DNA of 44,279 bases from Zetaproteobacteria bacterium (GTDB lineage Bacteria; Pseudomonadota; Zetaproteobacteria; Mariprofundales; Mariprofundaceae), in contig QILF01000012.1 of assembly GCA_003233235.1 (NCBI GenBank), positions 1 through 44,279 of the forward strand, written 5' to 3'. The translations under genes were made by a program, and so were the position numbers. Under the pieces are notes generated by a model, which worked only from the letters and a program-made list of their open reading frames with translations, was not told where the DNA came from and did no database searches. Shown piece after piece: positions 1-44,279 of the stretch; position 1 is the first letter of the stretch, and each line of letters starts with the position of its first letter.

Positions 1-1
1 C

Positions 2-202
2 TACGCACAGTACGCGCTGCAATTCCACGCCGAAGTCGATACAGCGATTATTGAGCAATGGATCAATGCAGGAAACAGCGAGCAAGCACATCTGGGAAAA
101 TTCGGCATTACAGAAATCAGAAAGAAAACACCGCAATATCTCGAAGAAATGCGCTGTTTCTGTCGAGAAATGACAAAGAACTGGCTCCATTTGATAAATT
201 AA
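2..202 (+). CDS. 3' end of an ORF truncated by the window edge; C-terminus resembles class I glutamine amidotransferase-like proteins
   Basis: Frame 2 is open from the window edge to TAA at 200-202 (YAQYALQFHAEVDTAIIEQW...NWLHLIN*). LQFHAEV resembles the GATase1 QFHPE His-Glu motif. It is absent from the ORF track because it has no start codon in the window. Confidence 0.35.
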   Translation, partial: YAQYALQFHAEVDTAIIEQWINAGNSEQAHLGKFGITEIRKKTPQYLEEMRCFCREMTKNWLHLIN

Positions 203-225
203 GCGTAATTTTCATGAAAAAACCG

Positions 226-258
226 AGGGCGCACGATACGCCCCCTCGACTACAACTA
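226..258 (-). terminator. Rho-independent-type terminator downstream of amt
   Basis: The stem cgagggcg (234-241) pairs with cgccccctcg (249-258), leaving a 2-nt bulge and a 7-nt loop. An A-run at 226-232 gives a U-run on the minus strand. The hairpin lies between two convergent gene ends. Confidence 0.5.
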
Positions 259-283
259 CTCGACTGCAACTAAAATAACCTGT

Positions 284-1495
284 TCAGTGACCCGCCATAT
301 CTTCTTCGGGATAGGCACTGATTTTATGAATAGCCAGATCTGCACCCTGATATTCATCTTCTTCAGACAATCGAATCCCGATAAACAAATGGATTAAGCC
401 ATAAACGACGAACCCGTAAAACACGGCAATACTCACACCGGTCAAGGTACCGATAAGCTGGCTCAAGAAGGTCACTCCACCAGCACCACCCATCGTTACT
501 GTGCCGAAAATACCGGCAGCAATGCCGCCCCAGGCACCGCAAAAACCGTGCAGCGGAACCACGCCGAGCACATCATCCAATTTCAAGCGGTTTTGTATGA
601 ATTGAAAACCGTACACAAAACCTGAGCCTGCCACGATGCCAATAAACAACGCACCCAACGGATGCACCAGATCGGATCCTGCACAAATAGCAACAAGACC
701 TGCCAACGCGCCATTGTGTACAAAACCGGGGTCGTTCCTACCCGCGACCAGCGCCGCTAACAAACCGCCAACCATGGCCAGCAGCGAATTGATGGCTACA
801 AGTCCGGAAGCGCCATCGGCGGTTCCTGCACTCATCACGTTAAAACCGAACCAGCCGACGCACAATATCCACGATCCCAATGCCAGAAACGGTATATTCG
901 ACGGCAAAATAGCATTCGTGCCGCCATCTGCACGGTAACGGCCCCTACGCGGGCCGAGTATCGTCACCGCACCAAGCGCCATAAATCCGCCCATGGCATG
1001 CACCACGACAGAACCTGCAAAATCATGGAACTGCGCCCCAAAGTTTGTTTCCAACCACGTCTGATAACCGTAATTTCCACCCCAAATCAAACCCTCGTAA
1101 AATGGATAAATCAATCCGACGAGTATTACTGTGGCCAGCGCATTCGGCCAGAAGCGCACGCGTTCGGTGATGCCTCCGGAAATAATCGCCGGAACTGCCG
1201 CCGCAAAAGTCAGTAAAAAGAAGAAATGCACCAATTCATAGCCATTGGAAACGCCCTTGAGGTTATTCAATTCGGCCACGGGCAAGAAAAAATGGATGCC
1301 GTATGCAACAAAAAAACCGACAAAGAAATAGGCTACGGTGGAAAAACCAAAATCCGTAATCACGCGCACCAGCGCATTGACCTGATTTTTCCGGCGTACC
1401 GTGCCGACTTCGAGAAAAGCAAAACCGGCATGCATGGCCAGCACCATGGCTGCTCCCAAAGTTAGAAAAAAAACATCAAGCCCTGCTGTATTCAT
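284..1495 (-). CDS. amt: Ammonium transporter, Amt family (no signal peptide)
   Basis: 403 aa polytopic membrane protein with Amt-type segments (AGFAFLEVG, FHDFAGSVVVHAMGG, LHGFCGAWGGIAAGIF). It lies 27 nt downstream of a PII gene. Confidence 0.9.
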   Translation of the reverse strand: MNTAGLDVFFLTLGAAMVLAMHAGFAFLEVGTVRRKNQVNALVRVITDFGFSTVAYFFVGFFVAYGIHFFLPVAELNNLKGVSNGYELVHFFFLLTFAAAVPAIISGGITERVRFWPNALATVILVGLIYPFYEGLIWGGNYGYQTWLETNFGAQFHDFAGSVVVHAMGGFMALGAVTILGPRRGRYRADGGTNAILPSNIPFLALGSWILCVGWFGFNVMSAGTADGASGLVAINSLLAMVGGLLAALVAGRNDPGFVHNGALAGLVAICAGSDLVHPLGALFIGIVAGSGFVYGFQFIQNRLKLDDVLGVVPLHGFCGAWGGIAAGIFGTVTMGGAGGVTFLSQLIGTLTGVSIAVFYGFVVYGLIHLFIGIRLSEEDEYQGADLAIHKISAYPEEDMAGH

Positions 1496-1522
1496 TTACC
1501 TATCCCTCCCGGTTACTGCTTT

Positions 1523-1867
<345 letters not shown>

Positions 1868-1882
1868 TCACCCTTCCCTAGG

Positions 1883-1906
1883 CTTGTTTCATCAAACCGA
1901 AACAAG
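1883..1906 (-). promoter_or_regulatory. Perfect 8-bp stem hairpin in the 5' leader of glnK-amt (second pair)
   Basis: cttgtttc (1883-1890) and gaaacaag (1899-1906) form a perfect inverted repeat with an 8-nt loop. It sits 19 nt upstream of the glnK ATG, just before the SD gggtgagg. Confidence 0.3.
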
Positions 1907-2166
1907 ATTCCGATTTCTACTACCGTCCCGCTCAAGGTCAAGGTTGGCGACATATTCACAGCTGTACTTATCAACGATGCCTTTTCATTTCACTTAAGGA
2001 ATCTCTGAATAACTCCGGCTTGATGAGAGTGTCGCGCAAAACAGGCAAGTTCAAGGCAAGGATTGCAAGGCATAGCACCGCTATGGCTCAAATCTTTAAC
2101 GCGGAAATCGTTTATTTTACATGCAGCAGCATGAATCATGGTTTGTTCAGCACGTCCTTAAACATG

Positions 2167-2203
2167 AAAAAAGGGAGCAACCCGAAGGTCACTCCCCTTT
2201 TTT
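2167..2203 (-). terminator. Rho-independent terminator after amtB (bidirectional architecture)
   Basis: On the minus strand: GGGAGTGACC-TTCG-GGTTGCTCCC, a 10-bp stem with two G:U pairs and a UUCG tetraloop, followed by TTTTTT. On the plus strand the stem is 2173-2196, flanked by an A-run and a T-run. Confidence 0.7.
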
Positions 2204-2268
2204 CTGAACACCTTTGCCGAAGGGTGGTTAAAAAATAGCGCAGGTATTCATTCGCTCAGCAAGCAGGA

Positions 2269-3564
2269 TTATTCGTAAACCTGCTCACCATGCTGTGTGA
2301 TATCCAAACCTTCGCGCTCCTCTTCCTCACTCACACGCAAGCCAATCAGCATGTCGATAACCTTGAGGATAACGAATGTTACGGTGGCATCGTAAACAAT
2401 CGTGTACAACACCGCTTCAGCCTGAACACCTAACTGGGAGACCATACTCATTCCCTCGGCTAAACCAGCACCGCCAAATGAAGCGTCTACGAATACGCCG
2501 GTCAGCATGGCACCAACGATGCCACCCACGGCATGCACACCGAAGGCATCCAGCGAATCATCATAACCGAGTATCTTCTTAAGCTTGGAAACAGCCCAGA
2601 AACAGACCAAACCGGCAGTTAAACCAATCGCCAGCGCGCCAATCGGCCCGACAAAACCTGATGCCGGGGTAATTGCGACCAGACCGGCGACAGCACCGGA
2701 ACAGGCACCGAGCAAACTCGGCTTCTTGTACACAACCCATTCAGCAAAGGTCCAAGCCAGCACGGCCATCGCCGTAGCCACCTGCGTAACCAGCATGGCC
2801 ATGCCGGCGGTGCCGTCTGCAGCCAACTCCGAACCGGCGTTGAAACCAAACCAACCAACCCACAACATTGCTGCACCAATCATCGTTAGCACCAGATTAT
2901 GCGGCAACATCGGCTCTTTCGGGAACCCGACGCGCTTGCCGAGCACCAACGCACAAACCAAACCAGCCACACCGGCATTGATATGCACTACCGTACCACC
3001 GGCGAAATCAAGCGTCCCCGCATTTTGCAAGAAACCGCCGCCCCACACCCAGTGGGTAATCGGGGCATACACGGCCAGCACCCAGACAGACATGAATATC
3101 AAAATCGCAGAAAACTTCATGCGATCAGCAAAAGCACCGATAATCAGTACCGGGGTGATAATGGCAAACGTCATCTGGAAGGTGGCAAACACGGTTTCCG
3201 GAATCGTGCCGGAAAGCGCGTCGTAACCGACACCGCTGAAGAATGCCTTGGAAAGTCCACCGATAAAGGCATTACCATCTGTAAAGGCCAGCGAATAACC
3301 GCACACCACCCACAAAACACTCATCAGCGCGGCAATGGTGATGGTCTGCATGCAAATGCTCAGAACGTTCTTTTTGCGCACCATACCGCCGTAGAATAAT
3401 GCCAATCCCGGCAAGGTCATCAGCAATACCAGTGCGGTAGCCGTAATCATCCAGGCTGTATCGCCGGAATCAAGTTTGGCCGCTTCTTCCGCCAGCGCCA
3501 ACCCCGGCATCATCAGCAATGCAGGCAATGCTGCCCACATGGATAAAGATAATTTGCGTATCAT
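2269..3564 (-). CDS. amtB: Ammonium transporter AmtB (with cleavable signal peptide)
   Basis: 431 aa with signal peptide MIRKLSLSMWAALPALLMMPGLALA. Amt motifs are LDFAGGTVVHINAGVAGL and AFGVHAVGGIVGAMLTG. The SD is gaggag, and the gene lies 39 nt downstream of glnK. Confidence 0.93.
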   Translation of the reverse strand: MIRKLSLSMWAALPALLMMPGLALAEEAAKLDSGDTAWMITATALVLLMTLPGLALFYGGMVRKKNVLSICMQTITIAALMSVLWVVCGYSLAFTDGNAFIGGLSKAFFSGVGYDALSGTIPETVFATFQMTFAIITPVLIIGAFADRMKFSAILIFMSVWVLAVYAPITHWVWGGGFLQNAGTLDFAGGTVVHINAGVAGLVCALVLGKRVGFPKEPMLPHNLVLTMIGAAMLWVGWFGFNAGSELAADGTAGMAMLVTQVATAMAVLAWTFAEWVVYKKPSLLGACSGAVAGLVAITPASGFVGPIGALAIGLTAGLVCFWAVSKLKKILGYDDSLDAFGVHAVGGIVGAMLTGVFVDASFGGAGLAEGMSMVSQLGVQAEAVLYTIVYDATVTFVILKVIDMLIGLRVSEEEEREGLDITQHGEQVYE

Positions 3565-3603
3565 TGTTTTCTCCTCGTTTTAATTTGATGAAATGGATTC
3601 TGC

Positions 3604-3942
3604 TTAAACTGCGGATTCGTCTTCTTCGCCGGTGCGAATACGCACAGTGCGCACCACATCAAGAATGAAGATTTTGCCGTCGCCAACCTTGCCGCTATTG
3701 GCCGCTTTGCAAATGGCATCGACCACTGCGTCGGCTTGATCGGATGCCACGACCACGGTCAACTCGACCTTGGGCACAAAATCCACTTGGTATTCAGAGC
3801 CGCGATATAGTTCGGTATGCCCCTTCTGACGACCATGCCCGCGCACTTCGGCAACAGTCATTCCGGAAACGCCCAATGCAATCAGCGCTTCTTTCGCTTC
3901 GTCCAACTTGAAAGGCTTGAGTATCGCCTTGATCATTTTCAT
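3604..3942 (-). CDS. glnK: Nitrogen regulatory protein PII (GlnK)
   Basis: 112 aa with T-loop [17 protein letters not shown] and SD aaggag. The classic glnK-amtB pairing is present. Confidence 0.93.
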   Translation of the reverse strand: MKMIKAILKPFKLDEAKEALIALGVSGMTVAEVRGHGRQKGHTELYRGSEYQVDFVPKVELTVVVASDQADAVVDAICKAANSGKVGDGKIFILDVVRTVRIRTGEEDESAV

Positions 3943-4024
3943 GTAATTTCTCCTTGATTAATATGCTGTCAACTGACTAATCGGGAATTAGAGGGGAAAC
4001 TCAGCCCCTCCTGTCCCATAGTAA

Positions 4025-5158
4025 TTAGAACTTGTAGATTGCCTCAAGTGCAGCCGTATCCTGTGTTTTTTTGGTATTTCCGTTCGATTCCAGAAAAGAA
4101 CGCTTATCCGACCAGTCATGGCGGTACTCGCCGCGCAGTTCCACATGTTCCGTTGCCGCAAAAGCCAATGTCGAGGTGACCTCTTTCCATTTCTGCACAG
4201 TTCCACTGCGGAAACCGTCACGATCATCAAAATATTCGCCGCGCACGGCCAGACGCCACTGATCCGTAAACTGGTAATTACCATAACCGGCTACACCCCA
4301 CCACTTGGCGGCAGCACCCGTTGCAGTTCCTTTTTTCTGGACGCCATAGTCGGCATTGATCACGAAACTAAGCTGATCCGTAGCGTTAATCGTCGCCACA
4401 GCATCAATCAGGCTCCTGTTGCCCTTCTGTCCAGCAGTACCATCTTCAACCCCGCTTATACCTTGAACACTCAGTGAAAATATATCCGACGGCGTGATAG
4501 AAATCGCAGCTTCAACAGCTTTCTGCTTGTTATTGTCTTTCTGATTGTCCCAGCCGTTGTTAACACCCACGGTAACGGACAACGTATCGTTAATGCCATA
4601 GTGCAAACGCGCGCCTGTATGTGTGAACGGAATCGCGTATCCGAACAGAATGGAACGGGAGAAGTTCAAGTTGTCAGGACTTTCGATCACTTCAGCGCCT
4701 ATCAGGGTAGCAAATTTACCGAGCATCAAGTGTGCGCCGCCCGTTTTATAGCTAACAAAAGCCTGCTGCATATCAAACTGATCGTTAGACCCTGTACCGG
4801 CTGAGGCCGTCACATCCGCATCGGTACCGGCATTGAGTACCACAACACCGCCGAAACCTTCATCCGGCTGCATGCTGATGGACAACTCTGCCATATTGAA
4901 ATTAAAACTATTGGCTTCACGATCGAACACACGGTTGGCTGTACCATCCGTGAAGGTAGTATTTCCGTTACCACTGTAGGTAAAAGAGCTGTCAATGTAA
5001 CCGGCAATTTTGATGTCAGAGGCATCAAGTATCTCGCCAAAAGTAGGGATTTGCGCCTTTTCATCGGCCATTTCCGCCGCTAAAGATAGCCCCGGCACGG
5101 ATGCCAATCCCAACAATCCAGCGATTAACGTAACATATTTCATGCTTTTCATTTTCAT
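4025..5158 (-). CDS. Outer-membrane beta-barrel porin, first gene of the glnK-amtB transcription unit
   Basis: 377 aa with a signal peptide ending ...VPGLSLA|AE. The sequence is rich in alternating aromatic/Gly beta-strand patterns and ends with the OMP-type C-terminus ...ALEAIYKF. The SD is ggagga. Confidence 0.7.
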   Translation of the reverse strand: MKMKSMKYVTLIAGLLGLASVPGLSLAAEMADEKAQIPTFGEILDASDIKIAGYIDSSFTYSGNGNTTFTDGTANRVFDREANSFNFNMAELSISMQPDEGFGGVVVLNAGTDADVTASAGTGSNDQFDMQQAFVSYKTGGAHLMLGKFATLIGAEVIESPDNLNFSRSILFGYAIPFTHTGARLHYGINDTLSVTVGVNNGWDNQKDNNKQKAVEAAISITPSDIFSLSVQGISGVEDGTAGQKGNRSLIDAVATINATDQLSFVINADYGVQKKGTATGAAAKWWGVAGYGNYQFTDQWRLAVRGEYFDDRDGFRSGTVQKWKEVTSTLAFAATEHVELRGEYRHDWSDKRSFLESNGNTKKTQDTAALEAIYKF

Positions 5159-5217
5159 CTTTCCTCCATGGTTTCTAAATGCTTAATGAGCTTGCGCCCA
5201 ACTGCTGCTCATATATT

Positions 5218-5233
5218 AGCATAAGATATGCCA
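5218..5233 (-). promoter_or_regulatory. Sigma-54 (-24/-12) promoter candidate for porin-glnK-amtB
   Basis: The minus strand reads TTGGCATATCTTATGCT, against the consensus TGGCAC-N5-TTGC. GG and GC are separated by exactly 10 nt. The site is about 60 nt upstream of the porin ATG. Confidence 0.6.
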
Positions 5234-5434
5234 ATAGTCTGAATTGTCATATTCGTTAATATATATCATATTATTAAACATAGACTAGCTTTCGAACGGC
5301 CTCATATGCCTAATATTTATTCATTGATGCCTATTTATTAGGCTCTTCTGATGTTGTGGCGAACTGTGTGGAGACTGCTATCCTTGCGCCTGATCGCGTT
5401 TAATGATTCTGAAACTTACGGAAGGCAACTGAAA

Positions 5435-5935
5435 ATGGACGGACATCAGACACAACAACTGGCATGGGGCATCGGCTTTACCTGCGTCATGTATATCGTC
5501 GGCAACGGCGTGTGGATTAACCATTTGGCGCGGCAGAAGCTGTGGAAGGGTTGGTTAATGTGGCTCACCGCCGCACTCGCCATGATTATCGCCGGCGCAT
5601 TTATTGATATTCGCCTGTCTGGATCGACCCATGGCCTGTGGCAGCAAATAACCGGCGTGGATAAAGAAAACCACTGGATAGCACTGACCTTATTCGCCCT
5701 GATGAGTACACCGGGAGCCGCCAGTGTGATTTTCCGGCTTGGCACAATCTGGACCCGCCTTGCCCTGATTTTACCCGCCATCGTCGTGTTCATCCCCGCA
5801 GGTATGCAGCTAGGTAGCGGTAGTGGCAGCATCGCAGCAGGCCTTGGCCTGACGCTGGCTGTCTGCGCTTTACTTGCTTTCTGGCAGATGATGCTTGATA
5901 TCGAACCGCTGGCAAAACAGAAAAAAGCGGCATGA
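5435..5935 (+). CDS. Hypothetical integral membrane protein (about 4 TM), translationally coupled to argB
   Basis: I place the start at ATG 5435, preceded by ggaagg; the ORF track starts at 5351. The protein has several hydrophobic helices. Its stop overlaps the argB ATG (ATGA at 5932-5935). Confidence 0.5.
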
Positions 5936-6828
5936 AACACGCCCACGAACGGGCGGCGACCCTGATCGAGGCTCTCCCCTACCTGCAACGCTTCTCTGAG
6001 CAGACAGTGGTGATTAAATATGGCGGCAATGCCATGGTTGAGGATGAACTGAAGGCAAGTTTCGCCACCGATATTACCCTGCTTAAGCAGGTCGGCATCA
6101 ATCCCGTTATCATCCACGGCGGCGGCCCGCAAATCGGCAGCATGCTTGAGAAAGTCGGTAAGGAAGCCAAATTCGTATCCGGCATGCGGGTTACAGATAG
6201 CGAAACCATGGATGTGGTGGAAATGGTGCTGGCCGGACTGGTGAACAAGGAAATTGTCGCCAACATCAATCGTGCCGGAGGCAAAGCAGTCGGGCTTTCC
6301 GGCAAAGACGGCGGCTTGATCTGCGCTCGAAAATTGAAAATCAAGGCTGGTTCCGGTGATTCCCCGGAACTCAACGTGCCTGAAATTATTGATATTGGCC
6401 ATGTCGGCGAGGTGCACAGCATTAATACCGGCATTCTAAAACTACTGGAACAGGATCGCTTTGTACCGGTCATCGCACCTGTCGGTTACCACAAGTCCGA
6501 AGGCCAAAGCTACAATATTAATGCTGATCTGGTCGCCGGAGCCATTGCCGAAGCACTCGGCGCAGCCAAGCTGGTGCTGCTCACCGATGTCGAAGGGGTA
6601 CTTGATGCGGATGCACAACTGTGCTCGAAGCTCGATAGCGCACAAACACGGAAAATGATGACTGACGGAATTATCTCCGGCGGCATGATTCCGAAGGCGA
6701 ATTGCTGTCTGGATGCAGTTGCACATGGCGTTGCCAACGCGCACATCATTGATGGCCGCGTGCCGCATGCGGTATTGCTGGAGATTCTCACCGACGAAGG
6801 TATCGGCACGCTATTTACCGACGCATAA
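5932..6828 (+). CDS. argB: Acetylglutamate kinase
   Basis: 298 aa with amino-acid-kinase family motifs: [23 protein letters not shown], and ...[30 protein letters not shown]. Confidence 0.92.
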
Positions 6829-6883
6829 GCCAAAAAGGAATGCAATTCACCCTGCATCATCCGATAACTGCTAAAATAACGAC

Positions 6884-8443
6884 ATGGCAATACACGCAAC
6901 AAAGCAAAATCAAACCGAGAGGCTCATTCATGCCATGCGGCAGGTGGATTTTTATCCACACCCCGTACAATGCATCGACATGCTGCAAACCCACGCATCC
7001 TGCGTATTTCTCACCGGAGAGCTAGCCTACAAACTGAAGAAACATGTTGATTTCGGTTTCCTTGATTTCTCAACATTGGCCAAACGAAAATATTTCTGCG
7101 ACGAAGAATTACATCTTAACCGCCGCCTTGCAGAAGAGCTTTACCTTGAAGTTCTGCCCATATCTGAAGACAAAAACGGTCATTTTCTACTTGGCGGAAC
7201 GAAAAACATCATCGATTACTGCTTGAAAATGCTGCAATTTCCACAAAAAGACCTGCTCAGCAAACGTTTGGCGAACAGCGACTTCAATCCGCAATGGCTG
7301 GATATTCTGGCTACCGACATTGTCCATTTTCATGATCAATCCGGCCCCTCCCCGGCAAGCGAACATTACGGACAACAAGCATTTCTAGCCAAACACATTG
7401 ACGCATCACTACGCGAGGCAGCACAACATGATGCAGCACAACAAACAGGGCGCGTAATGAACGAGGCTCAACTGCGCGAACTAACCGCGCAAAGCCAGGC
7501 GCAGCTTGAGAAAAACAAACTGCTGTTCGCCGAACGCATTGCTACAGGCCGTATCCGCGACGGCCACGGTGATCTGCATCTCGGCAACATCACCTTGTTG
7601 CACGACAAACCGCTGATTTTCGACTGCATCGAATTCAACAAAGAATTCCGCATTATCGATACCCTGAACGATGCTGCATTTCTCATGATGGACTGCGAAG
7701 CACGCGGCCATCCGGATCTGGCCTTCCGGTTTCTGTCCCGCTATCTCGAATGCAGCGGTGATTATTCAGGCATGCCGCTTCTCTCGCTCTTTCTCTCCTA
7801 TCGCGCCGGGGTACGCGGCAAAGTCGCCTGCCTGCTCGCCGACGATAACGCCATTGATGAGAAAAAGCGGCAGAGAAAGCTGGATGAGGCTAGCCGCTAC
7901 TTCGCATTGGCTGGCCGCTATCTGAACAAAAGAACAGCGCGCTTATTCATCGTTGGAGGGCTATCGGGAAGTGGCAAAAGCCACCTTGCCCTTAAAGGGT
8001 GCGGCATCGAACGCGCGGTCATTATCCGCTCCGACGCCATTCGCAAAGTTATTGCAGCATCAGCTACGGACAATGCACTGTATAGCGACGCGATGACCGA
8101 ACACACCTACCGGCACATGTTTGAAATAACCACATCACTTCTGCAAACCGGCTGGCCGGTGATTCTCGATGCCACCTTCCTGCGCAGCGATTTCCGGCAG
8201 CAGGCACGTGTAATCGCTGCATCTGCAGGCGTGGATTGCCATCTGCTCTGGTTGGATATTAACAAGGATAAACTACGCTGGAACATCGCCCGACGCGCAT
8301 CCAAGGGCATTGATATTTCCGATGCAGGACTGGATGTTCTGGACAGGCAAACGGCTGTTTACCGCAGACCTGAGGAAGCGGATATTCGTTTTCTCGATAA
8401 TGCGGACTGCTGGCCAAGCATGCATTTCTCCACAGGGCAATAA
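6884..8443 (+). CDS. Bifunctional aminoglycoside-phosphotransferase-like kinase / P-loop ATP-binding protein
   Basis: 519 aa. The N-terminal half has the APH/choline-kinase catalytic loop HGDLHLGNI followed by ...IFDCIEF. The C-terminal half has Walker A GGLSGSGKS (AAA_33/zeta-like kinase fold). Confidence 0.7.
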   Translation: MAIHATKQNQTERLIHAMRQVDFYPHPVQCIDMLQTHASCVFLTGELAYKLKKHVDFGFLDFSTLAKRKYFCDEELHLNRRLAEELYLEVLPISEDKNGHFLLGGTKNIIDYCLKMLQFPQKDLLSKRLANSDFNPQWLDILATDIVHFHDQSGPSPASEHYGQQAFLAKHIDASLREAAQHDAAQQTGRVMNEAQLRELTAQSQAQLEKNKLLFAERIATGRIRDGHGDLHLGNITLLHDKPLIFDCIEFNKEFRIIDTLNDAAFLMMDCEARGHPDLAFRFLSRYLECSGDYSGMPLLSLFLSYRAGVRGKVACLLADDNAIDEKKRQRKLDEASRYFALAGRYLNKRTARLFIVGGLSGSGKSHLALKGCGIERAVIIRSDAIRKVIAASATDNALYSDAMTEHTYRHMFEITTSLLQTGWPVILDATFLRSDFRQQARVIAASAGVDCHLLWLDINKDKLRWNIARRASKGIDISDAGLDVLDRQTAVYRRPEEADIRFLDNADCWPSMHFSTGQ

Positions 8444-8446
8444 AAA

Positions 8447-8464
8447 AGGCGGCCAAAGCCGCCT
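8447..8464. terminator. Bidirectional terminator hairpin between convergent genes
   Basis: aGGCGGC-caaa-GCCGCCt, flanked by an upstream A-run (8442-8447) and a downstream T-rich tail. Confidence 0.55.
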
Positions 8465-8485
8465 CATTTAAGACTTAAGCACGTA

Positions 8486-9076
8486 TTAGTCGTGCATCAT
8501 CTGTTCATTCTCGGATAAAGAATTCTCAAATGCCGAACGTTCGAACAGGCGATCCATATACGCTTCCAAATGACTCCACTTGGCTGTATCAATTTTCATC
8601 GACGACATTCGCCACAAAATCGGCGCCAGCGAAACATCGGCCAATGTGTAGCTATCGCCGACAAAATACTCCTGCCGCGCCAGATAGGTGTCCAACGAAT
8701 CCAGATAATCGCTTATTTTCTTTTTAGCTTCGCCTTTGCCACCGGCTTTTTCAAGTTCATTGTAAAGTGGAAAAAGCTCCTGTTCAATACGAATCACCGC
8801 CAGACGCATCTGCGCCCGCTCGGCAGGTGAACCGGGTTTCAAAGGCGGATGCGGATAACGCTCGTCGAGGTATTCGTTAACCACCGAAGCCTCGAACAGA
8901 ATCGTGTTACGATCTTCCAGTGTCGGCAACCTGCCTGCCGGATTAATATCGAGCAAGGCTTGCGGAATTTCACCGTCTTCCACATCAACAATTTCACAGG
9001 GAAGCTCCTTCTCAGCGAGAACGATACGTGTGCGATGGGAATCGGGACTAACCGGATCCGAATAAAGCTTGATCAT
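8486..9076 (-). CDS. sspA: Stringent starvation protein A (GST-like)
   Basis: 196 aa. Several segments closely parallel E. coli SspA: HRTRIVLAEKELPCEIVDVE, LPTLEDRNTILFEASVVNEYLDERYPHPPL, and LADVSLAPILWRM. Confidence 0.75.
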   Translation of the reverse strand: MIKLYSDPVSPDSHRTRIVLAEKELPCEIVDVEDGEIPQALLDINPAGRLPTLEDRNTILFEASVVNEYLDERYPHPPLKPGSPAERAQMRLAVIRIEQELFPLYNELEKAGGKGEAKKKISDYLDSLDTYLARQEYFVGDSYTLADVSLAPILWRMSSMKIDTAKWSHLEAYMDRLFERSAFENSLSENEQMMHD

Positions 9077-9182
9077 GCATACCTCCAGTGGCGGGCGCGG
9101 CAGTGTAGCGTTTATGGCTAAAAAATAAAGGTCTTATATCGGAAACAGCGATTTAGCAGCGTTCTCGCCCACTTGAGGAACG

Positions 9183-10302
9183 TTATTCTTCGCCGCGTTG
9201 CACGCCCATCAGTTGCGCTTGAATGAAAGCATCAATATCGCCATCCAGAAATCCCTGCGTATTGCCGGTTTCCATTCCCGTGCGCAAATCCTTAATACGC
9301 GACTGGTCAAGGACGTAGGAACGAATCTGATGTCCCCAACCAATGTCGGATTTAGCATCTTCCATTTCCTGCTTTTCGGCTTTCTGCTTGTCCAATTCGT
9401 GTTCATACAACCGTGCTTTAAGCATTTTCCACGCCGCCGCGCGATTTTTGTGCTGGCTGCGATCATTCTGGCACTGCACGACAATACCGGTCGGCTCATG
9501 GGTCAGACGAATCGCCGAATCGGTTTTATTAATATGTTGACCACCGGCTCCGGAAGCGCGGTAGGTATCGACACGCACATCGGATTCGTCAATATCAATG
9601 TCAATATCGCGATCAATATCCGGGTAGGCAAAGATTGATGCAAAAGAAGTATGCCGCCGGTTGCCGGAATCGAACGGCGATTTACGTACCAGCCGGTGAA
9701 TCCCCATCTCAGCGCGCAATAATCCGAACGCATATTCACCCTTCACCGAAACCGTCGCCGATTTAATACCCGCCTCTTCACCCGCCGTGCATTCCATCAA
9801 TTCAGTCGTAAAACCTTTGCGCTCAGCCCAGCGCAGATACATGCGCAACAGCATCTCGGCCCAATCCTGCGCCTCCGTACCGCCCGCACCTGCATGCACC
9901 TCGATAAAGGCGCTTTCGGCATCCGTTTCGCCACCAAGCATGCATTCCATTTCCAGTGCGGTGATTTTTTCCTCAATAGCATCCAAGGCTTCCGCCGCTT
10001 CTCCCTGCGTCGCCTGATCGCCTTCATCCGCGCCCATTTCAAAAAGCATCGTCTGCTCTTCCAGTGATTCACCGGCGCTGTTAAACGCCTTAAGCGAACG
10101 TTCCAGCCGTGTGCGCTTCTGCATCACGCCCTGCGCCTGCTCAGGATCATCCCACAGCGTCGGGTCTTCAATACGTGCCGAAAGCTCAATCAGATCGTGT
10201 TCTTTGCCTTCGATGTCAAAGTGACCTCCGCAGCGCGGCAAGACGCGTATCCATCTCTCCCGCCCGCGTACGAAATCCGGCAATCCGATCTTCCATGTTC
10301 AT
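9183..10302 (-). CDS. prfB: Peptide chain release factor 2, expressed through a programmed +1 frameshift
   Basis: The body contains the SPF (RKSPFDS) and GGQ (SGAGGQHINK) motifs. The true start is ATG 10302 (MNMEDRIAGFRTRAGEMDTRLAALRRSL) in another frame, which ends at in-frame TGA 10218-10216. The N-terminus given in the ORF track (MPDFVRGR...) is an artefact. Confidence 0.93.
10215..10229 (-). promoter_or_regulatory. RF2 autoregulatory +1 frameshift site
   Basis: The minus strand reads GGAGG TCA CTT TGA C. An SD-like element lies 3 nt upstream of the slippery CUU UGA C, as at the E. coli prfB site. Confidence 0.9.
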
Positions 10303-10512
10303 CGTTAACTCCATACTTCAACTAATTTTAAAGGATGGTGAAGGTATCGTTTCAGCCCTCTAAATCAACCTGATTCTGCCATATATCCCGATTTGTTAGC
10401 GCCAATATTCGCCATAACGTCCGGTTTGAATTATCCGCCGCACAAACAGGCCTGTGCAGACGCGACTTTCTGTTATCCTGCGCCCTCAACATCACATCTG
10501 CGGAGCAATCAC

Positions 10513-12183
10513 ATGGCCGATTATCAATATATTTACAGCATGCAAGGTGTCGGCAAAGTCGTCGATGGCAAACGTGAAATTCTTAAGGATATTTACCTTT
10601 CCTTCCTGCCCGGCGCAAAAATCGGCGTCCTCGGCTTAAATGGCTCCGGCAAATCGACATTAATGCGCATCATGGCCGGATTGGATACGGAAATTCTCGG
10701 CGAAGCCAAACCGGCCCCCGGCATTCGGGTTGGTTTTCTGTCGCAGGAACCGCAACTCGACCCGCAAAAGGATGTGCGCGGCAATGTTGAGGAAGGTGTG
10801 GCTGAAACCAAAGCACTGCTTGATAAATTCAACGCCATCAGCGAAGCCTTTGGCGAGCCGGATGCTGATTTTGATGCCTTGCTTAAAGAACAGGGGGAAT
10901 TGCAGGACGCGATTGATGCCTGCGATGCATGGAATCTTGAACGCAAGCTGGAAATTGCCGCCGATGCGCTGAGGCTGCCCGATTGGGATGCGGATGTGAG
11001 CAAACTCTCCGGTGGTGAACGCCGTCGTGTTGCATTGTGCCAGTTGCTGCTCTCCAATCCCGATATGCTGCTGCTTGATGAGCCGACCAACCACCTTGAT
11101 GCTGAATCGGTGGCTTGGCTGGAGCGTTTTCTGCATGATTATAAGGGAACCGTCGTCGCCGTAACCCATGATCGCTATTTTTTAGACAATGTGGCCGGCT
11201 GGATACTCGAACTGGATCGCGGGCGCGGCATTCCCTTTGAAGGCAATTATTCAAACTGGCTGGAAGCCAAGGAAAAACGTCTGGCAATTGAAGAAAAACA
11301 GGAATCCTCACGCCAGAAAGCCATCAAACACGAACTGGACTGGGTGCGTAGCGGCGCCAAGGGTCGGCATGCCAAATCCAAGGCGCGTTTAAAAGCGTTT
11401 GATGAATTGGCCAACAAGGACATCCAGCAACAGAACGCCACCAAACAGATTTTCATTCCGGCCGGACCGCGACTCGGCGACATCGTCGTCAAAGCGGAAA
11501 AAATCAATAAAGGCTTCGCCGAACGGCTGCTGGTCGAAAATCTATCTTTCAATCTGCCACGTGGCGGGATTGTCGGTATCATCGGTGCAAATGGCGCGGG
11601 TAAAACCACCCTCTTCAGGATGCTAACGGGTGTGGAGAAAGCGGATTCTGGTGAATTGACGATTGGCGAAACTGTACAATTTTCCTATGTCGATCAGTCA
11701 CGCGATGCTTTGGATGGTGAAAAAACGGTTTGGGAAGAAATTTCCGGTGGTGCTGACTCGCTCTGGCTGGGCAAAATCGAAGTCGCCAGCCGCGCCTACT
11801 GCGGGCGTTTCAATTTTAAAGGTGGCGACCAGCAAAAAAAGGTCAAAGCACTCTCCGGCGGCGAACGCAACCGCGTACATCTGGCCAAAATGCTGCAAAC
11901 CGGCGGTAATGTGCTGCTGCTTGATGAGCCGACCAACGATTTAGATATTGAAACCTTGCGCGCACTGGAAGAAGCACTGCTCGATTTCGCCGGTTGTGCA
12001 GTGATTATTTCGCATGATCGCTGGTTTCTCGACCGCATCGCCACGCACATTCTCGCCTTCGAGGGCGAAGGCCATGTCGAATGGTTTGAAGGCAATTTCG
12101 CCGACTACGAAGAAGACAAGAAAAAGCGCCTTGGCGAAGCCGCAACCCAACCACACCGCATGAAATACAAACGGCTGGCCTGA
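10513..12183 (+). CDS. ettA: Energy-dependent translational throttle protein EttA (ABC-F)
   Basis: The start at ATG 10513 ([15 protein letters not shown]) gives 556 aa. There are two ABC cassettes, with Walker [10 protein letters not shown] and GANGAGKTT and signatures LSGGERRRV and LSGGERNRV. No TM domains are present. Confidence 0.9.
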
Positions 12184-12423
12184 ACCGTTTGATACGGTCC
12201 GTGTATAACGGTTAACGTCCGACTCATTGACTCCACGACCATTGATTTGTGCAGGCAACAGTTTGAAAGGGCAACTTTCCGTACCGGGAAATCAGGTATG
12301 AAAATACATATGGTGTATGACTTTGAAGCTCAATCTATATTAATTGACGCAGGCCTGCGTATGCTCAATTATCCGCCAAGAATTCTTTGAATTCCAATCC
12401 CGTAAATAGAAGGCAATTTATCA

Positions 12424-12825
12424 ATGCACTTTACCATAAAAACACTGACCGTTGTCCTTTGTACGTTTATTTCCCTTACAGCATGTGATCAAAATAAAAA
12501 CACACCTTCATCCCAAGGCATCATATCATCCAGCCTTCAAGCATTACAACGTGACTCGCAACCGGGAGCGGCACTGGTCAAGAAAAAATGCATATCATGC
12601 CACTATCTTAATCGCCATCTGACCAAGGTCGGCCCCTCACTAAAAGGTATATTCGGCCATGCGCCTTCAATATCCGGCGTTCCGTTCGCAATATGGAACG
12701 AAAAAACACTGGATCAGTGGTTAGCAAACCCTACCGGAATCAAACCGAATACTCTCATGGCTATGCCCGGCATCAAATCCAAGAAACAGCGAAAAGCCAT
12801 CATCGACTACCTGAAACAAATCTGA
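12424..12825 (+). CDS. Class I c-type cytochrome, probable lipoprotein
   Basis: 133 aa with a lipobox (FISLTAC), the heme motif CISCH, and a distal Met region (PNTLMAMPG), as in cytochrome c2/c552-like proteins. Confidence 0.8.
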   Translation: MHFTIKTLTVVLCTFISLTACDQNKNTPSSQGIISSSLQALQRDSQPGAALVKKKCISCHYLNRHLTKVGPSLKGIFGHAPSISGVPFAIWNEKTLDQWLANPTGIKPNTLMAMPGIKSKKQRKAIIDYLKQI

Positions 12826-12847
12826 GCTACACGGAGCCTCCTGACTT

Positions 12848-13447
12848 ATGAAGTCCCAAAATAAATCTTTTCCCTTGCTACTTGTCGGCCTTATTTTTTC
12901 TTTGGGACTCATCATCTTCGGCGTTTACAACTTGAACAAAATGCCGACCAGCCCTTACCCTAATATCCATGGGATATTCTCGCTGCATAGTGTCGATGGC
13001 TCGGTTACGTCCAATGATCTTCTAGGTAAGGTTGCTGTGATCTATTTTGGTTATACCCATTGCCCCGATACCTGCCCTGGCACACTGCTCAGAATCGGCG
13101 CAGCACTCAAGTTACTGAATCCTGAGGAGATTCTCAAAGTTGCCCCGTTATTTATTACTACAGATCCGGAGCGTGACAGTCCTGCATTAATGGCAAAATA
13201 CGCCCGCCATTTTGATTCACATATTCTAGGTTTAAGCGGCAGTTCAGAAGAGATTAAGGCTGCCACAAAATCTTTTTTGAGCGGTTACAAACAAGAAGCT
13301 CCAGACAAAGATGGTAACTATGTCGTCAGCCATGCGTCCTACATTATCATTGTCCGCCCGGACGGCAGCATCGGAGAATTCATGCCGCACAGCAGTAGGC
13401 CAGAAGATATAGCCGCAACCATTCGTCACTGGCTGCGCTGGACCTGA
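12848..13447 (+). CDS. SCO1/SenC family copper chaperone (thioredoxin fold)
   Basis: 199 aa with an N-terminal TM anchor, the CxxxC motif in YTHCPDTCP, and a downstream His (VVSHASY). Confidence 0.85.
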   Translation: MKSQNKSFPLLLVGLIFSLGLIIFGVYNLNKMPTSPYPNIHGIFSLHSVDGSVTSNDLLGKVAVIYFGYTHCPDTCPGTLLRIGAALKLLNPEEILKVAPLFITTDPERDSPALMAKYARHFDSHILGLSGSSEEIKAATKSFLSGYKQEAPDKDGNYVVSHASYIIIVRPDGSIGEFMPHSSRPEDIAATIRHWLRWT

Positions 13448-13487
13448 CCCGGCGTAAACACAGGACAGGTGAATGTACTGACTTCGC

Positions 13488-14837
13488 TCATTTGAACAAT
13501 CCGGCCATCGCATCCGGCTGATAGCGGGTTTTATCCACTTTCATATAAATCACTCCCTCTTCCGGAATCATGCTCACCTCCTCTACGCCGCTAAGTTGGC
13601 GTATATTTGTCATCAACGTATCGGCTTGCGCCTGATTCAGGTTAGCGATGGAAACCATCTGCCGGGTCAGATTCATGGGAAATTGCATGCCACGGCAGAG
13701 CAGCAGCCAGACCAGCGCCAGAACGGCGCTGACCATGAACACGCCGCTGACCCCGAATGCGCCGTATATCACGCCACCGGAAATGCCACCGCAAAATACG
13801 CCGAAAAACTGAGAAGTGGAGTAGGCCCCCATGGCCGTCCCCTTGTCTGCTGCGGGCGCCAAACGTGATACCAGCGATGGCAGGCTGGCCTCCAGCACAT
13901 TGAAAGCGACAAAATAGATCAACATGCCGACGACCAATCCGGCCATGGTATGGTGCGTCATACTCATCAACACTTCTGCGACCATCAGCGCCGCCACGCA
14001 TGCGGTAAAAATCTGTTTCATCCTGCCACGTTTCTCAGCCACGATAATCAGGGGAATCATGCCAAGCACGGAGGCCAGCAGGATAGGCAGGTAAAACCAG
14101 ACTTGCGATGACGTCGGCAGATGTAAGTCATTGCGTAGCGCAAAGGGAAGCGCAATAAATGTAGAGGTCATCATCGTATGCAGCAGAAAGATGCCTGCAT
14201 CGAGCCGCAGTAACTGGCGATTTGCCAATACCTGTTTCAATTTCATCGGCTCGGCTTCAACATCGCTGTGTTTTGAACTATGTTGCGGATTCGGCACGCC
14301 GAGATAAAGGATGATAATACCCAGCACACCAAACACCGATGCAAGCCAGAACAGGCCATCCACACCGATATAGCTATCCAGCAGCGGACCAAGTACCAAA
14401 GCGAGCGTAAACGAAGCACCGATCCCCATGCCGAACACGGCCATGGCCTTGGTGCGCTGCGATTCGTCGGTCAAATCGGCAATCAGGGCCATCACAGCCG
14501 CAGCAATCGCGCCTGACCCCTGTAACAATCGTCCTGCAATGACACCGCCCACCGAGTCCGACATAGCCGCCACCGCGCCGCCCAGCACGAACAACAGCAA
14601 TCCGGCGGCAATCACCGGTTTGCGTCCGAAACGATCCGACATCATACCGAATGGAATCTGCAATAAAGCCATCGTCAGGCCATAACCGCCGAGCGCCAGT
14701 CCGGTTAGCAGCGGTGTGCTGCCACTCAAATTTTCAGCATACAGGGCAAAAACGGGCAGAATCATGAATAGGCCCAGCATGCGCAGGCAGTAGATACCGG
14801 CCAGTGAAAATACGCCCCGGCGTTCGATGGCCTGCAT
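13488..14837 (-). CDS. MFS transporter
   Basis: I place the start at ATG 14837 (MQAIERRGVFSLAGIY...), which overlaps the ctaA stop by 1 nt (TGATG). The protein has about 12 TM helices and the MFS loop motif MSDRFGRKP. Confidence 0.8.
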   Translation of the reverse strand: MQAIERRGVFSLAGIYCLRMLGLFMILPVFALYAENLSGSTPLLTGLALGGYGLTMALLQIPFGMMSDRFGRKPVIAAGLLLFVLGGAVAAMSDSVGGVIAGRLLQGSGAIAAAVMALIADLTDESQRTKAMAVFGMGIGASFTLALVLGPLLDSYIGVDGLFWLASVFGVLGIIILYLGVPNPQHSSKHSDVEAEPMKLKQVLANRQLLRLDAGIFLLHTMMTSTFIALPFALRNDLHLPTSSQVWFYLPILLASVLGMIPLIIVAEKRGRMKQIFTACVAALMVAEVLMSMTHHTMAGLVVGMLIYFVAFNVLEASLPSLVSRLAPAADKGTAMGAYSTSQFFGVFCGGISGGVIYGAFGVSGVFMVSAVLALVWLLLCRGMQFPMNLTRQMVSIANLNQAQADTLMTNIRQLSGVEEVSMIPEEGVIYMKVDKTRYQPDAMAGLFK

Positions 14838-15865
14838 CAGGATTCCCGCAATGCGTGATTGGTGAACAGCGCAAGCGTAAACAGCAGCATCGCACCGCCC
14901 TGATGGCTCACCGCCAGCCATGTTGGAACTACCAATATCAGAGTGGCAATACCCAGCGAAACCTGTAGCGCGGCCATGCCCAGCAGGAGATTAAAAGCCA
15001 GTCGCGCCCGCGCCGAGAGTTCAAAACCGCGCGCATACCACCACAAACCGGCAGTACTCAGGATCGTTATTTCGGCCAATAATCGATGATCAAACTGAAC
15101 CGCTGCAATATTTTCAAAGAAATTCAAATAGAACGACTTAAGCATGGCGTAACCCTCGGGAATAAACTGACCATCCATCAAAGGGAATGTATTGTAGGCG
15201 AAGCCGGCCTTCAGGCCTGCCACCATGCCACCGGCGACCACGGTCAACGCAATCAGGCTGGTTAAACCCAGCGCCAAACGTCTGAGTGGCCTGATATCAT
15301 ACAACGAGGCGCCTTTGGCCGGAAACAGCAGCCCCATCGCCACCCATAAAATATATCCGAAAATAATGAATGCCGCCGACAAATGAGCGGTCAGCCGATA
15401 CTGACTGACATGCGGATTATCAAAACCGCTGCTGACCATATACCAGCCCAGCACGCCCTGCATACCACCCAATATGAACATAATGACCAGTTTGGGACGA
15501 AACGGTTTCGCTACTTTCCCGGCCATCAGAAAATAGATAAACGGCAACAAAAAGAGCAATCCAATCAATCGCCCCCAGACACGGTGAATATATTCGAGCA
15601 TAAAAATACGCTTATAAGCTTCCACATCCATGCCGGGATTTAACTCATAAAATTCAGGAATCTTTTTGTAGTGTTCGAAGGAATCCAGCCACTGCACCTG
15701 ATTCAGGGGTGGAATCCACCCCATCAACGGATCCCAGGTCATCATCGAAAGACCGGAATGTGTTAAACGGGTAGCGCCGCCAATCACCAGCATAACAAAA
15801 ATGGCCGCACACACACACAATAACCAGATGGCAATCTGTCTGTTGTTGCGGATTTCATCAGGCAT
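14837..15865 (-). CDS. ctaA: Heme A synthase (COX15/CtaA family)
   Basis: The N-terminal region (IAIWLLCVCAAIFVMLVIGGATRLTHSGLSM, with EYIHRVWGR) is COX15-like, and it contains several conserved His in TM helices. I place the start at ATG 15865 with SD gaggag. It overlaps the upstream gene's stop by 8 nt. Confidence 0.85.
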   Translation of the reverse strand: MPDEIRNNRQIAIWLLCVCAAIFVMLVIGGATRLTHSGLSMMTWDPLMGWIPPLNQVQWLDSFEHYKKIPEFYELNPGMDVEAYKRIFMLEYIHRVWGRLIGLLFLLPFIYFLMAGKVAKPFRPKLVIMFILGGMQGVLGWYMVSSGFDNPHVSQYRLTAHLSAAFIIFGYILWVAMGLLFPAKGASLYDIRPLRRLALGLTSLIALTVVAGGMVAGLKAGFAYNTFPLMDGQFIPEGYAMLKSFYLNFFENIAAVQFDHRLLAEITILSTAGLWWYARGFELSARARLAFNLLLGMAALQVSLGIATLILVVPTWLAVSHQGGAMLLFTLALFTNHALRES

Positions 15866-17225
15866 CGGCTTTCTCCTCACCCCTGCCCCTGAACATCACT
15901 GGCAACACAACAACAGCAAACAGGATCCCACTCAGCACCGCAATCACGCCACCAAGGCCAACCAGATCCTGCGGCGTCAGCCATGCATGCACGCCGATAT
16001 CCTGCGTCGTACCCACGACTTTGCGTTTCATACCATGGCCACCACCCCATGCTAAACCAATGATGTGGATCATTTGGCCGATGGCATAAGCATAAACCTG
16101 AATTCTGGCCCATTTCAGATTGGGTGTCGCAAAGCCGAAACGGGGCAGCCAGTAGTAGGTCATGGCCATAAAAGCCATGGTCACCGATACAATCGAGCCA
16201 TGATAATGGGCTGTAATCAGCGTACTGCTTTCGCCAATAAACAGACCCAGCGTTCCACCTGTGGCAAACAATGCAATCGACAACAGCATGGCGGCGTACA
16301 AATGCCGATCTTCCAGTGCAGGAGCACTGCCTCTAAATGCCACCCACATAACGCTCAAACCAATCACAAACGGGGCAACGCCATTGCCATCGCGCATCAA
16401 CCATACAAACCAGCGGGCAAAACCGACATCCCCCACCTGATGCTGGATAAAGGGAATCACGGCAAGCAATACCGATACAAGACTGATGGCGAATACGGCC
16501 ATCACAAGCCGGGGATGAACAGACGGTTTAAGACCACAGACTTCTGCCAACCATAACCAGCAGACGCACAACAATGCCGTATGCGTAAACTGGAGAATGT
16601 GACCACTAGCCCAGAACAACGGCTCATAATAAGCGCGATGTTCCAGTCCGGTCGGCATCTGAGCAAAACTCCATAACAAAGCCAGCAGCGCGGCTAAGGC
16701 AGCTACAGCAGCACTCCAAACGCCAAAACGCATCGCCCCCTCATGATTTGAGTCAAAAACGCGCGCCACGGGGATGGCTACAATACTGCGCAGTACCAGC
16801 AACAGGATACCACCGCCAAACACAATCAACCCCTTGATAAAATAATGATTTTCCAGCATCGGCACATAATTGTTGGTGAGCGGGTTGGCCGCCCCCGTTA
16901 ATGGTGAAATACCAACAAGTATGCCGCCCGCCACCACCAGCGTCAGCGCAATCCATCCGCTTTTAACAGCACGTGATGTTGAATTTAAACTCCAGAATAC
17001 CCCGGCAATCGCCAGCAGCCACCACAGCACCGTAAAATCGACATGCAACACCAGCGCCGTATAGAAAAAATCCTTCCATGGCATTTCATAACTGGTACGC
17101 GCCAGCGCCAACAACAACGGATAAATACCGGAAGCCAGCAGAAATCCTACCGCCACGCATAACCAGCCAATAGCCAAGCGCTGCTGAGGTGTATCAGCAA
17201 GTGATAATGTATATTTATTGCTCAT
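15858..17225 (-). CDS. Divergent heme-copper oxidase subunit-I-like membrane protein (non-canonical active-site ligands)
   Basis: 455 aa with about 12 TM helices. His61 (LVLHVDF), His209 (LFWASGHILQF), His262 (IQHQV) and His340/342 (AHYHGS...YYWLP) have the spacing of HCO subunit I and NorB ligands. However, the helix-VII HH pair is QHQ here, and the position of the cross-linked Tyr is Phe. Confidence 0.55.
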   Translation of the reverse strand: MSNKYTLSLADTPQQRLAIGWLCVAVGFLLASGIYPLLLALARTSYEMPWKDFFYTALVLHVDFTVLWWLLAIAGVFWSLNSTSRAVKSGWIALTLVVAGGILVGISPLTGAANPLTNNYVPMLENHYFIKGLIVFGGGILLLVLRSIVAIPVARVFDSNHEGAMRFGVWSAAVAALAALLALLWSFAQMPTGLEHRAYYEPLFWASGHILQFTHTALLCVCWLWLAEVCGLKPSVHPRLVMAVFAISLVSVLLAVIPFIQHQVGDVGFARWFVWLMRDGNGVAPFVIGLSVMWVAFRGSAPALEDRHLYAAMLLSIALFATGGTLGLFIGESSTLITAHYHGSIVSVTMAFMAMTYYWLPRFGFATPNLKWARIQVYAYAIGQMIHIIGLAWGGGHGMKRKVVGTTQDIGVHAWLTPQDLVGLGGVIAVLSGILFAVVVLPVMFRGRGEEKADA

Positions 17226-17371
17226 AGATACTTCCTTGAAGTAATTTTTTCGACGCGAAGTTTAGCACCGGTGCTTTCCCATCGCAGTAGATTTATCTCT
17301 CGTGCATCTTAAACGACATGCCTGAACATCCTGCCGTTTTCCACAGGCTTGATTTGTGCGACCATTCCGCC

Positions 17372-17962
17372 ATGCCATATAATCGCACCATACGCATCCT
17401 TCACTTTACGATTGTCCTGTCCGTACTGCTGCAACTGCTAGGGGAAACACTGATCGGTCTGCCCGAACCCAATCACCCCAGGCACGGTATGGATACGCTT
17501 ATTGTCGGCATCCATGAAACCATCGGCATCATCGCACTTATCCTTGTATGCACCTATCTGGCAATGGTTGTGGATGAGGCGGCTGGTCGCAACCGGTTAT
17601 TTCCTTGGCTCAGCGCATCGGGGCGTAGCGGCCTCTGGTCGGAAATAGGCCGGGATATGCCGGATTGGCTGCGTGGTAAACTGCCGCCGCCCGAAGAAAA
17701 CCACACCATTGCCGGTACAATACACGGGCTGGGTATTTCTCTGGCGCTGTTGATGGGGCTAACCGGCATGATGATATTTCTCGGCACTGGGCCGCATGGG
17801 GAAATGCCGCCCGATATCAAAGCCATTTGGCAATACCATAGCATCATGGGTACCATGATGTGGGTTTTCGTGGCCGGACATGCAGGCATGGCGATAGTGC
17901 ATGAAATCAAGGGCCACAAGGTATTACGGGAAATGTTTAAATTAGGGAAAAGCCTTGGTTAA
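17372..17962 (+). CDS. Cytochrome b561 family protein (CybB-like diheme membrane cytochrome), paralog 1
   Basis: I place the start at ATG 17372 (MPYNRTIRILHF...), giving 196 aa, the same length as the paralog. It has 4 TM helices with conserved His (ILHF, GIHE, GTIHGLG, AGHAGMAIVH) and the shared motif RLFPWL. Confidence 0.75.
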   Translation: MPYNRTIRILHFTIVLSVLLQLLGETLIGLPEPNHPRHGMDTLIVGIHETIGIIALILVCTYLAMVVDEAAGRNRLFPWLSASGRSGLWSEIGRDMPDWLRGKLPPPEENHTIAGTIHGLGISLALLMGLTGMMIFLGTGPHGEMPPDIKAIWQYHSIMGTMMWVFVAGHAGMAIVHEIKGHKVLREMFKLGKSLG

Positions 17963-18044
17963 TCCGCAACATCAGTTAATTCACAATATCAGCATGCGAT
18001 GGGTCCGAAACAAGAATCCACTCCGTTCATGGAATAATTAACCG

Positions 18045-18638
18045 ATGCGATTTAATCGGCTCACACGTTTTCTTCATCTGTGCATCATGCTTGGCGTGCT
18101 CATACAACTAATCAGTTCGCAATTGATGCAGGTGCCAAAACCCGGCGAAACAGTATCTGCCGTTGAAGCCATATTCATGGAACTGCATGAATGGAACGGC
18201 TTTATAGTGCTGGCTATTGTCGCCTTTTATCTCATGTCTTTGACAGATGACCGCGACGACTGGAAGCGGCTGTTTCCATGGCTAACCGTAAACGGCTGCA
18301 AGGGTTTATGGCAGGAAATCCGTTTTGATATGCCCGGCTGGTTGAAGGGACGCCTGAAAAAACCTGCCGAAGCGCACTATATTGCCGGAACCGTGCATAG
18401 CTTGGGTATACTGCTTTTAATTGCTCTCGGCTCGACCGGTATCATGATTTTTATGGGACTGGAATCCAGCGGGGAGATGAATGACGAGATCAAACTGCTG
18501 CGGGCGCTGCACGAAAATTTAGCCACACTGCTTTGGATTTATTTGTTCGGGCATATTGGCATGACCATCATACATCAGCTTAAGGGTCACAGCGTATTGA
18601 AGGATATGTTCAAGCTCAAAGAAGACAATCCGGAGTAG
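18045..18638 (+). CDS. Cytochrome b561 family protein, paralog 2 (tandem duplicate)
   Basis: 197 aa, colinear with paralog 1 at roughly 40% identity by eye. Shared segments are FLHL, ELHEW, RLFPWL, AGTVHSLG and FGHIGMTIIH. Confidence 0.75.
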   Translation: MRFNRLTRFLHLCIMLGVLIQLISSQLMQVPKPGETVSAVEAIFMELHEWNGFIVLAIVAFYLMSLTDDRDDWKRLFPWLTVNGCKGLWQEIRFDMPGWLKGRLKKPAEAHYIAGTVHSLGILLLIALGSTGIMIFMGLESSGEMNDEIKLLRALHENLATLLWIYLFGHIGMTIIHQLKGHSVLKDMFKLKEDNPE

Positions 18639-18662
18639 GTACTGGCCGGAAACAACGCCCCC

Positions 18663-19211
18663 TCACTTGTTTACAAGCGCAGAATCAGCAGCAGTCACAA
18701 TGATGGTGCCAATCATATCATAGTGGCCTGTGCCGCAAAAATCGCCACAATGCATGTTGAAACGCCCAATCTTATGCGGAGAAAATGAGACCGTGGTGAA
18801 CTGGCCCAGTCTGATCCGGTTCATCAGTTTCAACTCCTGCACAACCAGCGCATGCGGCATATCCTGAGACGTCAGGTGTAAGCGGTAAGGCTGATCCTGC
18901 TCCAGTTCCAAAATATAATCGCCCCATGTATAATTACGTCCAAGCAGATAAATATCGCTATCGGCAGGTGGATGCACAATCGCCAGCTTCCCCTCATGAC
19001 GAACCGTATAGCTGGCTACCATATGCTTGAGTTTTCCCTTGAATGCTTCCAACTGGACACGGGTAATTTTCTTTTTTGCCACCGTATAGTCCGGCCTGCT
19101 GCTGATTGTTTTCATGGTGAACGAGCCGACCACCAGAGTGGCCAGTATTGCGATCGCAAGAAAAAGCCCCGCATTGACCCGCTTCTTTTCAGGTACTGGA
19201 TTATTTCCCAT
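18663..19211 (-). CDS. Orphan CuA-type cupredoxin protein, cytochrome oxidase subunit-II-like (single TM, ba3-like architecture)
   Basis: 182 aa with one N-terminal TM helix (AGLFLAIAILATLVVGSF). The full CuA ligand pattern is present: LTSQDMPHAL ... HCGDFCGTGHYDM, that is H...C-x3-C-x3-H-x2-M. Confidence 0.7.
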   Translation of the reverse strand: MGNNPVPEKKRVNAGLFLAIAILATLVVGSFTMKTISSRPDYTVAKKKITRVQLEAFKGKLKHMVASYTVRHEGKLAIVHPPADSDIYLLGRNYTWGDYILELEQDQPYRLHLTSQDMPHALVVQELKLMNRIRLGQFTTVSFSPHKIGRFNMHCGDFCGTGHYDMIGTIIVTAADSALVNK

Positions 19212-19343
19212 TGAGAACCTCAGTGATACGACTTATGCAGCAGAACTACACATGTCATCCGGTATGCCTTTACCCGCCTAGATAAGTGAAATATCATGGC
19301 GCAAATAGTATCCTATCAAGACTGAACCATACAGGAATCCTTT

Positions 19344-19898
19344 ATGCCAGAAAAACAGCCTCAACATTTTTCCAATACATTTCTCGGAATCACCCTTGTC
19401 GGACTGCTCATCACCCTCTTTGGCGGAGCCGGAGTGATGTATTATTTGGGTGTATTCACAACCGTTGAGGTTACCCAGCAGACAGCCCCTTCTTATCGTA
19501 TTGCATATCTGTTTCATACCGGCCCCTATAACGAAATCGAGCCTTCCATCAAGCAGGCGGGGGAATATCTGAATAAGGCGGGAATTAAAACGGACACGCC
19601 ATGCGCCATACTGCTGGATGACACCGGTTCGGTGGCCGCTGCCAAGCGCCGCAGCAAGGTCGGATATCTAGTCAAGCGCGGTGATTTTATACCCGTCCAA
19701 TTAGATGAGGAAATTTTTCCGCCACGGAACGTGGTTCGGGTTGTCTTTTCTGGCGGCACCCTACTCGGATCCTACAAGGCCTACGAAGGAATGAAGGCAT
19801 GGGCGAAAGACCATCATTTCACACTTGTGCTGCCGGCTATCGAGATTTATCACCCAGACGGTGGAACCGAATATCAGCTAGGCATCATCCGCCCATGA
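19344..19898 (+). CDS. Membrane-anchored GyrI-like / SOUL-like small-molecule-binding domain protein
   Basis: 184 aa with an N-terminal TM helix followed by a GyrI-like pattern: YRIAYLFHTGPYNEI, ...AILLDD..., and EIYHPDGGTEYQLGI. Confidence 0.45.
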   Translation: MPEKQPQHFSNTFLGITLVGLLITLFGGAGVMYYLGVFTTVEVTQQTAPSYRIAYLFHTGPYNEIEPSIKQAGEYLNKAGIKTDTPCAILLDDTGSVAAAKRRSKVGYLVKRGDFIPVQLDEEIFPPRNVVRVVFSGGTLLGSYKAYEGMKAWAKDHHFTLVLPAIEIYHPDGGTEYQLGIIRP

Positions 19899-20112
19899 TC
19901 TTTCCGTTACAGACTGGGCCAATCGCATGAACATCTATCTATCTACAGTCCCGGCTAACCAACGGCATTCCCGCCAATATGGTAGCCGGAGCCATCATAT
20001 TGTATTCATCTCTTCGGCGAGCGCGCTCACACAGGTATAAGCCGACCGGATTTGCAAATCATCGGATATTGTTGCACTCGGTCAACACCCCCATGCAAAT
20101 CAGGGCAAAAAG

Positions 20113-20271
20113 GAGCCACTTGCAAAAGTCTGGGTGGATGAGTTGCAATCCCACTTCGAGTGCGATTTTGAGTTGGAATAAGGTGAATGGTGGTTCCATT
20201 TCAAAAGTCCAACTCAAAATCGCGCCGCAGTGGGGAAGTAAATCGCCGCTCACGACTTTTGCAAGTGGCTC
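20113..20271. repeat. 159-bp nested imperfect palindrome (MITE/REP-like) between convergent transcription units
   Basis: The outer inverted repeat is a perfect 18 bp: gagccacttgcaaaagtc (20113-20130) and gacttttgcaagtggctc (20254-20271). The inner inverted repeat is a perfect 16 bp: gcgattttgagttgga (20162-20177) and tccaactcaaaatcgc (20208-20223). A central aatgg/ccatt pair completes it. Confidence 0.7.
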
Positions 20272-20322
20272 AAAGGATCATCGAATTTACACAGAAAGAT
20301 TTACAGGCTGCCGAGCCCTGTA

Positions 20323-20445
20323 TTATTTTGGAATATGGGAAAGCAAATAAAATAAGAACCAGCCGAACACCACCAAGGCAAGTACCATACCACCTATATT
20401 CTTCTTTCGTTCCCTCTGTTTTTCTTCACTGATCTGATTATTCAT
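20323..20445 (-). CDS. Possible small single-TM protein at the tail of the cox operon (below the ORF-track cutoff)
   Basis: The ATG at 20445 is preceded by aaggataatccg. The 40-aa product is MNNQISEEKQRERKKNIGGMVLALVVFGWFLFYLLSHIPK*. It starts 25 nt after the stop of the PCuAC-Sel1 gene. Confidence 0.3.
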   Translation of the reverse strand: MNNQISEEKQRERKKNIGGMVLALVVFGWFLFYLLSHIPK

Positions 20446-20470
20446 CGGATTATCCTTTTATTCTGGGGTA

Positions 20471-21367
20471 TTAATGCATCGCTGAACTGCGTTTGACCTT
20501 CATGTCGTAAGGCATGTCCTTCCACAAGGTTTCCGCTCTGCTTTTCGCTTCCATCAACTGCTGCCTAGAAATTTTACCGCTCATCACCTTGAGATTGTCT
20601 TTGGCATATCGGTCACCAAGCGTGGTCGCCAGCCAGAACCATATGGTCGCTTCCACATAATCCTGCTCGCCGCCGTCACCAAAGGCATACATCCTGCCGA
20701 GATAAAACTGCGCCTTCGGATGCCCCTGTAGGGCCGACTTGCGTAGCCAGCCCCTTGCTTGCGAAAAATTCTTTTTCACACCTTCACCCCGCGCATACAT
20801 CAAACCCAGCTGATATTGTGCCTGCCTGTTCCCCTGCTCCGCAGCCTGTTGAAACAGCGCCAAGGCTTCTGCTGAATGACCTTTCCCAAGTTGCGCCATA
20901 GCCCGTTCGGACACGCCCTGAGCAATATTCTGCACGGGGCGCATATCACGCACATCAGCAATTATTTCCAAATCCTTTCCCGATGCGAAATGCAGCGCCA
21001 TACGGGTCGTTTGTCCCTGATGCAGTTCCCGCTTCAAGCCGAGCAGCATGATGTGCATTCCGAAGGGCTCAAGTTTGACAACCCCATTGGCGGGAATCGT
21101 TAGCGTCGATATCTTTTCCATACGCGTTTGACCGCCCTGTCGAATCACCGTATGAAACTCCGCAGTATCGGCCACGTCGATGGTCAAGCCAACCATGACA
21201 GCATCCTTATCACCATCATTATGCAAGTTCATATAAACTGCAGCGGTATCGGCCACCGATGGTGGCATACGCACCCATGCATGTGTCACGCTCACTTCAG
21301 CGTATGCGTAACCGACAAATAACAGGCTTGCAGTACACATAGCCAAGCCATTTACAATGTTTCTCAA
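20471..21367 (-). CDS. Periplasmic copper chaperone PCu(A)C domain fused to Sel1-like repeats
   Basis: 298 aa with signal peptide ...LLFVGYAYA|E. There is an exact H-x10-M-x21-H-x-M PCuAC motif (FHTVIRQGGQTRM...GMHIM). The C-terminal half has Sel1/TPR-like repeats (AQYQLGLMYARGEGVKKNFSQARGWLRKSALQGHPKAQFYLGRMYAFGDG). A TTG start is preceded by gagg. Confidence 0.8.
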   Translation of the reverse strand: MRNIVNGLAMCTASLLFVGYAYAEVSVTHAWVRMPPSVADTAAVYMNLHNDGDKDAVMVGLTIDVADTAEFHTVIRQGGQTRMEKISTLTIPANGVVKLEPFGMHIMLLGLKRELHQGQTTRMALHFASGKDLEIIADVRDMRPVQNIAQGVSERAMAQLGKGHSAEALALFQQAAEQGNRQAQYQLGLMYARGEGVKKNFSQARGWLRKSALQGHPKAQFYLGRMYAFGDGGEQDYVEATIWFWLATTLGDRYAKDNLKVMSGKISRQQLMEAKSRAETLWKDMPYDMKVKRSSAMH

Positions 21368-21435
21368 GGCAGCCTCACAATAACAAACAAAATGTTCGCC
21401 TTCTCAAATTGTCCATGTATGCGGTACGTATGGAT

Positions 21436-22329
21436 TTACAAGGAATCAATCACCATCACGCCGAACAACAAAATCAGATAGATGATGGAATAAGCGAAAA
21501 CACGCATATCACATGCCCGTTCCGAAAACAGGAAGCGGATAGCGATGAAAAGAAAAATCGCGCCTAACAACAGCGATACGGCAAGATAATATATGCCGGA
21601 CATCGCATAGACATAAGGCAATGCAACAACCGGAATCAACGCAAACGTGTAGAGAGCGATACGAATCTTTGTCGCTTTCACACCACAGGCAACGGGAATC
21701 ACCGGCACCTTTGCACGTGCATAATCCGAGCGGTACTTCAATGCCAAGCTCAAAGCATGCGGCTGTTGCCAGACCACCATAATGGCAAATAAAATCCACG
21801 CCGGAGCCGCCAGTTCACCAGTAGCAGCAGCATAACCAACCATCGGCGGTACCGCACCGGCAATGCCGCCAAACTGATTAGCCCACGGCGACGTACGTTT
21901 TAACCACATGGTATAAACACCCACATAACCAATCACGCCGACAGCCGTCACCTCTGCCGCCAGAAGATTCACTGTCAAGCCCATCAACATCAACGATGGG
22001 AGGATCAACAACAAACCGACAAACAAAATAGTATGTTCTGAGGCCCGGCCACATGCGAGGGGGCGCATGCGAGTGCGCATCATCAACCTGTCAATATCAC
22101 GATCATAATAATTATTGAGCATACAGGAACCAGCGGTTGCCAACCCCAATGTCAAAAATGTCCAGAAAATCATATGCCAATCCGGTAACACACCGTGACT
22201 GCCGAAATAAATACCTGTCAGGGCAGCCACAAGGGTAAGACCGACGATACCCGGCTTGGCAAGCTCTACCAAATCTTTTAGGAAGGTTCTTGAATCGCTA
22301 TTCGCAAATTCGATGACTTTATCTATCAT
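21436..22329 (-). CDS. ctaB: Protoheme IX farnesyltransferase (heme O synthase)
   Basis: UbiA-family polytopic protein with NNYYDRDIDRLMMRT (the NxxxDxxxD-type motif). I place the start at ATG 22329 with SD ggagga; the ORF track starts at TTG 22356. Confidence 0.88.
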   Translation of the reverse strand: MIDKVIEFANSDSRTFLKDLVELAKPGIVGLTLVAALTGIYFGSHGVLPDWHMIFWTFLTLGLATAGSCMLNNYYDRDIDRLMMRTRMRPLACGRASEHTILFVGLLLILPSLMLMGLTVNLLAAEVTAVGVIGYVGVYTMWLKRTSPWANQFGGIAGAVPPMVGYAAATGELAAPAWILFAIMVVWQQPHALSLALKYRSDYARAKVPVIPVACGVKATKIRIALYTFALIPVVALPYVYAMSGIYYLAVSLLLGAIFLFIAIRFLFSERACDMRVFAYSIIYLILLFGVMVIDSL

Positions 22330-22417
22330 ACCATTTCCTCCGCTATAAATATTCAATCCGGCTCAGATTGTACTGCTCTGCCGCATCTCCCCACACAACA
22401 GGATTGTATGAAGTAAT

Positions 22418-22452
22418 AGATGCACGCCCAGAGGGCTTAGAGGCGTGCATCT
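22418..22452 (-). other. Intercistronic 11-bp perfect-stem hairpin between coxI and ctaB
   Basis: agatgcacgcc (22418-22428) pairs with ggcgtgcatct (22442-22452) around a 13-nt loop. No U-run follows, so it is more likely a processing or stability element, or a weak attenuator, than a strong terminator. Confidence 0.4.
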
Positions 22453-22495
22453 ACCACCACCCATATGAGACCTGCGCACAGGCCAGATTCAGGCT

Positions 22496-24163
22496 TTAGC
22501 TATTCGAAGCGACAGTTATGTATGTCGGCTTCGGATTGTCGATGTAGTTGTACGGATGCCAATCTTCGACAACTTCCACCGGAGACGGGAAGTTACCCTG
22601 TCCGGCAATAAGCGCGGCCGATGTCCATTCCAGCGATTGCGATCCCCACGGATTCTGCGACGACTTCTTGCCCTTGAGCATACCGTGAATCCATGCTACC
22701 AGCATCAGCAATACGGCCAGGAAGGTGATGTAAGCGCCAATCGTGGACCAGTACTGCGCGTTGACGATGGTGGGATTATCGGCAAACTGCTGATAATCCA
22801 TGTAGCGGCGCGGCATACCCTCAATACCGGCGAAATACAACGGTGCCATCACCACATTCATGCCAATAAAGAAGGTAATGCCGGAGAGCTTGGTTAAGAA
22901 CTCATTGCAGATACGCCCGGTCAGTTTCGGGAACCAGTAAAACACGGCCCCAAAAGTGGCCATGGTACCCGCCACCGCCATCACATAGTGGAAATGGCTC
23001 ATAACGACATAAGAATCCGAAATGCCGTAGTCGATCGAAGACAGAGCGTTCGGAATGCCGGTCAAACCACCGAAAATCAGCATCACCCAAGCACCCAGAG
23101 CCCAGATCATCGGGCCGGAATAGCGGATAGCGCCCTTGTACAGCGTACCCACCAGACTCAGCATCAACAGGCCGAACGGTAGTGAAATCAGCAATGTCGT
23201 AAATGACTGTAATACACGCAGCCAGTCCGGCAGCCCCGCCACGAAGGCGTGATGCACCCATACATCGCCACCAGCCGGAATAAAGGCCAGCACGGCAAAG
23301 ACCGTCGCCTTGTAACTGAACACCATATTCTTGGCTGACGCCGAGAATATTTCAAAAATGATGCCCATGAACGGTAGCAGAATCACGTACACGGCCGGAT
23401 GCGAATAGAACCAGAACAGGTTCTGATACAACAGCACATCACCGCCCGTTTCCGGATTGTAAAACCCGAATCCGAGATAACGATCCAGCGACAATAGCAA
23501 TACCGATGCAGCCAGCACCGGCACGAAGATCAACTGAATGATATTAGCAGTAAATACACACCAGGCCGTCATCGGCATCTGGAACCAACCCATGCCCTTG
23601 CAGCGCATGAAAGCTACGGTACAAGCCAGATTTACCGCGCCGAACACGGATGACATGCCAAGCACAATGACCACCAGTGAATACAACGCCGTGTTGCCTG
23701 CCGCATCCGAGGTGGAATATGGCGGATAGCCGGTCCACATGCCGTTGAAGTGATCTGGAATCACTAAATTGGCTAGGGCCAGCAGAATGCCGCTCCACAG
23801 CAGCCACACACTCATGGCATTCACACGCGGGAATGCCATATCCTTGGCTCCGATCATGATGGGTACAGCATAGTTGGCCACAAAACCCAACAGTGCCGGA
23901 ATCTGGAAGCCCAGAATCATCACCGCACCGTGCATGGTCAACCATAGATTATAGACGTTGCCATCGCCGGTAATGTCCGGCCCAATACTGCCCAATTCGA
24001 TACGCATCAACATGGCGGCGAGGCCGGCCACGGCAAAAGATGCGATAGAACCAATCAGATACCAGACGCCGATAACCTTGTGATCCAGTGTAAACAACCA
24101 TTCTTTAACTGTTTTTGGCCAACCGGGTTTACCGTTTGGCTCATGTCCCATGATTACGCCCAT
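22496..24163 (-). CDS. ctaD: Heme-copper oxidase subunit I (A-family-like, YS/A2-type motif, K-channel Lys absent)
   Basis: 555 aa with all six canonical His: LTMHGAV, WFYSHPAVY, VHHAF and SHFHYV. The Tyr of HPAVY is present, and the D-channel entrance KDMAFPRVN is present. The SD aggaggg lies in the end of coxII. Confidence 0.88.
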   Translation of the reverse strand: MGVIMGHEPNGKPGWPKTVKEWLFTLDHKVIGVWYLIGSIASFAVAGLAAMLMRIELGSIGPDITGDGNVYNLWLTMHGAVMILGFQIPALLGFVANYAVPIMIGAKDMAFPRVNAMSVWLLWSGILLALANLVIPDHFNGMWTGYPPYSTSDAAGNTALYSLVVIVLGMSSVFGAVNLACTVAFMRCKGMGWFQMPMTAWCVFTANIIQLIFVPVLAASVLLLSLDRYLGFGFYNPETGGDVLLYQNLFWFYSHPAVYVILLPFMGIIFEIFSASAKNMVFSYKATVFAVLAFIPAGGDVWVHHAFVAGLPDWLRVLQSFTTLLISLPFGLLMLSLVGTLYKGAIRYSGPMIWALGAWVMLIFGGLTGIPNALSSIDYGISDSYVVMSHFHYVMAVAGTMATFGAVFYWFPKLTGRICNEFLTKLSGITFFIGMNVVMAPLYFAGIEGMPRRYMDYQQFADNPTIVNAQYWSTIGAYITFLAVLLMLVAWIHGMLKGKKSSQNPWGSQSLEWTSAALIAGQGNFPSPVEVVEDWHPYNYIDNPKPTYITVASNS

Positions 24164-24166
24164 GAT

Positions 24167-24994
24167 TTATCCCTCCTGTCCTTTATTGATTTTACTGGCC
24201 GCGATATTTTTAATCGCCTTGCCAACCGTTGTACTGGCAATCCGATGTCCCGACTCCGCCTTGGCATCCGCGAGGGCACTGACCATCCATGCATCGTAAT
24301 TGGCCTGTTTCATCACGATAAGCTTGCCGTACATCCTAGAGTGATTCGCGCCGCAGTATTCACGGCAGGTAATCACCGATTCGCCAACCTTGACCGGCAT
24401 GATCCATTCCCAAGTCACACGGCCCGGCATCACATCCTCGGTCACGTGGTAACCGTTCAGGTAATGGGAATGTATGACATCGTCACTGGTCATGCGAAAC
24501 ACGACCGGCTTGCCGACCGGCACGCGCAGTTCGTTGTCCGTATCCACGCCGTTGCCGTAGTCATAATTCCAGTTCCACATGGAGGCGGTTACCTTGATGG
24601 TCTGAGCATGGGCCGGCACTTCGCGCATCTGGTTGTGCAGATCGAAGGCCTTGACAAACAGAAACAGGTCATCCCCCAGAAACAGCATGCAGGGGAGCAC
24701 GACCCAGCCGATGATGGCCTGTGCCGAAAGCTTGGGCGATTTACCAACCTGATTATGCTCTGTCCTTCTGTACCTGAATAGAAAAAATAGAGCTATGGCA
24801 AAGTAAATTGCGCCGATAATCGTGATGTCCCACATCACCTCCGACCACATTTCATTCCAGTGGGCTTGCGGCGTCAAACCCTCATAATTATTTTTGGTCG
24901 CTATCTCCATCTGGAATGCATAGGCCAGCGTGGGAATCAAAGGCAGTGCAAGCAATGCTCCCAACGCTTTATAGCTTAACGATTTTATTTTCAT
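24167..24994 (-). CDS. ctaC: Heme-copper oxidase subunit II with CuA centre
   Basis: 275 aa with a signal/TM segment plus a second TM helix. CuA ligands are TSDDVIHSH ... CREYCGANHSRM. No c-type heme motif is present. Confidence 0.88.
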   Translation of the reverse strand: MKIKSLSYKALGALLALPLIPTLAYAFQMEIATKNNYEGLTPQAHWNEMWSEVMWDITIIGAIYFAIALFFLFRYRRTEHNQVGKSPKLSAQAIIGWVVLPCMLFLGDDLFLFVKAFDLHNQMREVPAHAQTIKVTASMWNWNYDYGNGVDTDNELRVPVGKPVVFRMTSDDVIHSHYLNGYHVTEDVMPGRVTWEWIMPVKVGESVITCREYCGANHSRMYGKLIVMKQANYDAWMVSALADAKAESGHRIASTTVGKAIKNIAASKINKGQEG

Positions 24995-25067
24995 CTCTTT
25001 CCCTCCTGTATTTCTATGTTTCTAATATTTAGCAAACAAGCATACTATTTTTATTTTCTTATTACCG

Positions 25068-25976
25068 TCATACAGTCAATTTCTCATTTTCCAATCGTTC
25101 TCTCTTGCGTTTGGTAATGGTAAAACCGCCGACTATTAGTGTCATGCCAGCCACCAGTCCCCCAAGGGCCACAAACAGGGGGATATTGAGCTTGTATTTT
25201 CCATCCTTATAGTTGTAGCTGTGGCACGCAGCCACTACAAAATCAATGATATTCACCGGAGAAATCTCTCCGCCCATCGCCTTGGTAATCGCCAACTCCA
25301 CATCATCCGCATCCACCTTTCCGGCATAGAGATAGCGTGTGATCTGACCTGTAGGCGAAAGTACGGTGTACACATTCGGATGCAAAAAGATACGATCCCT
25401 TGGTGACCAAAAAAACTTGAAGCCAATCGAATTGGCAAGACGGTCAATATCTTTCCGATTATCCATCGTTGCCATGAACCACCCTTGCGGCAACTGCGCA
25501 AACCCCATCTTCTTCTGGAATTTATGCATCGTTGCCGGCGTATCATGCGGATCAAAGGATACGGTCAAAACATTGTAGTCTTTACCCAACTTCCAGCGGT
25601 CTACACCTTTCAGAGTATTGGCCAGCGTGTGGTTAATCACCGAGCAGGCCCCGTCGCAAGTGTAGTATGAGAGTACCAGAATCAGCGGCTTATCGGGCAA
25701 ATCACCCAACCTGAAACTGTTTCCATTTGCATCCTTCAGCATATAATCCCCGGCAACCTTCCCACCCAGGAAATCTTTCTCCTTGATTTGAAATATCTTG
25801 AGATCAATCTGCGATTCCGTAGTTACATTTCCGTAGGCTGCCTGCGCAAACTCCGGAAACAGGGCCACACCACTCCCCATAACAGCAAACAGGCAAGCCA
25901 GCGCCGGAAACAGCCGAAGCTGATTCCGGCGCGGCACAGAACTGCTCCGCATGAAAGATATGAGTGAATTACACAT
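25068..25976 (-). CDS. SCO/SenC-family copper chaperone with an extra C-terminal TM segment
   Basis: It has CxxxC in YYTCDGACSV within a thioredoxin-like core, an N-terminal signal/anchor (LFPALACLFAVMGSGVALF), and a C-terminal TM helix (PLFVALGGLVAGMTLIVGGF) followed by a basic tail. The start is uncertain: 25976 or 25952. The track start at 26033 overlaps cox3. Confidence 0.75.
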   Translation of the reverse strand: MCNSLISFMRSSSVPRRNQLRLFPALACLFAVMGSGVALFPEFAQAAYGNVTTESQIDLKIFQIKEKDFLGGKVAGDYMLKDANGNSFRLGDLPDKPLILVLSYYTCDGACSVINHTLANTLKGVDRWKLGKDYNVLTVSFDPHDTPATMHKFQKKMGFAQLPQGWFMATMDNRKDIDRLANSIGFKFFWSPRDRIFLHPNVYTVLSPTGQITRYLYAGKVDADDVELAITKAMGGEISPVNIIDFVVAACHSYNYKDGKYKLNIPLFVALGGLVAGMTLIVGGFTITKRKRERLENEKLTV

Positions 25977-25995
25977 AGCTACAGACTGTCCATGC

Positions 25996-26751
25996 TTACC
26001 AGTAGTAAACCTGCAACAGCACCCAGAGGCCAAGTGAATTCACGAAATGGACATACATTGTCATGGCGCGCGTGTAGGAAAAACTCATCCTACCCTTAAG
26101 GGCACTCGGCAGGCAGGTCAACATCACCAGCAGGCCAATCACGATATGAGCCATATGAATACCGGTAAGGCCGTAAAGTGCGGTTGCGTAGGCATTCACA
26201 CCGATGGTAAAGCCCTCACTTGCCAGATGGTTCCAGTCGGAAATAACCATCACCATGAAGACCCCCCAAATCACAATGGATAACAATACCATTTTGACAA
26301 AACCGGATGAATCGCCCTCCATCTCCCGCTTACGCGCCAGACCGATTGTGATACTGGAAACAACCAGAATAATGGTTGCAATCAACGGTATTGACGCATC
26401 AATCGTTGGCGTATCCGCAGGCGGCCATACTGGCGCACCCAGACGCATAACCCAGTAACCGGCCAGAATAGCGCCAATGGTCATAATCTCGGTACCGATG
26501 AACATGAACATGGCCGACGGACTCCAGCCTTCATCATCAATTACACCAATCGTTTCACCAGCCCAGCCGAGACCTCCGGCTATACCCAAAGCAGCACCAA
26601 TGACTAAACAGACCAGTGCAGCTGTTGGCTGTTCGTAGTTAAATTGCAGCATGAATGCCCATGGCAAAAACAATCCCGTACCGAATCCCACCATCATGGG
26701 AAACGGACTGGTATGCCAATGGGCAGTATAATGTTTAATTTCTTCGCTCAT
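25996..26751 (-). CDS. ctaE: Cytochrome oxidase subunit III family protein
   Basis: 251 aa with about 7 TM helices. LTGIHMAHIVIGLL parallels the GFHGLHVIIG motif, and the C-terminal VHFVNSLGLWVLLQVYYW parallels WHFVDVVWLFLY. Confidence 0.75.
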   Translation of the reverse strand: MSEEIKHYTAHWHTSPFPMMVGFGTGLFLPWAFMLQFNYEQPTAALVCLVIGAALGIAGGLGWAGETIGVIDDEGWSPSAMFMFIGTEIMTIGAILAGYWVMRLGAPVWPPADTPTIDASIPLIATIILVVSSITIGLARKREMEGDSSGFVKMVLLSIVIWGVFMVMVISDWNHLASEGFTIGVNAYATALYGLTGIHMAHIVIGLLVMLTCLPSALKGRMSFSYTRAMTMYVHFVNSLGLWVLLQVYYW

Positions 26752-26768
26752 TTTATACCCTCCTCCTT

Positions 26769-27152
26769 TTATTTCAGGCTTTTCAGAAAGGCAATGACAG
26801 CATCTGCGTCCGCGCCTGTGACATGTTGCGGTTGCATCTTGGTTTTCGCCTTCTTGTTGCCAGTCAGCTTCTTGACCGCCTTCTTGCTATTGTCAATCCA
26901 TGCACGCAGATTCTCTTCGTTCCACGTCCATGCATCACCTTTAATATATTTGGTAAATTTATATTTGAAACCAGGCTGCGTACCGGCCTTGCGACCAAAA
27001 ACACCCTTCAGCCCCGGACCAACGTTGTTTTTCTCGGTAAATTTATGGCAAGCCTTACATTTCACCTCTGGCCCGGCATAAGCATCTGATACTGGCAACA
27101 TCGAAAACACCAATACGACAGCACTAATCATTAATAATAGTTTTCTTATCAC
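26769..27152 (-). CDS. Class I c-type cytochrome (likely electron donor to the oxidase)
   Basis: 127 aa with signal peptide ...PVSDAYA|G and the heme motif CKACH. A GTG start is preceded by ggaggg. It is the first gene of the operon. Confidence 0.8.
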   Translation of the reverse strand: MIRKLLLMISAVVLVFSMLPVSDAYAGPEVKCKACHKFTEKNNVGPGLKGVFGRKAGTQPGFKYKFTKYIKGDAWTWNEENLRAWIDNSKKAVKKLTGNKKAKTKMQPQHVTGADADAVIAFLKSLK

Positions 27153-27202
27153 TTTCCCTCCTTTTAATTCTATTCTTCATGCACTCTAAGGTGTCCCACT
27201 CA

Positions 27203-27232
27203 AATTACCACAATTTCAATTACCACAATTTC
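27203..27232. repeat. Perfect tandem 15-bp direct repeat in the cox-operon promoter region
   Basis: aattaccacaatttc occurs twice (27203-27217 and 27218-27232), 51-80 nt upstream of the cytochrome c start. A second pair of direct repeats, attcccctgtt / attccccctgtt, lies at about 27281-27306. Confidence 0.6.
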
Positions 27233-27362
27233 TGAATGGTGAAACTTAATACCCACATAAGGTTGATGTCAAGTACATCTTTATTCCCCTGTTCATTCCC
27301 CCTGTTGTTGCCAGCAATCTACTGGCTAAATCAACACCAAACCTGATACCCGACAGCATCGT

Positions 27363-28535
27363 TCAAGCCGCCCGCACAGGACGCACAGAAAATTGCACCC
27401 GAACCTCCAGCCCGCCCTGCGGCAGGTTGCTCAAAACCAACCTTCCTCCATAACGATTAACCGTCTCCTGAACAATGGACAGCCCCATACCATGTCCACC
27501 ACCGGTATCACTGCTTTGCCTGCCACGATCATCTTCGATACGATAAAACCGCTCGGTAACACGCGGCAAATGCTTCGGATCAATGCCAGGACCGCTATCA
27601 ATAACGCGTAAAACAGGCTGGCCATCAACACACTGCATACACAACGATACCCTGCCGCCTTGCGGCGTGTGGCGTATGCCATTCTCCATCACATTGGTCA
27701 GCAAACGATACAAATCAGCTCCATCCATTGGGAAAACACAACAATCATCATCGACGTTTGCTTCGAATCGAACGCCGTTCTTTTTCGCCACAGGCCGAAG
27801 CAACTGTTCCAGCTCATGCACCACCGCCACGGCATCGCAATGCACATCCTCGGGAACCACCCCTTCACCAAGCTGCTTGAGAGTTAAGATGGATTCGATA
27901 AGCTGATTCAGGCGTTTCGATTCCTGCGCAATCGTTTGTGCGGCTTCATCGCGTAGCGCCTTGTTGTCGCCAAAACTCTGAATACTGCGTGCGTAACCGA
28001 GAATCGAAGTCAGCGGGGTTTTCAAGTCGTGCATCAGGTCGCGCATCAATTGGTCGCGCTGCGTCTCCAGTTCGCGCTGGCGACTAATATCCAGACACAG
28101 CAGCAATGCCTCCCCGTTGCCCAACGGAGCCAAACGCACCGCCAGCACAAAATCGCCAACGTAGATATCCGGAATCTCGCAAGGCTCAGGCATTTGCATC
28201 AACGCCTTGCGCATCGCCTTATTCCATTTTGGTTTACGATAAAACACCGTCATCGGCTGTGGCATATCCAGCGAGCGAGGCAAGCGAAAAAGACGTCGGG
28301 CCTGTTCGTTCATAGTCAGAACTTCCGCATCTTTATTCAACCTGATAATGGCTTCGTTGACCGTGGAAAACAAGGCATCAAGGCGATTGCTGCGTTCATG
28401 CAACTGCTCATCCAGCGCCTGCATCTCGGAAGTGACCCGCCACTGCTCACGGGCCAGCTTACGCAAACGATTACGCTGCCAGAAAACAAGTGAAAGAAGG
28501 AAAAATGACGATATCAGCCACCATAGGTCATTCAT
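27363..28535 (-). CDS. Sensor histidine kinase (PhoR-like architecture: one N-terminal TM, cytoplasmic PAS-like region, HisKA, HATPase)
   Basis: 390 aa with H-box LMHDLKTPLTSILGYA, N-box LTNVMENGIRHT, and G-boxes VIDSGPGI and GGHGMGLSIV. Confidence 0.85.
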   Translation of the reverse strand: MNDLWWLISSFFLLSLVFWQRNRLRKLAREQWRVTSEMQALDEQLHERSNRLDALFSTVNEAIIRLNKDAEVLTMNEQARRLFRLPRSLDMPQPMTVFYRKPKWNKAMRKALMQMPEPCEIPDIYVGDFVLAVRLAPLGNGEALLLCLDISRQRELETQRDQLMRDLMHDLKTPLTSILGYARSIQSFGDNKALRDEAAQTIAQESKRLNQLIESILTLKQLGEGVVPEDVHCDAVAVVHELEQLLRPVAKKNGVRFEANVDDDCCVFPMDGADLYRLLTNVMENGIRHTPQGGRVSLCMQCVDGQPVLRVIDSGPGIDPKHLPRVTERFYRIEDDRGRQSSDTGGGHGMGLSIVQETVNRYGGRLVLSNLPQGGLEVRVQFSVRPVRAA

Positions 28536-29242
28536 TCTACGGACTCGTTGTTAAAACGGTAACCCATACTGCGTATCGTTTCTATGCAGTCGCCAGCGCC
28601 GCATTTTTTTAGTGCTTTGCGCAGGCGCTTGACCGTCACATCTACCGTGCGCGGCTCAACATACGTGTCGCGTCCCCAGACATGATCAAGCAGATAATCA
28701 CGACTGCGTGTTTTGCCCGGTTTTTTCATCAGCACCATCAGCAGACGAAATTCCAGTGGCCGCAGCATAACGTGATGGCTACCGACACTCACCCGATAGG
28801 TATCGGCATCAAGTGAAATCGAACCCTGCGAAAGCGCCGCTTCCGCCTTGCCGTGTGTGCGCCGTAACAACGCCTGCAAACGCGCCACCAGTTCCTCCGG
28901 CTCGAACGGCTTGGCCAGATAATCGTCTGCACCCTCGTTCAGTCCCTGCACCCGATCCGCCGTCTGGCCGAGCGCCGTCACCATCAAAACCGGCAGCATA
29001 TCTTCACTGTTACGGCGAATAAAACGCAAAACACGCATGCCACCAGCGCCCGGCAACATGCGATCCAGCACCACAGCGCTCCACTGCTTCTCCTGCAATA
29101 ATTCCAGTGCTTTGTCACCGTGATTGCAAGTTTGCGTAGCAAAACCAGCCGCTTCGAGATGCATCTGCATCAAACGGGCGATGGGCGCATCATCTTCGAC
29201 AATCAGAATCGGGTGTTCGTTTCCGAGCATGGCGTCTATCAT
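28532..29242 (-). CDS. OmpR/PhoB-family response regulator
   Basis: The receiver domain has ILIVEDD, VVLDRMLPG and DDYLAKPF. The winged-helix output domain has LRPLEFRLLMVL and ETIRSMGYRF. I place the start at ATG 29242. The gene overlaps the kinase gene by 4 nt. Confidence 0.88.
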   Translation of the reverse strand: MIDAMLGNEHPILIVEDDAPIARLMQMHLEAAGFATQTCNHGDKALELLQEKQWSAVVLDRMLPGAGGMRVLRFIRRNSEDMLPVLMVTALGQTADRVQGLNEGADDYLAKPFEPEELVARLQALLRRTHGKAEAALSQGSISLDADTYRVSVGSHHVMLRPLEFRLLMVLMKKPGKTRSRDYLLDHVWGRDTYVEPRTVDVTVKRLRKALKKCGAGDCIETIRSMGYRFNNESVE

Positions 29243-29322
29243 GAATTCCACATGACAGGATGACAAGCCCCGCGCCGGGTCGCGCTTTTATTCACACGCT
29301 TCGGCTTTTCCACAGCGGACAT

Positions 29323-29841
29323 TCAGGCAATGGAAAGACTATTCAAGCTGCGCGTATAATGGCGTAGCGCCGAATATTCGATTTCCAGCTTCAACGACAT
29401 ACGTGACAGCAGGCGAAACATGAATTGCAAGAGCTGAAATCCGAGCCGGGGATCTTCCAGCGTAATTAAATCAAAATAAGAACGGCTCAGACCGAGTAGC
29501 GTCAAATCGTCCAGCACTTTAACCGTAGCCGAATGCTGGCGATCATCGAGAAAAGAAAATAAACCGAACACATCGCCTGCCTGCAATGTTGAAAAAACAT
29601 TGCCCGATAAATCGCTCACCGATACGTTGCCTTCCAGTATCATATAAACACAACGCTCCGATGCGCTTCCGGCACTATATAGAACCTCTTCTCTTTTATA
29701 TCGCACCTCTTCGAAACATGAAAAGACCTCCATCGCATCGTGTACGGCAAGCTCCTGCCCGATGGGCAAGCTACGAAAGCGCATAAAATTGGGATTAGCG
29801 GATACCGATGCGAATAAGGTCGTGAGATTGCCTTGCGCCAT
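29323..29841 (-). CDS. Stand-alone cyclic-nucleotide-binding (cNMP) domain protein, no DNA-binding domain
   Basis: 172 aa. The segment YMILEGNVSV...AGDVFGLFSFLDDRQHSATVKVLDD matches the cNMP beta-roll and phosphate-binding-cassette pattern. No HTH follows it. Confidence 0.65.
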   Translation of the reverse strand: MAQGNLTTLFASVSANPNFMRFRSLPIGQELAVHDAMEVFSCFEEVRYKREEVLYSAGSASERCVYMILEGNVSVSDLSGNVFSTLQAGDVFGLFSFLDDRQHSATVKVLDDLTLLGLSRSYFDLITLEDPRLGFQLLQFMFRLLSRMSLKLEIEYSALRHYTRSLNSLSIA

Positions 29842-29921
29842 ATTAGTAATTCTCCTTGCCGATAAACATATGTTTCAATTTCTGATTTGTATTTCTATTG
29901 CAGCGCAGCATGGATGTGAAA

Positions 29922-29965
29922 TGTGACAATCTCATGACAATGCTGATGTGTCATACCGGTGTCAC
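29922..29965. promoter_or_regulatory. Two oppositely oriented Pho-box-like sites in the divergent intergenic region
   Basis: Site B is gTGTCATaccggTGTCAC (29948-29965), two 7-mers at 11-bp spacing facing the porin/pst side. Site A is TGTGACAatctCATGACA (29922-29939), the reverse complement of TGTCATGagatTGTCACA, facing the cNMP/RR/HK operon. The E. coli consensus is CTGTCAT-N4-CTGTCAC. Confidence 0.6.
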
Positions 29966-30011
29966 AAACAGCCCCTACTTTCGCTCCATCTCATTCCTAT
30001 AGGAGGAAGAA

Positions 30012-31244
30012 ATGAACAAGATTAAAACTTCAATTGCGGCAGCCATTATTGCCATGGTGGGAATTTCCTCGCCAGCATTCGCCGGCGGCGTGCAAGTGGA
30101 TGACAAGAGCCTGACCGACATACTTGTCAGCAAGGGCGTGTTGAGCAAAGCCGAAGCCAAAGCTGTCAAACATAACAGTAACGGCAGACTGAAAATTGGT
30201 GGTAAACTTTATTTGAACTCAACCTATGCCAATGACAAGGTGACAACTGCAGGCACGCAGAAAGACACCAAGAGCAGGGGGCTGAATGTTGACCGTGCAT
30301 ATCTCACCGCCAGATATTCTTACAACAAGAACTGGATGGCACGCATTACCCTCGACATGGCTAACCAGGACGCTGTCTCAAATCTAAGCAAAGATCAGGT
30401 AATATTTTTGAAATATGCTTATGTTCAAGGCAAGTTGCTTGATGATGCCGCAGTGTTGCGCTTGGGCCAGTCACATACCCCGTGGATTGACTACCAAGAA
30501 GAACAGAATGAACATCGTTTTGTCTTCAAAACCTATGTGGATACTTATGGCTTCGAGACATCATCCGATCTGGGCGTTGGCCTGAAAGGCGATTTGCTTG
30601 ACGGTCTTGTGGAATATTGGGTTACCGAAACCAACGGCACGGGCTACAGCAAAGGTAATTTTCAATCCGGTAACAATGCCACGGATTTCTCTTCGCGCAT
30701 CAGCTTGTTCCCTATAGAGCATGTCAGCCTGGATTTTGGATACTCAAACGGCTTTCACGCCAGTAAGACATTTAAGAGCGGCGTGGGCGTAGCTGGCATA
30801 AAATCTGTCCTGTATCAGGCTCAGATCACCTATATCACACACGAATATGGAATGGGTATCGGTCTCATCGGCAACACAGACACCGCCAAGGATGCAACCA
30901 GCTACACGAAAAAACATGGCAGTAGTTATACGCTGGCCGCTGCTAACGACAGATTGGAAAGTGACGGTTTCTACGTCTGGGGCCGCTCTGAGCTGCCGGT
31001 TGAGCACTTTGCTGTATTCGGTAACTATGAGTACCTGAAAAACAAACTGAAAAAGATTGCTGCGTTCTCAACCGCACCTGACGAGAAGATTAAACGCTAT
31101 GTCTTCGGCGTGGATTATTCACCCGTCAAGCATCTGACATTCTCTGCTGTAGTGGATATCACGAGTTTTGATAACCCGGCGGGTGTTGCTGCTAACGATA
31201 GAACAATCAACAAGTTCGGTATCTACTCGGAAACGAAGTTCTAG
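30012..31244 (+). CDS. Phosphate-selective porin O/P family outer-membrane protein
   Basis: 410 aa with signal peptide ...SSPAFA|GG, a beta-barrel strand pattern, and the C-terminal ...IYSETKF. It lies directly upstream of pstS and downstream of the Pho boxes. Confidence 0.7.
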   Translation: MNKIKTSIAAAIIAMVGISSPAFAGGVQVDDKSLTDILVSKGVLSKAEAKAVKHNSNGRLKIGGKLYLNSTYANDKVTTAGTQKDTKSRGLNVDRAYLTARYSYNKNWMARITLDMANQDAVSNLSKDQVIFLKYAYVQGKLLDDAAVLRLGQSHTPWIDYQEEQNEHRFVFKTYVDTYGFETSSDLGVGLKGDLLDGLVEYWVTETNGTGYSKGNFQSGNNATDFSSRISLFPIEHVSLDFGYSNGFHASKTFKSGVGVAGIKSVLYQAQITYITHEYGMGIGLIGNTDTAKDATSYTKKHGSSYTLAAANDRLESDGFYVWGRSELPVEHFAVFGNYEYLKNKLKKIAAFSTAPDEKIKRYVFGVDYSPVKHLTFSAVVDITSFDNPAGVAANDRTINKFGIYSETKF

Positions 31245-31259
31245 ATCACTGAACGGATT

Positions 31260-31279
31260 GGGGGCGGCTTTCCGCCCCC
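31260..31279 (+). terminator. GC-rich hairpin between the porin and pstS (weak terminator or attenuator)
   Basis: gggggcgg-cttt-ccgccccc, an 8-bp perfect stem. Only a weak T-rich tail (gattcattt) follows. Confidence 0.45.
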
Positions 31280-31327
31280 GATTCATTTAAACTTGATTCA
31301 TTCAAAAAACACCAAGGAGAATAACAC

Positions 31328-32368
31328 ATGAAAAAGATGATTTTCGCAGCATTGGCTGCTTTAACCCTCGGTTTTTCCGCGCAGGCAAATGCAGCAGCCA
31401 CCATCAACGGTGCCGGCGCAACCTTCCCTTACCCGGTTTATGGTAAGTGGGCACATGCCTACAACAAGGAAACCGGCGTTCGTTTTAACTATCAGGCCAT
31501 CGGTTCCGGCGGCGGCATCAAGCAGATCAAGGCCAAAACCGTGGATTTCGGTGCATCCGATGCCCCGCTCAAGCCTGAAGCTCTGGATAAAGCCGGCCTG
31601 ATGCAGTACCCGATGATCATGGGCGGTGTTGTGCCGGTTGTGAACATTGCCGGCATCGGCGCAGGCCAGCTAACGCTGTCCGGTGACGTTTTGGCAGATA
31701 TTTACCTGAACAAAATCACCAAGTGGAATGATGCACGCATTACCAAACTGAATCCGGGCGTGAATCTGCCTGCTGACGCAATTGCTGTCGTTCACCGTGC
31801 AGACGGTTCCGGCACAACTTGGATTTTCACCAACTACTTGACCAAGGTCAGCACTGGCTGGGCCAAGAATATCGGCAACAGCAAAGCTGTCGCATGGCCG
31901 ACCGGTCTGGGCGGCAAGGGCAATCAGGGCGTAGCTGCATTCGTTTCCAAGGTTCCGGGTTCGATTGGTTATGTTGAGTATGCTTATGCGCTGCAGAATC
32001 ACATGGCTTCCGTCAAGTTGCTCAATCAGGCAGGCAATGCCGTCTCTCCGACCGCTGCAAATTTTCAGGCAGCCGCTGCTGGCGCTGACTGGGCACATGC
32101 CAAGGGCTACTACATGGTTCTGACCAACCAGCCGGGTGCAAATTCATGGCCGATCACGGGTGCTTCTTTCATCCTGATGTACAAAAGTCAGAAGAACCCT
32201 GCAACAGCCAAAGAAGTGCTGAAGTTCTTTGACTGGAGCTACAAGCATGGTGCTGATATGGCCAAGAAGCTCGACTATGTTCCGATGCCTGAGAAAGTCA
32301 TTAAGATGGTTGAGAAGACTTGGTCTGCTGACATCCGTTCGGCTAACGGTGACAAAATCTGGAAGTAA
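31328..32368 (+). CDS. pstS: Phosphate ABC transporter substrate-binding protein
   Basis: 346 aa with a signal peptide. INGAGATFPYPVYGKWA and ...DFGASDAPL... are typical of PstS. The SD is aaggag. Confidence 0.92.
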   Translation: MKKMIFAALAALTLGFSAQANAAATINGAGATFPYPVYGKWAHAYNKETGVRFNYQAIGSGGGIKQIKAKTVDFGASDAPLKPEALDKAGLMQYPMIMGGVVPVVNIAGIGAGQLTLSGDVLADIYLNKITKWNDARITKLNPGVNLPADAIAVVHRADGSGTTWIFTNYLTKVSTGWAKNIGNSKAVAWPTGLGGKGNQGVAAFVSKVPGSIGYVEYAYALQNHMASVKLLNQAGNAVSPTAANFQAAAAGADWAHAKGYYMVLTNQPGANSWPITGASFILMYKSQKNPATAKEVLKFFDWSYKHGADMAKKLDYVPMPEKVIKMVEKTWSADIRSANGDKIWK

Positions 32369-32420
32369 GATGTATCGTTGTAGCTGATATACAGCTATAA
32401 TATTCGCAGATGATAAAGAT

Positions 32421-32449
32421 AGGGCCGGGTTTTCCCGGCCCTGTTTTTT
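32421..32449 (+). terminator. Rho-independent terminator/attenuator after pstS
   Basis: agggccggg-tttt-cccggccct followed by gtttttt. Confidence 0.8.
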
Positions 32450-32607
32450 CAAACCACGCCGAACCTGTCAGCTCAAAAACTGAGCGTTCCAGATTGCAAC
32501 AACATGCATGATGCGGTTTGAAAGAAACGAGCAAAACATCACCATCGGATTTGACTTTGGGTGCTATCATTCAGAGACTTCCACACATCTTAGAGAGAGG
32601 GTTATCC

Positions 32608-33543
32608 ATGCCAGCAGCAAGCACCAGCAAATCAGGATTTTCAGCCGATCAGTTGTTCCGCTTGCTGACTTCCGCTTTTGCCGCTTTTATTGCCGTGCTG
32701 TTCATCGTCATGCTGGCCGTGCTTTGGCATCAATCACAGCCATCCATTGATAAATTCGGTTTTTCCTTCCTCATCAGCAGCGACTGGAATCCGGTTACCG
32801 ATCAATACGGTGCACTGATTGCCATCATCGGCACACTACTCACCACCTTCGTCGCCATGTTTATCGCCCTGCCTGTCAGCCTCGGTATCGCGCTTTTTCT
32901 GGCTGAAATCGCCCCCTATTGGATGCGCGGCCCGGTCGGTACGGCGATTGAACTTCTCGCCGCTATCCCCAGCATCGTCTATGGCATGTGGGGATTGTTT
33001 GTCATCGTCCCGATCATGGCCAGTTCAGTCGAGCCATGGTTGTACCATCACCTCGGTTTCCTGCCCCTGTTTTCAACGCCGCCCATCGGCATCGGCATAC
33101 TCACCGCAGGACTGGTGCTGGCATTAATGATTATTCCTTTTATCGCTTCGATTACCCGCGATGTGTTTCTCATGTGCCCGCAAAATCTAAAAGAATCTGC
33201 TTATGGCCTTGGCGCAACCAATTGGGAAGTCGTCAAAGATGTGATGATTCCGTATGGAATCAAAGGCATCGCCGGAGCTGTATTCTTGGGTCTGGGCCGG
33301 GCACTGGGCGAAACCATGGCCGTTACTTTTGTCATCGGCAATGCCTACCATCTGTCGTGGTCGCTGTTAGCACCGGGTAACTCCATCGCTTCCACGCTGG
33401 CCAATGAATTTACCGAAGCCGATGGCGAATTATATACTTCATCACTGATTGAGCTGGGTTTAGTGCTGTTCCTGATTACCTTCATTGTGCTCAGTCTAGC
33501 CGAGATATGGCTGCACTCGGGCAACAAGAAACGAGGCATATGA
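32608..33543 (+). CDS. pstC: Phosphate ABC transporter permease PstC
   Basis: I place the start at ATG 32608 with SD gagagagg. It is a polytopic permease with an EAA-like loop (ESAYGLGATNWEVVKDVMIPY). Confidence 0.9.
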   Translation: MPAASTSKSGFSADQLFRLLTSAFAAFIAVLFIVMLAVLWHQSQPSIDKFGFSFLISSDWNPVTDQYGALIAIIGTLLTTFVAMFIALPVSLGIALFLAEIAPYWMRGPVGTAIELLAAIPSIVYGMWGLFVIVPIMASSVEPWLYHHLGFLPLFSTPPIGIGILTAGLVLALMIIPFIASITRDVFLMCPQNLKESAYGLGATNWEVVKDVMIPYGIKGIAGAVFLGLGRALGETMAVTFVIGNAYHLSWSLLAPGNSIASTLANEFTEADGELYTSSLIELGLVLFLITFIVLSLAEIWLHSGNKKRGI

Positions 33544-33544
33544 T

Positions 33545-34393
33545 ATGCTGAATTCACGCGCCGCACGCCGTCAATTCACCAATCAATTCATCCTGATTCT
33601 ATCTACCTTAGCGGCTGTACTGGGCATCATCATGCTGGTCTGGATTCTGGGCGATGTAGCATGGCGCGGATTCAGCGCCATGAACTGGGATTTCTTTACC
33701 AAACTGCCTGTCCCTCCCGGCGAAAAAGGTGGCGGACTGGCCAATGCGATTGTCGGCACATTATTGATGACTGTAACCGCAGCCCTGATGGCCGTTCCCA
33801 TCGGCGTAATGGCCGGAACCTATCTCGCCGAATTCGGCAAACACAACCTTTTCGGTCGCATGGTACGTTCACTTTCCGATATTCTGGTCTCCGCTCCGTC
33901 CATTGTCGTCGGCGTATTCGTCTATCTGGTTATGGTCAAAACCATGGGGCATTTTTCCGGTTGGTCGGGAGCGGTATCGCTGGCCATTCTGATGCTACCG
34001 GTGGTCATTCGTACCACTGAGGAAATGCTCAGACTCGTACCCGATGAAATGCGCGAAGCTGCGCTGGCGCTTGGCGCACCCTATTGGAAAATGATGCTGC
34101 AAGTGGTTTTCCGCGCCGCCAAAAATGGTATGATTACCGGTATAATGCTGTCTGTGGCACGCGTTGCCGGAGAAACCGCGCCCCTCTTGTTCACGGCCAT
34201 GAACAGCCCCTATTGGATGGAAAGCATGAACGAACCGATGGCCAATTTAACGGTCACGCTGTTTAATTATGCCATGAGTCCCTATGCTGACTGGCAACAA
34301 CTGGCATGGGGCGCAGCCTTTCTAATTACCATATCTGTTCTTTTTGTAACCATCACAACCCGCCTCTTATTGGTTGGCAGGAGCAAACATTGA
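33545..34393 (+). CDS. pstA: Phosphate ABC transporter permease PstA
   Basis: 282 aa with the EAA-like loop [19 protein letters not shown]. It follows pstC with a 1-nt gap. Confidence 0.9.
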
Positions 34394-35169
34394 CCCAAAC
34401 AAACACGCAGAACCCCGAAGTTAAGATTGCCGTACGTAATTTAAATTTTTTCTATGACGATAAACAGGCTTTATTCGACAATACGCTGGATATCATAGCC
34501 AACAAGGTAACCTCGTTCATCGGCCCCTCCGGCTGTGGAAAATCCACCCATATCCGTTGTTATAATCGCATGTTCAGCCTGTATAAAGGCCATCGCGGTG
34601 AAGGTGAAATACTGTTTGACGGCGAGAATATTCTTGATCCGAAAATACCGGAATTGGAATTGCGTCATCGGGTCGGCATGATTTTCCAGAAAGCGACCCC
34701 CTTTCCCATGACCGTGTACGAAAATATCGCCTATGGCTTGAAACTGCACAATAAATATCCGCAAAGCGAGCTGGATGACCGGGTCGAAAAGGCACTACGC
34801 GACGGTGCGCTGTGGGATGAGGTTAAGGATTCACTGCGTAAACCCGGCACAGCTCTTTCCGGAGGACAACAGCAACGCCTGTGCATCGCACGCGCTATTG
34901 CCGTACAGCCGGAAGTGATTCTGATGGACGAGCCGTGTTCGGCACTCGACCCGATTGCTACCGCCAAAATTGAGGAGCTGATTGATGAATTGAAGAAAAA
35001 ATTCACCATTGTTATCGTCACCCACAGCATGCAACAGGCCGCCCGCGCATCTGATTTCACCGCTTATTTCTACCTCGGAAAACTCATCGAATATGGTGAA
35101 ACACAAAGCATCTTCACATCACCGCAAAACAAGGAAACCGAGGATTACATCACTGGCCGCTTCGGCTGA
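34390..35169 (+). CDS. pstB: Phosphate ABC transporter ATP-binding protein PstB
   Basis: A probable TTG start at 34390 overlaps the pstA stop, with SD ggcaggag. It has Walker [10 protein letters not shown], signature LSGGQQQRL and Walker [12 protein letters not shown]. The track ORF starts at 34306, inside pstA. Confidence 0.9.
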
Positions 35170-35192
35170 TTGCAAGATAAAGGGAGATTGAT

Positions 35193-35903
35193 ATGAGTGA
35201 ACATACGATCAAACGTTTTGAAGAAGAGCTAAACGAACTCAAAGACCGGGTACTGGCCATGGGCGGGCTGGTGGAACGTGCTATCCGCCGATCCATGAAA
35301 TCTTTGAATAGTTTAGATACCAAACGTGCGCTCAAAGTCATTGAACGCGACAAGGCGATTAACGCGCTGGAAGTCGAAATCGACGAAATGACGCGCACCT
35401 TGCTAGCCCTGCGTCAACCGGCAGCCGGTGATCTGCGTTTCATTATCAGCGCCATTAAAATCGTCACTGATTTGGAACGGATTGGCGATCTTGCCGAGGG
35501 TATCGCCGAAACAGTGCTGCAAAGTCAGGATCATCCGCTAACCCACCTGGATTCGCTAAACTCGCTTTCCGATGAAGTAGAAAAACAGGTAAACAAAGCC
35601 CTCGATACTTTTGCCCGCAACGATGCTGAAACGGCGCTGGCATGCATAGAAGGCGATAAAAAAATCAATAAAATGTTCAAGAGCGTGCAGCGCGAAAATC
35701 TTTCCTATATGATTGAAGATCCACGTCAGATCACCTCAGGTCTGCAAGCCTTTGCCATCGGTCGCAATCTGGAACGCATCGGCGATCATGCCGCCAACAT
35801 CTCCGAAATGGTTATCTACATGGTTCAGGGTCACGATATCCGCCATGTTGACCATGAAACAGCCGCAGCTATTATCAGCGGAGAAATATTGGACGAGGAT
35901 TAA
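35193..35903 (+). CDS. phoU: Phosphate signalling complex protein PhoU
   Basis: 236 aa with the two-repeat PhoU fold (DLERIGDLAEGIAE and NLERIGDHAANISE). Confidence 0.92.
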   Translation: MSEHTIKRFEEELNELKDRVLAMGGLVERAIRRSMKSLNSLDTKRALKVIERDKAINALEVEIDEMTRTLLALRQPAAGDLRFIISAIKIVTDLERIGDLAEGIAETVLQSQDHPLTHLDSLNSLSDEVEKQVNKALDTFARNDAETALACIEGDKKINKMFKSVQRENLSYMIEDPRQITSGLQAFAIGRNLERIGDHAANISEMVIYMVQGHDIRHVDHETAAAIISGEILDED

Positions 35904-36071
35904 CGTCGGCATCGTGTCAACCGAAGGCAGGGCTTCCCCACCTCTGCACATCTACCACCAGGGAAATGCTGAATTAAACCATGATTGTCCGTCTTTTTCT
36001 TGGCGGATGCCGATATTCAGGGCATGATGTTCCTTTGAATTTGAATCTGGAGGGAAGGATGCATCAGGGAC

Positions 36072-37613
36072 ATGCCAAAGGTATCTGATACGGAGCATAG
36101 CGAACCGGGTGCGCATATTGCCGCTATTGATGTCGGCTCCAATGCGATGCGTCTGGGTATTGCCGTACGCGATAACGACGGGCTGCCTGAAATCATCCTG
36201 CGCCACCGCGAAGCGGTGCGCCTCGGTCACGATGCTTTTACCACTGGAATACTAAGCGAAACCACACAAAACGAGGCCTTGGCCGCCTTTCGTCAATTCC
36301 AACGCATCCTTGATCAGCATCATGTTGAATCCCTGCGCGGGACGGCCACCAGTGCCATGCGCGATTCAGCCAACGGGCGACAACTTGCCAAACGTATTTG
36401 TGAAGAAACAGGTATCAAACTGGACATCATCAGCGGCGAGGAAGAGGCCCGCTTGGTGCACTGCTCCATCGCCCACCGCGTCGAACTGCGCGATTATTTC
36501 GCCCTGCTCATTGATATTGGCGGCGGCAGTGTCGAAATCACACTCTGCGACGACGGCGAAATCATTGCCGCACAAAGTTTCAAAATCGGTACAGTACGGC
36601 TACTCGAAATGCTTGGCGAAGCAGATGATTTCAATCTTCTACTTAGCGAATACCTTGATGGTGCACGCAAAAAAATAAGGGAACAGATTGGCTCCCGACA
36701 AGCGGATTTATGTGTCGGGACCGGCGGTAATGCGTTGGCCATCGGCGATCTCGGCCTGCAACTCGGATTAAGTCAATCGGCGGACCGAATCAGCCATACC
36801 GAGCTAATCCAACTCATCGAAAAACTGGGAAATACCAATATTGAGCAGCGCATTCGTGTTCTGGGCCTGCGCCCGGATCGCGCTGATGTGATCTTGCCGG
36901 CAGCGATGGTATTTCACGAAATCATGAAGCTGGCAGGTGCTAGCACCTTGCACATCCCCGAGGCCAGCCTGCTCGACGGTATTTTGCTCGATATGGCCAC
37001 TTCGGAAAAGCACCTGCTGCGCTCCCGCCGCCGTAATCTTCTCGGCTGGGCGAAAAGTTTGAAGAAAAAATATCACGTCGATCAACCCTATGCTAAAGCA
37101 GTCAAACTACTGGCGCTTAGTCTGTTCGATCAGACGCGGGGTTTGCACGGATTGGGCAACAATGAACGATTGCTGCTGGAAATTGCCGCCCGGGTGCATG
37201 AAATCGGCATGTACGTGCGCGTCGGCGGTCATCACCGCCATGCCGCTTACCTGATTATGGCCGCACCACTGCTTGGAATTTCGGATGCCGAAAAAACTAT
37301 ATTGGCGCAGACAGTTCGCTATCAGCGCAAGGCATTCCCTGATGAAGGGCACGAAGCATTTGCCGCACTGGATAAAACAGAAAGAAGCAGCGTGTGCTGC
37401 CTGAGTGCGATACTCCGCCTAGCCATCGCCTTGAATAAGGATCGGCGAAATCGGGTTGCAAGTATACGGGTCGAAACAGATGAAGAACACCTGACCCTGC
37501 ATCTTGAAGGTGAAGGAAATTTACTACTCGAACGCTGGGCAGTACTAAAAACAAGTGATTATGTCACCCGTGCTTTCAATCGCAGTCTAAACATCGACCT
37601 GAACGTCGATTAA
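36072..37613 (+). CDS. ppx: Exopolyphosphatase (Ppx/GppA family)
   Basis: 513 aa. The N-terminus has ASKHA-fold motifs (AAIDVGSNAMRL, LIDIGGGSVEI). The C-terminal region is HD-like (ARVHEIGMYV...HHRHAAYLI). Confidence 0.88.
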   Translation: MPKVSDTEHSEPGAHIAAIDVGSNAMRLGIAVRDNDGLPEIILRHREAVRLGHDAFTTGILSETTQNEALAAFRQFQRILDQHHVESLRGTATSAMRDSANGRQLAKRICEETGIKLDIISGEEEARLVHCSIAHRVELRDYFALLIDIGGGSVEITLCDDGEIIAAQSFKIGTVRLLEMLGEADDFNLLLSEYLDGARKKIREQIGSRQADLCVGTGGNALAIGDLGLQLGLSQSADRISHTELIQLIEKLGNTNIEQRIRVLGLRPDRADVILPAAMVFHEIMKLAGASTLHIPEASLLDGILLDMATSEKHLLRSRRRNLLGWAKSLKKKYHVDQPYAKAVKLLALSLFDQTRGLHGLGNNERLLLEIAARVHEIGMYVRVGGHHRHAAYLIMAAPLLGISDAEKTILAQTVRYQRKAFPDEGHEAFAALDKTERSSVCCLSAILRLAIALNKDRRNRVASIRVETDEEHLTLHLEGEGNLLLERWAVLKTSDYVTRAFNRSLNIDLNVD

Positions 37614-37650
37614 GCGAATACATTCGATCCTTTCAAGGTGAATACCGCCC

Positions 37651-37811
37651 AGGAGCCTATCGGACTTAGAGGGATTGTAGCGAGCTGGTAGGGACGCGAG
37701 GTCAAAATGACATGATTTTGAGGCGCATAGTGGTAACTATACGATAAATCAGGGTATTTTGGACCGCTTCCCTGCCGCACAGCAAATTTTCCATAAGTCC
37801 GATAGTCTCCT
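37651..37811. repeat. 161-bp extended imperfect palindrome between convergent ppx and ppk1
   Basis: The terminal inverted repeat is aggagcctatcggactta (37651-37668) and taagtccgatagtctcct (37794-37811), matching at 17/18. Internal complementary blocks are ggtagggacgcgaggtc / ggaccgcttccctgcc and tcaaaat-gacatg-attttga. The right arm abuts the ppk1 stop. Confidence 0.65.
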
Positions 37812-39906
37812 AGACCCGTGCCAGTTTCTCAATCAGGGTCAACTGCGCGCTTTTCGGCTCGCCGCGCCCGCTTACCTGCTTGTAACTACCATCGGATTGC
37901 AATTGCCATGCTCCGGCCTGATGGGTCAGATAAGGACGCAGCGCCAGCGCAATCACATCGCGACGCAATTTGTCGTCACGGACAGGAAAGCAGGTTTCCA
38001 CCCGTCGTAACAGATTACGGCTCATCCAGTCGGCACTGGCGCAAAACACTTCGGGTTCACCATCATTATGAAAACAAAACACCCTGCTGTGCTCCAGAAA
38101 ACGTCCGAGCACAGAACGCACGCGGATATTTTCGGATAAACCCTTGATGCCCGGACGCAGGCAACAAATACCGCGCACCACCAGATCAATCTTCACACCG
38201 GCCTGTGAGGCCCGATAAAGTGCACGGATAATCTCCGCCTCCTCCAGCCCGTTCATTTTAGCGGTAATTTTCGCTTCTCTGCCTGCCTCCGCCAATTCCG
38301 CTTCGTGCGCAATATGCTGTAACAGACCCTTATGCAGCGTAAACGGCCCGGACAACATCGCCTTCAAACGCGAGGCCTTACCCAGTCCGGTAAGTTGCTG
38401 GAATATCTTATGCACATCCTCTCCCAATTCGGGATCGCAGCTGAGCAGACCGAGATCGGTGTAATAACGGCTGGTAATCGTATGATAATTACCCGTGCCG
38501 AGATGAACATAACGACGTATGCTGCGCCCTTCCCGACGTACAATAAGCATCATTTTCCCGTGTGTTTTATAACCCACAACGCCATACACCACCTGCACAC
38601 CAGCAGCACTCAGACGGTCAGCCAGCGCGATATTGTCTTCTTCATTAAAGCGGGCGCGTAGCTCAATAACCGCCACCACTTCTTTATTATTGCGCGCGGC
38701 ACGTACCAATGCATTCACAATCGGAGAATCCACATCGACACGGTAAAGCGTCTGCTTGATAGCCAGCACCTGCGCATCGTCAGCCGCCTGATTGAGTAAA
38801 TCCACAACCGGCGCAAAACTCTGAAAAGGATGATGCAACAACACATCGCCATCGCCGATAACAGAGAACATATCCGCCTCTTCCACACACAACCGCTCCG
38901 GCAAACCGGGCGTAAATGGTACAAATTTCAGTTCAGGGCGATCCACATCATCGCACACTGCAACCAGACGATACGGATTCACCGGCCCGTCCACACGGTA
39001 GAGATCATCTTTTTGCAAATTAAACTGGTGCAGCAGAAAGTCGGATAATTCATCCGGACATTTGGTGGAAACTTCCAAGCGCACCGCCTCATTGAAACCA
39101 CGTTCCAGTAATTCACCGGATAGTGCCTTCTTCAAATCTTCCACTTCGTCCTCATCGACAACCAGTTCGCTGTTGCGCGTCACCCGGAACTGATGGCAGG
39201 CCTTGGACTCCATGCCGGGAAATAAAGCACCGACATGCGCATGAATAATCGAAGAGAGGAACACATACTGATGGCCCGGGCCGGCCACCTCCTCCGGCAA
39301 ACGAATCACCCGCGACAGCGAACGCGGCGCTTGCACGATGGCATATTTCGAATCGCGGCCAAAGGCATCTTTACCTTCCAGCGCAACAATAAAATTGAGA
39401 ATTTTATTCAAAAGGCGTGGAAACGGATGCGCCGGGTCAAGCCCGATAGGGGTAAGTACGGGCAATAGTTCGCGTTTAAAAAAGCGCCGTATCCAAGTTG
39501 TCTGCGCTTCATTCCATTCGTCACGACGCAGGAAACGAATCTCCTCCGCCGCCAACGCCGGAAGCAAATCATCGTTGAGCAAGCGATATTGTGCCACCAC
39601 CATATCGCCAACCCGCTCACGTACTTGCGCCAGCACTTCACTGGCGGTCATACCGTCAGCAGCCGGACGCAACTGACCAAGGGCAATACGATGCTTTTGC
39701 ACCGCCACCCGCACCTCGAAAAATTCGTCGAGATTGGAGGAGGAAATACACAAAAAACGCAAGCGCTCAAGCAGCGGCAGCGAGGTATCAGCAGCCATTT
39801 CCAACACGCGACGATGAAAAGCCAACATACTCAAATCGCGATTCAGATAGTATTCCGGGCTCGCCAAATCTATTTCTTCACTGCTCACTACGTGCTCCAT
39901 GTCCAA
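37810..39906 (-). CDS. ppk1: Polyphosphate kinase 1
   Basis: 698 aa. It has the PPK1 N-terminus (YLNRDLSMLAFHRRVLE), the autophosphorylation region VVGYKTHGKMMLIVRRE, and the C-terminal PLD-like domains. Confidence 0.92.
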   Translation of the reverse strand: MDMEHVVSSEEIDLASPEYYLNRDLSMLAFHRRVLEMAADTSLPLLERLRFLCISSSNLDEFFEVRVAVQKHRIALGQLRPAADGMTASEVLAQVRERVGDMVVAQYRLLNDDLLPALAAEEIRFLRRDEWNEAQTTWIRRFFKRELLPVLTPIGLDPAHPFPRLLNKILNFIVALEGKDAFGRDSKYAIVQAPRSLSRVIRLPEEVAGPGHQYVFLSSIIHAHVGALFPGMESKACHQFRVTRNSELVVDEDEVEDLKKALSGELLERGFNEAVRLEVSTKCPDELSDFLLHQFNLQKDDLYRVDGPVNPYRLVAVCDDVDRPELKFVPFTPGLPERLCVEEADMFSVIGDGDVLLHHPFQSFAPVVDLLNQAADDAQVLAIKQTLYRVDVDSPIVNALVRAARNNKEVVAVIELRARFNEEDNIALADRLSAAGVQVVYGVVGYKTHGKMMLIVRREGRSIRRYVHLGTGNYHTITSRYYTDLGLLSCDPELGEDVHKIFQQLTGLGKASRLKAMLSGPFTLHKGLLQHIAHEAELAEAGREAKITAKMNGLEEAEIIRALYRASQAGVKIDLVVRGICCLRPGIKGLSENIRVRSVLGRFLEHSRVFCFHNDGEPEVFCASADWMSRNLLRRVETCFPVRDDKLRRDVIALALRPYLTHQAGAWQLQSDGSYKQVSGRGEPKSAQLTLIEKLARV

Positions 39907-40022
39907 TTGATAGCCTATTCTCGCTTTTCTGCAACACGATTTCCAGCCTGCTGTTTAGATTTCATTCCCATGCCACCCCTCAAACGACCCTAGGAATATG
40001 TCACACACACCTTCTATCTACA

Positions 40023-40400
40023 TCATGTTTTCATAACCTCGGCTGTGAGCGGATGGCTAATGAAAGCAAATTCTTCGATAGGATTTCCACCAATTAGATG
40101 CTCTTGAATAATGCGTTCAAGCACTTCGGGGGTGCAAGCGAAATACCATGTTCCTTCCGGATAAACGACGGCAATCGGGCCAGCCATACAGACCTGCAAG
40201 CAATTCGCTTTGGAACGGTAAATGCCGCCTTTACCGTTTAAACCAAGCTCATCAAGGCGTTTTTTCAGATAAGCCCATGATTCGAGGCTTTTTTCACGGC
40301 TTGAGCATTTCGCTTTGCTCTGATCGCAGCACAAAAAAATATGCCGCTGCATGACATCCACACCGAGATTCCGGGCGACCCTGTTCAACTGTTCTTTCAT
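40023..40400 (-). CDS. Thioredoxin-like [2Fe-2S] ferredoxin domain protein
   Basis: 125 aa with the Cys pattern [11 protein letters not shown] ... CLQVCMAGP. Its start overlaps the upstream MFS stop (ATGA). Confidence 0.6.
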
Positions 40401-41677
40401 GCCGTCTCCTGCCTATCGTCATCCTGTCCGGCTTTTTCAATCCGCACACGCATCAAAATCGCACCGCCAGCCACAAACAATACCAGCACAGCCAACACCG
40501 ACAAACGGTTGCTGCCCGTCGTCAGACTGACGATGGCCATCAATATCGGGCCGAGAATAGCCGCAAATTTGCCCATCATATTGTAAAAACCGAAAAATTC
40601 ACCCGCCTGACCAAGCGGAATCAATGTCGCATACAACGAACGACTCAACGATTGCACACCACCCATGACCAGCCCGGAAATCGCCGCCAGCCAGTAAAAA
40701 TCGTGCGCCTCCCGCATAAACATGCTAAAAACACACAAGACAATATAAACGCCGATACCAATAAGAATGCCTGTGCGCGGGCCGAAACGCTCACCAATGC
40801 GCCCGAAAATAATCGCTGCCGGAAAAGCGACAAATTGCGTAATCAGCAATGCGCTAATCAGCACGCTGACATCAAATCCAAGCGCTAGGCCATAATCCAG
40901 CGCCATACGTGCGATGGTTCCGAGGCCGTCGATATACAACCAATAGGCAATCAGGAACATCCACACGGTTTTGAGACTGCGAATATGCCGGAATGTAGAT
41001 TTAAACTGCCCTATACTGGTGCGTAACATCGACCCGACAGACAGTTTCGTAACCGGCTTTTCTTCTTTCACCCAAAACATCAACGGCAACGAAAAAATAA
41101 GCCACCACAACGCTACACTGGCAAATGATAGACGAATCGCCTGCGCACTATCCACCAAACCGAACCAATCAGGATGCAGCGTCGCCACAACGTTGCCTGC
41201 AAACAGCAAACCACCGCCAATATAACCCAACGCATAACCAAGCGCCGAATTACGATCCAGATGACGGCGTGATGATACATCCGGCAGCAACGCATCGTAA
41301 AACACATTTCCTGCTGAAAACCCGATACCTGCCAGTAAATAAAGCATGGCCGCCCACTGCCACATACCGTGCCCAACCAGAAAAAGTCCTCCGGACATGA
41401 CAACGCCAAGCATTGTGAAAAAGACCAGAAATCCCTTTTTGATGCCCCCCTGATCGGCAATCGTGCCAAGAAACGGAGCAACAATTGCAACCACCAGAGC
41501 GGAAATACCGTTGGTCATGCCCAGCCAGAAGGTACTCTCGCTGGCCGCCATGCCCGCCGCCCAGTATTGTTTGAAAAATACCGGGAAAAAACCGGACATC
41601 ACGGTGGTAGCGAAGGCCGAATTGGCCCAGTCGTAAAATGCCCACGACCAGAGGCTACGTTTACTTATTTTCCCCAT
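40397..41677 (-). CDS. MFS transporter, UMF1/Atg22-like family
   Basis: 426 aa with about 12 TM helices. The N-terminal [26 protein letters not shown] is typical of this family. Confidence 0.8.
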
Positions 41678-41905
41678 TCGGCCAATATAGCAAAATACCA
41701 GTTAGAAACGAGCACCATGCCAATAGAATGCTGCCACTGTAAGCACAATCCAACCCCTTTTCCGCGATTTTCCCTTGCAGCACGTTCTTACATGCGATTG
41801 GCAGTTTTGCGTGAGGTAATGTGATTGAATTGGCAACTGTATTGTTGTTCGCCACCGCCAAAACAAACACTAAAGGGGACACTTTCATTTTGCGCATAAA
41901 ATTTC

Positions 41906-42044
41906 TCGGATTTTGGTTGTGAATGTGTTGATATTACAAGAATCTCTGACAAATGATGTCGATGATAGAGAGTGGAAATGCGCGAAACAAGTCCTGACCC
42001 CGAATTTTTCGAAACAAGTCCTGACCCCGAATTTTTCGAATTTT
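41906..42044 (+). repeat. Repeat family copy 1, with an internal 27-bp tandem duplication
   Basis: The core at 41926-42006 is about 94% identical to 42923-43004. The unit cgaaacaagtcctgaccccgaattttt occurs twice in tandem (41983-42009 and 42010-42036). Confidence 0.8.
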
Positions 42045-42058
42045 CTCCGACAAATAAA

Positions 42059-42086
42059 TTGACATATTATAACGATTCATTATAAT
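42059..42086 (+). promoter_or_regulatory. Near-consensus sigma-70 promoter of the toxin-antitoxin operon
   Basis: TTGACA (42059-42064), a 16-nt spacer, then TATAAT (42081-42086). The toxin ATG at 42094 is only 8 nt after the -10 element. Confidence 0.6.
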
Positions 42087-42093
42087 TAAATGT

Positions 42094-42348
42094 ATGTACG
42101 CTATCCAATACAGCAAAAAAGCCAGTGCAACATTGCTTAAAATGCCTAAAAATTACCGTGATTTAATCATTAAAAAGATTGCGCTTTATGCGGCTAATCC
42201 AACGCAAGGCAACCAAGCTATCAAATTGGCAGGGCGCGAAGGCTACCGTTTACGAGTGGGTGATTGGCGGGTTATTTTTGAAAAGCATGATGATGTACTG
42301 CTGATTTTCGTGTTGGCGGTTGACGCAAGAGGAGGTATTTACCAATGA
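42094..42348 (+). CDS. Type II toxin, RelE/ParE superfamily (HigB-like gene order)
   Basis: 84 aa containing ...GYRLRVGDWRVIFEKHDDVLLIFVLAVDARGGIY, a typical RelE/ParE core. It overlaps the downstream gene by 4 nt (ATGA). Confidence 0.8.
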   Translation: MYAIQYSKKASATLLKMPKNYRDLIIKKIALYAANPTQGNQAIKLAGREGYRLRVGDWRVIFEKHDDVLLIFVLAVDARGGIYQ

Positions 42349-42731
42349 ATGTACAAATTTTAGAAAAAGACGGGCATCCTGAATATGCCGTGTTGCCGAT
42401 TGATGATTTTAATAAGCTCGCAGAAGATTCCGAAATGCTTCATGATATTGCAGCTTATGATGCGGTTAAAAAAGATATGGCAGAGGGCAATGAAGAATTT
42501 TTTCCAGCCGACCTTATCGAAAGGCTGATGATAGAAGAAAACAACCCCATCATGGAATACCGTAAGTATCGCAACATGACTCAAGCAGCCCTGGCGAAAG
42601 CCATTGGCGTGCAGCAAGCTGCCATTGCTCAATTTGAAACAGGTAAACGCGAACCATTGGCGAGGCAGATGCAAAAACTGGCCGAGGTATTGAAGGTTGA
42701 TATGGAGATGCTGCTGCCTATATCATCATAA
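42345..42731 (+). CDS. Antitoxin with C-terminal Xre-type HTH domain
   Basis: 128 aa. The HTH is YRNMTQAALAKAIGVQQAAIAQFETGKREP. An acidic N-terminal domain precedes it. Confidence 0.75.
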   Translation: MNVQILEKDGHPEYAVLPIDDFNKLAEDSEMLHDIAAYDAVKKDMAEGNEEFFPADLIERLMIEENNPIMEYRKYRNMTQAALAKAIGVQQAAIAQFETGKREPLARQMQKLAEVLKVDMEMLLPISS

Positions 42732-42881
42732 AAAAGCGACCCACCCCGGAAGATGATCCGCTTGTTGCCAGTGTATGGCTGTGGTTTACAGCGCTGCGAT
42801 ACTCATGATGGATTCAATCCGGTGCAGGCAATGGAGCTGATTGCACAAGCAACTGACGCATGCGAGAAAAAAAGGGCCGAA

Positions 42882-43004
42882 AGGAGTCGGGACTTGTTTC
42901 GCGGATATTAATGTTGAGAATATGTTGATATTACAAGAATCTCTGACAGATGGTATCGATGATAGAGAGTGAAAATGCGCGAAACAAGTTCTGACCCCGA
43001 ATTT
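42882..43004 (+). repeat. Repeat family copy 2, carrying an additional inverted arm (117-bp hairpin potential)
   Basis: aggagtcgggacttgtttcgcg (42882-42903) is an imperfect inverted copy of cgcgaaacaagttctgaccccg (42977-42998). The core at 42923-43004 matches copy 1. Confidence 0.8.
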
Positions 43005-43059
43005 CTCTCCCGCTGCAATGGAATGCTTGAGTTAAAAGTTATGCCCTAACTTGACTAAA

Positions 43060-43995
43060 TTAAACGGTTGGAAACTCAACTAAATCAAGCTCTTCCAGCC
43101 GAATAGCCATTGCCAATGTGGACACCCTGAATTGGGAAGCCAGTGAAGGAAAATGCCTATCAAAACACTTGCCAGTCCCGGCAATCACTTTTGAAAAGTC
43201 GCGAAGGGAACGACATTGCTTCTTCATCTCCGACAGGGATAAACTTTGAAGAGCAAAGGCCGTATTTTCATTTAGGCTCAAAAAGTCAGCCCCGAATGAT
43301 TCGCGAAAGCGACGCAAGACAAGCTTCTCAGGCATTAGAAAATATGTAGCGAACTTGTCTGCTTCACGCTCTAATTCATCTTTAGCCAAAGTCTCCCCAT
43401 TCAATGCACGATCTCGATGCATTTGACCATTGATATCGTGCAGATTGACATGCCCTAACTCGTGGGCCACAGTAAAAAGTCGAACCTCGATAGGGAATTG
43501 GTTCGAAATTCGCACAGTTTTAGTCGAATCGTCTAATATTCCTGCCACTTTGGCTTTACCTTCATCGATAAGACCTAGGTCTTCTTCATAAGAAACATCA
43601 AATCCATAAATTTGAAGTGCTGAAATCGGATCAATTATGGCAACAGGGTCTTCTGGAAAATTTTGCCCCGATTCTTGAGCTTTTTTCCATAGGCTTCTTA
43701 AAATCTGAGTTGCTACATGCTCAATTTCATTATCAGAGAAACTCTTATTTTTACCTTTGGTTATCAAACTCGCATCAGAGTCAACAGAACTATCCCGGAT
43801 AATCGCACTATAGCCACCATTTTCGTTTAAATGAGCGTAGGGGTCTTGCATTGAAGAACGGTCCTTCAAAATTTCTGTCTCTGTTGCCGCTCTATTAACA
43901 AGTTCAGTCTTCTCAAGAAGATATTCAATATGAGCATAAGGGTTCTGAAGTCGAAATCTATCTTCGCGAAGTTCAGTCAAAAATGTCTGGCCCAT
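43060..43995 (-). CDS. ImmA/IrrE-family (COG2856) zinc metallopeptidase with an uncharacterised N-terminal extension of about 170 aa
   Basis: It has the HEXXH motif in FTVAHELGHVNLH and the downstream EREADKFATYFLMP typical of ImmA/IrrE. I place the start at ATG 43995 with a strong SD aggagg; the track start is 44025. The N-terminus has a duplicated Q[ND]PYAH[IL] motif. Confidence 0.8.
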   Translation of the reverse strand: MGQTFLTELREDRFRLQNPYAHIEYLLEKTELVNRAATETEILKDRSSMQDPYAHLNENGGYSAIIRDSSVDSDASLITKGKNKSFSDNEIEHVATQILRSLWKKAQESGQNFPEDPVAIIDPISALQIYGFDVSYEEDLGLIDEGKAKVAGILDDSTKTVRISNQFPIEVRLFTVAHELGHVNLHDINGQMHRDRALNGETLAKDELEREADKFATYFLMPEKLVLRRFRESFGADFLSLNENTAFALQSLSLSEMKKQCRSLRDFSKVIAGTGKCFDRHFPSLASQFRVSTLAMAIRLEELDLVEFPTV

Positions 43996-44045
43996 CAGCC
44001 ACCTCCTGTGACTCCACCCCGCCATTGTGGGGTGCAGAACTTTTT

Positions 44046-44074
44046 ATTATACACTATATAGTATATATCGTCAA
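44046..44074 (-). promoter_or_regulatory. Sigma-70 promoter candidate for the ImmA-like gene
   Basis: The minus strand reads TTGACG (44074-44069), a 17-nt spacer, then TATAAT (44051-44046). It is about 50 nt upstream of the ATG. Confidence 0.55.
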
Positions 44075-44084
44075 GCAATTATAG

Positions 44085-44165
44085 TAGAATCCTCGTAGAA
44101 TCCTCGGGGTCAGGGCTTGTTTCGCGCATTTTACCCTCCTTTCTTCGGCATCATTGATCGGCATG
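44085..44165 (-). repeat. Repeat family copy 3 (inverted orientation, diverged), with an 11-bp tandem duplication
   Basis: ggggtcagggcttgtttcgcgcatttt (44107-44133) is the reverse complement of the aaaatgcgcgaaacaagYcctgacccc core. The upstream part is about 70% similar to copies 1 and 2. tagaatcctcg occurs twice at 44085-44106. Confidence 0.7.
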
Positions 44166-44279
44166 GGTAAAAATAAGAGGACAATTTACCACTGCTGTCC
44201 CACCTATAGGGCTAGGCAGCATTGAGCCGTATTTATCGGCTTGGGATCGGGCGGCTTGAACAGCTCAATCAGGTCTCTG

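Follow-up and report, generated by a model that had tools for sequence, protein, structure and literature searches.

Our analysis confirms that the COX1-like gene in the window, i.e. in the whole stretch of 44,279 nucleotides analysed, encodes, as had originally been predicted, a true homologue of subunit I of the haem–copper oxidases (HCOs); it has the 12-TM fold of this subunit. Judged from its conserved residues, the family to which this 455-residue protein belongs has two haem sites and has lost the CuB/FeB centre. The lost copper site together with the haem-processing neighbours makes a helper that matures haem enzymes likelier than a new NO or O2 reductase. We give even odds to the proposal that the COX1-like protein binds haem, is probably redox-active and serves in the synthesis or insertion of haem A.

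All genes named in the original prediction were found where it had placed them (table 1). The COX1-like protein matches the Pfam family COX1 (PF00115) from end to end (57.4 bits, cut-off 34.8; E 1.5e-15), and its confident AF2 model (pLDDT 82, pTM 0.87) has 12 TM helices and was aligned by Foldseek with A-, B- and C-type oxidases as well as cNOR (TM-score 0.63–0.75, probability 1.00). In profile–profile comparison (hhalign) it was matched to eNOR I over 424 columns with 99.7% probability (E 8e-27 to 1e-26), whereas the window's own A-type COX1, in which the canonical HPAVY and HH motifs are present, gave a weaker match to the COX1-like protein (E 6e-8). The protein is best explained as a paralogue of subunit I of B-family/eNOR-type oxidases.

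Table 1. Genes in and around the COX1-like gene group of the window.
Feature	Position	Strand	Evidence and remarks
cytochrome c (12424–12825) and SCO1/SenC (12848–13447)	12424..13447	+	Pfam; convergent with MFS gene
MFS transporter	13488..14921	-	PF07690, 178 bits; weak YajR-type C-terminal match
ctaA/COX15 haem A synthase	14837..15880	-	PF02628, 336 bits; translationally coupled to COX1-like gene
COX1-like HCO subunit-I paralogue	15858..17225	-	455 aa, 12 TM helices; both haem sites predicted, CuB/FeB site absent
cytochrome b561 paralogue 1	17318..17962	+	PF01292, E 2.6e-21; divergent from COX1-like gene
cytochrome b561 paralogue 2	18045..18638	+	PF01292, E 4.4e-24
CuA cupredoxin, ba3/eNOR subunit-II type	18663..19211	-	182 aa, single TM; CuA ligands and PDB match
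PCuAC copper chaperone fused to Sel1 repeats	20471..21367	-	PF04314 and PF08238
ctaB-type haem O synthase (UbiA family)	21436..22356	-	PF01040, 183 bits
A-type cytochrome c oxidase genes	22496..26751	-	Pfam matches; likely client enzyme
COX1 (A-type)	22496..24163	-	
COX2	24167..24994	-	
SCO1-like	25068..26033	-	
COX3	25996..26751	-	

The histidines of the COX1-like protein (positions 61, 209, 262, 340 and 342) had previously been aligned by eye with HCO ligands, and the profile–profile alignment to eNOR I proves this assignment correct: H61 corresponds to the low-spin haem His, H209 to the helix-VI metal His, Q261/H262 to the helix-VII His-His pair and H340/H342 to the two His of helix X. Of 137 diverse relatives, at least 135 have kept H61, H209, H340 and H342, and 132–133 have kept R401-K402, which aligns with the invariant R445-R446 of eNOR I. 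Two haems would thus be bound canonically, i.e. a low-spin haem by the bis-His pair H61 and H342 and a high-spin haem by H340 (all three align with ligands of eNOR I and Aquifex ba3), with R401-K402 as a basic pair that may anchor the haem propionates. The complete family signature consists of H61, N119-Y120-x-P122, E201, W205, H209, Q212, M277, S316, H340-Y-H342, Q376 and R401-K402.

By contrast, the helix-VII His-His position is variable, being without His in 104 of 138 sequences. The H262 of Q261-H262-Q263 is peculiar to the window's lineage, with this column in the 137 relatives occupied by Tyr (53), His (14), Phe (13), Leu (9) and others. Hence, the idea of a defined ‘Gln-for-His’ or QHQ site has to be given up in favour of a family-wide loss of both helix-VII His. 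A non-canonical active site without the Tyr, on the other hand, was rightly predicted, since F213 stands four residues after H209, where the oxygen reductases of the A, B and C families have their cross-linked Tyr; among the 137 relatives, this residue is Phe in 104 and Tyr in 12, and the Tyr-bearing sequences are without the His-His pair. Of the three His that constitute a CuB/FeB site (one in helix VI, two in helix VII), only H209 is conserved among the 137 relatives, and neither is the three-ligand non-haem metal site of NO reductases recognizable in the family. With H61, H209, H340 and H342 conserved and helix VII variable, two haem sites combined with the absence of a CuB/FeB site appear to characterize the family as a whole. 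The loss of this site and of the catalytic Tyr means that reduction of O2 or NO by the haem–copper mechanism is not possible.

This also distinguishes the family from its catalytic relatives. The closest of these by profile comparison, subunit I of the B-family-related eNOR of Rhodothermus marinus, shares with it the haem ligands, the helix-VI G-H-x-x-Q motif, the Y/P motif, the Arg pair and the absence of the Tyr. However, eNOR I (approx. 570 aa) keeps the helix-VII His-His pair and the metal centre of what is a demonstrated NO reductase (PMC11214002), whereas the COX1-like protein has neither His as a conserved residue. The ba3 oxidase of Thermus thermophilus, whose subunit I matches the COX1-like fold (Foldseek) and whose subunit II closely resembles the 182-residue CuA protein, differs in having a full CuB site and a His–Tyr cross-link and in reducing O2. 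HCO-type NOR families (cNOR, qNOR, bNOR, eNOR, sNOR, gNOR and nNOR) have three His or, in gNOR, two His and an Asp, with or without a Glu, such that no proposed NOR family has fewer than two His and a replacement ligand (PMC11214002). The originally proposed NO-reductase-type reading is not supported by this, though it retains some probability. Canonical active-site residues are replaced in gNOR, the first HCO family found with any active-site His replaced (PMC11214002), and in NO dismutase-type HCOs as well, but there a single ligand is changed (His to Asp in gNOR) and the metal site is kept, whereas in the COX1-like family two are lost with no conserved substitute.

Loss of catalytic metal ligands could also indicate that the gene is a duplicated oxidase subunit I in decay and no longer functional. 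Yet at least 137 clusters (50% identity) from several phyla share approximately 20 near-invariant positions, open reading frames are intact in at least 553 species, the operon position is conserved and the protein has been detected in Ferrigenium, which makes decay extremely improbable and, in effect, refutes it. With a threshold of E ≤ 1e-30, family members are found in the genomes of at least 553 species and form 787 clusters at 50% identity; relatives in different phyla are 41–45% identical with the signature unchanged, a pattern suggestive of purifying selection over a wide range, which we count in favour of a maturation role.

Contrary to the initial impression that it had not been described, this family is already recognized, though functionally uncharacterized: a 2026 preprint calls its member in Ferrigenium an ‘eNOR scaffold protein … of unknown function’, finds its gene in eNOR operons to be ‘a very common observation’ and reports it to be transcribed and detected in the proteome (bioRxiv 10.64898/2026.01.22.701106). 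The protein of Ferrigenium straubiae (IMG 2878407321) belongs to the same family as that of the window. In about 60 Beta- and Gammaproteobacteria besides Ca. Ferrigenium bremense (locus L048), and in the latter itself, the genes at the scaffold position (within L018–L083) encode proteins with the same conserved residues that are 41–45% identical to it over their full length (approx. 445 residues). The Ferrigenium operon has the order eNOR II, eNOR I, ctaB, sco1, cytochrome b/Fe-S, p167 and scaffold gene, the last of which KEGG, too, mislabels as cytochrome c oxidase subunit I. In the window, by contrast, eNOR I, p167 and the cytochrome b/Fe-S protein are all absent, the COX1-like gene is coupled to ctaA and the MFS gene, a distinct CuA protein and b561 cytochromes adjoin, and the nearby oxidase is A-type. 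Nor does eNOR I occur in the available flanks of the 15 zetaproteobacterial loci, where any other subunit I is of the A-type.

Within the Zetaproteobacteria, ctaA directly follows the COX1-like gene and is translationally coupled to it in all 15 loci. The overlap of the two genes is real, but its predicted length of 8 nt applies to a start at ATG 15865, with 23 nt resulting from GTG 15880. As predicted, the MFS gene lies 3' of ctaA and is the final gene of this COX1-like–ctaA–MFS unit; it is downstream in 14 of the 15 loci and in none outside the Zetaproteobacteria. The position of the cytochrome c and SCO1/SenC genes is likewise conserved in zetaproteobacterial loci. Both b561 genes were correctly identified as such and as paralogues (76.6 and 85.7 bits against PF01292, cut-off 30.1; 44% identity to each other), and b561 genes are adjacent and divergent in nine of the 15 loci. 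The 182-residue protein, with one N-terminal hydrophobic segment followed by a cupredoxin domain, is indeed a CuA subunit II of the ba3/B-family type with a complete ligand set (H120, C155, C159, H163 and M166, invariant in its family alignment, A4) and has Thermus ba3 subunit II as its best PDB match (profile E 4e-23). Its gene is located upstream of the COX1-like gene in 12 of the 15 loci (being absent from L006, L008 and L046), and while two oppositely oriented b561 genes separate the two in the window, it is immediately upstream and co-directional in L012, L014 and L016. Thus, the predicted synteny of COX1-like, b561 and CuA genes is conserved within, but absent beyond, the Zetaproteobacteria, in which the CuA protein probably is a partner of the COX1-like protein.

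Outside this class, the COX1-like gene is constantly accompanied by ctaB, ctaA and SCO1 together with eNOR or an A-type oxidase, or else by ResB–CcsA. Genes for ctaB and/or ctaA lie beside the COX1-like gene in Zeta-, Beta- and Gammaproteobacteria and Nitrospinae. Among loci with sufficient flank, ctaB is found within 7.5 kb upstream in eight of eight zetaproteobacterial and 43 of 48 other loci. The order ctaB–COX1-like(–ctaA) occurs in Nitrospinae, Nitrospirae and one zetaproteobacterial locus, and one distant family member is divergent from ctaA. The COX1-like gene accompanies two types of client enzyme, eNOR and the A-type oxidase, the operon type of the latter also flanking it in Nitrospinae and Nitrospirae. 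Moreover, COX1-like domains are fused to CtaB/UbiA (P0237, locus L084) and to a cytochrome b domain (P0122). In all four loci with upstream sequence, the gene of a TPR-fused subfamily with an identical signature starts on the CcsA stop codon or overlaps it (three of these loci have ResB 5' of CcsA); in one locus a thioredoxin-family gene (AhpC-TSA/Redoxin) follows. This subfamily has a 13th TM helix, which puts its TPR domain on the periplasmic side like that of CcmI/CycH.

Several of these features speak for a role in haem maturation. The haem-site His and R401-K402 are kept while the helix-VII His vary, the constant neighbours are the haem O/A genes, the fusions join the protein to haem O synthase and cytochrome b domains, and the TPR-fused subfamily is tied to a separate haem-handling context. 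The two client enzymes have haem A as their common cofactor (PMC11214002). Further in line with this role, the Ferrigenium orthologue is expressed and called a scaffold protein by authors analysing HCOs, and a profile search of the window's oxidase cluster gave no match for Surf1 or Cox11, with the route of haem A from CtaA into subunit I still unknown according to a 2022 review (PMC9145763). On the other side, ctaA is within 10 kb in only nine of 29 non-zetaproteobacterial loci with full flanks.

A further question is whether the protein could itself catalyse respiration or detoxification, as the active subunit of a new oxidoreductase. In this generalized form of the original prediction, electrons would pass from CuA or b561 via the low-spin haem to a site with haem alone, where NO, O2, H2O2 or nitrite would be reduced with H209 and Q212 on the distal side. 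Conservation is very strong in the predicted distal pocket (W205, H209, Q212 and M277) and in the Y120/P122 motif that eNOR I has as well, as might equally be expected of a haem that binds a ligand or takes part in catalysis. The zetaproteobacterial CuA gene, with its ligands under selection and its co-directional placement in three loci, occupies the position of a catalytic subunit II, and cytochrome b partners or fusions in most lineages add to the look of a respiratory enzyme; all this counts against a maturation role. The missing Tyr is a marker used for HCOs that do not reduce O2 (PMC11214002). However, two of three metal ligands are absent family-wide, whereas characterized or proposed NORs and oxygen reductases are without at most one (PMC11214002). 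In addition, the operon of Beta- and Gammaproteobacteria already contains a complete eNOR I and II, with p167 upstream of the COX1-like gene not being a cupredoxin, such that the gene has no CuA partner of its own there. Finally, a respiratory enzyme does not explain why the same signature occurs in ResB–CcsA operons and in a CtaB fusion. We therefore regard a catalytic role of this kind as rather unlikely.

The tight coupling to ctaA and ctaB would also fit a hitherto missing partner of haem A synthase in redox or oxygen chemistry. Such a partner would either provide CtaA with electrons or, where O2 is very low, bind O2 and activate it for the enzyme, so that microaerophiles and aerobic denitrifiers could still convert haem O to haem A. 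How CtaA meets its O2 demand is a recognized puzzle in the carriers, i.e. in microaerophilic iron oxidizers and in denitrifiers with eNOR, and the neighbouring cytochrome b/Fe-S proteins, with additional FAD and NADH domains in Ferrigenium, resemble an electron-donor chain. CtaA of the model bacteria Bacillus and Rhodobacter, however, is not known to need such a partner, the ResB–CcsA context has no oxygenation step and, outside the Zetaproteobacteria, ctaA is often not adjacent, all of which renders this role distinctly doubtful.

As an accessory factor in haem-cofactor maturation, the COX1-like protein would act alongside CtaB and CtaA in the window's organism. It may either hold haem O or A and then pass it on, or supply redox equivalents during the loading of a haem-A enzyme, which would be the A-type oxidase here and eNOR in Beta- and Gammaproteobacteria. 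The Zetaproteobacteria seem to have their own electron-entry partners, i.e. the ba3-like CuA subunit, joined in most genomes by b561 cytochromes, which suggests a redox-active role rather than a passive scaffold. Functional analogues may be the haem a chaperone Surf1/Shy1 as well as CcmF and CcmI, which have no sequence or fold relationship to the COX1-like protein and would resemble it in role only. All three are membrane proteins encoded beside genes for haem synthesis or ligation, and their contact with haem is either transient (Surf1) or consists in a b haem of their own (PMC9145763); the periplasmic TPR domain of CcmI is reminiscent of the TPR-fused subfamily. An unlikely, more far-reaching possibility is a new functional class of two-haem, CuB-less, redox-active but non-respiratory subunit-I paralogues within the HCO superfamily: as partners of haem A synthase in electron or O2 chemistry they would hand haem A to apo-subunit I, their TPR form would serve System II cytochrome c maturation, and CuA and b561 would wire the zetaproteobacterial members to the periplasmic electron pool.

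Besides the transfer of haem A from CtaA to subunit I, the source of reducing equivalents for bacterial CtaA is still open (PMC9145763). A large conserved family with an oxidase fold and haem sites but without copper, tied to ctaB/ctaA in several phyla and, in one subfamily, to ResB–CcsA, is a candidate for both of these biogenesis steps. At the level of annotation, COX1-like genes inflate the counts of terminal oxidases in iron oxidizers, denitrifiers and metagenomes. HCO classifiers reject sequences without the six His (PMC3084760), which leaves the family in a gap between annotation and classification. For the Zetaproteobacteria, the wiring with CuA and b561 is a hint that oxidase maturation at very low O2 may be connected to the periplasmic electron pool.

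The kinship of the COX1-like protein with subunit I of the haem–copper oxidases (HCO) had to be shown by Pfam, profile–profile and fold comparisons, because a PDB search with the single 455-aa sequence gave no match and one with the family profile gave as its best hit only subunit I of the Aquifex ba3 oxidase at E 0.25. The protein matches the Pfam COX1 family (PF00115) across the whole profile (57.4 bits; cut-off 34.8), and a confident AlphaFold2 model built from a 22-sequence alignment (pLDDT 82, pTM 0.87, 12 TM helices) resembles A-, B- and C-type oxidases as well as cNOR in Foldseek comparisons (probability 1.00, TM-scores 0.63-0.75). Profile–profile alignment with subunit I of eNOR (probability 99.7%, E 8e-27, 427 columns) places H61 on the low-spin haem histidine, H209 on the helix-VI metal histidine, H340 and H342 on the two helix-X histidines and R401-K402 on the invariant arginine pair that anchors the haem propionates; Q261-H262 falls on the helix-VII His-His pair, and F213, at H+4, takes the place of the cross-linked tyrosine of A/B-type oxidases. 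The 182-aa cupredoxin has all CuA ligands and is closest to Thermus ba3 subunit II (E 4e-23), the two b561 genes share 44% identity, and ctaA overlaps the COX1-like gene by 8 or 23 nt according to the ctaA start codon. All elements described in the original prediction are thus present, and its interpretation is borne out in part: the COX1-like protein is an HCO homologue of non-canonical type whose gene is coupled to ctaA, and a genuine ba3-like CuA protein is encoded nearby.

According to the ORF listing and the Pfam/NCBIfam scans, the window is unremarkable chromosomal DNA from a Mariprofundaceae (Zetaproteobacteria) genome; this family also supplies nearly all of the best homologues of the COX1-like protein (62-98% identity). 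Beyond the genes in the table, it carries housekeeping functions, i.e. ammonium transporters, RF2, an ABC-F ATPase, phosphate transport and polyphosphate kinase. The kinase, response regulator and cNMP-binding genes may regulate the A-type oxidase operon. Surf1 and Cox11 had no match among the window's larger ORFs, including the A-type cluster. Neither the promoter scan of 13300-19500 (11 matches against 7.5 +/- 3.2 in shuffled sequence) nor the terminator scan (14 against 7.5 +/- 2.6) was convincingly above shuffled, and the terminator-like matches all lie within coding ORFs, with none intergenic. The G+C content is 0.42 at 42001-44000 versus ~0.50 in the remainder of the window.

Features of the window, followed by COX1-like genes with a TPR domain (TPR forms) in four other loci, in the coordinates of each locus
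Feature	Position	Strand	Source or remark
Cytochrome c	12424-12825	+	Pfam/NCBIfam scan
SCO1	12848-13447	+	Pfam/NCBIfam scan
MFS gene	13488-14921	-	Pfam/NCBIfam scan
ctaA	14837-15880	-	Pfam/NCBIfam scan
COX1-like gene, 455 aa	15858-17225	-	Pfam/NCBIfam scan
b561 gene 1	17318-17962	+	Pfam/NCBIfam scan
b561 gene 2	18045-18638	+	Pfam/NCBIfam scan
CuA cupredoxin, 182 aa	18663-19211	-	Pfam/NCBIfam scan
GyrI-like small-molecule-binding gene	19344-19898	+	divergent beside CuA gene
PCuAC-Sel1 gene	20471-21367	-	Pfam/NCBIfam scan
ctaB	21436-22356	-	Pfam/NCBIfam scan
Complete A-type oxidase cluster, COX1-COX2-SCO1-like-COX3-cytochrome c	22496-27152	-	Pfam/NCBIfam scan
SCO1-like gene, 321 aa	25068-26033	-	between COX3 and COX2 within A-type oxidase operon
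Histidine kinase, OmpR-type response regulator, cNMP-binding protein	27363-29841	-	directly upstream of A-type oxidase operon
TPR-form gene, L087	4233-6239		
TPR-form gene, L088	8001-10136		
TPR-form gene, L092	2686-4653		
TPR-form gene, L093	8001-10079		

Conservation was assessed in two alignments, one (A1) of zetaproteobacterial, Nitrospinae and gammaproteobacterial relatives and one of 137 representatives, each standing for a 50%-identity cluster recovered by an exhaustive profile search. Only four histidines are conserved: H61 (136/137), H209 (137/137), H340 and H342 (135/137 each). Across the 137 relatives, the column of H262 contains Y in 53, H in 14, F in 13, L in 9 and other residues in the rest, that of Q261 shows no preferred residue, and 104 of 138 sequences have no histidine in the ten residues around the helix-VII position. 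Because of this variability, 'Q-H-Q' is an accident of the window's lineage, and the NOR-type enzyme with a 'QHQ' site that had been proposed is not borne out. Rather, the family as a whole has lost both helix-VII ligands and the tyrosine, and it cannot hold a canonical CuB/FeB centre. We also considered H262 as a residual metal site co-varying with the CuA gene, but rejected this idea since relatives bearing tyrosine at this position have the CuA gene as well. Other conserved positions are N119-Y120-x-P122, E201, W205, G208-H209-x-x-Q212, T274 (V in the window protein), M277, S316, A-H-Y-H-G, Q376 and R401-K402; going by the alignment and by known oxidase structures, T274 and M277 may lie beside the vacant CuB position. 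Such widely conserved residues point to strong purifying selection and thereby rule out a decaying pseudogene. Since gNOR, with one histidine changed to aspartate, is the first HCO family found to replace any active-site histidine in the most complete survey of HCO families (PMC11214002), the COX1-like family is outside all described oxidase and NOR families.

Gene neighbourhoods were compared in 84 loci by tblastn, with the window proteins and those of one gammaproteobacterial locus as queries. In the 15 zetaproteobacterial loci, ctaA always directly follows the COX1-like gene on the same strand, the MFS gene is present in 14, the CuA gene lies upstream in 12 and a divergent b561 gene adjoins in nine; one locus (L006) has ctaB immediately upstream, and none contains an eNOR-type subunit I. 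The order in Nitrospinae and Nitrospirae is COX3-SCO1-COX2-COX1-ctaB-COX1like(-ctaA), and that in ~60 Beta- and Gammaproteobacteria is eNOR II-eNOR I-ctaB-SCO1-[cytochrome b/4Fe-4S/FlpD]-p167-COX1like (p167 being a ~167-aa protein), where the adjoining subunit I shows both the G-H-S-S-Q-Q motif of eNOR and a complete His-His pair. Among non-zetaproteobacterial loci with enough flank, ctaB is found upstream in 43/48, an eNOR II-type CuA gene upstream in 38/45 and a cytochrome b/Fe-S gene in 46/57, whereas b561 and MFS genes were never found there by tblastn. The b561/CuA/MFS arrangement is therefore a zetaproteobacterial variant, and the synteny of the predicted five-gene module holds within this class but is lineage-specific. 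The universal theme of these loci is haem O/A synthesis beside a haem-A enzyme.

Several further features of these neighbourhoods were observed. The GyrI-like gene is kept in most zetaproteobacterial loci, and the fusion of a PCuAC copper chaperone domain with C-terminal Sel1/TPR repeats in several. The COX3-SCO1-COX2-COX1-ctaB order of the window's A-type operon recurs in Nitrospinae and Nitrospirae loci. A MAG contig labelled 'uncultured Gammaproteobacteria' (L010, CAYRLE010000008.1) has a COX1-like gene 74% identical to that of the window in zetaproteobacterial gene order, and so this bin is probably misclassified. Just downstream of the COX1-like gene, several Gammaproteobacteria carry a DUF420 gene (L001:7576-8001, L003:9710-10150, others), DUF420 being the family that includes CtaM, a protein of oxidase assembly in Bacillota. 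In Beta- and Gammaproteobacteria, the p167 gene is immediately upstream of, and often overlaps, the COX1-like gene (L003:7496-7999; L019, L025, L048, others); its product combines a single TM helix with a domain in which H46, C54, C75, R70, R77 and R79 are invariant (alignment A3), belongs to no Pfam family and is unrelated to cupredoxins, and p167 as a degenerate equivalent of the window's CuA protein was rejected (hhalign probability 1.9%). Proteins of 513-520 aa with a bc1-type cytochrome b N-terminal domain followed by 4Fe-4S and FlpD/MvhD-like domains (L003:5941-7503, L001:3441-4982) are encoded beside the COX1-like gene in eNOR operons, where two copies are frequent and, in Gallionella loci, the second lies downstream; one such cytochrome b/Fe-S protein has FAD and NADH domains (bioRxiv 10.64898/2026.01.22.701106).

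The family profile matches eNOR I with E 1e-26 over 424 columns and, far more weakly, A-type COX1 from the same genomes (E 6e-8, 182 columns), and the CuA partner in Zetaproteobacteria belongs to the ba3/eNOR II type; this argues that both proteins descend from the B-family/eNOR lineage, even though the nearby enzyme in the window genome is A-type.

Fused forms extend the range of contexts. One representative (P0237; L084:2629-4875) has a C-terminal fusion to UbiA/CtaB (haem O synthase) in a small operon with the order subunit II, COX1, 48-aa ORF and fusion gene, and another (P0122) carries an N-terminal cytochrome b domain. ORFs of 45-48 aa separate the COX1-like gene from catalytic COX1/ctaB genes in two loci that are not related to each other (L084:2473-2619; L002:7788-7925). 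At least seven representatives end in a TPR domain, which is preceded by a 13th TM helix after helix XII and thereby placed in the periplasm; these TPR forms keep the full family signature. Their genes abut or overlap the stop codon of CcsA (PF01578) in 4/4 loci with upstream sequence, ResB is upstream in 3/4 and a thioredoxin-family gene (AhpC-TSA/Redoxin) follows in one, as in operons for System II cytochrome c maturation. The TPR-form gene of L088 adjoins multihaem cytochromes. A distant unfused member is a divergent neighbour of ctaA without oxidase genes nearby.

Conservation of the axial histidines and of the propionate-binding pair suggests that the COX1-like protein would still bind two haems at the canonical sites; it cannot hold the second metal. 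It may play an accessory role in haem-cofactor maturation, either by holding haem O/A and transferring it among CtaB, CtaA and apo-subunit I or by supplying or buffering redox equivalents. With two haem-A enzymes, the c-type haem ligation machinery, the CtaB fusion and a CcmI-like periplasmic TPR domain to be accommodated, such a role is the simplest account that covers all contexts, with about an even chance of being correct. The main rival, i.e. catalysis at a haem-only site that receives electrons from CuA or b561, could draw on the very strong conservation of the distal pocket and on three zetaproteobacterial loci (L012, L014, L016) where the CuA gene immediately precedes the COX1-like gene on the same strand, as in a subunit II–subunit I pair; yet it leaves unexplained the ResB-CcsA and CtaB-fusion contexts as well as the complete eNOR in the same operons, and we consider it unlikely. 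A narrower form of the maturation idea, with the COX1-like protein as the missing partner that provides CtaA with electrons or O2, is possible but improbable. For a maturation factor, we argue that it is redox-active rather than inert, because b-type cytochromes persist in its company (b561 in the window and, in other lineages, cytochrome b/Fe-S proteins or a fused cytochrome b domain) and the CuA protein is under selection in Zetaproteobacteria.

The family is large: the profile search yielded 1,700 clusters at E<=1e-3, 787 of them at E<=1e-30, and scanning a single genome for each species turned up a relative in at least 553 species. Carriers among the matches listed include Gallionella, Ferrigenium, Nitrosomonadales, Burkholderiales, Acidiferrobacteraceae, Thiogranum and Nitrospirae, with Noviherbaspirillum, Quisquiliibacterium and Pelomicrobium as cultured isolates. 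HCO classifiers purposely discard sequences without six histidines (PMC3084760). In the supplement of a Ferrigenium preprint, a scaffold gene (2878407321, KEGG K02274, 'hypothetical'), the product of which was detected in the proteome (bioRxiv 10.64898/2026.01.22.701106), lies precisely where Ca. Ferrigenium bremense (L048) carries its homologue of the window's COX1-like gene. From this match and the preprint's label 'eNOR scaffold protein', the only mention of a subunit-I-like assembly factor found in literature searches, it follows that the family, not recognised in the original prediction, has already been noticed and named, though it is uncharacterised. The COX1-like gene of the window thus represents the zetaproteobacterial form of a widespread family that is named yet uncharacterised, and the gene's context suggests haem maturation.
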